64,000 nucleotides of DNA, taken from assembly GCA_010909165.1 (NCBI GenBank), contig MU008177.1, positions 930,001 to 994,000 of the forward strand, in the 5' to 3' direction. Within the stretch, counting starts at the first letter, position 1. Every line of letters starts with the position of its first letter. Both the position numbers and the translations under genes were made by a program. This stretch comes from Anthoceros angustus (taxonomy: Eukaryota; Plantae; Anthocerotophyta). Shown here one piece after another: positions 1-64,000 of the stretch. The notes under the pieces were generated by a model that saw nothing but the letters and a program-made list of their open reading frames with translations, searched no databases and was not told where the DNA came from.

Positions 1-1005
1 AGATGAAATACATCCCACCAAGGAAGCTTTCTTGCGTACTACAAGCTAGAATACCATGTTGGCAATAAGTTTGGCCATTCAAAGCTCCTCCACCCCAACA
101 TGCAGTATTATTATCAAATTCGTAGCGAGAGAGATCTTTAATCGATTGGTGAGTTATATGATATATAGGAGCCATAAATACAACAATACATTTTTCAGTG
201 GTGATGAAAGAGGCACTTTTATTCCATCATCGTTTTCAAGCATATCTTGCACGGTAGCTCAAAGCTTACAGTTATAGTTCACGATTCTCTTATTAATATG
301 GCCTAAACATTTCCCATAAGTATTTTTTGCATTATTTTTGGCCAATAGAAATGGCATGCATCCTAGAGGTTGAACCTCTATTATGAAAAACTTCCGTGGT
401 CCTTTATTATAAAAGTATTGAATGATATCTCTAAATTCACATAGAATGTTGTCTTCAAATTGACCCACTTCATTAAATATTGTTTGATTATCGCTCATGT
501 AAATTTTCTTCCTCTCATTACTTCCCACTGAGACGTAAATTAGAGAATTAGCTAAATAGTTAGCATAAGTTTTGGATCGAGTTGACGAAGTTGAATTAAA
601 GAATCTTCTCTAAAAAACATAAATTGGTCTCTTAATGGTATAAGATCTCCATATGTTTTCTTATGTCACGAAAAATACCATATCTAATTGATCCAAAATT
701 AACACCCACTTTTGGATTGTTATTATCATGACTTAAAGAAGAGGGTGGAAGTTCACTCAAATTAAATTAAGATATTTTTGAGCTATAAAATCAATAAGAA
801 GAAAACCAAAGTATGTCGTCCAGTAGCTTTATGATGTATATGATGAATCTCCAAAAATATAAAAACCAGTAAAATTCTTGGCACTTGTGATACGATAGTG
901 ACTCAAAACAAACACAATACTCATCAAAAGGGGAACGTTCTTTATGATAATAAGACGGATTGATTTTATGGATCTTACAGTATTAGAATTCAAGTGCCTT
1001 GCCAT
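1..1005 (-). pseudogene. GDSL esterase/lipase pseudogene (AT-rich, stops and frameshifts, runs off the left edge)
   Basis: Minus strand reads FYIFGDSS (block I, ~841-870), KGPRKFFIIEVQPLGCMPFLL (ORF 259..528) and WWDVFH (block V, ~1-20). No continuous ORF. Confidence 0.8.
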
Positions 1006-3287
1006 CTAATAAACAATTTATAGCATACCCCGTAACGATATAGCTCTTTACTGGTCACGGACAAGAGAGCGCACTAGAGATCTATGCTTTTCGGGCATAG
1101 TCCTTATGCTCCCAGAAATATTCTCAAAGTAACTTTCCACTACGCTCTCTAACATAGACAACTTTCATACAAAAAAGCTTTTGATCTTCAATTCTTGGCC
1201 CTATTTAATTCTTGTAGGTTTGTTCTCAATTAGGATATGACTTGATAATTAACCTATCTCCCTGGAACCACACATCATGTATATTACCTTCCAAACCTTC
1301 CTCTCCAGGGATTGTATACAACTATTTGTAGCCATATGATTTACATGCAGCAATGAATCTAAACCCAGATTGATTTCAACTTTTTGAGTAGATTTAACAT
1401 TTTAGAGTTTTTGGTTGAAAGAGCATACGTTTTAAGGTAACTAGAGCTATGCAATTAATTCTCATGTATTATAATCACTTTGTGGAGAAAAACCCAGTTT
1501 TTTTAGTTATCTATTTTAGCATTAATATGTATAATAACTTCGATGTATTTCTTTCATGGAAATCTGTAGCCCAAATTCAAAGTTTGGACTCGGTGTGCGG
1601 TGCTGGTTTTTCCGGCTTGTTGTGATTTTGGATACTCTCCTATTCGTGCATAATCTTTTAGGGTGAGTGACTGATGTGTATTTTGACCTGATAACCTGAA
1701 ATTAATGACTTTTTATTAGCACGTTTTTCACAAGCGTTATGAACCCTTTCATGTGGTTTTTATGACGATGCCCATCACCTGGCGTCATAAAAGAGCGCGA
1801 TGTGGAGCTCGCCTGACAAAATCATCGACATCATTCATCGCCGTCCTGCAAGTTTGAAGCTCCAAGCTATCATGTGGCTTTCACGTTGACGACGGCAAAG
1901 CTCACTACTAGGTTGGCAGTTATTGCTAAAAAGAATGCTAATACCCTATTTGTAGTTTTATTTTCGCCTCAATCCGTCTCTTCAATGCGCTTTTTGCATC
2001 GCTCTTCATCCCTATTTGGACTCAGTCCTAACATCTGCAGGTCGGGAGAAAGCGAGCTGTAAGTCATGATCCCTTTACACTTGCTCGAGATCTGGCCCCG
2101 TTAACTTGCGCAGCATCCGGCACTTTATCGCGCTGAGACCTTGCTCGTTTAAAGTGCCGACTTGGACCGTATTATACGCATCCTCGTTATGGGGACTCAC
2201 TGGGGGCACTGCGGGGCACACTGCACCGTGTGAAATGAACGATGTCATGAGGCTGCGAACAGCGCGATTGTACTATTTTGAGTATTCTTGCGCTTCGTTA
2301 AAGCTCAGTGCCCAGTGCACTAGCTTATCGTCTCTGATGTGAAAGTCACATGAGAAAGTATCTGTTTCCAAGAGGAAGGCGGCTGATGCATAGCGAGATT
2401 TTGACCTCGGCGGACCGGGACTGGGAGGGGGCCCGACATGGTGACCACGGGTATGGAACGAAGATTGGATGATGGGACTTTACGCTTTGCGCTTTCTACT
2501 TCTTAGTTTTAGACCCTCTCTCAAGTCGTTTTGGGCTTTTATCTATTTTTCACTTAATATATTCATCAGCTAGTTTAATTCTCCAAAAACAAATATAAAA
2601 ATATTTAAAATTTATAAATAAATTTACAAATAAATATATTATTTATACATAATTTGAACCATAACCATATTAGATTAGCATGGAGTTCTTGCAAAGACGC
2701 CTACCTCACACAACTACGAAGAGACCATAAGAACTAAGCAGCCATTCCTACTAGATGGGGATCGAGAATCCGAGGTCTGGGCTTGTCACAATTTATATGT
2801 TATAATAACTATATATGCACCTTAATATGCTCAGTTTGCTGGAACTTTCACGGCCTGGACACGCGCACGTTTATGGTTTGGACACTTCGCAATGAGGCTG
2901 GATCCGCATTTGGACGCAAAACTTCTCCAAATCCTATCGAAAGGATAAGTGCCAGTCTGCTACAGCAACAAAGAGTAGGTCCTACCCGGAGGAGGTTTCG
3001 CAAGAGCGAATTGCCAAACTACCTTGTAGAGAGATATACTGGCCTGTGACTCGTCAGAATTCGGGAAATGCTCTCGACTCTTCGGTGTGAGGCTGTAAGC
3101 TTTGCGAAGCTTCTGAGCCTGTGAAGCTTGTGCCTGTGCGGTTAGCTGCTGTCTGCGTCTTGGGTTGTATTTTTGATTGGATGATTCCTGTCCTCACCTT
3201 GATCGTTTTGCTCACACAATTCTTTCACGGCGACTAGTTGTATGCCTTTGGCTAATTTGTAATTTGCTTGCTGGTATAGTGAGGAGG

Positions 3288-4888
3288 ATGGGTAGTCTGG
3301 GAAACGAGCTTAAGTCTGATGGAGTGGAGGAGCATGCAACCCATGAGCCCAATTTGGCGGCATTTGTGTTGGGCATTAATGAGCTGAAAATCCAGCCCTT
3401 CGAGCTCCCGTCTAGTCTTGGTGAGGGAGCATGCGAGCTTGTCCAGTTGGTGTTGTGGGTTCTGTGTTACGCTTGGTTTATGTCACAGGTGTATGTATTA
3501 CGTGGTGTTTGCAGGTGCTTACGAAGTGAGAGTGCGCGTAAAGGCAGTGGGAATTTGTGGTAGTGATGTGCACTATGTCAAGGTACTCATGGTTACAGCT
3601 TTCCTCAATGGCCATCAGCAAAACAAGAAGATTGCAGCTTTTTGTTCCTTGCTTCCCGTAACGCCTGCTTGTCAATGCTGCTGTGTGTATGTGGTTGCAG
3701 CATCTACGATGTGCCGATTTCATTGTCAAAGAGCCAATGGTCATCGGCCATGAGTGTGCTGGCATCGTGGACGAGGTTGGCAGCGCTGTGAAGCACTTGG
3801 CAGTTGGTGACCGTGTTGCCTTGGAGCCTGGCATCTCTTGTGGTCGCTGCTCTGTCTGTAAGCATGGCCAGTACAATCTGTGTCCGGAGATGAGGTTCTT
3901 TGCAACGCCACCGGTGCATGGGTCGTTAGCAAATAAGGTAAGGTACATGCTGTTTTGCTTCTTGTGCTCATTTCATGTTGTGCGGGATACTGATTTGCAG
4001 TCTTGCTCTTCTGGCAGGTGGTGCATCCTGCGGATTTATGTTTCAAGCTACCTGAAAATGTGTCACTGGAGGAAGGAGCGATGTGCGAGCCTCTGAGCGT
4101 GGGAGTGCATGCCTGCACTCGTGCTGCTGTTGGCCCTAACACTCGTGTGTTGATCATGGGTGCGGGACCAATTGGTCTTGTCACCATGCTTGCTGCTCGT
4201 GCCTTCGGGGCTCCTCGCATCATTCTCACTGATGTGGACCAGAAAAGGCTGGATATGGCAGTGGAACTGGGAGCTGATCACACTTTTCGGGTTTCAACTG
4301 ATCCAAAGGTGAACCACTAGTCATGTAACGTGACGTATCCATCCTTACAGTGTGCACCCGTGGAAATGGGGGTTTCTGATATCGTTCCTTGGTTTTGAGT
4401 GCAGGACGTCGAAAAGGAGGTGGCCTCCCTCCAGGCACTCATGGGGGCTCCTGTGGATGTAACTCTCGATTGTGTGGGCTTCACCAAAAGCATGTGTACA
4501 GCTCTCAAAGTCACCAGCTCTGGAGGGAAGGTCTGTCTTGTGGGCATGGGGCACAATGAAATGACCGTCCCTCTCACTCCTGCATCTGCTCGGTATGTCT
4601 GCTCCCCTTGGTCCGTCCTTCAACCTCGCTGAACGCAAGTACTGGATGCCATGCCTGCCAGTTCTAAAGCCACGCTTGTGCTCGGTTTCGTGCAGGGAAG
4701 TGGATATCCTTGGAGTGTTCAGATACCGAAACACGTACCCTCTGTGCATCGATCTACTGCAGAGCGGCCGCATCAACGTGCGTCCTCTAATCACGCACCG
4801 CTTTGGGTTCTCCCAAAAGGAGGTAGAAGAGGCATTCGCAACCAGTGCAGGAGGCGGGAATGCAATCAAGGTCATGTTCAATCTTTGA
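3288..4888 (+). CDS. SDH: Sorbitol dehydrogenase (Zn MDR family), 6 exons: ~3288-3420, 3515-3582, 3701-3937, 4018-4308, 4405-4592, 4696-4888
   Basis: GICGSDVHY, GHECAG, structural-Zn CGRCSVCKHGQYNLC, GAGPIG Rossmann motif and C-terminal AIKVMFNL, with GT-AG introns. Tyr in SDVHY is the class I SDH-type residue rather than the L-idonate dehydrogenase type. Confidence 0.93.
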
Positions 4889-5347
4889 GAATCCTAGGCA
4901 GAGGGATAGCTAATGTACCAGATTAGTTAACGAAAGCAGCAATTGTCCAGGGGGGAGACCCTCCATCCCTCCTTGTGAAACAAGGCACTGCGGTATGTTC
5001 GTCTGTTCGAGATATGAGTTGTTTCTTGCATCAACAAGCCAGCAGACATGACGGGAAGGGTGACGATGCTTGCTTGCATTGAGCCGTCTTAAACCACCTC
5101 GCCCCAGGGTGGATGCCCGGCAAACCCTCATGCTGCTGAAAGGAGTTGTAGAGGGCACACTGCCAAGCACACACCGACATGCCAAAAAGCTTAGGGCAGA
5201 AAATGGTCCTTCCTTAAAGGGACTTATCACAAGTGTTAATGGTACAGAGATAGGGCAGACACGGTCACCCAATGCAATAGTTGAATCGTTCCATCATCGG
5301 CCTGGAAATCCTGAAACCGGTCAGGATGTGGCCAATTCAAGAGCGAG

Positions 5348-6436
5348 CTACAACTCATTAGCCTTCCGTCGCAGCTCATTCAGCTCCTTGTCAATCTCGA
5401 AATCCTTGAAGGGATAAGCCGGTCTGCTGCTACTGGCAGGAGACCTACCCTCCGGCAGCTCCCCAGAGGGCTTGGACGTGCCAAGCACATCCCGCCTCAG
5501 AGCCGCGAGGTCATCATCCACCGTATCCAATTCAAGCTTGGAGAACTTGCTGGCTAGGTCATCCGTGGTGAGCTGGTCCAGGGACTCGGACTGGGCCTCC
5601 AGCGCCAGAACCTTCTCCTCCATCTTCTCGAACGCGGCCAGCGCGCTGCTGGTGTTGACGCTCCCGAGCATCTCATTCACCTTCTGCGAGGTCTTGGCAG
5701 ACTGCGCCCGCGCCTTGAGCGTGTCCTTCTTCGACTTAGCTTCCGAAATTTTGCTCTCCAGCAGCCTGGTATTCGCAATGAGCTTCTCCACCGTGCCCTT
5801 CTGCTGCTCCAGCTGCGCCTTGAGCCCCTTGGCGCTCTCCTCGTAGTCCTTCCTCCGCTTCAGCGCCTCCCGCGCCAGATCCTCCTCCCCCTTCTCCAGC
5901 GCCAGCTTGGCTCTCCTGTACCAGTCCTCCGCCGTCTGCGCGGCCGCCTGGTACTTGTTCTCCAGCAGCTTCTGCGACGCCAGCACCTGCGCCGTGGCCT
6001 GCCGCATCTTGGACAGGTCCTCCTGCATCTCCAGCACCGTCTGGTCCAGCAGCTTCTCGGGATCCTCCGCCGCGGTCACCACCGCATTGGCGTACGACCG
6101 GATGATCCTCCCAACCCGCTCGAAAATGTTCATGCTGGCCCCGAGCGCCCGCCCCGCTCCCGCCACCGGCCCCTCCCGGCCCAGCTTGAAACCGCCACGC
6201 CGCCATCCAAGAAGGCCGAATTCATGCCGCATCCCAGGAAGGACGTCCTGAGGGCCGCTCCTCTGGGACCCTGCCAACTCCGGCTGCTTCCCTGAAGCCT
6301 CCGCGGCTCTCACAGCCGGCAATCTGGCCACAGCCGCAGGCCTCGCGGATGAGCAGCTGGCGGACGCGGCCGCCGTCGCTCCGGCCAGGCCTGCCATTGC
6401 CGGCCTGCTGCAGGCTCCCACGCACAGCGCATCCAT
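5348..6436 (-). CDS. VIPP1: VIPP1/IM30 (PspA/ESCRT-III-like thylakoid membrane protein) with transit peptide, single exon
   Basis: 362-aa ORF with [16 protein letters not shown]...[43 protein letters not shown] and the VIPP-specific C-terminal helix [13 protein letters not shown]. Confidence 0.95.
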
Positions 6437-8421
6437 GCCTCCCCCAGGATGCGGATGTGCGCACCTTCACATTCACAAGCACTGCACTCCGCACCCCAGG
6501 GTTCCTCTTCTATCGCCGCTTGTAGTGACAGGCGCAGGCTTATCACCGGCTCTCGCCGGTTGTTCACATACTAATAGTGCTCACATTATCCTTCTCCATT
6601 CCGTTACCTATCCAAGTTGGTGCCCGACAGCACCTTGCACAATTCAATGAGATTTTATGAGGGAAAATAATGATGGGTTGGACCCTATTACCCAAGGGTG
6701 AGCTTGGTGGAAAAGGGGTTGATAAGAATGATAAGATAGGCTCCGACGAGTCCCATAACTTTCTTGCAAATTTTCAGTTTGTTGGGTCTAGGTCCGACGT
6801 CAGCAGGGGTTTGCTTCACTTCTCTCCCATTGATCAGCAGAGATTATGTGTCGATGAAGACATTGTGAGAATAGGTGACCTTGTGAGTTTAAGGGGTGCA
6901 CAAGCTTCTACCCCTTTTGTTTCTTCCATGTAATCCACAAACTATAGCTTGTTGGCCTTAGCATCTTATAACAAAGTTGCTTAGGAATGTAGAATATGCA
7001 AGTGCCCCAGTCCCATGCGGACATCTTCAACTCGGAAAGTTGTGCCTCTAAACGTCCTCGCAATGTCCGCTCCCCAATCTGAATATCATTTTACGCTTGC
7101 TGCTCGAGGCGCCCCACCATCGGCTTCACCTCCACAAATACATATACCTCAGACACGTCTGAATTCACAAAAAAAAATCAGTTGCTCACACGGTGTGGGC
7201 TATGGTGCAAAGAACAAGGTCTCCTTAGGAATAGTGATAGCTCCTGGTCACTACTTTGAAGGGTGAAAAAAAGGTCATAGGTTATACGAAAACCCTCTAA
7301 ATCCATATTTTCATAGTTTCATGGCAAAAATGAGCATTAGATCCGCGACTGAGAAGGATAATGTGAGCACGAACCAACCCCAAGGCAGCCTCCAACATCC
7401 AAACCAAACCAAACTTAAAAGAAGGCACATGTGGTTTGTTAGTGTCGTAATCAGTTACAGGACAAAAATACCCTTTGTACTATAATAACTGTCCAAACCA
7501 TTATGAGCTCTTGCCCGCATTTATTCCCTCTCTCAATCGCTCGTACGATGCGGCCGCTTTATGGTATCAGAGCCAACTTTGATCCTTGTACGAGCGATGC
7601 GTAGATTTAGTACATCATTCATGATACGTTTCATGCCATGCCGAGGCGTAGAGTGCACACTCGACGACAGGAAGGACCATTCTGAATTGAAAAAGCCCTT
7701 CACCTACCGCCAACCGGGGCTTTATTTGTTTCGATTGCCACGACAATCTGGTTTGCTCATCTGCAAACCCACTTGTGCATTGCGAGAACAAGTTGGATCG
7801 GCATTCTTGCATCAATCCCACATCTACAACTTTGGGATGGCGATCGAACCTGGTAAGAGTGCGCACTGCGCCATCGAGGCAAGATAAACTCCTGGCAGCA
7901 ATTATTCAAATCTAGATTTTACAAGACTTAGTTGATGGATTGAGCAACGACATTTAAAAATGGACATAATGTGCGAGGCACACATTCTCCACGAGCAGGC
8001 ACGTTTGCACAAACTGTTTGCTTCTCACCACGTGCAAGCGCACTGTTCTTGATGCTTGGTGTGCAGTGATCCCTCATGCAACCGAATCTCAGTGATGACG
8101 ATAATGACCTCGACCTGAATGGCTTGAGTTTCGGTAAAGATGCAGACAATCCTGTTGGTTTTGATGAGGGAGAGCTATCATCACATGCGTCGTCATCAAA
8201 TCCAGTCTCAGCTTTCAACTTCTTCAACCTTGGCGTTTTTCAAAGTGGCGGTGTTTTCCCTTGGAGTGGCCTTGAAGGACTCCGTCAAATTGGAATAGTT
8301 GGTGGTCAAGCTACAGGCGCTGAAAGTAGGGGATGAGGGAATCCTAATCCTCCTCCTCTTGGGATCCATCCACCATGATGACAAGCCTTTCTTTTGGAAC
8401 CCTCATGATTGAGTTCAAGGA

Positions 8422-8620
8422 CCGAGATAAGTTCAATGGCAGCAATTCCGAGATAAGTTCAATGGCAGCGATTCCGAACTCGGAAATTCGTACAAATTCT
8501 ACGTTGAAAATGTACGAGATCCCATCCCATTCCGAGATAAGTTCAATGGCAGCAATTCCGAGATAAGTTCAATGGCAGCGATTCCGAACTCGGAAATTCA
8601 CACAAATTCTACATTGAAAA
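8422..8620. repeat. Local tandem/direct duplications of CCGAGATAAGTTCAATGGCAGC(A/G)ATT (4 copies in two blocks)
   Basis: Seen directly, within the Copia gag start. Confidence 0.85.
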
Positions 8621-9149
8621 CACATAAGATCCCGCTCCCAAGGGTTTCTGTGTGAATTCCGACAGTTTGGAGGTTTGCACAAATTTTGTGTTGAAAATGG
8701 ATGAGATGATTGATCGACTTTGGGCAAAGTTTTGGCATCTAATCAGACCATCTTTTTCAGGTCCCTGTTCTCCCCTGTTGGACCCCATGCTTTATAAAAT
8801 TTGCGGGCTCATCTAATGGATCCTAATCCATAGACCTAAGTAAAAGATCTTGCACCATTTCATCAAAAGGGAACATGGTAGAATATGGACCCATCCCCAA
8901 GAGCAACTCAGTGACAGTAGTCTTCAATTGATTAGCAACAATAGCCGGGTTGCAGCAGTCAGGTTTCTTCTCTAGTTGCGATAGGACATGTATACTTGAC
9001 TTCAACAGCACAAAAATTGTCTCTTTGTGCTCTGAAGCTTGTCTTTTAAGATGCTGGTAGTGTGACCTTGTGAATGCATTTGGTTCTTCTTCACTCAACC
9101 TTGATTCAAGTTGAGCTTAGATAGATCTTTGTTGTCTGGCTCCATGACT

Positions 9150-9690
9150 TACCGCTCAAAGATCCGGCAGTTGGAGACCGTTGCGGATGTCCAGTACCGG
9201 CGCTTGCCACCAAGGGTCTAGTACCAACAATTGGTGACCGTTGCGCTTGTATACCACTAGCACTTGCCACCTGATGTCTACTGTGAGCAATTAGAGAGAG
9301 TTGTGTTTGTCCATTACCAGCACTCGCCACTTGATGTCCGATATCAGCAATTGGAGATTGCTACGGAGCTATCACACTTCCAGAGATCTGCCATTCAATG
9401 ATACCACCAGTTAAAATTGTTGTTGCACTTACACGTCGCTGATCGGAGCTTGCTAGTCTTTGTTGTGCAATGGCAACAGCAGGTATTTGTTGTGCAATGG
9501 TAGCAAAAGATCTCTGTTGTGCAATTGCAGCAGCAGGTCTTTGTTGTGCAATGGTAGCAACAGATCTCTGTAGTGCAATGGCAGCAGCAGGTCTTTGTTA
9601 TGCAATGGTAGCAACAAATCACTGGTTTGCAATGGTGGCAGCAGGTCTCTGTTGTGCAATAGCAGCAGATTCAAATTGCTGCATCTGCTG
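9150..9690 (-). repeat. Coding-type minisatellites: ~27-bp unit (QQRPAAAIA-like) at ~9455-9690 and ~60-bp unit (SPIAG..VASAG..QR) at ~9150-9370
   Basis: Unit lengths are multiples of 3, inside a decayed minus-strand ORF at ~8823-10080. Confidence 0.75.
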
Positions 9691-12600
9691 GTGCATCCGA
9701 TGCTGCTCAACAAGATGGCTAGATTCTTATGCGGCTTCAGGAGTTGGAGAATCTCCTCCCGCACAAGAGTCTATGAATAAATAGCGTTTGGCTAAGGAGA
9801 GCAAGGAAGAAGACCGATTTTCAGGATTTGGAAACAGGGGAGTCTCCCTCCAAGCGCAAGTGAACTTGAAGTCTCAACATCAACATCTTCAACTTGTTCC
9901 TTTCTTGATGCAGAATTTCTTCCTGTCGAAAATTGACGGCTTCGAGTTTGGACTGGACTGGACTGCTCTTGCCTTTTTCTTGTAAGCCTTGGCATCTTCA
10001 CAACAACAAACCAAATCAATACAAAAAGAGGCAAAAGGAGCATTCAACATTACGATAGCTATAATAAATGCTAGCACTGACCTCGAGATCTGGCACGTTG
10101 GTGAACCTTCCCCGATCAGATCGACTCCAAGGTTGATTTCACAGCTGCACCATGCAATTACGCTCCAACATACTTCTACTCAACGCACTCCCACTCCGGC
10201 GCACTCCCCCTCCAGAGCACTCCAAGCCGAGTCTTCGAGGCGAACCTTTGAAAGAAGCAGTGAAAATAGAGAGAGGAGAGCAAAGTAGGGGCGTGTTTCG
10301 GATGAAGGGCACACTTGAAAAAAAGGAGAAGGATTATACAAGCAGCAGGCGTGTTGTTGGATTGTCCAAAGATGACAGAATGTACAATTGATTTGGCCTC
10401 AACTTGGAGCCCCTCTTCAGTGGGGCTCCATATATGAAGATACTCCTAGCTCCCACTCCTTCTCAAATGGAGCCCATCTTCAGATGGGCTCCATATGAAG
10501 ATCCTTATATACAAGCAAGATGACGGAGGTATTGAAGAGCATGAGCGCCTTGCCCTATGCACCTCCTCTCTTTCCCCACATTGCCCTTTGTTGGGGTCAT
10601 CATGTTACCCTCAAGTTCCAAGCAAATTGATCTGTAATGGACAAGTGATGAGGACCTGCACCATTATGCAGTTGAACTGGCCATTGGGAACATACGGGAT
10701 CTTACTCCCTTTGAGAACATGCACACCAGATTGATTCCCAGTGCCATAAATGGAGCTCGCACCTGTAACTCTACTTTTACATCCACCTCCGATCCAAAGA
10801 AGATTTTGATGTCGTGCGAAGCTCTTGCATGACTTCCTTGTGTCGCGTTGTTGTCCCCACTAAATGGGGACAGGCTGGAAGTCATGTGATGCGAATGCAT
10901 GTATTGCGCGCAAGCTGAAGTATGTCAATACTTTTCCGGATGGTTGCAGCACCGGATCAATATAAAGATAGGAGTTTCTAAGCATTTCTTGTTATCCAAA
11001 ATCTTGGTGACGTATCTGGCAGCTAGGAGTAATGGTGATGGAAAAGTTGAGAAGGAGAACAACGGCAGGGTGAAGTATAGCACTCGGGTTGCAATTTTCC
11101 GGGACCGTGAGAAGGATAGGAGAGTCCGAATTATGAATGTAATTTTGACAGGTAGCTCTTGACCTCTTTCTTTTATGTTGTTGAGAATGTGTTCTATTTG
11201 TATTAAGGACGCTTCGGAGATGATTTATGGCCATGCATGACCTGTAATTATGTGCTTCTTCAATTAGTACTCCCAGCGGTTTGACCCAGGTTTTGGGGTG
11301 AATGTTCAGGTCTTTAGTGTGCAGCCTATCTATGCCCCCATGGCTAAAGTTCTATAACACAGAGTTTTCTCAGCTTGGAGGTATCCAAAGGCCTCCGATG
11401 GTCATGGACACACCTCTTCCTCCTCCTCTCCCACAACACATGTGAGCATCTTGGGGTAATATTGTGGCTTCTTAGAGGCTCTAACAATGCTGCTGACGTC
11501 CTACCATGGAAGCGAAAGGATCGTCGTGACATCAGCGAAGCTTTCTTCCTTAACAAAAGCACCGACCATACTTGCTGTTTGCCATTCTACTATTCAAATT
11601 CAGTCAGATGTGTGGTTTCTAGATTCTGGAGCCACTAGCCACATATGTTTTGATAGAGATGCTTTCTCCTCCTTTTAGCCTTCTTTTGATGACAAACAGT
11701 TTGTGTTGTTGGGTGATAATAATGGTTTAGCCATTAATGGCACAGACACAGTCTTGGTTGAGTTACCAGACTAGTCCACTCTCACTCTGTTAAGAGTGTT
11801 ATTTGTTCCTTCCATGACAAAAAATTTGCTTTGTTATCAAGCTTTCTCGAAAGCACTCTTGTCGTGTTTGTTTTGACCATGTTGGTGTTCTATCTCCCGT
11901 CTTTCGACTTGGGATGAGATGTTTAGTGGCACCCCTTATAATGATCTTTATTTATTAGAGGTTCATTCTTGTATACCAAAGCTTGCTACTCATGTTGCCC
12001 ACTCTTCTCATCTTTCTAATTCTCAGCTTTGGCACTATCATCTGGGCCATGTCAATTTGTAGCGGCTCTCAACCCTCCCCGCAGTGACAGTTTTATGGAC
12101 TCCCGAGCGTCCATGAGTTGCCCTCTCTTTCTCAAGTTGCCAGACGTCCGTGAGTTGCCCTTGTGCACTCGTTGTCCTCGTGGAAGTTCTGTTGGAGATG
12201 GACTGCTCGGGCATCCAGCGGGATTATGTCACACATGAGAGGGTGTGAGACCTAAAACAAACCGGATCGACCTCTTGTCCACAAGATCAGAAGCTGCCAC
12301 TCCTTTTGATGCCTGCCGGGTGCCAGGGAGACCACAAGACAAACAACACAGTTTTTGGCTTTCCATTTTGATCTAAGATTAGCAGCATATTATGCAGCAT
12401 TTCTTGTGTATCAGCAAAAAACATCCTTGTAACCTGCAAAGCCTAAGAGAAGGGACAAGCGCGAGGAGCGCGACAAAATCAGGCATGGTGGGATCGCAAC
12501 TATAGTGCAAAAGGAGGGAGGAGGAAGGGGACAAGGCGGCAATCTGGCTGTCGGTGGGTCAGGGCTTAAAAAGTAGGAGCCAGGCCATCGCCAATAAGCC

Positions 12601-14582
12601 GAAATTCAAGCCAATTCAGATGAGCGAACCGCTTAGGAAAAAAAGTAGTTTAACATACATTTAGAAAGGGTTTCTCTGTCAAAGGGTTTTGGAAAAATCC
12701 CAACCCTATTTCAAGCCCAGAAGTTGCTTTGGTTTTGTTGGTTTTGTAGGTGTTCATCCATCGGTTCGGGCATTCGGCTCGGCACCACTTCTGTCAGTCA
12801 TTTACACGCATTGGCGCCTTGTACTCGAGTTCATGGCGATTTAGTCGGTGTGATGAAGGGCTAGTGACCTCATTGTTCCATAATTTCGTCATGTCCGTAG
12901 TTTCGTGATTTTGTGTGGTTTTGTATGTTTTGTATACTGGGGGCCTAGGCGCGCATAAGTGCGCGTCTAAACAACGCTTATGCAAACTTGTGCACGACTG
13001 CAAAAAGAACGCGAAAAATAATCTTCTAATGGGGAAACATGTCCTTTGAGGTCCGAGGATGTGCCGAACTCCCAACAAAATAACAAGTAGTAGACATCGG
13101 GAGGTTCACCTAGACCGCTCTCATATATCTATCCTATGCCCTAATGCGACGAAGAACACCCTATCCCTTTTATCCTTTACGGTGTTTCCGTCTCTTTCGT
13201 GACCTAGTACCGGTTATCATCAAACATGTTAGGGGCCCACCGGGTGAACAAGTGCATGTACTGTGGGGCAAGGAGGCCTGTGTGCACACAGCAAGGAGGC
13301 CTGTGTGCACGCACAAGTGCACGCACCCAAGGTCAAGAAGGGCCTAGGAGCATGAACCCATATGGTTCATGCCTCCTAGTGCATTCCCAGACGGTTCATC
13401 CAAAGAAAAAAAGAGCAAAAAGTCTTAAAAACCCTTAAAACCCCTAAAACAATCACAAAAAAGTCCAGGTTTTTGAGGCAAGTGTGCGCACTTGCCCTAA
13501 AATTTTGACAATTTTTTGAATCGTTTTGTATTTGTTTTGATATTTTTGTTGTTTTAAAGGGTTCCTTTCGATGTTTTCAACCTTTTTTGTGCAACTCCCT
13601 AATGTGGATATGTTCTTATCTTTACTTAACCCTCATCTTTTTCTAGTGGTTAAAACTTTGAACTAGTAGTGAGAACCTTTTGCATCTTTTGAATCTTGAG
13701 ACGCTGGGCCCACCTCCACTATGCCACTCTCATTCTCGCCGCATGTGGATCAAGAACATTAGGTCAACAAAGATATTATTGTCCCAATGTCTAAGAAACA
13801 AAGTCCTGTAAAATTCTCAGAGCGAGAGTATAGTCTTAGGATTGAGTGGTATGAATGAAAGGTTGGTGCGCAAACTTGTTTGCGCACCAGAATTACAGCA
13901 AGCCCTAAAAACTCTAAACGTTTGTATACGTCCAACAACTGGCAATGATTGCCAGATGTTGGAGATTGTTTAGATGTAAGTGCGTGCATAAGTTTGCGCG
14001 CGAATTCTGTGTCTAGTTTGAAAGAAAAAGCCGAATGAGAATGGGACTTTAGGTTTTTGCCACGTACTTGCAATCTACAATCTCAAATAACGTGTATCAA
14101 AACAATTATTCAAAAGATTGCGGGTGACATGTCTACAGAGAAATACCAAAAAGGCTGATTATAGTGCGGATTTTTTCAAGTGTAAAAAGGGGTCCGGCCA
14201 CGTCCGTGTGCAAAAAGGGGTTTCAGGAGAAATCCCTTTCTAAACAGACGCTGTTGTTTGGCATGGGGGTGCCAAACCCTGGTGGCCTCTACGGTATATT
14301 AGACAAGGCTTCCTTCATAGAGTGGTGTATTTCCCTATGTAAGGGATCTAGAGTTAGGTTTTTTTGTTTTGTTGTATATGTACTGTGATCACCTGATCTA
14401 ATGATTTAGTGCTCATATCTTTTGTTGTAAGCTCTTATTGTGTTGCTAGTATGTTTTATACATGCTCTTTATTTTAGCATCGTTTCAGAGCAGGTTTTTA
14501 AGAAATATCTAAATCAAGTTTCTAAGATACGTTTAAATCGGGATTCTAATATACGTGTAACTCGTATATCTTAGGTTGTGCA

Positions 14583-15950
14583 ATGTGGTGCAAGATGTGG
14601 AGCTCAAGCAGCTTCTTCACGGACTTGCTCTTGCTCCTTTTGTTGTTTTGCAAAAATGGTACAGTTCAGGTCGGGAGCAAGGTAAGCTATAATTATGTTA
14701 TTGTCGGCATACGTAATGGTTGGGAACTGGAGGCAATTGGATGTGCAGGTGTATATTGTATATATGCGACAGAAGGTTGAGGATCTACAAAGCCATGAGG
14801 CCAGGGCTTTGCACATGCACACGCTAAGCAGCACTCTCGGGGAGTAAGCAATCTGGATCCATCATTTGGCTGTAGCTGTGTATTCTGTCCGGATTGGGAA
14901 TATGGATGTGACAAGTAGGTTTTGTACTCACAAAATCCAAGAAGAGTGTGCGAAGAGAGTGCACCACAATTACAGTAAGGTATTCAAGGATTCATAGCCT
15001 CCTTGTCGAAGGACGAAGCGAACGTGGTGTCAAGTGCCTACATTCTCACATTAAGCAATTAATCATTAGAAATAAGCAGACCACGTTGGTTAAGTCTAAC
15101 TAGGCCTAAGCTATCATTGTAGTTAGTTAACTAGCAGGCTAGCGAAAGGACACAACCCTTCGTAATTGTTTAAATACCTATGAACTTGAATATTATTCAC
15201 TGTTAATATAGCTTCTGCTTGAAGCTAGATGCTTCCGCATGGCATCTTTAACTTTATTTGCAGATGCACGGAAAGGAGGATCTGTTTAGATTTGTTTGTG
15301 CTGAGGGATTGGAATTGGTGTTCTTTGCCTTTCACAGCCATTCCCCGGGGTGTTGTATGTTTTCCCTAGCAAGCTGTCAAAGCTCGCCACTACCAGGTCT
15401 TACACATTCCTGGGAGTAGATCGTGACAGCCCGTTTGGGACTTGGCAAACCTCCACAGCGGCGTCATCATAGGAGTATTTGATACCGGTACGAGAAGATG
15501 TAGTGCATTGCATCCTCCATGTCGACTTGCATTTGAAGTGGATGCGTGAAATCCGCCGAGTTACTGCAGGAATATGGGTGGAAGCAAGGAGTTTCTCAAC
15601 ATAGGGAATGCCACCTCTGCCACAATAGTGGAAGGGAGTTTGCGTACAGGGAGAGCAATTCAATCTTTCCCACTAGTCTACTAGAAACCGGGTAGCTATG
15701 TTATGTCTTTTTGTTACAATTTTTGTTATGGTCTAGAAAACCATAACGGCACTTGTTATTGGGGAGGGGCATGACATACAAACCTCAATTTGTTACACTT
15801 CAATATTACATTTCTTTCTGCAAAGCGCATCTTGCTCCCATTATCCGGACCTCCCGCCGTTTTCACTTGCTTGTTTAAAATACTAGTGTTTCCATGGGGG
15901 CATCTCGGAACCCAATGGCTAGTATTGAGGTTGATTGGTGTCCGGCCCAC
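14583..15950 (+). pseudogene. Subtilisin-like serine protease (S8 with I9 prodomain) pseudogene, 5' part
   Basis: Signal-peptide-like start, VYIVYM (~14749), GFIASLSKDEA (~14989), FPGVLYVFPSKLSKLATTRSYTFLG (~15341), GVIIGVFDTG catalytic-Asp motif (~15460) and P*WKGVCVQGEQF. Contains stops and frameshifts. Confidence 0.8.
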
Positions 15951-16780
15951 TTATCCGGCTTTTTAAGATGTACATCCAAGCCGTCGCACGTGTAAGCATA
16001 ATGGCTTCTCCAGCCGAGTGCATATACCAAATCATCGTGGTACTGGTACGTAGTTGCGGGCTCTAAGGGTCATCGGACCCATTTCCCAATGCGAAGACCT
16101 GGAAACATCTGCCCAGTTTTGTCATGTAGTGGGAATCCTATGCCAAGTGTCATGTGGGAATTCGTAGCCCCTGTGCTATGCCGTACTCCATGTACGTGGC
16201 TTGGTCATGGCATAGACTGGCATATACGTGTACAACGTATGTCAACAGGAGTCCATGGGCATATGGCGTACACACCACAAGGCGCATATCCTTTCGTTCA
16301 ACTAATGTTTCTGCATTATCTAAAGTACCTAGTCCTCATACGCAATCTTACAAAAAAAATTGGGTGTATGCAAATCACTTCTTGGTGGAAACAAGAAATG
16401 AAAGGGCACATAACTTGAGATTGTGTTGTACCTAGGAATATGAAACTGAATGTCATCTTGATGAACACAACATTCTCAATCGGAAAATACAATATGATGG
16501 TATAGTTCATAAATTAAAACCTCGAAAATGAAGAGGATGAGCCTTTTGTACTTATGTTAAATAGACTAGAACATAGTTTTTTGTCTCAAAATCGTAATCG
16601 TCTTTCGTTCCCTACCTTTTATGAACAAGGCAACAAAGAAATCAAAATTGAAAATCACAAAATTGTCAATTTTGACTACCGCCGTTACCTCAAGTTCTCA
16701 ACTTCCACCCTGAGGAGTTCCCTACAGTGGAGCACTAGTCTCACATGGAGTACATTCGATGGCTTCTAGACTCTGTGCTC

Positions 16781-16925
16781 ATCTCCACATACAAATAATG
16801 AAACTCCCTTACAGCTGCATACCAAACTTCCTCGTCTTTGAGTTAATTTGATCTCCACATACAAACAATGAAACTCCCTCACAGATGCAAATTGAACTTC
16901 CTAGACTTTAAGTTAATTCGATCAC
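16781..16925. repeat. ~70-bp tandem duplication
   Basis: ATCTCCACATACAAA(T/C)AATGAAACTCCCT...GTTAATT occurs twice. Confidence 0.75.
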
Positions 16926-17216
16926 CACAAGTCCCTGATATTGAATTTTCATCCTAGTGCTAGTTATGGATGGATTGGATTTTCATCCTAGTGCTAGTTC
17001 GTCCATAACTGGTAAGATATTGTAAGTTTTGATAAGGGCACAGTGATTATATATATATGTAAAGAATATAATGACCAAAACTCTATATAGGTATATATAA
17101 TTGGTCATGAAATAAAACCCATCCTATTAGTAGACCTTATATTCAGGTTTCTTTTAGTATGAATCTATGAATCAGTCTTATATCAGCTGTCATTCGGCTT
17201 TCTTTTGAGTATCATA

Positions 17217-18138
17217 ATGGCAGCTAAGATTCTTTTGATGCTATGCTGACTCTAGAGCTATTGGGCATTCTTGTTTGCAAAGAGGGTGCACACAAAAGCA
17301 ACGCTGTCGGTGATATGGTTCTTCATGGAACGACATTATGCTAAAGGGTTCCCCTTTAGATATGAATCTAACCAAAGTCTGCGGATACAGTCGCAGCATT
17401 GTTTGATAAGTGTGCTTTGCAACATGGACGTGTGTACCAAGGGCAGGAAGAAAGGGAGCTCTAAGATCACTTCCGGAATCAAGCCACACACAGCTTGGGA
17501 CTAAACCAAGTCTCTGACATGACCAACGAGGAGTTTAAGGCGAGGTCTACAAGACACCTCGCAAATAAACAGGACTCTCCAGGCAGCAGCATTCCAACCG
17601 GCTGGAGACCTGCCCCTTGGATCCGATTGACGAGACAGCGGTATCATCATCCCAGTGAAAGACCAGGGCGTGTTTGTTTGCTGCTGGGCCTTCACCGCAA
17701 TAGCAGCAGTGGAAGCACAGCACAAGCAGACTACAGGAGTAGAGCGCTCCCTCTCGGAGCAACAAGTGGTGGCTCTGGAGAGCAACTATCCCTACGCTGT
17801 TGCCCGTGGAAGCTGCGACACCACCAAATCAGCAAACCACGATCATGCCCGAGGACGAGCTCGCAATGCGCACTGCCTTGGTGAGCCAGCCGGTTTACGT
17901 CTACCTCGAAGGCTCGGGAGCAGACATCCAGCACTACGCAGGAGGAGTGTTCACCGGGGCTTGCGGGACCAAGCTCGATCACACCATGCTGGTGGTAGGA
18001 TACGGCACTGACGCAACCAGCGGCGATTTCTGGATTCTCAAGAACTCTGGGGGCACCAGCTGGGGAGAGGCCGGCTTCTTCCGCATGCAGGGGACGTGTG
18101 GAATGTACGCCTCTCCGGGATATGCTTCTCTTCAATGA
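17217..18138 (+). pseudogene. Papain-like cysteine protease (C1A) pseudogene, no introns seen, internally deleted
   Basis: GLNQVSDMTNEEFK (I29 prodomain), [30 protein letters not shown] and [17 protein letters not shown]. Several stops and frameshifts. Confidence 0.88.
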
Positions 18139-18254
18139 CGAAATTTTTTGAAATGTGAATCCTCCATCTCTTTATTGGAATCGTTAGCCTTCGCCAGTGG
18201 CTGACAAATTTGAAGCCAGTGGAGCAATTCGTGAACTTCCTTCCCATGCCTAGT

Positions 18255-18856
18255 AGGTATCTTTCGAGACGTTTTCACGATTCACTCGCCAAATCACCTA
18301 GGAATAGGACTCCTCCCTCCCGCCATGGCCGTGCTCCACCGAGCTCGAGAATTCGTGATCCGCTGCTTGCGCTCGCTCCGGATGCGCGGTCCGCTGGTGC
18401 TGCAAGACGGCACGGCAGGGTCACGCTCTTCCTTCACCAGCTTCATCGGCTCCATCCCGCGGGAGATGATGAGGCTTGGTGAAGGAAGAGCGCGTCGAGA
18501 CTCGACGTGCACAGAGGAGTGTGAAGATGCAGCCGGGGGAGAGGCCGGCTTCATCCGCTTGCAGCGCAGGTATCTTTGGAGACGCTTCCACGATTCACTC
18601 GCCAAATCACCAAGGACCATGACTCCTCCCTCCCGCCATGGCCGTGCTCCACCGAGCTCAAAAATTGGTGATCCGCTGCTTGCGCTCGCTCCGGATGCGC
18701 GGTCCGCTGGTGCTGCAAGACGGCATGGCATGGACACGCTCTTCCTTCACCAGCTTCATCGGCTCCATCCCGCAGGAGATGATGAGGCTTGGTGAAAGAA
18801 GAGCGCGTCGAGGCTCGACGTGCACAGAGGAGTGTGAGGATGCAGCCGGGGGAGAG
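18255..18856. repeat. 313-bp-period tandem duplication (2 copies)
   Basis: AGGTATCTTT..CACGATTCACTCGCCAAATCACC starts at 18255 and 18568; both copies end GCAGCCGGGGGAGAG. Confidence 0.9.
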
Positions 18857-19186
18857 ATGCCGAGGTGCACCGTGGGAGGGGAAGGAATTTGTGTCAGAGA
18901 CTTAGGGGAGCCTGAATTGTAAGCCCGCAGACGGGAGTGAGAGATCGTCGAGCGCGTGTCAAGTGCGTTGGCCTGTTTGCGGCCAGCAGCGGATCAACGA
19001 GCTCGAGCAAGGCCCGAAGATTTCGAGAGCGTGCCCGCGCGCCTGTGGAGGTGCGCCCGGTGCAGGCGGGGCCCGCCGGTTCAGCCGCTCACTTGGGTCA
19101 GAAGGCGTAAGGAGTCTGAGTCCGGTGCTCGCGGCGTCACGGCTCCGGCGGCAGTGTGGGAGGTCTGGATTGGGACTCCCGGTGCG

Positions 19187-21432
19187 ATGGCAGCTCTTGC
19201 CAGATGTCCGTGCGCGGCCTCTTCGTCCTCGCCATCGTCCCCGCGGAGTCGGCCTCACCCGCGCCCGCGAGCCTTTGTGCTGGTATGGCCGCGTGGTGGA
19301 TCAGTTGAGCTGGGTGTGTGACATCTCGCTGAGCTGAGCTGAGCTGAGCTGAGCTGAGCTGAGCTGAGCTGAGCTGAGGGGGACTGTGCCTGACCCCAAG
19401 GTGCTGTGATTTTGCAAGGCTGCTTGCAGGCCTTGTGTGCGGTTGCCGCTCATTGGACTTAGGTTGAGCGATGGCGCTGCTCTTCCTTCTCCTGGGATGT
19501 GGTGTGGGAGGTGAGTGATTGCCGGGATCAGGGTTGACGGTCTGTGGAGCTGAGGTATTTGTCTGCGTGTTTTGATGAGATGTGACGGGTGCTGGTGCAG
19601 GCGGAGTCCGTTTAGGGTGGCAGCGAGCCTGGGGGCGGAGAAGTCGTTTAAGACCACGGTGGAGCTGGACAAGCTGATTGATACTTTGAGGGGAACCGAG
19701 TCGACTGAGGTTCGGCCCCTGTTTGCTGTTGGTGCTGCGGTTGATTTGGGGTTTCTGTTTGTCGAAATCAGTTGCGGCAGAGGGATGTGCATGCTTTGAT
19801 TCTTTTGTTGCTTCTATTCAGCTTCCTAAGGTGGTTCTGGAAAACGTAATGTCGTTTGACTCACCGTTTTGGCTGCGCCTGGCAACCAGAGCCGACATGT
19901 GCAAATCAGCAGATGATGCAGTAAGGAGGCTGGGTCCCACCGTGATGATATTTTCCCATGTTTTTCCTGTGGTCTGTGGGTGACCTTTCTTATTGTCATT
20001 CACTGTGTTTGCCATGTGTTGCAATTTATCTGATATTGTGTGCGGTTTTGCTACTTGTTGAAAAGGAGGATTCCGCTTTTTCAACCTGTGAATCTAATTA
20101 CAGGCTAGACTCAAACTGCTGTCTGTGTCGTATTGTAGAAAGACTATGAAGATCTTGCATTTTCTATCATGAACATTGTTGAAAAGATCGTGAAGAAAAC
20201 CCAGGTATGCTGTAGAGTGTTACAGTGTCTGTAGGTGTTTTTGGACAATGCAATGTCACGTGTCTGCATGAGTTGGAACTTGGTCTAGTCGGTTGTCTCG
20301 GACGCCAGCGTGTTCTTACAGCTTTAGTGTACTGGCTGAACTTCTTTTCGTGTCCTATTATTCCAGGAGAAGATCGAGTCTTCAACAGACGTCTTGAAAT
20401 CCTTGTTGACGCCAATAGTCGAAGCAAGTGGAGAAATATTGTGGCCGCCTCGGGACCCACAAAGCTTAGTGGCTATGCGAAAGGTTAGGTCTTTTCTTCA
20501 CATGTCCATGATGATTTCTCCTCCTCTTACTCATTATAAGAGTGTCATACTCATCACGATAGTGTCAGACCTATCAGAATAGTGAGTCTCTTGGTTAAAT
20601 GTGGCGCAAGGGTGTGTATCCTAACATGATCTCTGTAGGCAGGAGATTCAACTAAGGGAGCAAGGAAGCTTCTTAGATGAGAGCTTTCTTTCGGAGGTGA
20701 ATGCTCAGATGCGCCAGGTGGGCTTGAGACCTCTTTCCTAATTAATGGCTTTGCTGCACTCTTTTTTGAGGGATTTTGTGAACTCACATCAGCGGTTGGC
20801 AGGCAAAAGAAGATGGTGACAAGCCTGGACTTGTGGCTATCCTGCAGAAGGTTTTGCAGTACTATGCTTCTGCAGTGCTTTCAAACAGAAGCTATGCCGT
20901 GAAAGGTCAGTTTGTTACAGCGTATCTGCCTGAGATTAATTTAACTCCTAGCTCTTTGGCTTACTGTGTCTGTGTTTTTGGCAGATGGTCAGGTGGACAA
21001 AGCTGAAGAATTGTTGGAGTCGGTGTTGTCAGGTTTGGCAACTCATTTTCAGCATATTGCGTCTCGACGAGCTTGTTACCACGGGTTTTTAGAACTGACA
21101 TCTCAGTGTCTTGCAGCTGATGAGGACAACTGGGAGTCTTTACTGAGGAGTGGACTCAACTACGGTGGAGGTGCAGTGGCATCTGGTGATCTTGTCAAGG
21201 TCATCGATAAACGAGTCGAGCGTACTTTAATGAGAACTGTAAATCTCTCCTGCCTTTTACTCTCAGGTATTGGACATTCTTGTGTGGTGGTACTAACGAT
21301 CAGAGTTTGCTTCAGGAAAATGGTACATATCAGCAAAGAGTGCTGGTGGAGTACATTCGAGAGATAGAGAGTAGGGTGCAAGCTCTTGCCGAAGCGTTTG
21401 AGAAAGCTCCTGAATCATTTAGAAGATCATGA
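19187..21432 (+). CDS. CGLD11: CGLD11/BFA3-like chloroplast ATP synthase assembly factor, multi-exon
   Basis: Exons read LDKLIDTLR, VLENVMSFDSPFWLRLATRADMCKSADD, EKIESSTDVLK..EILWPPRDP, FLSEVNAQMRQ/AKEDGDKPGLVAILQKVLQ and KRVERTLMRT/ENGTYQQRVLVEY. Matched to At2g21385 from memory, not by search. Confidence 0.8.
19329..19378. repeat. (CTGAG)10 microsatellite, probably intronic
   Basis: Seen directly. Confidence 0.95.
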
Positions 21433-21641
21433 CCTGCCAAGTGGTCAACTAATTTTTTGGACTGCGGAACTGATTCGAAGGCCGCTGGCCCCACCCTATT
21501 GGATCATTGAACAGCATACTGCTGTCAGTCCTACAAGGAAGTAGACATGGCTCGAACAGGCTACTGCCAAACATTTTGGCTCAGGGAGCAAGTTTTTTAA
21601 GTCTTAAAAAAATGGATTTCAAAATACTGGTCAGCATCCTG

Positions 21642-22326
21642 TCAAGAATTTTCAGGCAGTGCTGTCAGCAATTTGATCTCAGCTTCGTTCAGTGCCCTGA
21701 GTAAATGTGAAACTCTGTAGTGCAGCTTCATGTTCTCTCTCTCCAGCTTCTCTTGATCCTTTTGAGCCTGTTACGGGACCCCATCAGCCAGTAAGCTCTA
21801 GCGTTTCCGATGTTCATCCGAATACAAACCTTGGAGCTGGTGATTACCTTAACCCTTTCCGCTGCCTGCTCTGCCTTGATCCTCTCCATTTTCTTCCTGA
21901 GCTCCTTCAAGGACTCAACCACCGCGTCTGGATTGCCCCTACTCTGAATTAACCATGCCTCCAATTTGGCAAGGTTCTCCTGCGCAAACCAGCATAATTA
22001 ACTCCCAGATCAGCCATCGTGCCTTCCGCGCTGAAACATGAAAAACACATCTGGAGCCTCAGCAGCGGAAGTCACTCTCCGACTGCTAAAAAGGTACGGG
22101 GAAATATACACACACACTGAGATTAGGTCATCAAGCTGTGCGAGACCTCCCCACTGTCGAGAGACAAGCCAAGGCAATGCGGGAAGCCTTGTCAGAGGCC
22201 TTCTCAGAGGGATTAGTAGAGAAGAACCAGAACCCAGAAACTAACCTCCGCCTTGTCAGCGCGAGCATGGAAGGGCTTCAAGAGCTCGGCCATGGTCTCC
22301 TCCTTGGGCTGCTTGGGCTTCACCAT
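21642..22326 (-). CDS. Small (~110 aa) coiled-coil protein, 3 coding exons (~22326-22246, 21979-21848, 21767-21642)
   Basis: MVKPKQPKEETMAELLKPFHARADKAE / ENLAKLEAWL...EQAAERVK / KLERENMKLHYRVSHLLRALNEAE, with GT-AG junctions. The last junction needs a 1-nt adjustment. Confidence 0.6.
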
Positions 22327-22773
22327 GGCTGTGGGATCTGCTACCCAGCCCGCAAGATATCAGAACAAACCCAACCCTCACAGAGAGTTTACTTGTTGCT
22401 TCACACACTCAACAGTGCGATCAATCTCTGCAACGGCACTTGACTTTCTTGCTGATTCTTTCAGCATCAGCTAGTCCTCCTCGACAGAAAGAGACGGGCC
22501 GCTGGGCGTAACTGGCAAAAACGGCGTGCTGGTAATGCAATGCATGCACCAGCTTTATACTTCTTACCGTCAGGGTAACGTGAGGGTCTTGTGGCGAAAC
22601 GGTTTCGCCCGACTCCCCTGCAGGCTTGCGTCTCCCTTCCCAGGACTGAAGGTCTCAGAACAGAGGCGGCTGCAGATGCCTTGAGAGCAGCTGCGCAAAC
22701 AGGACATTCTTCTGTGCCCGAAAATCCGCACCAGGCAGGTTTTGTGATTGTCACAGTGCTGCAGGCAGCGGCT

Positions 22774-23304
22774 ATGGCGATGCAGGCAGCGATTTGCAGC
22801 AAGCCCTGCTCGGGGCCGGCAGGGCAGCCGATTCAGGTTGCGCGGCCTTCCCGGCTTTTAGGTCCAGCCAGGTGCTACCCGGGATCCTCTGCGGGGCTGA
22901 AACCAGAGCCCTTGAGATGCAACCTACCCGGTGCTGGCTGGCGGAGGAGCGGGAGCAAGACATGGCGGGTTAGCTGCAGCCTTTCCCCTGAAGTGAAGGA
23001 GTCCGTGGACAAGTTCCTGGCCGACAACAAGGTGGTGGTGTTCATGAAGGGGACCAAACTGTTTCCGCAGTGCGGCTTCTCCAACACCGTCGTACAGATC
23101 CTCAACTCACTCAACGCCAAGTATGAGACCGTGAACATCTTGGAGGACAACGGGTTACGACAGGCCATGAAGGAGTACTCCAACTGGCCCACCTTCCCCC
23201 AACTCTACATCGATGGCGAGTTCTTTGGCGGCTGTGACATCGCCATCGAGGCTTACCAATCCGGCGAGCTGAAGGAGCTCCTGGAGAAAGTTTCCCTGTC
23301 TTGA
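22774..23304 (+). CDS. GRXS14: Plastid monothiol CGFS glutaredoxin (GRXS14-like), single exon
   Basis: Transit peptide followed by KVVVFMKGTKLFPQCGFSNTVVQIL...SNWPTFPQLYIDGEFFGGCDI. Confidence 0.9.
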   Translation: MAMQAAICSKPCSGPAGQPIQVARPSRLLGPARCYPGSSAGLKPEPLRCNLPGAGWRRSGSKTWRVSCSLSPEVKESVDKFLADNKVVVFMKGTKLFPQCGFSNTVVQILNSLNAKYETVNILEDNGLRQAMKEYSNWPTFPQLYIDGEFFGGCDIAIEAYQSGELKELLEKVSLS

Positions 23305-23689
23305 TGCTTCCAGAACCATTTTGTCTGTACATTTTGTCTCCGGCACAGCCACGCTGCTGCTGCTGCTGCAGATGATGATGATGATTACCTCATTCCGCCT
23401 TGTGCAAAAATCCCATAATCAATTACGGTTCTAAGAATTTGAACCGGTAGGCTCTTGAATTCTTGTGATGTGTTCCAAGCTTGCCCAGGAGGCTAGCATG
23501 CAGACTATGGCACAGACTTGCACGAAATATAGACCGGCGTCATTTGAACCTTGCCCACCAGGACGAAAGATGGAGGAGCAATGAAATTGTACCTCGAAAT
23601 GAGAGGGAAACGTAACCCACTTCGGTGTATTTGAATGGAAGAAGGGCATTCGGGTCGATGAGGAGTTCTTGTGCAGGAGGACGTGTCGG

Positions 23690-26600
23690 ATGGAGAGGCG
23701 GGCAGGTTCCTCCTCCTCCGCCTTCACACTGGGAAGCGGGGATGCCAGTGATTCCGTTCAGGAGGCGGATTTGGTGAGGGAATCGCTTTACGCTCTACAG
23801 GGCATTCCTGCAGCCGTGAGGAGGCTTGAGCAATTGGCAGAAGTTTACCTGTCGACGGAAGCTGACAAACGCGCCCTGCGTGCAGCGGGAACGATCTGGT
23901 CTCGCACTGCCAGCTCAAAGGCTGTGGGGAAGTTGTTGCAGGAATTTGCTGAAGCTGGAAGAGTGCGGTGCTGCTTGGACCTCTTTGCTAATTTCTTCTT
24001 GGAGGATAAACCAGCATTCCACTCAGGCCAGCAAGTCGGGACAGACGGGAGGCATGGCGGGGCACGATATGCCTATCACGGCTTGTCCGATTCTGAAAAG
24101 AAGCAGTTGAAGGAGCTGCAAAGGAAGCGTTGGGCTGCGTACCGCCAGGTTAAGCTCGCGTCTTGTGGGCTTGTAAATCAAGCGTTTGCCAAAGCCGTGA
24201 AGAGCATCGCATTGGGGCATAGTGCTGCGCTCGGGACGTTGGTGGACTCGGTTTGCTACCGCAGACTGAGAAGCTTGAACCAGGGATTTGATCCCCGGTT
24301 CAAGAAAGGCAAGGATGGACCGGTCTCGGACGGTCCGATTGGTCTCAGAGATGTGACTTTACTGGAGCTTTTTCTACACACCAAGGACCTGAGGAGCCAC
24401 CTGCACGCACTAGCCGCCATTTGCTTTTTTCAGAGAGGATCTGATCCTCGATGGACCTCAGACTTTCTGTCTTGCGCACCAAGTTTCTTGGAGACAGCAG
24501 ATGGAAGGACAAGGTCTATTGAAGAATCAGCCTTGATTTTCAGTCAGTGGCACGATTTTTTGTTGGTCGTTCAAGGCTTTCCGAGAGGGGCTGACTTATT
24601 ATCTTACCTGCACTCGAGGTTGCTGGTAACACACCACTCTGTTTCTATGTTGGCTATCTGGTGACCGCTAATAATTTCAGCAAGCTAGTGCAGCATTTCT
24701 AATACCTTCACTGGACAGATATCTGCTATGTTATGGAGATTTGATGGTTAAACATTTCAGGATGCAGATTCACGTCAGGCCGAGCTTTTGCGATTCTTAT
24801 TTGCACGGGCCTGGGGACCTTATTCGGTCTTCATACGGTCTTGGTTATACCACGCCACTGTAACAGATCCATATGCTGAGTTTATTGTGGAACCATCACC
24901 ACCTCTGCACAAGCTAGGGTCTGTTCAGGACTACGAGCAGACTACGATCATGGACTCGAAGGTGTGATTTCCTTGTCCATCCTCTCGCAAACTGCTTCAA
25001 CCTGAGAAACATTGTTTTGTATTATATCCACCATGTTCAAGCAAACCTTTTGCAGGTCCGGGCAGGAGGAACTGTGCCTAGTTTTTTGAAGCAAGTTTGC
25101 AATCCTTTGGTTCTCGCTGGGCAACAGCTACAAGTCCTTCTGAGACTTCCTGAGACTCGCGAATTTGCACGGCAAATACCTGGGTACATGTCTCTGGTGG
25201 ATTCAACAGATGAAGTCAGGGACAGACCAGAAAATTTTTGGGGTGACAAGTCATCTATGTTTTCAGCACTCTTGTTTAACAAACAAATGCTGGATGAGAG
25301 TTTGCAATTGCGGCATGAAAGGAGCCAAGGGATGACCAAACATTTTATGGAGCTGTTTGAAGTTCTGATGTCAAGAGACCAGTCGGGCCAGAAGGATCCA
25401 GGAGAGATGAACACTGAGCAGCTTATGGTATGCAAGTCCAATGTCTGAAAAGTTCTGCATTGTTTTGTGCTCTGAGTGTGACAAGTCAATTAATTCAGTT
25501 TCAAGTCTGTGCAGGTAGAGTCATCAGCGCGTGATGACTTGCATGAAAGTATCCACGAGTTTCAGTTTGGGCTTCCTTCACACCAAGATGAAGCACTTTC
25601 ATTCGAATCATTGAGCTTGTAAGATATGTTTCCTAGTTTTACTGTGAGGTTCATGTGGATACTTCCTTTTGCTATTCTATATCATTCCCCCCGTTTTAGC
25701 TTTTTGCAGGCATTCAGTGTCCACTTTCATGGGTTCTGAACAAATCCTCGAATCTGGCCTGGAAGATCTTAGGGTATTATCAGTCAACAGATGTTCATCC
25801 AACACATTTGAAATTGACAGCAATGGCCATGGAATAGGGGTACCAAGAGGATCCGGATCAGATAGCTTTGTCACTGCTGTGCTTACCCTGACTGATCAAT
25901 CGGAAGTACAATCCATCCAGCTTGAGTCACAGATAGCTGGGAATGAAAGTGAGGGTGAAGAGCTACCAAGTGAGGTTGCACCGGAGAGTTTGACATTCGG
26001 AGTTTCTGGCTCAGCTCAGGCCATGGACAAAGTTGGGTCGTCTCTTCGTAATGACCTCCCAGTGTGGTTAAAGGGGCTCCAGCATGCAGGCTTGAAGGAA
26101 GCAGGAGATTTACCGTTGGTGTCTCAGGAAATCTCAAGGAATGAAAGAGACGATGGCATGAACAAGTGGACTGTTATGACCAGCAATGGACGTGCTGATT
26201 CCTATACAAACAGTGTAGTGATCAGGGATGCCTTTGGTAGAACTCCTGAATGCAAGATTGGCATGAAGTCTGGTTCTTTGCGACCATCTAGCAGAGCAAG
26301 TGGGACAGATATTTCTGACAATGGGAAACTCGTCCCTTTTTATTCCCACCCAGAGAGCCTCTTAGGTTCCAATGATTCAAGGGATATTGGGGAAGTCAAT
26401 GTCCTGTGGTGCCAAATGACCAGCTACAGGGAAAATGACCAGAATACTGAATCTTTTCTTTCGGATTACCTGAAAGCAGTATGGCCAATAGATGAACTCC
26501 CTGGCAATCCTTTCCTTCTCTCTAGACCAGCAAATGTTAGCCAGTTCTACTCCTATAGCCCCATTTCCTTTCCTGAAAATGAAGATAGTTGGGATATTGG

Positions 26601-29371
26601 TGCAAAGACTGTAGACAGTGAAGCATACTCTGGGCGATATTTTGATCAAATCCCAAAAGATCCACTACGTAGAAGGAGAGTTTTTGCTGAGTTACCCCTT
26701 GGCAACCCTTCAGAGTTCTTGTTCCTGAACAAGCATTTGTCACACTCACAAGGAAAAGCAGTATGGCCAAGCTCATTCGATCTTGGTAGCGATAAGAAAG
26801 GTAGTGATCAGAATGGATCACAGATTGAACAGCAGGGGTCATTGATTTCTGATGAGTTTGTACGTGATCTCCAGACAAATCAAGCCAGACACCAGAGCAC
26901 AGTTTCTGAAATTCCTTCGAAAGCTGCTGGTTTTGCAAGGTTCGAAAGTCTGAATACTCACATTGAGAAGGCCTTGAAATCGAGAAATTCTGGTCATTTT
27001 GGAATGTCTCAAATAATAGGTACAGGCTTTGACAGAAGTGGCTTGACTCAACGCCAAGGGCATACTGAGAATACTTCCATTCGTTGGGACTTGAGGAAGG
27101 TTTCTGTGCAACTGACTTCTGCATGCTGGCAGGCATCCCAGGAGCCCATCATTCCAGCTTATGAGAAAGGCCTAGACGAGCAGCATTTGAATGACAACGA
27201 CCTGAAAGGGTCGTCTGGCCAGGTAGCCATTGGCAATTGTGTGAAAAATATTCCGGGGGATGCTGCCAGTTTGGGAAGTGGTACGAGTCAGGTGGGTGTT
27301 ACTACCAGCCATGCAGAGGACGGTACTAGGACTGGAGATGGCATTCTTATTCAGGAGATAAGCATAGGACAGCGCCCCACTAGAGTAAGGGAAGAGTTTG
27401 AACGAGGGTCCTGGGAAGAGCGCTCAGTAATACCAATGGATGATAAAGGAGCTGTAGAAAACCATGAGGAACAAAGGGGCAATGTGGGTGTGGATGGTGA
27501 AATTCCCTTTGCAGTTGTTGTCGAGAAAAGTATTGTTGAGGAGATTATGCTACAGTATCCTGATTGTTATGTCAATTATGCCTGACCATTGAGATAGAAT
27601 CTGCGTCTCCCTTTGCAGCATGTCTTGGTGGGGCCTGAGGCACTTAACGCATTGTAGATACCAGTGTGTAAGCCTCTTCACTGTGAAGGTGTTACTTGAA
27701 GGATTGCATCTCCGTGATCATTATGCTGCTCTTCGCCGTTATTTTTTTCTGGAGAAGGCAGACTGGGCAGATAACTTTGTTTCTGCCCTGTCCGAGCATG
27801 TAAGCTCATCAACCATGTGTCCGCACCTTGCTTTTGCAAATCCAGTACTTCAGTTGCTGCTGTTTTGATTTTCGTCCTTCCCAACTTTGTCCAGAAGTGG
27901 AGCTCGTTAGGTGGTCGGTCTAAGCTGCTGGCTGTGCAACGGATGTTGGAAGGTTCACTGCAACGCTCTTCATGTGAAGGAGATGAGTTTGCTGAGAGGT
28001 TGTACATATGCAGCGTTGATGCAGCTGAAGATACTAGGGCCCACACAACTTCAACTGCCTTTGCTGCGTCTGAAAGTAAGTCACGCCAAGATGGAGACCT
28101 CAGTGGTTGGGTTCTCTGCAGATGTGATTAAGATTGATTCTGCAGGTCCTTATTTGTAACCAGCATGCTCACTTTTGCAGGTTTACAGACCTTTGATTCA
28201 ACAAATATGGGGTACAGGGTGGACTGGCCACTGACACTTGTTCTTACTCCTGATGCATTGAAGGAATATGGTTCTGTGTTCAGTTTTCTGATCCGAATAA
28301 AGTCCACAACGCATACCTTGTCAAATATTTGGGAGTCTCTGAAGGTGCACATTCCGTAGAAACGTGTGTAATTTACCTCAACTTGTTCATAGTTGACGTC
28401 GTGTGCACTTACGCCTGGAGTTGCACCCTCACGTTTATGATGCAGGTTATTGGGCATGACCATAGAGATGCGATTGCAAAACATCAGCATCAAAAGGACT
28501 GTTTCCGCATGCTGCAGCTCTTCAGGTTTGTCATTTGGGAATCTAACATGTCAAACATCCGTCTGTCTACGAGATTGTCTTACTCGGCGATTTCAACAGG
28601 TGGCAAGTTTGTCATTTCGTGACATCCCTACAGCAGTACCTGGAGTCGAAGCTCCTATACGTTGTGTGGAGCAAATTTCTGCAGGCGGCTGAGTATGAGG
28701 CATGCTTCTGTTGTCCTTTACAAGCACAAACTGTGGCTTAAGATGCTAGTGGTTGGATCGGTTGTTAACATGATGACTGTGCTGCGGACATTTCAGGGAA
28801 AGGACATATATGATCTAGAAGCTCTACATAGATCCTACCTGGAGGAGGCGACAAACTGGTGCGACTTTCTACCCATCTCGGATGTGGCAACTTGTCGGGC
28901 CAACAACCTAATGTATCGATTCTGGTGTGCTCACAGCTGCTTTCTCTCGAAAAGCATGGCGGTCGTGAGGAGCTCAGTGAATGAAATCCTGCAGTCCGTG
29001 TTCGATTTTCAGATGTACTTGAGAATTGCTATAACAAGTATGGATGACAATGTGCTAAGTGATCAGCTGTACCGTCAGGTAATACCATCTGCACTCTTTG
29101 ATACGGTGGCAGGCGCACTCAGCGGAATGTCGTGCCAAGTGCTCCAACTTACAGTCGCTGCCACGTACTGCAGGCTTGCCAGCTGAACAACACGTTCCAC
29201 CAGTCGCTTCGGCACTTGGATTCCTGCCGCCACAAGCCCAAGTATCGGTCCTTACTGGTCGACTTCTGGATGTATCTCGACCACAGTGGCTTTTTGACGA
29301 ACGCCTGCTTGCAACCCAGGCCCGCAGCCGGGCCAAATGTTTCAAACCTAGCCTTGTTAACGCCATTGTAA
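23690..29371 (+). CDS. GCP6: Gamma-tubulin complex component 6 (Spc97/98 family), multi-exon with a long central insertion exon (~25710-27555)
   Basis: EADLVRESLYALQG, LVNQAFAKAV, FPRGADLLSYL, VPSFLKQVCNPLVLAGQQLQVL, LRRYFFLEKADWADNF and GYRVDWPLTLVLTP. The large low-complexity insert is typical of GCP6. Confidence 0.85.
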
Positions 29372-29699
29372 TATCTCACATCCTGTGCTTTTCATCTCTT
29401 CCCTCAGGATATCCCACATCCAGGGTTTTCGATGCTTCTCTTCTATTTCTCAGACTCGTGCACCAGGTGGCCTAGTCCCCGGCGCAAGCAACCGGTATGG
29501 CGTCATGCATCTCACACCGTGGCAAGCAACAAAGTGTCCCAACCAAAAACCGACTATTGGCGCCATGGGAATGGCGGCACCTGTTGCTGCAACTGGTTCC
29601 CAGGTAGAGAGACTATATACTAGTTGACCCCGTGCACAGATCTGAGCTCGCAGAACACGCATGGCTGGGTGCAGAAGTGAGAAAGAAGCCAGAGATTCA

Positions 29700-30509
29700 A
29701 TGGCAGAAATGAAGGGGCAGAAGTTGCTGCTCCTGCTGTTGTGCATTTGCATTGCTGCAGCACTTGTACCGTGCGCGGATGGAAAAAGCAGTGGAGTCAC
29801 TGCGCACCGGGTGTACACAGTCGGCAATCAGTATGGATGGAGACGGCCTCCCGCGGACTACCCGGGCCTCTTGGAGCACTGGGCTAGCAGATATGAAATT
29901 GTGTTCGTCCCCAACATCCTCTTGCGTGAGTGCCGAACTTCGAATTGAATTTCTGCTTGAATCTCGTCCTCCTGCAGGCGCGGCATTGCTTGCCTCTGCT
30001 GATTCCTACAATCTGACGTCGGTCTACATGTTGGGTGTGCAGGATTCGATAACCATGGGGACAACGTGACTGTGACGTTAGTCCACAATCCTGCGAACCC
30101 GACGGAGCCGTGCGACACCACTCCCTTGTCCCTTTTCGACAGCAGCACCTACGCGAGCCTCCCTGCGGATGTCACAGTCCCTTTCTGCGGTACGTATCGG
30201 GCGCTGAGCACCAGCCCCGGGGACTGTGAAGCCGGGTTGCATATGGACTTTGTGGTGCGTTGCTTACCCGGAGAGCCGGTACCCAGCCCCGGCGTCCCCT
30301 TGGCTCCACCTCCATCTTCCCTGCCCCCGCAACAGCCAGCTCCAGAGCCAGCTCCCTCGCCGTCAGACGAACCACCAGACAGTGAAGGCGAAGAGGCAGC
30401 TCCCGCGCCCGCCCCCTTGAGTGGTGGTGCTATTGGCCGCCCCGGGGCGGGAGCCCAGTACGCGGTTTTCGTGACTGTCGCTCTTGGACTGTCGTTGCTG
30501 CTCGTCTGA
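29700..30509 (+). CDS. Phytocyanin/early-nodulin-like chimeric AGP (signal peptide, plastocyanin-like domain, Pro-rich tail, GPI-like C-terminus); intron ~29926-30042
   Basis: VYTVGNQYGW..P....LEHWAS, C..., PGDCEAGLHMDFVV, PAPEPAPSP and a hydrophobic C-terminus. Confidence 0.8.
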
Positions 30510-31139
30510 ATGTAGCACCTCCGACCTGTAGGCTGCAGCTCGTCGACGCCCTGGGCCAGCTCTCCATTAGATTGCGCGATTGTGCTACTGAGGCTAGTTC
30601 GTACAAGTTCCTTCTGTACAAGTTCCTCAGTCCTTCCTGTGTGTGTTAGTCGTCTCGCGCTGGGTTGGCAAGCGCTGCGTTTTCAGTGTTGTAGGCGATG
30701 CACATCTTCAGACACTGCTTGTACATGACTTCATTTTCCCCAACGTTGTCCATACATAGCTTCCAGGAGAAGCTGCTCAGATAAGAGCTTCGTGCACTCT
30801 TAGAGGTGTGAGCGTATGCAGTATTACAAAGGGGCTCGAATGGGATGCGACAAAGATGCCTAACATGTTCTGTGGCCCATGTACTTTCGAACTCCCCATC
30901 AAATATGTACTGCTCCTGTGCACAATGTGCAGTACATAGTTCTTGTCGGTTGTACTGTTGAAGAATGGACACCTGCAGCCGGTGCACAGAGCTCAGCAGA
31001 CCAGCTGGTAGCAGAGTGCTGGTGAAAGATGAAAGACGCACGCATGCTTTGCCCCCGCAGAATAAGTACCACCACCGAGGCCCCCGACGATTCACCAGGA
31101 CCTGGTGGACGAATTGAATCCATTGCATCAGCCCACCAG

Positions 31140-32278
31140 CATCCGTTCGCCGCACCAGCCGTACCAAGGTATGGTTATCAAATTTTCAAGTGAGGGCGGT
31201 TTCCCCGAGAGACTGGATGAGGGAGACTTTATTAAAAAGAAGAGAATGGAAAACCCATCTACCCCATCCGAGGGGGGCAACCCACTAAAGGGCCAAGAGC
31301 CACGGCTGCCAACCCCCAAGCTACCTACCGCCCTGATTATGTTGTGGTATGAGATAAGGAAAGGGCTGCCAACCCCCAAGCTACCTACGCCCAGATTATG
31401 ATGTTGTGGTATGAGATGAGGAAAGGCCTGCTTATAACTGGTGCCAATAATGCTACGTCTCCTACGCTCGTTGTCGTCCTGTAAATAGCGTTGGCTAGTG
31501 CCCTTTGCAGGGCAATGGATACCCTCTATCGAAAGAAAGCCACAACCGAGGAAAGAGGGAGACCCACCCCGTTCCGACGACTGTGGTAGGCTTTAGCACA
31601 ATCCTTAATGAGCTGGAAAAAATCCTTGCCCATAGCCCCGTGAGTCTCAATGGCAAGGGGATGAAAGCTTGGCTGTCCTACAAAGATGTGTACTTGTGTA
31701 CCTTGGCCGTCATGCATCCCTCCGCTGCCCAGCCCAGAAGGTTGATAATGACATGCTCACAAATGGAGTTCCGAGTAGGGTCCGTTATGACGACATCCGC
31801 AATAGAGATTTGGTCTCCTCAGATCAGAAATAGATTCACCTTGAGCAACAACCCATTGCGCAGGGTATATGGACGCTCCTTGTATGGAAAATAACCACTC
31901 TCCTTGGCCATCGAGAATATGGCGCCGCCATGCGTATGTACATTGCCCACCAATTGACAGCAAGCTGTGGGACCACAGGTCATTTAGGGAGGCCCCATAG
32001 TCAGCGGTGAGAGAGAGAACAAGCCGGTAGGACCAAACCCAGACGGAACCTCATCGCAGTAGAAAAAAAAGTTGGTGCGATTCGGAACGCCTAGATGCAA
32101 GGCAGAGCTAGCAGCCAAGAGCCTGCTCCCTTCCCCGAGCAAGAGCGGATGCAGGCACAAACAAGCCGAGGAATAGAAGAGTCCAAAAGGATTGCCCGTT
32201 GTGCCTGCCCATAATGCTTTTCTTGCAGAGAGGCCTGAAGCCCACGTACCCTTTCCACAAAAAAACGAGGAAAAGGGA
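31140..32278 (-). mobile_element. 3' half of a degenerate CRE-like (RLE-bearing) non-LTR retrotransposon; left boundary approximate
   Basis: IRSCSGKGAGSWLLALP..FSTAMRFRLGL, ADVVITDP and FHPLAIETHGAMG...RVSIALQRALANAI. A ~60-bp tandem duplication lies at 31303-31425. Confidence 0.7.
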
Positions 32279-33152
32279 TGTTTGAATAAACCCCCGTTTA
32301 GGGTTTAGGCTAACCATAGTTGGGGTTTAGTTAATTAAGCAGACCAGCAGTTACTGTTGGGTTAAGTCAGGATGGAGAGACGCGACTCTATGAGAGTCTT
32401 GTATAAACGATGGGCGTGTGCTCATAATATTATTATTCACTCAAGCATAACACAAGTGTATTCGAGTCTTTTCTCATGGTATCAGAGCACCATGTCTCTG
32501 ATCCTAATTGATTCTATGTTGTCTACCCTCTACTCTGGACGCTCGTGGTGAGACATATAACCGGGCACACTACCGCCGACTTAATATGGCCCCTGGATTA
32601 CATGCAGGCATAGACTCACCACTGCGCATAAAATCAGATTTAGAAAAATGGGTAAAACAAAAGACATAAGAAATAACTCTCCGCTGCGCAGATCTGGCTA
32701 CACAGCAGATCATGCAATTTAGAGAAAATGCCCAGGCGAGGCTTTACGAAACCCGCACACCATCGGTGTTCTTCCCCTCATGAGCGAAATTTCAGATTGC
32801 AAAATCACACCAAGGCTCGACAACCAGACCATGCATGGTCGGGAGCAATCTTTTCGTTACGAGCACCAACCTTGGTACTCTGCAGGATTTTTCAACTCTA
32901 AAAACAGGTTCAAGCCACCGCTCAGACATCTCCAAAATCAAACCTCAGAAGATCTGACACAAATTGCAGCCAAAATTGATTATTTGGTTTACCAGCAAGC
33001 TCGAATTCTGGCGTTTCTCAAGATTATCATGGCGCGTGAGACTACACAGGAGGCCGCGGCACAATCCTTGCCGTTCACCTCCAGATATCAACCGTTGTGA
33101 AGGTCTGAAGCGTTGGCGTCCTTTCAGGGACCCAGGCGTTGCTCACGGCGAC

Positions 33153-36100
33153 TGTAAACGATCTGGTATTGGAAACTCCCTGTTGGATTGTGTCTTTGAG
33201 TGATTTTTTGTTTTTTTTTGTTAAGTTTGGTGTCAAGAAGAGCTAGGTTATGAGTAGGAAGGGATATTTATAGTAGAAAGTGTCCTTGGCCTATGAGTTT
33301 TTGGGGTTGTTTTGTGGGTTAAATAATAATCGGTCCTTGGACTATGAACTCGATACTCCTTGGCCTTTGGTCTTGGAATATTTAATAAAAGGCCTATATA
33401 TGGGGGGGGGGTCCCCATATTTGGCAGGTCCGTAGGCTAGAGGTCGAACCAACCGGCGGTAGTTGAATTGGTGTGTGGTCACGATTGTGCGGGACTATGT
33501 TTCAAGACGGTTGGCGAATCTCGGGCGGTCGTGGAAGGAAGGAGCGGTCGCGGAAGAAGAAGTGGTAGGAAGCCGGCTGGCCGAGAGTTTCCGGGAAATA
33601 TAACCCTAAGGGAACTCGGAAAGGCACAGGCGCGCTGGCGGGGGTAGCTCCAGACGATCCCGACAGGCACGAGCTCGCACGAGGTCAGAAGGGCAGCCCG
33701 TGGCGGCGGGAGCTCGCGATTCTCGGAAGGAAGAAACCCCGGGGATTGACCAAGTTGGAGATTCGAGGCGAGTTATCAGCAATTGAGGCGTGGGCGTGAG
33801 GGTTTTGCAGAGCATGGCGCCCAAGGTTGCAGTGAATTTGCCTAATGGCCAAATATGGACCATTGAGGGTCCGAGGTGGAGGATTGGTGAGGGAGCCGGG
33901 ACTTGGGATCATGGAAAACAAAGGAGAGTTTATGGGAGGATTTTCCGATCAAGAACGAGGAAGGAGGACCCATAAATTCAAAGAAGGACGAAGGGCCAAA
34001 GCGACCAAATCGGAGGAGTGCGGAGATAACATGGGCGGGAGTAGTGGCATCCTAGGAATAGAACTTTGGATAGGATGCCATCTTGGACCTAAGGCCGTCC
34101 GAAATTGTAGGGCGCTGCTCAAATTTTAGGACTGGAAAGTCCGGTGGCTATGACGCCCAAAGAATTGTATAAAGGGGCTTGGTTGTGCCCCTCACATCGA
34201 GATAACTCTGGTTGAGATCCCCACGCTGCGTGGCTGGTTGGAGACGTCCGATTGACAGAGGTGGTGTGCGAGGCGCTCCTAGGGGTGGTCGAGCTTGCGC
34301 AACCGGGGAGGAGGGGTGATAGAGCAATCTTGACAAAGGAGGAGGAAACCAAGGGATTGGCGGGGGTCCGGAGCTTGCTCGTAACGCGGACGGGGGTTCT
34401 TCTTTCCTTCACCCTTGTTCCCGAGTTGTGTTCAAATTGAGAGAGAAGTGTTGAGTGGATGGAAGGCTCATAATGAGGAGAGAGAGAGAGAGAGAGAAGA
34501 TTGGGTGAAGGAGTGATGAACCTGCACGCACGAGGTGTAAGAGGAGTTGAGAAGGGAACTAATTGAGAGACTACGGTGGAGATTTGTGTGGATCCAAAAG
34601 AATCCAAACCGGTCTTGGTGGAAGTGTGCACAAGAGGAAAGCTCCTTGTAAAATTGTGTGAGTGTGGCGCCTTGTGTGTGTGTGTGTGTGTGAGGGATTT
34701 GTGGAACTTTGGTCCCTAGGAATCGGTGTGTGTGTGCATGAAGTGTGGAGTGCAAAGTCCGATCCGGTACGCAGACGCCTGCGGATCCGCGCGGCCGAAA
34801 TAAGTCGCTAGGGTTTGGCGTGGGACCCACCGAGTCAAGCAACTACCCAGAGGTGAGAGCCGCGTGTGGAATAAGATTTGCGGTCGTGGAATAAGATTTG
34901 TGGTCGTGGAATAAGATTCGTGGTTGTGGAATAAGATCGTGGAATAAGATTTGTGGTCGTGGAATAAGATTCGTGGTTGTGGAATAAGATCGTGGTAGTT
35001 AGACAAGTCGGAGGTAGTAGTAGTTGAGTAGATAGGTAAGAGGAGTAATAGGTAAGTCCCGACTTAGGTGAAGGTCGAGCGATAGTTAGCGCCTCGGCAC
35101 AAACCATTCCCTTGGGAGCGAATCCTAAGCCTACAACGACATTGAGGGTGAATGTGGACCTCACGGTGTCCCTAGACACAAATTCACACTCCACATTTTG
35201 GCGCTGTCGGGAATGAATCACAAGGACGAGGTAGAACTAACCATAGCCTAAGTAGAGTCTAGCATTACTAGATTGATAGATGGATGCCTCGGGTGAAGAC
35301 AAGCGACTGATCCGATGGGGAAACGCGGCAAGCGACAACGCAAGCAGGAAGATTGAGAGAGTTACGAGGAGGCGGGGGAGATCACTTGGACGAGGAAGAG
35401 GAGCAGGAGTCGACTGAATCGGGGATCGGAATCGGATCATTCCCAACTCTCACTACGGCGGTAAGGGCCGTACCCAACCCGACCCCGCCTTTGATCTCCG
35501 CTCCAGATTGCCACCGTCACACCAAACTTGTGGTCACCGACGAAGGTATCCGCCAACTCAGCTGCTGAAAGTACTACCACGGTAGCTATGACTACTACTC
35601 AGTTGTTACCACTAAGCACCCACCTGCTGTATGGAGAAAGAAGGGCCATGAGGATCCCGACGAGTTTGTCGAGCTGCTTTGAGCCCGACGCCACAACCGT
35701 GAGGAGGATGCGAACGTGCCCACTGCTTTATGGAGTCTTGCGAGCGGCCAAGTGGTACAAGCGAGAGTACATAGCTTTCCACACCCCAACCACCTTTGAG
35801 GCCTTGAAGAGGGCTTTTTGTGAAAGGTTCAGAGGAGTTGATGTGGAAGGATATGTCTTGTCCAAGCTTGAGAGATTGCGGAGAGGGCAGAAGGAGACGC
35901 TGCAGGCTTATGTGGAAAGGTTCCACACCGGATCGGCCGGACCTCACTCGGAGTTAATGGCAACTGGTTTGCAAGAGGATTGGGCGGAGATGGGAAGCAC
36001 GACGCTCCAAGCTGAGAAAGACTTGGATTGGGCGATCAAGGCCGCCCGAACTACGAGAGGAGTCCAATGCGAGAAAAGAAATCAAGAAGGGATACGGAGA

Positions 36101-39100
36101 CAAGAAGAAATCCAGAAGAAGAAGAAGTACTACTCATCCTCCGATGACAGCCCACGGAGGAAGATAGCTCTCAGACTCCGGATAGTTCCACGGAAGAAGA
36201 GACCATGATAGCTCGGAGGAAGATTCGTCGAGAGATGAGCGTAGAAGGAGAGAAAGAAGGAAACGAAAATGAGTGGGAACTAAGACGCGCAGGAAAGGAG
36301 CTGTATATGCAAAGAAGGACGCGGAGTGTGTGAGAAGAGAGGTGGAAACAAAAAAAAGGTGGAGCAACAAGGAACAAGATGGAGGAAATGATGATCAAAC
36401 CGAGAAACTTCATCTCAATGCCATAAAAGACCACGAGAGGAGAAGGGCTACGGAGCGCTCTTTCTCAACTTGCAGGGCACTCGAGGTCGAACTGTCACAA
36501 GTGCAACTGGCTACGAGGAAGAGGAGGAGGAGATGTGCTTGGAAGATACATACCAAATTCAAGAGGCGACACCATTGGCACCAAGACTTTGTACCCCTCA
36601 AGTTTACGAAACTCATGCATGGGCATTCGCAATCGATGGCAAGGAACCCCGCAAATGAGTGCCATTCAATTACTTGCCGAGGATTCGGCATCTTGCCAGT
36701 GCCCCTCCGCATCTCGTGGGAATGGTGATTTTGAGAGGTCAGGTGTGGATTGCAAGCAATCGTGCGGGCGTGCCTCGCCGATAAGAAAACATGTGAGGAT
36801 TGCTCAACCTCCTGACGGCAACCCACCCACCCATACAAGAAATGCTGCAAATGCAAGTCAAGATGCGCTCATGGCGTATGGGAGGATTCCGAGGCCAGTC
36901 GAGGAGCCCGGAAGGTTTGGGGATATGGATAGTGGGTATTATGAAACTCCGCCATGGCCGTCGAACGCGAGAGAGGAAGGCGACACCCTAAGAAGGGGGA
37001 ACGGGGAAGAAGAGAAAGAAGGAAGATTGGGAGCCTCCATAACATCCAGTGAGGAGGAAGTCGTCTTCATCAGAGGAAGGAAAGGGGTCCAACCACAAAA
37101 TGCCAACGAGGACTCGATGCAAACGAAAAGGGAGGCATGAATCCCGGATGGGGGCAACGAACGCACACCCCAACGCAATTGCGATTTTGGGGCACCAATG
37201 TAACCCCTTAGCAATGAACCCGCTGGATTCGAGGTGACGTGCGAAAAGAAGACCGAGGGAGTGGAACTCGAGTCGACACATCTGGCGAAAAACCCGCGGA
37301 GAGGATGAGTTAGGCGTTTCCGCCAGATGTCGAAGGAAGTCATGGAGATGATCCGAGAGGAATCGAATGCACCACCACCCAACCCACCCACCCACCCACC
37401 CACCCACCCACCCATCCTGCTTCACGACCGCGACACGGAGCTACCGTTGTTGAAACGAGTGGGGTGGCGCGAGAGGAGAACACCATGTCCCTTTCAATCG
37501 CGGAGGCCATCATGGACCAAAATTCATGATAACATTTGGACTCTTCTCGTGGACAATCCGAGGTACCGCCAGCAGATCCGCATTGAAGGCAAGACAACCC
37601 AAGAAGAGGCCCTTCCCAAAACAAGGCCGAGGCCCTTGCAGAACATGGTGGCCATGGTGACCAAGGTCCCGCTGAGCGCAGATAGAAATCTCGGATGCGT
37701 TATCAAGAAAGTACCTCGGATTCGGTCCGGGGTCAACATCATGACGGAGGAGCGTTAATGGAGATAGAACACACATCCAAGGTCTGCGTCTTGCGGACAT
37801 GTCCATGATGACACCGGGGAGCCGATCGAGTTCTAACCCATATTGGTACCATTCCGCACCTTATGGACTATGTGGTCATCAAACGTAAAGCTCCCGGATA
37901 TGACGTTTTGATTGGCCGGACGTGGATGGGGTACTGCACCTTCAAGTGGGCAAGGAAGGAAGTGGGCTTCAAACCTGGACTGGGACCCCAAGGTTAAGGA
38001 AGGGAGGATATGTTTATCTTGGAGTCGAGATACGACGCAGGAGAGACGCCACGGAAAGATGGCTATACCTCTGTAGAAGACACATTTGGGGAGGAGGATG
38101 AGAAAGAGAAGTTCCCGCTTTGCCCACATTTCTTGGTCGGATGAAGAGCGGGACTATCGAAGAGACATTCCCACTCCATCACTGGTGGGTTGTTATGGAG
38201 TGACAGCTTGATCTGACTGTGGAAGGTACTTGCTAGTGGAAGGTGGAGCAGCTTGTGGAAGGTGGTGGGACGGATGTGGAAGTTCTTGTTCCCGATGAAG
38301 CTTTGTTCATGGCGAGATGGAGGGGCGGCCGCGAATCGGAAGACGGCAAGTGATGGTGGTACAAAGAATGAGAAGGGAGATCCGGATACACCAGCCTACT
38401 TATTCGAAATATTTGAGTTCCCGAATCGGGCAGCATCCTGGACCTTTCAAGGCAACAAGATGCCTCGCATTATTCGAGTCCATTTGTCCGCCAGAGGCTT
38501 ATATCGAGGGACCGACGGAAGAGAAAGGTTGTGGGTGGTACCGTGACTTGGACCTACCATATGACAATGACATATATGCACTTTCTGCAAGCTTCACCTT
38601 CGATGGATGGGGCCATATAAAGTCCTTGAAGTTTTCGCAAATGGCTCCATACCCAGGCTAGATTAGGCGACCCCTACCAACCAGGTCAACGGTTGGAGAG
38701 TCAAGAAATATTACATGAGTTGGCGAGGGCGCCAACAAATGAGAAGGGAGTATGTAAACGATCCGTATTGGAAACTCCTGTTGGATTGTGTCTTTGAGTG
38801 ATTTTTGTTTTTTTTGTTAAGTTTGGTGTCAAGAAGAGCTAGGTTATGAGTAGGAAGGGATATTTATAGTAGAAAGTGTCCTTGGCCTATGAGTTTTGGG
38901 GTTGTTTCGTGGGTTAATAATAATCGGTCCTTGGACTATGAACTCGATACTCCTTGGCCTTTGGTCTTGGAATATTTAATAAAAGGCCTATATATGGGGG
39001 GGGTCCCCATATTTGGCAGGTCCGTAGGCTAGAGGTCGAACCAACCGCAGAGTTGAAAGTGTGTGGTCGCCGATCGGGGACTATGTTTCAAGACGGCGAA

Positions 39101-40791
39101 CGGCGGTCGTGGAAGGAAGGAGCGCTGAAGAAGAAGTGGTAGCGAAGCCACATATCGAGAGTTTCCGGGAAATATAACCCTAAGGGAACTCGGAAGGCAA
39201 GGCGCGGGCGGCAGCGGGTAGCTCGAGATCTCGAGGGCACGAGCTGCACGAGGTCAGGCAGCCGTGGCGGCGGAGCTCGCGATTCTGGAAGGAAGAAACC
39301 CTGGGGGACTGACCAAGTTGGAGATTCTGAGGCGAGCTATCAGCAATTCGAGGCGCCATGGGCAGTTAGGTTTTTGCAGGAGCATAGCGCCCAAGGCCGC
39401 AGCGGAAATTTCGATCGCCCAATGGCCAAATATGGACCATTGGAGGGTCCGAGGTGGAGGATTGGTGAGGGATTGGGATCATGGAAAAATGGTGGAGAGT
39501 TTATGGGAGGATTTACCAGACCAGGAACGAGGAAGGAGGACCCATAAATTCAGCAAAGAAGGACGAAGGGCCAGCGACCAAATCGGAGGGGGAGTGGAGA
39601 TAACATGGGCGGGGAGTAGTGGCATCCTAGGAATAGAACTTTGGATAGGATGCCATCCTAGACCTAAGGCCGTCCGAAATTGTAGGGGCGTCTCTTCGCG
39701 TTCAGCCGATTTTAGGACCTGGGAAGTCTGATGGGCTATGACGCCCCTAGCAATTGTATAAAGGGGCTTGGTTGTGCCCCTCACATCAGATAATTCCTGG
39801 TTGAGATCCCCACGCTGCCTGTGGCTGGTTGGAGACGTCCGATCGACGGAGGTGGTGTGCGCGAGACGCTCCTAGGGGTGGTCGAGAGCTTGCTCCGCAA
39901 CCGGGGGGAAGGGGGGTGATAGAGCGCTCTTTGCTGACAACGGAGGAGGAAACCAAGGGATTGGCGCGGGCGGGTCTGGAGCTTGCTCAACGCTGGCCGT
40001 GACGCCGGGGTTCTTCTTTCCTTCACCCTTGTTCCCAGTTGTGTTCAAATTGAGAGAGAAGTGTTGAGTGGATGGTTGGAAGCCCGCGAATTGAGGGAGA
40101 GAGAGAGAGAGAAGATTGGGTGAAGGAGTGATCAACAGACGCTGCGCGAGGTGTAAGAGGAGTTGAGAAGGGAACTAATTGAGAGACTAATGTGGAGATT
40201 TGTGTGGATCCAAAAGAATCCAAACCGGTCTTGGTGGAAGTGTGCACAAGAGGAAACAGCGTTCCTTGTAAAATTGTGTGAGTGTGGCGCCCTTTGTGTG
40301 TGTGTGAAGCGGTGAGGGATTTGTGGAACTTTGGTCCCTAGGAATCGGTGTGTGTGTGCATGAAGTGTGGAGTGCAAATAAAGTCTGATCTGCGGCATGG
40401 ACGCGCGGGGATCCGCGGCGCCGTGCGCCGGAAATAAGTCGCTAGGGTTTGGCGTGGGACCCACCTCGGTAGTCGAAGCAACTACCCGGTAGTGGTGAGA
40501 GCCACCGCGTCGTGGAATAAGATTCGTGGAATAAGATTTGTGGTCGTGGAATAAGATTCGTGGTTGTGGAATAAGATCATGGTAGTTAGACAAGTCGGGA
40601 GGTAGTAGTAGTTGAGTAGATAGGTAAGAGGAGTAATAGTGTAAGTCCCGACTTAGGTGAAGGTCGATGGCGATAGAAGTTAGCGTCTCTTGGCACAAAC
40701 CATTCCCTTGGGAGCGAATCCTAAGCCTACAACGACATTGAGGGTGAATGTGGACCTCACGGTGTCCCTAGACACAAATTCACACTCCACA
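33153..40791 (+). mobile_element. Non-autonomous Ty3/Gypsy (Tat/Athila-like) element: LTRs 33153-35195 and 38753-40791, gag plus protease only, TSD GCGAC
   Basis: ~2.04-kb TG...CA direct repeats, PBS TGGCGCTGTCGGGAA at 35199 and PPT GAGAAGGGAGTA. Gag AAKWY...FEALKRAFCERF; protease SGVNIM and YDVLIGRTWM. GCGAC at 33148-33152 and 40792-40796. Confidence 0.92.
34866..34990 (+). repeat. ~20-bp tandem repeat GTGGAATAAGATT(T/C)GTGGT(C/T) in the Gypsy LTR (7 cores here, 4 in the 3' LTR at ~40512-40578)
   Basis: Seen directly. Confidence 0.9.
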
Positions 40792-42691
40792 GCGACTCCA
40801 ACCATCGCGCCGCGGTGTTCTCTTCAGCGCCTAACCTGTCACAATGTCAGGGCATCCGTTAAGAGGTGTGTTCTCCCTCTCTTGGATCCCCCAACCGACG
40901 CTTACCTTTTAAGCTGGCTGAAGTGGAGCGAGCAACCGTTCTGGAGGACATAGGCTTCACCAAAAATCTTGATCTCCTGTTGAAGAAGCGACTTAACCCG
41001 GCTACGCTAACACCTGGTTACCCACTGCACCACACAAGAGATCACGATGTCTGGTTCCGGTGGAGGTTCGGGTTCTGGTGGTCCATCTCCACCACCACCC
41101 TCTCCTCCATCTCCGCCGTTGCCTCCTCCTCCACCATCCTCTCCTCCTCAGACTCCGTTCCCTCAACAACCCTCCTACACCGTTGAATTTAAGGAGTGGG
41201 ACCGCTTCAACGGTACCAAATTCGAAGTTTGGCGTGTGCGCATGACTTCTGCTCTACAGGCCAGACACGTGTGGGGAGTTGTTAGTGGCACTGATAGAAC
41301 CTCCCGCCATGCTTGCTACAGGATGACAAAGACAGATGGCAGAACTTAAATGATGTCGCGCGTGCTTTCCTCATCAGTGGGCTGGATGAAGTCCTCGTGC
41401 CTGACATTGCTTATCTCCTCAAAGCCGACGAGATCTGGAAGCAGCTCCTCCAGACGTACGAAGCAAGGAACATTCTTACCTTGTGTGCAGTGCGTGGGGA
41501 ACTCTTCTCTCTCCGCTTGAAGGAAGGGGAGAAGGTGTCACCTTTCAACCTTCGTTTCCGCCAGCTAAGAGCTCAACTTCTCAACCTTGGTTCATCGTTT
41601 CCTGAACTGGATGCTGTTGCCCAGTTCCTTTCTTCTCTACCTCCCAGCTACCAGACCTTTGTCTCTGGCTATGGTGCTTCCATACGCGCAGCTGACAAGG
41701 CAGTGGCTGCTGGGAAGGCCGCCCGAATCAGTTTTACTGATGTAGTCGGGGCCCTCTTACAAGAAGAGCAAAGTCGAGCACACTCTGGTCAGCACGGTCG
41801 CATCAAAGTGGACAAGGTGCTCTACACAAAGGGGCGGAACTTTGATAGGGGAAAATCAAATACCTCTGGAGCCGGACCTTCTAAGCTTGCTCCAAACAAA
41901 CGGACTGGTACTTGCAACTGGTGTGGCATTCAGGGCCACTGGGAACGAGAGTGTCGGAAGAAGAAATCAGGTGAACCGCGTAAAGCTGAGAAGCCCTATC
42001 GTTTGGCTGAAGCACACGTGGTTGCCAAGGACAGAACTTCCTCTTCCACCGCTGGCAAGCCACCAGTGGTAATGACGGTTTGTTTCTCGTCCTCTGCAGC
42101 ATCCACTCCACATCGCTGGTACCTAGACTCGGGTGCCACTTCCCACATCTGCAATGACAAGTCGTTTTTGAGTCATTTCCGGTCATCTCAGACGTCTGAC
42201 AAAGTGCTGTTAGGGGATGAGGTTACGCGTACCGGCTTGCGCATTGAGGGCTCTGGCTCATGTCGTTTTCGTCTTCATGATGGCTCAGTTCTTCACCTTG
42301 ACAACGTCCTGTACGTCCCACAGATGGCTAAGCACCTTCTATTAGTTAGCCAGCTCATGTCCTTACATATGTACAACCTGCTATTCACGTCTTCTAGCTG
42401 TTTGCTTAAGAAGAGTGGGGAAGGAGGTCAGGTCGTAGCAAAAGGACATTTGGTTCACGATCTTTATCAACTAGACTTGCAGTGCATACCTGTTGCCACT
42501 GCTCACGTTGCCCAACTATCACAGTCTGCACAGGCCAGTCTTTGGCATGCTCGATTGGGTCACGCTAATCATGACAAGTTGATAAAGATGTCTAACGGTC
42601 TAGAGGTTACCTCTCATGCTATAGAGAGCCACTTCCAAAGTGCTTCAAATCCTTGCCACTTTGTGATGCCTGCGTGATAGCCAAGCAAAAG

Positions 42692-45600
42692 TAACAATAT
42701 TATATAGATTATGTAGAAATAAATCACATCATTAAGTAATTACATTGTATATCAAGAAAGGGGTTAAAGTGCTTATGCATAAAAGACAACTTAAACTAAA
42801 TGTGAAAAGACATAACGTTTCTCAAGCGCCGTAACCCTAATGAACGGTCATGTACTATAGCTTTAACTAAACCCAATTAATACAACCCTAATCATGACTC
42901 CAACACATCTATTCTGTTACTCCCACTTGTTGATCATGATTTAATTGTGATCCTCCGAGCCTCTGCGGCTCGTGGGCCGGAGTTCACCGTGTATTGATTC
43001 TTCTAGCGCCATAGCCCGCTTCTCTTATGGCCGGTTGCCTTCTAGCCATATCGAGCAAGATGCCTTGTTCCGGTGTGAAGACGGCACAAATGAGGTGCGC
43101 CTTCCTCTTACGCATACTTCCTAAGTCTCTTACTCTCGAGGTGCTAGCGCAAGATTGCCGCTTTTCACCATGTCTCCGTCCTCGTCGGTCCGATCTGCTC
43201 TCAAGCGCCAGCTCAACCTCGTGACGCCCGGGCGATTCTTGCAAGAACAAGCCCCAAGTGAGCTCCGCTGCAAAGCCGCAAAGAGAGGAAGAGGACGCCC
43301 AAGGGAACCACAAGGCATCTTAGAGAAAGAAGAGCCGCGGTGACAAGTCCGTGAAGAAGCATCCGTTGAGTACCGATCAAGATGAAGCTCAGCCCTCACT
43401 GCCTCTGAAATTTCCTAGGCCCAACGATTATCTACGGAGACTAAAGCGGTGAGTTATGCAACTCTTGCTCGTCCTCAAACGCAATCACAAGACTGACTAT
43501 GGAAGAGTCGAGATCATCATGAAGCGTGTTGATGTGCGTCGCGCCTACCGAGACGCGTTGTAAGCATATATCGTAAGTCCCCTTTGCCGTTTACATCCTG
43601 CTGTTTCCATTTATCGACCAAGCCTTAGCCATCGATTGCTAACTACTCCCTTTGTCTCCGAAGGTTCCAACTTGAGGATTGAAGAAGAGGAAGACCTTGA
43701 AGCAGAGGAGAGGATTTCCTATGAAGAGCGTAGGAAACGTAATTCTCCAAGGTCGATGAGAGCTTCTCATCCGTTAGCGACTACGGAAAAGATTCATATG
43801 AGGATGAATCGCCTCGAGTCTTCTGATATGGAGAGGAGGTTACTCCTCGGATCCTAGTTTCGACTCGGTTTTAGGTTTGCTTGGATTAGACCTTGTTGGT
43901 AGTTGAGGTCAAGAACTCGCTTGAGTCCCCAAGCCCCAAACTCGAACATGTTTGTTGTGAGCTCTTTTGCCTTAGTGTATGTCCACAGGATTGTCTTGAG
44001 TCGGTACATATTGCGCTTCAATTTTTCCTGTTGTCACCAGACCTCTGATGTAGTGGTATTCGACCTCCACATGTTTCGTGCGTGCATGAAACACCGGGTT
44101 CTTAGCAAGTGACATGGAACCCTGATTGTCTGTGTTAATTGCTGTACAGGTGGGAATTGGTATACCCAAGTCTGGAAGAGTAACTTACCACACAATTTCT
44201 TTAGCTGCTCAGACTCTATACTCTGCTTGATCGAGGATAAAGCCACGATGGGCTGTTTTTGCTCGACCATCAGATGTCCTCCAAGAATCGATATGACATA
44301 GCCGAGATTTTCTTTATCATCACTGCATAGTCAGTCGTCCAGAAACTTCAAGGTCTAGGGTTTTCCTTCTCATGTTTGTATGTCGATGCCCATGTTGGTG
44401 TGCCTTTTAGGTATCGGAAGACACGTTTCAAACTAGTCCAGTGTTCTTGACCTGGATTCTCCAAGAATTGCGAGAAACGCTTGTGGTGTAGGCAACTTCT
44501 AACCTTGTTGTGTTTGAAGCATATATCAACTTCCCAACACCACGCCTGTAAGGAATTCCCTCATATGTTCCTTTTCTTCTTGTGTTGAAGGGACATGAGC
44601 TTGCTAAGCCTCGATCCTGTGGGCATGGGTGTTGCGGCAGTTTGGCATCCTTGAGGCCAAGTTGCTCTGCACTTTCCAGAGATATCTAGGGCATGTAAGT
44701 GTCATAATCCTAGCCTGCCTATTTCTTTGTATGTGTATACCAAGGCAGCTATGTAAAGGTCCAAGATGGACATTTTGAATCTCTTAGCAAGCATGTCATT
44801 ATTTTCTTTATAAAGTCCTGTTGTGTAATCAAGTCGTCAACGATACCGCCCAATGTGATTACATCTTCTTTTCAGAAATGTAGAGGCTACTGCGCAAGGC
44901 TTTTAGTGAAGTCTAGGGCTTGGAGTTCGAGTCCAACTCGCATTCCACTTCATAGCATTGTTTAAGACCATACGGACTTGATAAGTCTGCATACATGGTC
45001 CTCTTTCCTTCCACCTCAAAACCGGAGGTTCGCATGTATATCTCGTGTCCAGCCTTTCCATGCAAGAAGGCGCTTTAACGTCATACATTTGCGTTCATAA
45101 TCATTGTATGTTGATACCGCAAGGAGGACAGTGTGGCTAGTTTTACAACGGGAGCGAAAGTCTCTAAGTAATCAAGTCCGAGAATCAGAGAATCCTCTTG
45201 CTACTAGCCTAGCTTTGTACCTCAAAGGTACCATCATTTCACCTTTAATTTGAAGACCCATTTACAAGACACCATTTTCCGCCAGGTAATTTTGCTATCT
45301 CCCATGTGCCATTTTCTATGAGCGAGTCATATTCTAAGCGTATAGCTTTCTCCCACTCCTTGTGATCGTCTAGTCAACGCCTCGGCGGGTTTGAGGTTCT
45401 ATGGGATCAAGAGAGGTTGCGCGACCCTCACATTATGGGAAGAAGTTCAAGTCAGGCACAATAATAATCGGGGTCTTCACACGAGTAGGATATCGCGGAC
45501 GAGTTCGCTCGGGAGGTGCTTCATCGGGTTCATCGTATGTCCTCAAGCGTGTCATCGCCGTATCAAGCTATGGGGTCGGTTGAAAGACATCGGGTTGTGT

Positions 45601-48600
45601 ATCATCGCGTCGAGGAGGAAATTGATCTGTATGGTGTTGCGGGCATAGTGGTCGTCATCTAGAGCTTGTGCATCGCATATTCCCCACCGGCGAGCAATAT
45701 TCTCAAGTGGAGCTAGACGAGTGCCATGGTCGGAAAGATCAAAATGAGTGATCGAGATGTCATCCGCGCCGTCATCTGGAGGATGTCGTGCTCCCACAAG
45801 CCCAAGTCGTGCCTCATTAAAGGTAACACTCAGCATAAATAACTTTGTTGGTGGGAACATCATACGGTTTGTATGCTTTTATGCCCTCTGTATATCCCTG
45901 ATGAGTAGCTTTCTAGCTTTGTCTCGAAAGCTTCTTCCGCTTCTCTTTAGGGATAAAGGCGTAGGCAAGGCAACCAAAGGTCCTTAAATGTTTAAGAGAT
46001 GGCTTCCTTCCTGAACACCTCATATGGGGTCTCCGTAGTTAGTAGGTAACTTGCGTGAGGTAAGTTGAAGTCATAAGGGCCTCACCCAATATGGCAGCAG
46101 CGTCATGGAGCAAAGAGGAGGTCATTTCACAATGTGAGGTTGAGGCGCTCGCCACCCCGTTCTGCGTGGAGTGTAGACAAGCGTGAGTCATCTACCTATT
46201 CCTTCATCCTTGCAATAGGCCTGGAATTCATGTGATGTGAATTCCCCACCATTATCGATCTTAAGGTTTTGTTTGCTTCCCAGTCCGTTGAAACTTGATA
46301 TACTCCTTGAAGTAGGAGAAACACTCGCTCTTACATTTCGGGATGTATGTGGTGACAAATCTGCTCTTGTCATCGGTGAATGTGAGGAAATATTTTCCTC
46401 CACCAATTGAATCACAGGGAGAGGTCCACACATCTGTATGGACAAGTTCAAGAAGATCACTTGCGGTGAGGGGCCTGATTTTGAAGGCGCTTGATGTCTC
46501 TTAGAAAGAACACAAGCCTCACATAATGGAATTGAGGTCAAGGGACCAATGGGTCCATCTGGTAAAGGTCACTAGCACTAACTTTGCGGCTTTGCCATGT
46601 GTGGATGACCTAAGCGGGCATGCCACAACGAGATTTAGTTATCTGTTGCGATGCCTTGGAGACATCCTGTCGTGGGACTCAACTATTCCACTATTCAAAT
46701 GGAGACGAAAGTCATGGTCCAAGACCCATATGCAAGTACCTTCCTATGGTCAAATGCATCTATAATCGGCAATCTGTTCTAGTAAATAGCACATGGCTGC
46801 TATTATGCAGATCTTCTAAGCGAGATGAGGTTTCTTGTCATGTCGGTACATAGTAGACATCCTGCAATTTGAGGGTTAGTCCGGTGGAACGGCAAGTCTC
46901 TGATACCTCGAGAGACAAGAGACCTATCGTCTCAAGATACACATCGTCACAAGTGGCACAGTATGTTAAGAATGCGTTCTGTCAAAGCAAATATGAGTAT
47001 GGCTCACTGTCGAGATACCACTCTGCAGTGGGTTTAAAATATGCTTTGGCAGACAAGCATGTGGGTAGCAGAAGTGGACTTGCAAACTCCCTTGTCCCAA
47101 CTGTTAGGGCAGATGGAGTGTTTTGCTTCTTGACCACAATGTGTGTCTCAGCTGAAGATCCCTCCTTGCGAGGAATTCCAGCCTGCTTCTTCCGACACTC
47201 ACGTTCCCAATGGCCAGGTAACTTGCACCAGTTACAAGTACCTGCCTTTTTGGTTTTCTTGTATAGAGTGTTGGTTCCCTGTTGACCAGCACCCTTGAAA
47301 TTACTGCTTCCACCCTTTGAGAAGGTCCTTCTACCTCCTCGTCCTTGGTTGGATGTGTACAGGGCCTGCTGCTTCCCTGCACGCCTATAGTTGGTCTTGC
47401 TTGCTTCCTCTTGAAGCATTGAGCTCACCTGAAAAGCTCATCTCGGCATTTCCACACCTTGTTTCTTGGCTAACAATGTAGCTGTTCGGCAGGATGTGAA
47501 GTCACAAAGTGTGACCACGATTCGGAAGAGAAAGAAGGAGTCTCATCACCATTTCATCGTCTCCTATGGTGACTTTGGAGGCACCACAAGCCTTGAAGCT
47601 AGGGTCCCAAGGTACTCACGTGCTTTTCCACCGAGTCCCCATCCTTCATTCTCAAATTTTGGAAGTTTCGTAAAAGTCATTGCACCATGTTACGCCTCGT
47701 AGAGTTCCTTGAGGCGAGTTAGGATTTCGTGAAGTCTTCACCCAAGATCTGCCTCAACATTTCGGATGTTAGGCCAGCGTATGAGGTACTTTCTCCATCT
47801 TTTTAGCTAACCAACTGCCTTCGATATCCCTTCGCGGGATACTCTACATTTCCGTTGCATATTTAAGGAGGCCTCTCATCTCGAGAACACCCTCCATCCG
47901 GATGAGCCGATATCAAAGTCATTGCCATTGAACTGTCCTTTTCTTTGAAGGATTCACTACTACCAAAGTTAGAAGACAAGGTATCACCCATGTTTCGGGT
48001 ATAGACTCTTCTATGTGTTCGACTGCTTTATTGAAGACGTTTCCAAAATCGTCTAGATCACTTTCGATCGTTCCATTCATTATTACTTACGTGCATGTTG
48101 GTTTTGACGCGTTGCGGGGTTTGATCCCATGCAATCTGCGTCGCTATCCTAGCACTTCTCATCTCATATTTGTTATACGTAAGTTGAACATGAAGGACAA
48201 GAATTTGGTGAGTCAAACTTCCTTTCACGATTTGTTTTACTTACGTGCTTGCAGGCAATACCTCACGAATCTTTGGGTTAGACAACAACTCGGGTTTTAA
48301 TAGCATTACAAGTTTGTAATCTATATGTGCAAGTTCTTTTAAATCCGCAAATCGATACTAGTCGAAACATGACAAATTTGGTTGAATCTATTTTCAACAT
48401 TCCTATTGTTAGTTTCAAGGCCTGAACAATTGTGTTTACCGGTTGATTGTCGGCCGGTCATGAGGAAAGCTGCGTTGGTGTACAATTTGCAAGTGGTTGA
48501 TTTTGTACAACGCTCCTCTCCGTGAATGTCGGTCGAGTTATTGGGAGCAGCAATTCAAGTAGTGTGTTGAATGCTCCCTTGATGTCTCTGTGCGCGGTTG

Positions 48601-49308
48601 AGTCCTCTGGCTCCATTGTTGGACACACACATGTAATTGATTGGCAAGGTAAATCACGACTGACTCGTCGATTCCTAGGATTGTTGTTCCCCTAGGATTT
48701 TCCGGGAGCAAGGTAGATATAATTTGCCATGGCCTTGAGCCGATTGTTATATCTAAAATGCAGAATTTGCATTATAGAGATCCTTTTATATAAATCATAT
48801 ACACTAATCACTATTAGGCGGTTGTTCTAGTATCTGCATGGAATTGTCTAAACGACAATTTAATGGAAATGCATTAGAAAATCTACTGATTCAAGACGAT
48901 TCTGTTAGATTTTTCTAAAAGAAAATATCAGAAACTATTTTCTTGAAAATCTTCTTGTTTCTTTCTTTTGAACTCATTTTCAAAATAGGAAGACTAAAGA
49001 AGATAAATTGCACATTTTCTAGTGCAGAATTTCAATGCGCATCTTCCTAGATGCATTCTACAAAGTAAGCTCGATACCATAACAATATTATATAGATTAT
49101 GTAGAAATAAATCACATCATTAAGTAATTACATTGTATATCAAGAAAGGGGTTAAAGTGCTTATGCATGAAAAGACAACTTAAACTAAATGTGAAAAGAC
49201 ATAACGTTTCTCAAGCGACGTAACCCTAATGAACGGTCATGAACTATAGCTTTAACTAAACCCAATTAATACAACCCTAATCATGACTCCAACACATCTA
49301 TTCTGTTA
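42692..49308 (-). mobile_element. Inner Ty1/Copia element with 228/229-bp TA...TA LTRs (42692-42919, 49080-49308), TSD AAAAG
   Basis: The LTRs differ at about 3 positions. PBS TGGTATCGAGC next to the right LTR and PPT AAGTGGGAG next to the left LTR. CNWCKLPGHWEREC, WYLDS, DNGGEF and HARTKHVEVEYHYIR. AAAAG at 42687-42691 and 49309-49313. Confidence 0.92.
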
Positions 49309-52300
49309 AAAAGGAGATACCTTTTCCCAAGGCTGTTGCCCACCGTGCTTCTCAAATTCTGGAATTAGTACATGCGGATATTTTTGGCAAGATTCATGTT
49401 CCATCTTTGGGTGGTGCCCAATACTATCTAACAATCACTGACGATTACAATAGATATTCTTGGACTTACCCTTTACGTTTGAAGTCGGACACTTTTGGTG
49501 TCTTCCAAGAATGGCTGCAGATGGCTCAACGTCAGACTGGGTGCTTGCTCAAGTGCTTGCACAGACAATGGAACAGAGTTTGTGCACGGCCACTTCAACC
49601 AATATCTCCTTGACTTGGGTGTTGTTAGGCAGCTGATTGTACCGTACACTCAACAGCAGAACGGTGTTGCCGAACGCCGTAATCAAACTCTGCTAGGCAT
49701 GACAAGGAGTATGTTAGAATGGTCTGGTCTAAGTAAAGCTTTCTGGGCAGAAGCTGTGGTGACAGCAACTTACATCCTTAGCCGTATTCTGACAAGTGCT
49801 GTGGTGGGGCAAACTCCTTTTGAGGTTATGTGGCACAGGAAACCAAGTCTGCTCCACCTTCGCGTGTTTGGCTCTCCAGCATATGCATACATCCCTGAGG
49901 AGAAGCGCAGGAAGTTAGAAGATCAAGCAAAGCCTCTGTGTTTGTCGGGTATGGGGAAGAAGCTAAGGCATATAAGCTTTATGACACACTCATCAACACA
50001 ACTGTGTTCGCAAGGAGTGTGACTTTCAAGGAGCTCTTATGTCCAGCTAAACCTTATTTTGATTCTTACCCCGCGGAGGCATTTCCTCACATGAGACTTT
50101 TGATTTCGATGTCCCTTCCTCGTTCCTACAAGATGATGCTCCCTTTGTTGCACCCATCGCAAAAACATCGGATCCGAATTTAGTTGTCCCACATGTGGAA
50201 GGGGATCCTTTTGATGATCATGGCGGGGCAGATTGCGAGAAGAAGGCGATATGGTAGTGCTCTGATCCTCCTCAACTTCCTGACCAAGTTGTGCAAGTTC
50301 TGGAGAAGGAACCTGAACATGACGATGGAGGTTTCTTGGATCACACAAAACCCGATCTGCTGATGATTACTTGTTCAGCAGACTGACAAGTTGGAGTGGA
50401 TACGGTGATGATCCACTGTTGTTGAAGAAGAGCTGAACCTCCTATCGAGGACCTTGTTCAACTGGAGACGTTATCCTTCTCGAACCGTCTTCCACCTTTC
50501 GATGGTTTGTACCTCCTTATGCTTCCATTGATTTTCGGCATCCCAGGGCTAGTGTTTCTATCCCTCTAGGGGCGTCTTCTTCACAAAACCCTTGCAGGTT
50601 TGAGCCTGTCTCCTATCAAGAGGCAATTACTGGCCCCGATAAGGATCACTGGATTCCTTCTATCCAGGATGAGTACGATTCCCTAATAAAGAATGACACT
50701 TGGGAACTCTGCCCTCTGCCAAAAGGAAGAAAAGATGTCAGCTGCAAGTGGGTTTTCAAGCATAAATTAAATGCTCAGGGTGAAATCGCCCGCTATAAGT
50801 CTCGGCTTGTTGCCCGCGGTTTCTCTCAAGTCCCTGGCATCGATTTTACAGAGACATTCAGCCCTGTTGTCAAGACACAGTCAGTTCGTATGATCCTAGC
50901 TCACGTGCCAATGCAGGACTTACAACAAATGGATGTATGTACCGCTTTTCTCTATGGTAAATTAGAGGAAGACATCTACATGGAGCAACGAGGGTTTGTC
51001 GATCATGAACATCCAGATCGGGTTTGTCATCTCAAAAGGCGATTTATGGTCTCAAGCGATGCGGAATGGTACAAAACCATTGATGCTTACCTCAAGTCTA
51101 TTGGTTTTCAGCAGAACCCTGGAGATGCCAACGTTTATGTTTACTTCAAGGATGGTCACCTCGTCGTACTGGCCTTGTATGTCGATGACGCCATTCTCGC
51201 GTCAAATGATCCAGGGCTGTTAGCCTGGGTCAAAGGAATGTTGCACCAAAAATTCGACATGAAAGATATCGGGGCTCTTACCTTTGTGTTGGGTGTTCAG
51301 CTGGTCCGTGATGAGGCTGAGCATACTATTATGCTTCACCAGGCCAAATACATTGCAGAGACCCTTGGTCGTTTCCATTTGGATTCTGCCCAGTCTGTTT
51401 CTACTCCTGGCATTGCCGGTGTTAAGCTTTCCCGTGACCAGTGCCCCCAAACAGATGAGGACCGCCAGGCTATGTCTCACATTCCTTATCGTCATGCCGT
51501 TGGTTGTCTTAACTACATCAGCTGCTGGACTCGCCCGGATATACAATATGCTGTTAGCTCTGTCTCTCAGTTTCTTGATGATCCTGGTCATGCCCACTGG
51601 GGTGCAGTTAAACGTATCCTTCGGTATCTCAAAGGCACCATGAATCACGACTTATGCTTCCGAGGTCGAGATGCACTTACTCTTTGTACTGATCTTGGTA
51701 GGCCCGCGATCCGGATGCAGTGAGCATTTGACCTCTTGCTTCATGTTATCCGATGCGGCTATCCACTGGAGCTCCAAGAAGCAAGTGTCGATCGCTCTGT
51801 CCTCTACTGAGGCCGAGTACAAAGCCTTGACGGAGGCTGCCAAGGAAGCTACAGGGGCGGCATTTTTCTGTCAGACTCGGTTTCCATGATCTCGGCCTAC
51901 TCCTATCCTCTGTGACAACAAGTCCACGATTGCCATGACTGCTAACCTCATTTCCACGCCCGTACTAAGCACATCGAGGTGCATCACCATTTTGTCAGGC
52001 ACTCTGTGGAACAGAAGCGAGTCAAAATTCAGTATGTGCCAACTAATTTAAACACGGCAGACTTGCTCACCAAGTACCTGCCTGCACACAAGCATCATCT
52101 CCACATGGAGGCTATGGGCATCAGGGCCTGCTCTTAGCAGCAGCCTATGTTCTATTCTGCAGGTTGTGGTGGATGAATCTATCCTGAGCACCAAGTCGCA
52201 TGACCACAGCAACTATGGAACATGATCACTTATCCTGTGGAAGCTGACTGGCGGTGGCTATCTAGAATTGCTCCTCCAATGCTTCCTCTTCAGGGTTTCG

Positions 52301-52612
52301 GACTAATCCCTCCTCCATTTCCCTTATGTTGACCGCGACAGAGAACTGGCATTCCCAACTCAGGAGCTGCCATCTCTGCTCTATGGCGAATCCTCGCCAT
52401 TCGTTGTGGCGTTGTTGGCATTGCGTTGGCCTTCCTCGCTCCCTCCTTTTGCGTTTTCTCTACTCCTCTTGCGGGGTGATGCAATGAGAAACACGATTGC
52501 GGAGCAGGCGCCCGGAACCTGCACAAGTGAGCCGGCCATCGTCACCGTTTACGTCTCCTTTCTAACACTACCAGCGTGCTCTGCTTACGGGGGTGTGTTT
52601 GAATAAACCCCA

Positions 52613-54290
52613 AGGGAGGCATGGCTGCCCTAGCCTCGGAGGAAAGAGAGTCCTTGGCCCACTTAAGGGAAGCCTACAAAGGGAAGGCCCCCTCCTCATC
52701 GCCCAAGACAAAGGCCTCCAAGATGGGAACATCCCGAAATAAGAAACGAGCGATGAAGACGGGGGCAGAGAGGGCCCAGCTCCAATGAGGCGTAGGAATG
52801 CCTCCCCAACGATGATAGGGCGCACCCAGGCATGGGCTTCTCCATAGCCAGTAACCTTTTGGCCCCTAACACCCGAGAGATCCAATGAGGAGTCTATCTC
52901 ACCCCTGGCTTCTGCCGGCGCCAGAATGAAGAGCTAGAAGGATCCTCGAGAGCAAAGTATGAGAAACTGCTAGAAGGATCCTCGAGAGACTGCTAGAAGA
53001 GAGAGTGCTCAATGAGAAACTGCTAGAAGGATCCTCGAGAGCAAAGTAATCTCGAAGGTGATCGTAGACTGTCCCAGACAAACCACCCGCAGAAAGTTGC
53101 GGGGCAGTCGTAAGAGCCCTACCGAAGATCGCCCTTTCGAGACAAAAAGGCTCTTCCAGCACGTATTCCAGGATATCCTGTGGAATGAGGTCATCAGGGG
53201 CCGGATGAAGGGCACGGAGAGCAGAGATGGTGTCCTCAGAGGCTAGCGCTACCGGCTCTAGGCGAAGTGCCCGGGCAGCCCTCGCGTATTCCCCAGCACG
53301 GCCTAGCAAGAGACACTTCTTGAGCCGTGCCTTGGCGAGATCCTAACAGACCCGATCCACCTTGGCAGCCTCCGACCCGGATCTCGCTGCGTACCCCCTC
53401 TCTTCCTGCAGAGCTTCCAAGTCCCCGGCCCGGAACTGACGGAGACGAGACGCCACCTCCCTATGGCCGGAAGAACCACACTTGGAGCAACGAAGACACC
53501 ACAGGGAGAAAGGAGGAGTTCAAGCCGCCTCGCCCCGTGAGGTTCAATCAAGGTAATCCAGAAGAAGGAGGTAGGCAAGACGTTAACGTGCGCATTAGAA
53601 ATGCCAAAAGGCGGGGTCCCAGCGCGAGCAGTGGCGGATAATGCAATTGCATTGACCACTACCGGGACTGAAGGGGCGGGCGAGGAAGCATCCAAACTCG
53701 GAGCCAAATGTACAGCCCCACTGGATGAAGCAAGCCTCACCTGATCCTCCCAGGTGGTTCAGTCGAAGTCCTTGTGTTTGTGCCCGATGTCATATTTCAT
53801 CCCCTAGACCCCAGAACACAGCTGGGCGCAGACTGGATGGGGGGTGTCCTTGACTGCCACTAAAAGAGTGGACTACACCATAGGGGAGAGGGCACGAACA
53901 AACGAAAACGGCATAATTCAGGGAACAACCAATGACGACTGCCCTCTGCCCGAGGGTGTTAGGGTCGAGGGGGAACCAGGTGCCAAGGACAAAGCGTCCC
54001 CAACATTTACCAGATATACAGAGTGTACGCTCCGTATGGTGAGCCCCAATAGACTAGCCAAAGGCCCCCGCCCAGAGAGGCCTCAACCCGCCAAAACACC
54101 TGACAACCCACCGCAGACCGCTCAAATCCTCAAACAAAAACCTAAAACCTGCACAGTGAACATGCCGACCGCCAAAGCGAAAAGTTGGGCCCCGCCACTT
54201 CAAAACTCCACCCCTGCCTAAAAACCCAAAAGCCGCCTCAGCAGAACCCTAAACCTGTAAACCCTAAACCTGTAAACCCTAAACCTGGAA
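52613..54290 (-). mobile_element. 5' half of the same CRE-like non-LTR retrotransposon (most of the RT core appears deleted)
   Basis: GEYARAARAL..LASEDTISALRALHP, SAGGLSGTVYDHLRD and VRPIIVGEAFLRLI. It joins the 31-32 kb part across the Copia TSD. Internal ~35-bp tandem copies at ~52930-53045. Confidence 0.7.
54244..54285. repeat. Telomere-like interstitial repeat (CCCTAAACCTGTAAA)n
   Basis: aaccctaaacctgtaaaccctaaacctgtaaaccctaaacc seen directly. Confidence 0.8.
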
Positions 54291-54989
54291 GACCTGCCAA
54301 AAAACAAAAATTGGATCAATTAAAGATGTGCGGCAGGTCAAGATGAGGTGTATATCCCCCCCTGAAATGAGGAAGCTGAGTTGGAATCCACTACAACGGC
54401 TGCCATTGTGGCAGGCTCTATGATATTTTCATCCTACGCTGTCACGAGCTGGAGTGTCGACCAATTCTGGGTGGGATAGCGCTGCTCACACTTTTGTCAG
54501 TTGTCTCACCACACTTCACTTTGAAGAGTCCGAGACTCCTGGGCCCCGTACATGTACCTACTGAATTGAAAATGATTTATTTAGTGCTCCGGTTGCTCCG
54601 ATTCAGTTGGCATGTCGGCATGCCCGCTAAAGAAGGACATGTCATCTCGGCACCCACCTGCTGTACCACTGTGAGAGACTTCAGGTGGTTACGATACGTG
54701 ACAGTTCTACACACGGACAATATCGAAGGTGAGCCTGGAAAACTTCGAGACTCAGTAAGCTCCCGTTCACGAAAGCGTGGTGTTGAGAAACGGGACTGTG
54801 AGCTTCCACGGAGGGGTATTACAACGACATGAAATTCACAAAACATCTGGTGACAAAACAAGTCTAGGCTCCGCCAGAAAACATATCTCCTACAGCTCAT
54901 TGCAACAATCTCTTAAGATCTGCTCCCTTTTCGTGTCTGCAGTCTCCAATTAAAAACGTGCGAACTTCTCCCTTATGTTCTATACAGGT

Positions 54990-55660
54990 GTGCACTTGCA
55001 CTCCACCTCAACTGATCGACCTCCTTTGCATTGTGCCACATACCAGCATCAGCACGAATGCTTGACATGAGAACTTATGGCGCAGATATTGTTTAAGACA
55101 GTTTGCTACAGAAAGACAAGACTGCAAGCCACATTGTATTATACTTCTGAGTGTGAAGACAAACATCTTGCTGCATGCCTCCAGGACAGAGAGAAATGTT
55201 GCCTCATGGCCGATCACTTTTTCTTCCAAAATGTGGGCAAAGAGCTGCACAGCCTTTCCCCCATGATCCTGCTGAGCATACGCTTGCAATCATGGCAGAT
55301 CATGAAACCCATCACGCTCAGCCAAATCTAGTCAAACACCTGTTCTGCGTCCCTTGCTACAATGTAACCCAAGTGCTACCCACAAACACACCCATCTCGA
55401 AACTCATGCTCGCAGCTTCAGCAAGTACTTGCCTTCCCCTTCGGAGTGAATCATCTTTCACTTTCTGTCCATCCACTAGTGCAACTTTCTCCTCTTCGGC
55501 CATCACACAATAAGCTTCCACAGCACCATAGTACAAACGTCCGGCAAAGCTTTCAGCCGGAATCAACGGGTCTCCATTGCTGCCGTCTCTCATTGTTAGC
55601 AAATTTGAGGTGAAGGACATTTTACGAGGAGAACGAGAGGAGAGACTACGAGACATGGCT
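54990..55660 (-). pseudogene. PLS-class PPR gene remnant
   Basis: SFEMGVFVGST, AYAQQDHGGKAVQLF and ATFLSVLEACS, with stops and deletions. Confidence 0.7.
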
Positions 55661-55931
55661 GCTCCGCATCCTCTAGTTGTGACTTCCGCTTCAACTACTA
55701 GGATGCCGGGGCCGTGCTTTCTGTACACCTCCTAGACAGTTTGTAGCCGGTGTGGAAACTTCCTTGCGTGAGACCACGTGCCTATGCTTCCACTGACATG
55801 TGAGGCACTGGGAGTCCCCTCCATGTGGCGTGTGTTTCCAAAGGCTCGAAGTGAACCCTATTCACATCCTTGGCTGCATTACCTTCAGCACCTTGTGAAG
55901 CTGCAGGGCTTGAGTTCCTGGCTTTTAGAGT

Positions 55932-56900
<969 letters not shown>

Positions 56901-57492
56901 CTGAACGCCAAATTGTGTGCTCAATCTCTCTCTCCACCCATGTGGTGTCCTGGGATTGCCTAACCTTGGCCCGGTTCGATCTCACAACAGGGCCCTAACT
57001 ACGTACGGGCATGCCGTAATCTTCCATGGAACTACATACATACATATGTAGTCTCATGCCCAACAAAGTCTCGAATTCACTAGGATGATTTTCGGTAGCA
57101 TAGGCCAATATCCTGGCTGTGTACATATATCGGAGGGAGCAAAGCAAGGAGGAAGAGTGCCGGTATTTTTCCCGTAGCCGGTGGCGCTCCGGGCCATGGT
57201 GAGGCTTCCCCATCGCTACCCGATGGCCATTAAGGCTGCGGGTACGGCCTTTTAAGGCTGCGGTACGGCCTTTTAAGGCCACGTCATCACTGAGCACAAC
57301 CTCTTCCGGGGACATCCATCCCTCGTCAACCGTGTGCGCTTGACCGCGCGTCCTTCCAAACCGTGCGATGCTCGTTCCCTAGATGCTCGCCCCGGGAGCG
57401 CAGCCGATGTCCCACCCCGCCCCATCCCGCTCCGCCCCGCCGCTGCCATCGATGCTCCCCGTTCTCGCTGCCGTGGCCGCGGCGGGGCCAGG

Positions 57493-57912
57493 GAAGAAGA
57501 AGAGTTTAATTTGAGTCCACTAAGGACGGATTTCCGTCGTGGGACTTGGTACTTCAAAACTTGTACCATGGTTTGCCTAAGCTACTTGCACCAAGGGCAT
57601 CCACTCCCTTTAGAAATCAAGAGTAGACGTTATTAATAGGCGAGATGGGAAATCTCATCTACTCCCTTTAGGCACCCCATTTAAGTACCGATCTAAATGT
57701 AGGATGCTTCATAACGATGTTCATTTGGCCTAAGCCACGGGGCATTGGCCATCAACAGAATATATAAAATTAAATATACGGTTATTACAAGCTGCTTCCT
57801 ACGGTAGATAGCCTATGTATGTGTGTCCAAATTTAAGTATGTGTGTCCAAATGAAGAAGAAGAAGAAGAATTTTATTTAAGTCCACTAAGGACGGATTTC
57901 CATCATGGGACT
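57493..57912. repeat. Pair of ~50-bp direct repeats about 366 bp apart
   Basis: GAAGAAGAAGA..TTT.AGTCCACTAAGGACGGATTTCC.TC.TGGGACT at ~57493 and ~57860. Confidence 0.75.
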
Positions 57913-57995
57913 GAAATATGAGAACTGCATAGATTGCGGTATACTGGTCTGGACTAATGTAAAGATAAAATTCAAACAAGACAAATAATCTTCAA

Positions 57996-58200
57996 TCAAT
58001 CAACAGTGTTAATGAAATTGCGTGAACGAGGGCCAAACACCACCAATTCATCCCCACGAAAGAAAGCCACTTGACTGCGGACGGTACACTCAAGCAGTAA
58101 CTTCTCCTTCTTAATCTTCCATTGCAATGGTGTAAGATCCTCATTGATATATAACTGAGTTGTCCGTAACATAGACCTAGCCTTCAAATGGCTTAGGCCA
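57996..58200 (-). mobile_element. Possible LINE ORF1 C-terminal fragment
   Basis: LYINEDLTP..K...L....AFFRGDELVV resembles the end of L1/L2-type ORF1. Short, and recognised by motif only. Confidence 0.4.
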
Positions 58201-58240
58201 AATGGACACACAAACTTTAAGGACGTAGTAGTTAAGAGCT

Positions 58241-58377
58241 CTACACTACAAGCGGGACCTCGATGGGGTACTTAGAGAGGAATGCTCTATACTACAAGCG
58301 GGACTTGGATGGGGTACTTAGAGAGGAATGCGCTACACTACAAACGGGACGTAGATGGGGTACCTAGAGAGGAATGC
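58241..58377. repeat. 46-bp tandem repeat, 3 copies
   Basis: CTA(C/T)ACTACAAGCGGGAC...GATGGGGTACTTAGAGAGGAATGC. Confidence 0.9.
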
Positions 58378-59049
58378 CTCTGGTGGTAGTAGCCTAGTTT
58401 ACTCCATGGAGCAAGTTGTCCAGAGATTTCAAGGCAGTAAGGAAAGGATAGTGTTTGGTGAGTTATCCATTCATTTATGTAGGCTACATAGCCACGAGGA
58501 GAAGGCCACAATGTGCATCATCACGCCCCAGCTTGCTCCAGCACGCCCTAGCGTACGCTGTGGTATAAGCTCCTGGGCGTAATAAGAGGCCACTGTCCAA
58601 GGATGGCTTCCAACCTCGCTTCCATCGCAGCAGGGGTCGAGCTGATTCTATTCGTGCTCACAAACCTGCTGCGCTTAGTGATCATGAGGACAAGGAGCGG
58701 AAGAGACTACCTAGTCTAGGAGAATCCCAGGAGGAGCAAATGGAGAAGGAGCACGCCACGTCCACCTGCCAGCTCTGAAACTAGTTCATTTGTGCTGATG
58801 CCCATGAGCAAGGAGGAGGCTACTAGAAATTTGGGGAGAGGAGCATAGCTTGACGATATGTTACGCACAGGAGGCTACCACGTTGAGATGAACATCAGCT
58901 TGGTGATTGGGAAAGTAAGAAGATGGGATACTGTCGGCGCCAACCTTCCCAAAGATGCTCGGGGAGAGGAAGGAAGGCTGAGCCTGGTCAGGCAGCTTGA
59001 GGACACTATTAAGCTTCTTAATAGATTGAAGGATGCTTGATCAAGTTTA

Positions 59050-61485
59050 TACTCGACTTTAGTAAGTGAGAGCTATAAACTTTCTTCACTCCGATTCACT
59101 GCGAGGCCGAAAGCAGTGGGTTGAAAGGCTTAAATGCAGGTCCAGTTTAGCGGCCCAATCAGCATCTGTGTAACTTGACAACGTGAGCTTGGAGGTGCCA
59201 CTGCGTTAGTAGACAAGGCCATATCAATGTGTTCCCTTGAGATAGCGAAAGATCCTTTTCACGGTTGTCCAGTGAATACGACCTGGATTTTCAAGGAACT
59301 GTGATACTGTACTAATAGCATACTGTATATCTGGTCTTGTCCAGTTGGCGACAAAGATCAAACTGCCGACTGCATGCCTGTAAGGTACATCCTGCATGTC
59401 TTTCCTTTCATCATCAGTATGTTGACATTGCAGTCGTGTATGCTTTGTGCTTGTAGCATAGGGAGTCGTGGCTGGTCTTGCTTGGTCCAGGTTGAATTTC
59501 TTTAAGATCTCGTTCACATACTTGAATTGGTGTATGATCAGTTTTCCCTCTGATCGGACCCGTAGCAGTTGAATTCCAAGGCAAAACTTCAGTTCACCTA
59601 TGTCTTTCATATCAAACTGGCTGCTCAATTTTTGCTTAACTGCAGACAAGAGTTTCTGGTCATTTGTGGCGAGAATTACATCATCGACATAAAGAGCCAA
59701 GATCACAATGGAAGATCCCTCGGTGAGCTTGTACACATTAGTATCTGTTGTACTCTGGACAAAATGATGCTGAGCAGGTATAAGTGCATGGTGATATACC
59801 AGACTCGTCCGCTTTGTTTCAAACCATAAATGCATTTCAAGAGCTTGAGCACTTTGTGTGGGTGCTGCTTATCCTCGTATCCTTCTGGCTGCAGCATATA
59901 TAGGTCCTCGTCAAGAGCCCCATATAGAAAAGCGGTACACATGTCCATTTGTTGAAGGTCCAGATCAAGCTCAGTGGCATAAGCAAGTAAGATGCGAATG
60001 GACTGAGTCCTCACAATAGGTGAGAATGTTTCTTGATAGTCAATGCCTTCCACCTATGTAAAACCTCGAGCAACCAACCGTGCCTTATGACGTGCAACTT
60101 CACCCTTGGCATTAAGCTTGAGTTTGAAAACCCCATTTGCAGGAGATAGCCTTTCGTCCTGGTGGGAGGTCTGCAAGTATCCACGTCTTGTTCTTCACAA
60201 GGCGATACTAAGTCCTCACTTTTGCAGCCTTTCCTTGTACATGGGCGATAAAAGGCTTGAGTAGAAGGCTCATCGGGAAGAGCGGGTTGCTGACAAGGTG
60301 GGCTCGAAAATCTATGGACTGATAACGAGGTTCTGCCCATTCTTCAGGAGGTGGGCGATGACGAGTGGAACGACGAAGGACAGGAGCTGGTTCATCCGGA
60401 TCTGGAGCAGCAAAATCAGGGTCTTCAGGCTCAGGTAACTGATTATTTTCCCCCTCTGCATCCAAATCCGGTGGGTCCAGCTCGTGGTCTAAATCCATAA
60501 CAGCATCTGGAGGATTAACGGCAGCATGGACAGGTGCTATGGGTGGAGCAAGGTCGGCAGGATTTGCTAGATTTGCTGGAGCCAAAGGAGCAGCCTAACC
60601 AGGAGGTTGTGCGTGGATATCAACATCGGCAGTGGCATTAAGCTCATTGTCGTCGAGGATATTCTGATTGTATACGCATGAGATCGGGGATGGCATGTGA
60701 GTAGCAGTCGAGGCCCAGGCGAGGCACATGGTTCTCACGCTACACTCGCGCAAAGCACCGTGGATTCTGTCTCTGGACTATACAGTTTATAAGCCTTAGC
60801 ATGCTCGCTGGCCAATGAAGATAAGAGCCTGTGCACGATGATCAAGCTTCTTTCGTTTCTCCACTTGAATGTAAGCAAAAGCCTTAGATCCAAAAACCTT
60901 GAGATGGAGCAGGCTTGGTTTCTTATGCCAATACACCTCATATGGGGTCTTGTAGGGGATTGAGCTCGTGAGTACCCTATTGAGAATATACGTCGCCGTG
61001 ACAACTGCTTCAACCCAGTATCCCTGAGGTAAGCCTGCCCATATCAACATACTCCTTGTCATCCCAAGCAATATTATGTTTGGTTCTTGCGTTCTGACAC
61101 GCCATTTTGTTGGTGTGTATAAGGAACCATGAGCTGCCGCAAGATCCCAGCCTCTTAGAGAAGATCATCAAAAGATGAGTTAACAAACTCTGTTCCGTTA
61201 TCAGTTCTGAGTATTTTCAGTAGCTTTCCTGATTGCCTTTGAGCAGTGGGAGCCTCCAAGAGATAGCTCATGGACGTTGCCAGATATGTCAGCATGTACT
61301 AATTCAAGAACTGCTGTGGCTCTATGTGCAGGTGCATTTGGAAAAGAGGACTCCTTCTGCTTGGCCAATATGCATGACTCACAGACAGGTAAGTGTTTAA
61401 AACATTTAGGAAGAGGCTCCTTGTGGCATTCTGTGACAAACATATCAATGAGCTTAGCCCTATTTACATGTCTGGTGAGCCTGGG
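59050..61485 (-). mobile_element. Degenerate Copia pol (integrase-RT) related to the outer Copia
   Basis: CESCILAKQ, LELVHADI, MLGMTRSML, GIDYQETFSP, QMDMCTAFLYG, LALYVDD and WTRPDIQYA. Confidence 0.88.
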
Positions 61486-61732
61486 ATGTAGGCCGAGGTT
61501 AAATAGTGTGGTGCTGGGCCCCTTTTATGGCGATGCAAGTTGTGGTGATGTGTGGTGTGCCGGTGAGCAATGTATGCCAGTGATTGTGTCGAACCTGAAG
61601 AAAAACACTTAGAAATTTAAGGAGGAAGTGGGTATCGAGGAAGGATTTTTGGAAGATCGTATCCAGTAGGATTGAAGATGAAGGCATAACGATCACGGAG
61701 AGCAGGCGTCCAGTGACAAGGAGGAGGNTAAT

Positions 61733-61924
61733 AAAAAAGAAACAGGAAAGTCGGCACAAGAGTTTATACAATTGAAATTAATAGATATTGCAAAGAAAAA
61801 TTTTTGATACAAATCAGTAAGTGAAATTGCTTATGAGCTTGGATTTAAATATCCTTCACATTTTACCCGTTTATTTAAACAAAAGGTTGGTCAATCTCCG
61901 GTTGAATATAGAACGTTAAATTAA
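61733..61924 (+). other. Bacterial (Bacteroidetes-like) AraC-family HTH regulator C-terminal fragment directly after the N at 61728; probable contaminant
   Basis: KKETGKSAQEFIQLKLIDIAK...KSVSEIAYELGFKYPSHFTRLFKQKVGQSPVEYRTLN*. AT-rich, with a local indel stop. Confidence 0.85.
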
Positions 61925-62119
61925 GTATTTTCCAATTGAGCACTCAATGCGGTGCGTTGGCTATTGCAGGTCTTTTGCAGGTTGGGTTTGTGCGATGGTT
62001 ATTTTAGAATTTATAGTTGTCCCTTTGTGAATTGCGGGTGTCCAAACAGGGTTACACACAACGTTGGGCGGCTTTATGATGGGCTGGGAATAGCGACTGG
62101 TCAGTAGATTGCTTCGACA

Positions 62120-62238
62120 GGCCTGGGCCCTGGGCCTGGGCCTGGGCCTGGGCCTGGGCCTGGGCCTGGGCCTGGGCCTGGGCCTGGGCCTGGGCCTGGG
62201 CCTGGGCCTGGGCCTGGGCCTGGGCCTGGGCCTGGGCC
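62120..62238. repeat. (CCTGGG)n run grading into telomeric repeats
   Basis: About 20 hexamers directly contiguous with the CCCTAA/CCCTAAA tract. Confidence 0.9.
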
Positions 62239-62436
62239 TAAAACCCTAACCCTAACCCTAAACCCTTAACCCCTAAACCCTAACCCTAACCCTAAACCCT
62301 AAACCCTAAACCCTAAGCTTTGTCCTCGATAAGGATCTCATTTCCTTGAGGATTTTTCCCTCTGCTCTCTTTTCTACCCGCCTGCGGTCGTTTTTGGTTC
62401 TCTTTTTACCCTAAACCCTAAACCCTAAACCCTAAA
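62237..62436. repeat. Telomeric tracts: mixed CCCTAA/CCCTAAA at 62237-62316 and (CCCTAAA)4 at 62409-62436, separated by ~92 bp of unique sequence
   Basis: Arabidopsis-type plant telomere motif seen directly. Confidence 0.93.
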
Positions 62437-62467
62437 CTAGTTTCGCCAAAAGGCTCATCAGTGGGTA
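62429..62467 (-). ncRNA. Minimal type I hammerhead ribozyme (Penelope-type)
   Basis: Minus strand: UACCCA-CUGAUGA-GCC UUUU GGC-GAAA-CUAG-UU-UAGGGU. It has the full catalytic core, a 3-bp stem II and a palindromic stem III (AAACUAGUUU). Confidence 0.82.
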
Positions 62468-64000
62468 TAATCCTTATTACAATTGTGCAGATGGAGCACC
62501 ACATATATAGACCAAGAATGGCCAGAAATCTCGATGAGATAAAGAGTATTATCTGGATACGAGAAAAATCTAGAATAATTTAGATTAAAATAATAGGCTA
62601 AAAGATAATAGAAAAAATAGATCCCTCGAAAAATAAACTAAAGAGGCTGAACCTTGGCTCGCACCAAAACAGTACCCAATTTCTTCGGATTCCGCCAACA
62701 GACGATTGGCTTAGAAAAGAAGGACAAACGGAACTTTTTGCATTTCTGCATGGAGTATAGGGTTTAGGGAAGCCCCCAGGCATAGCGACTTACTCCAAGG
62801 GGAGTAGTCCAACTTGATTACGATGGGCCTCATCTTTGGGGCGGTGGAGCAATAAACACAGCCTACTCGGTAGGAAACCTTCGAGAAGCAAAAGCGAAAA
62901 AGCTAGGATAACCTAGCGCCTATGATAAAAGGAAAGCCGGACGGAAAGATAACCGGAGAAGGAACTCTCGCGAATCACATACCGACGGAGCTCGCTGACG
63001 ACAAAAGAAATCTTCTGGTGTCGAGGATGGAACGAGCGCCAGGGGAGATACTGGTAAATGTTGAGCTGCTTTTGGAAGCAGCGAGTGGGGAGAAGACCGG
63101 TAGAAGGGAAGTCAGGTCCCTTGAACATGGTGAAGTTCAGGAAGTCGCAGGATGAGTCAGAGATGACCCAAGTGAGATTGATGGAGGCACGAGGTCGAGT
63201 AAAACCGCATTGATCCTCCAAAAGATCCCTATCACGCCCGATAAAACCATCATCGATGAACCTTTTAAGGTCCAACAGATGGACAACAAGAGGGTGTTTA
63301 TAGGCCGACTTCAAGCAGATAAGAAGAGGCGAAGACACAAGAAAAGTGGTGCCCATGGCGTCTGCGAACCCGCACTGTAGAAAGCACCATCAAACTCTAG
63401 ATAGTTGTTGTACAGGATCAGGGAAGCCGCATCCAAGATGAGATCCGCCAAAGGTTGGAGAATGTATCCAGAGGCAATAATGCGCTCACGGAGACATCGG
63501 AGACCAAGGTCAATGGGGATACTAGGATAAAGGGATTCTACATCAAAAGAGAAGAGGAGAGAGGAAGCAGGAATCTGCTTCGACTGATAATCTCTGATGA
63601 GGGTGGTAGAATCAAGGAGGTAGGTGGCTTGGGACTTCAACACAGGAAGAAGCTGATCATGTAACCACTGGGAAAGGTGTTCAAAGACATACCCCACCGA
63701 GCTGCAGATGGGGCGGCCAACAAGCCGAGGCTTATGGACTTTGGGAATGATGTAAAAGACAGACCCGAAAACACGAGGAGGGCTCATGGAAGAGGAACGC
63801 CAGTGCGAGCATCTATGGGGACCCGAGGCCGTATCTAGACCGGAGAGAGCAACCTCTCTCAATCGTTCGAGAGGGACTACGGGACGCAGACATAACGCCG
63901 GTCAAAGAGTTGCCTAATGGCCTCGCCAAATACCAAGTGCGATCCATCAAGACAAGGCCGAGGTTCTTGTCGGCGCTTGATGACAAGGTTAGGGTTGGAG
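62437..64000 (-). mobile_element. Penelope-like retroelement (RT core plus thumb, frameshifted; 5' part beyond the window)
   Basis: FYIIPKVHKP..GRPICSS, FSFDVESLYPSIP, NNYLEFDG, AMGTTF, KRFIDDGF and YQYLPWRSFHPRHQK...SELRRY. No C-terminal GIY-YIG seen. Confidence 0.9.

What the first reader, a model, noticed from the sequence alone, without database searches (positions are those of the whole stretch)
62409..62470. Hammerhead ribozyme completed by the telomeric repeat, with its cut site at the Penelope/telomere junction
Seen: on the RT-sense strand the element ends ...UACCCA CUGAUGA GCC-UUUU-GGC GAAA CUAG UU|UAGGGUUUAGGG. The predicted cleavage triplet (GUU) falls where (TTTAGGG)4 begins. The only available 3' strand for stem I is the telomeric UAGGGU pairing with ACCCA, with one bulged A. 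Established: Penelope-like elements carry minimal HHRs with palindromic stem III that can work as dimers. Inference: either the ribozyme is target-completed, so it trims read-through RNA only when the copy sits in telomeric repeats (or cleaves telomeric RNA in trans), or cleavage makes a ..GUU 3' end that anneals to a C-strand ..AAAC primer. Either would couple ribozyme activity to telomere targeting.
Basis: partly seen in the sequence, partly recalled or inferred. Interest (0 to 1): 0.85.

Follow-up and report, generated by a model that had tools for sequence, protein, structure and literature searches.

The report
Truncated retroelement ribozyme capped by telomere
A broken copy of a known kind of telomere-dwelling plant retroelement ends within a few bases of its ribozyme's cut site and is capped with telomere repeats; its relatives carry the missing half of the ribozyme themselves, so this is most likely a one-off scar, not a ribozyme that needs the telomere to work.

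Summary
A type I hammerhead core (62461-62441, minus strand; model built from relatives E=4e-6) lies at the 3' end of a broken, endonuclease-free, Coprina-type Penelope-like element, and four TTTAGGG repeats overlap the GUU triplet.

The target-completed reading is not supported. All 23 hammerheads in related elements carry their own 3-7 bp stem I, with compensatory changes. None of 57 motifs has telomere repeats at the cut. The nearest group already reads GUU|UG (six share CUAGUU exactly), so GTTT is element sequence and the window first departs at the bulged A. Telomeric tails swapped onto relatives pair as well or better in 5 of 12, so the pairing is accidental. Relatives place C-rich repeats on the sense strand, the known orientation; this copy points the other way.

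Most likely telomerase extended a broken end at the 4-nt GTTT seed. A copy made from ribozyme-cut RNA stays open (about 0.27), because the chance of hitting this seed is about 1 in 33 or less. It is one indel-rich locus beside bacterial DNA; no second copy or reads were found. The scan noted it only on this same DNA.

The parts
62441..62461 (-). Hammerhead core: CUGAUGA, 3-bp stem II with U4 loop, GAAA
62435..62441 (-). Minimal palindromic stem III (ACUAGU) and N17 = U; predicted cut between 62435 and 62434
   Evidence: sequence; CUAGUU identical in 6 of 12 nearest relatives
62462..62481 (-). 5' strand of stem I; its element-encoded partner, expected to start UGGG, is absent from this copy
   Evidence: the expected partner is inferred from complementarity and from relatives
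62434..62437 (-). GTTT shared by the element family and the telomere repeat; the junction lies somewhere in these 4 nt
62409..62436 (-). Four perfect TTTAGGG repeats in phase with the GTTT seed
62317..62408 (+). 92-nt spacer, 73% pyrimidine on the plus strand; possibly the 3' tail of a second, canonically oriented and 5'-truncated copy
   Evidence: 1% of window tiles are this skewed; no homologue found, so the identity is inference
62241..62316 (+). About 11 mixed 6- and 7-nt telomere repeats, the likely chromosome-end cap
62504..62509 (-). TATA-like box 48 nt upstream of the core; 8 of 12 relatives have one 35-39 nt upstream
62758..62769 (-). C-rich telomere-complement repeat inside the RT ORF, read as Leu-Asn-Pro codons
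   Evidence: codons CTA AAC CCT/CCA, preceded by C, in 6 of 6 relatives that have LNP at this place
62638..64000 (-). [quoted passage not shown]

Best explanation
This is the 3' end of an ordinary Coprina-type element whose hammerhead once had its own stem I strand. The copy lies with its 3' end toward the chromosome end. It lost everything after the family's GTTT, and telomerase added TTTAGGG repeats onto that 4-nt seed. A later event added the 92-nt piece and a new telomere cap. The apparent pairing of UAGGGU with ACCCA is a by-product: the lost strand began UGGG, one base short of the telomere repeat. Shown: the family encodes GUU|UG and its own stem I; the seed overlaps the cut; the pairing is no better than in swapped controls. 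Inferred: that this family also had its own strand, that telomerase made the repeats on a broken DNA end, and that the remaining ribozyme is weak or dead.
For: 23 of 23 relatives have a contiguous 3-7 bp stem I of their own; the window has 1 bp. Stem I covaries: 3 of 4 pairs change on both sides, and the only unpaired cell at 1.2-2.2 is the window. 0 of 57 motifs in related loci have telomere repeats at the cut. N17=U in 10 of 12, 1.1=U in 12 of 12 and 1.2=G in 11 of 12 nearest relatives. With a telomeric tail swapped in, 5 of 12 relatives fold better than the window's -10.3 kcal/mol, while their own tails give -12.5 to -22.8 in 11 of 12. Relatives put C-rich repeats 87-461 nt downstream on the sense strand, as published for EN-minus elements (PMC8557442; PMC6431247). 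Plant telomere addition sites share 2-4 nt with the repeat (PMC12094224). In the one element tested in vitro, insertion did not need the ribozyme and no reads ended at its cut (PMC11167929).
Against: The seed that was used is the one at the cut site. A 3.9-kb relative has 33 GTTT and 126 four-base seeds, so the coincidence has a chance of about 1-3% per healed end; only the fact that the scan picks out such coincidences softens this. No sister copy of this family reaches the ribozyme (L001 ends before it). Most relatives are collapsed contigs that would hide rare junctions. How the copy came to point toward the telomere is not explained by the window.
Confidence: 0.55

Rival explanations
1. 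The end was set by the ribozyme, but in the donor RNA and with its own stem I. Cleavage left a unit RNA ending in CUAGUU. Either a C-rich telomere strand primed reverse transcription at that end, or the finished DNA copy ended there and telomerase capped it. This would be a rare second route that gives copies in the opposite orientation.
For: The 4-nt junction interval contains the predicted cut, against 33-126 other seeds per unit. The GUU triplet is kept across the nearest group. Inverted copies and priming from both target strands are known for other Penelope-like elements (PMC8557442 Fig. 2 legend; PMC11167929).
Against: One instance. 0 of 57 motifs in related loci end this way. In anole PAc, uncut RNA is the main template and no reads end at the cut. 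Selaginella has the same telomere repeat and uses GUC. A cut end carries a cyclic phosphate and offers only 3 nt to pair with (own knowledge).
Confidence: 0.27
2. The junction is an assembly or library artefact: a thin contig end built from one or a few long reads, joined through the shared telomere repeat.
For: An N join at 61728; Bacteroidota AraC DNA from 61729; a (CCTGGG)20 block of a kind seen beside telomeres in nanopore reads (PMC10521516; the related CCCTGG is shown to be a miscall in PMC9414165); 32 deletions against 2 insertions relative to L001.
Against: The repeats are perfect and in phase with the element's own GTTT, which a random ligation would not give. The ribozyme core and stems II and III are intact.
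Confidence: 0.11
3. Target-completed ribozyme: this family has dropped its own stem I strand and relies on telomeric RNA, in cis or in trans, so it cuts only when it sits in telomere repeats.
For: The telomeric strand can form 1 pair, a bulge and 4 more pairs with the 5' strand. No sister copy was available to exclude it. One distant relative (L005) has a weak own stem I and a 5' strand that pairs better with a telomeric tail.
Against: All 23 relatives, on several branches around this lineage, have their own strand. None has a bulge at 1.2. The pairing is matched by swapped controls. The element keeps the C-rich sense-strand repeat used for the opposite orientation, and no endonuclease is seen that could place it into repeats this way. 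Mismatches next to the cut site strongly slow hammerheads (own knowledge; no paper found). Trans cleavage of telomeric RNA would also need the substrate to supply stem III, which a 2-bp stem cannot hold (inference).
Confidence: 0.07

Closest known systems
Coprina clade of endonuclease-deficient Penelope-like elements, Selaginella moellendorffii type (XP_024523476.1; loci L003, L004, L087)
   Same: RT 47-49% identical over the first piece; no C-terminal GIY-YIG; type I hammerhead with palindromic stem III downstream of the ORF; C-rich telomere repeat inside the ORF; TTTAGGG telomere setting.
   Different: Selaginella copies have a full stem I, GUC at the cut and C-rich repeats about 200 nt downstream, with the 5' end toward the telomere. 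This copy stops at the ribozyme, is followed by G-rich repeats and points its 3' end outward.
Terminons and Athena elements of bdelloid rotifers (PMC6431247)
   Same: Hammerhead next to telomere repeats at the 3' end of an EN-minus element.
   Different: There the repeats are C-rich, element-encoded and pair with the G-overhang. Here they are G-rich on the sense strand and look added by telomerase.
De novo telomere addition (chromosome healing) in plants (PMC12094224, citing wheat breakpoints)
   Same: Repeats start in phase from a 2-4 nt seed in the broken sequence; here 4 nt.
   Different: The seed here overlaps a ribozyme cut site, and only four repeats remain before another insert.
Minimal dimer-forming hammerheads of Penelope-like elements (Cervera and de la Pena, PMC4209133)
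   Same: Type I layout, G10.1-C11.1 pair, palindromic stem III that suits a dimer.
   Different: The 3' strand of stem I is missing in this copy; no second motif lies in the window.
PLE-X / Chlamys elements of spike mosses and Chara (PMC8557442)
   Same: Plant, hammerhead-bearing, no recognisable endonuclease.
   Different: Those have an insertion in the RT fingers and target rDNA. The spacing between RT motifs A and B in L001 shows no such insertion, and full-length relatives are about 580-626 aa.

Membership tests
Type I hammerhead ribozyme | CUGANGA and GAAA core with stem II closed by G10.1-C11.1 | tested here: met
Type I hammerhead ribozyme | Stem III (A15.1-U16.1, 15.2-16.2) and an NUH triplet | tested here: met
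   C-G pair and GUU
Type I hammerhead ribozyme | Continuous stem I next to the cut site | tested here: not met
   1 bp, then a bulge, against 3-7 bp in 23 relatives; so it is a truncated hammerhead
Type I hammerhead ribozyme | Self-cleavage | not testable with these tools
   needs a bench assay; no RNA run was listed
Coprina-type EN-minus Penelope-like element | RT related to known Coprina members | tested here: met
   quick tree places it with L001 among Selaginella, Ginkgo, Cryptomeria and L088 (weak support inside that group)
Coprina-type EN-minus Penelope-like element | No GIY-YIG endonuclease after the RT | tested here: met
   translation ends in the same short C-terminal region as relatives
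Coprina-type EN-minus Penelope-like element | No N-terminal endonuclease | tested here: inconclusive
   the 5' part lies outside the window; full-length relatives carry no GIY-YIG domain
Coprina-type EN-minus Penelope-like element | C-rich telomere repeats on the sense strand near the 3' end | tested here: met
   in-ORF repeat at 62758-62769; the downstream tail is missing in this copy
Coprina-type EN-minus Penelope-like element | 5' end toward the telomere | tested here: not met
   this copy points its 3' end at the telomere tract; a trait of the copy, not of the family (L005 is canonical)
Telomerase healing junction | Repeats in phase with a 2-4 nt seed in the broken sequence | tested here: met
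   GTTT at 62437-62434
Telomerase healing junction | An intact allele or sister copy showing the lost sequence | not testable with these tools

The most novel reading that the evidence does not exclude
In this plant group of Coprina elements the GUU|U cut is kept because the cut RNA end matches the telomere repeat. Cleaved RNA can then be copied from a C-strand primer, or its DNA copy capped by telomerase, giving 3'-outward insertions that end at the ribozyme cut. That would be a direct genomic footprint of hammerhead cleavage in retrotransposition.
Probability: 0.15. Interest if true: 0.65.

Novelty: new member of a known kind. Interest (0 to 1): 0.27.

Why it matters
As read here it is a scar on a known kind of element and matters little. 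The role of hammerheads in Penelope-like elements is still open (PMC8557442; PMC11167929 found cleavage dispensable in vitro). If more copies were shown to end at the cut site, they would be direct evidence that cleaved RNA is used as template in vivo, and would show a second way for these elements to join telomeres. The comparison also gives a well-supported hammerhead family from plant-type Coprina elements, with a TATA box just upstream, which can be assayed.

Tried and rejected
Rfam at gathering scores: nothing; a type III reading lacks an upstream triplet and stem. MFE folding does not single the region out (z between -0.6 and +0.6). A second, decayed hammerhead at the far end of the spacer was suggested by a repeat match; it needs about five core changes and the model finds nothing there on the minus strand, so rejected. 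The spacer has no homologue in the window or in the fetched loci. The look-up of sequencing runs listed no run; none was listed, which does not mean none exists. Searches for sister copies gave only L001. Cryptomeria and one Logan locus came back without DNA. A pattern for core plus telomere repeat in viral and prokaryotic collections gave only single-repeat matches, none with a second repeat. Gladyshev and Arkhipova 2007 and Arkhipova 2017 could not be read, so I rely on papers that cite them. The tree is the quick version: three rows were dropped and several are badly trimmed, so I use it only for rough placement; broken ORFs were joined with X. The organism was not identified.

Full report
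Observation. The core spans 62461-62441, stem III is the palindrome ACUAGU, N17 is U at 62435, and the predicted cut falls between 62435 and 62434. Four perfect telomere repeats occupy 62409-62436, so they begin two bases before the cut. Rfam is not convincing on its own, but a model built from 12 relatives finds this one site in the window at E=4.3e-6. The motif is a real hammerhead of the Penelope-like element type.

The element. From 64000 down to about 62638 the minus strand holds the 3' half of a frameshifted RT. Its nearest relative is L001, 79% and 72% identical over two pieces; named relatives at about 47-51% come from Selaginella, Ginkgo and Cryptomeria. No GIY-YIG domain follows the RT, in the window or in these relatives. 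This is the endonuclease-free Coprina type. Published work says these elements attach to the G-rich overhang through C-rich repeats near their hammerhead (PMC8557442; PMC6431247) and that Selaginella copies have canonical hammerheads (PMC4209133). The fetched loci agree: C-rich repeats lie 87-461 nt downstream of the ribozyme on the sense strand, and L005 is 5'-truncated and capped at both ends. The window's element also keeps a C-rich repeat inside the ORF at 62758-62769, written with the same codons in six relatives. The family is therefore built for the usual orientation, and this copy points the other way.

Test of the main claim. I collected hammerheads from 91 related loci. All 23 examined have their own stem I of 3-7 contiguous pairs, usually with a distal stem; the window has one pair and then the bulge. 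On an alignment of the 12 nearest plus the window, 3 of 4 stem I pairs show changes on both sides, and the pair at 1.2-2.2 fails only in the window (the structure was set from these sequences, so the shuffle numbers are not probabilities). No motif among 57 has telomere repeats at the cut. In the nearest group N17 is U in 10 of 12, position 1.1 is U in all 12 and position 1.2 is G in 11; six have exactly CUAGUU. So GTTT is element sequence. Given the 5' strand ACCCA, the lost strand should have begun UGGG, which is the telomere repeat less one A. That explains the near fit. As a control I replaced each relative's own 3' side with a telomeric tail: 5 of 12 then fold better than the window does (-10.3 kcal/mol with an artificial linker, for comparison only), while their own tails give -12.5 to -22.8 in 11 of 12. 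The pairing with the telomere is thus not evidence of adaptation. The quick tree puts relatives with their own strand on several branches around the window's lineage, so target completion would have to be a private change in this one family. I could not exclude that directly, because L001 ends before the ribozyme and no other sister copy or run was found.

How the junction arose. The junction lies somewhere in GTTT at 62437-62434, in phase with the repeats. Plant telomere addition sites share 2-4 nt with the repeat (PMC12094224), so telomerase extension of a broken end fits. After four repeats comes a 92-nt piece, pyrimidine-rich on the plus strand like some relatives' tails, then a second telomere tract; this may be a short canonical insertion onto the new overhang, but no homologue was found. 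The weak point of the healing model is that the seed used is the one at the cut. A full unit has 33 GTTT and 126 four-base seeds, so this is a 1-3% event. A scan of many windows will report such events, but the number keeps a second route alive: the end was made by cleavage of the donor RNA, using its own stem I, and was then primed by a C-strand or capped by telomerase. Against that, no relative shows it, and in the one element tested uncut RNA was the main template and no reads ended at the cut (PMC11167929). I give healing 0.55, the cut-RNA route 0.27, artefact 0.11 and target completion 0.07.

Quality of the locus. An N at 61728 joins two contigs. The next 200 bases are Bacteroidota AraC DNA, followed by a (CCTGGG)20 block of a kind found beside telomeres in nanopore reads. 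The RT has 32 deletions and 2 insertions against L001, and an LTR pair elsewhere in the window has 84 gap runs in 2160 columns. The locus is probably a thin contig end at a chromosome tip. The frameshifts may be read errors rather than decay, and the junction may rest on few reads.

Verdict. A new member of the Coprina type with a truncated hammerhead and a telomere cap. The striking claim is not supported; a milder claim, that the ribozyme cut set this end, is open but rests on one locus. Interest 0.27.

Noticed in passing
window 62758-62769; L001 1553-1566; L003 and L004 9616-9629; also L002, L086, L088, L091: A C-rich telomere-complement repeat sits inside the RT ORF and is read as Leu-Asn-Pro with the codons CTA AAC CCT/CCA in all six relatives that have this motif, although the proteins are only about 45-65% alike. 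This points to selection on the RNA or DNA sequence, perhaps as a priming site. It may be part of what Gladyshev and Arkhipova 2007 described; I could not read that paper.
   Followed up: partly
window 62504-62509; L005, L007, L008, L009, L012, L013, L015, L086: A TATA box lies 35-39 nt upstream of the hammerhead core in 8 of 12 relatives (48 nt in the window). Transcription would start near the base of stem I, so the ribozyme would trim the RNA's own 5' leader; in this outward-pointing copy it would drive RNA into the telomere repeats.
   Followed up: partly
window 61729-61930: Bacteroidota AraC-type gene fragment, 74% identical to a Runella plasmid gene, right after the N join: contamination or a chimeric read.
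   Followed up: yes
window 62120-62239: About 20 copies of CCTGGG directly outside the telomere tract; probably nanopore miscalling of the C-rich strand, though one paper argues such blocks are real.
   Followed up: partly
L005 4456-4524: This relative's hammerhead has only a 3-bp stem I of its own, and its 5' strand pairs better with a telomeric tail (-17.0) than with its own 3' side (-8.7). Single contig, unexplained.
   Followed up: no
Cryptomeria japonica GCA_030272615.1: Head-to-tail array of the same element type with a period of about 4.3 kb; Ginkgo gene models also contain pieces. Coprina-type elements in gymnosperms were not mentioned in the papers I could read.
   Followed up: no
L088, L089, L090: The same 3.9-kb unit is assembled in different rotations in three runs, as expected for a tandem array or a circular form; it has two ORFs, a hammerhead and one C-rich repeat just before ORF1.
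   Followed up: no
window 54245-54287: Three copies of a 15-nt unit containing one telomere-like repeat each.
   Followed up: no
window 33100-40900 and 42690-49310: Two LTR pairs (about 2.1 kb and 230 bp); the second flanks a Copia-type element. The long pair is rich in small indels.
   Followed up: partly
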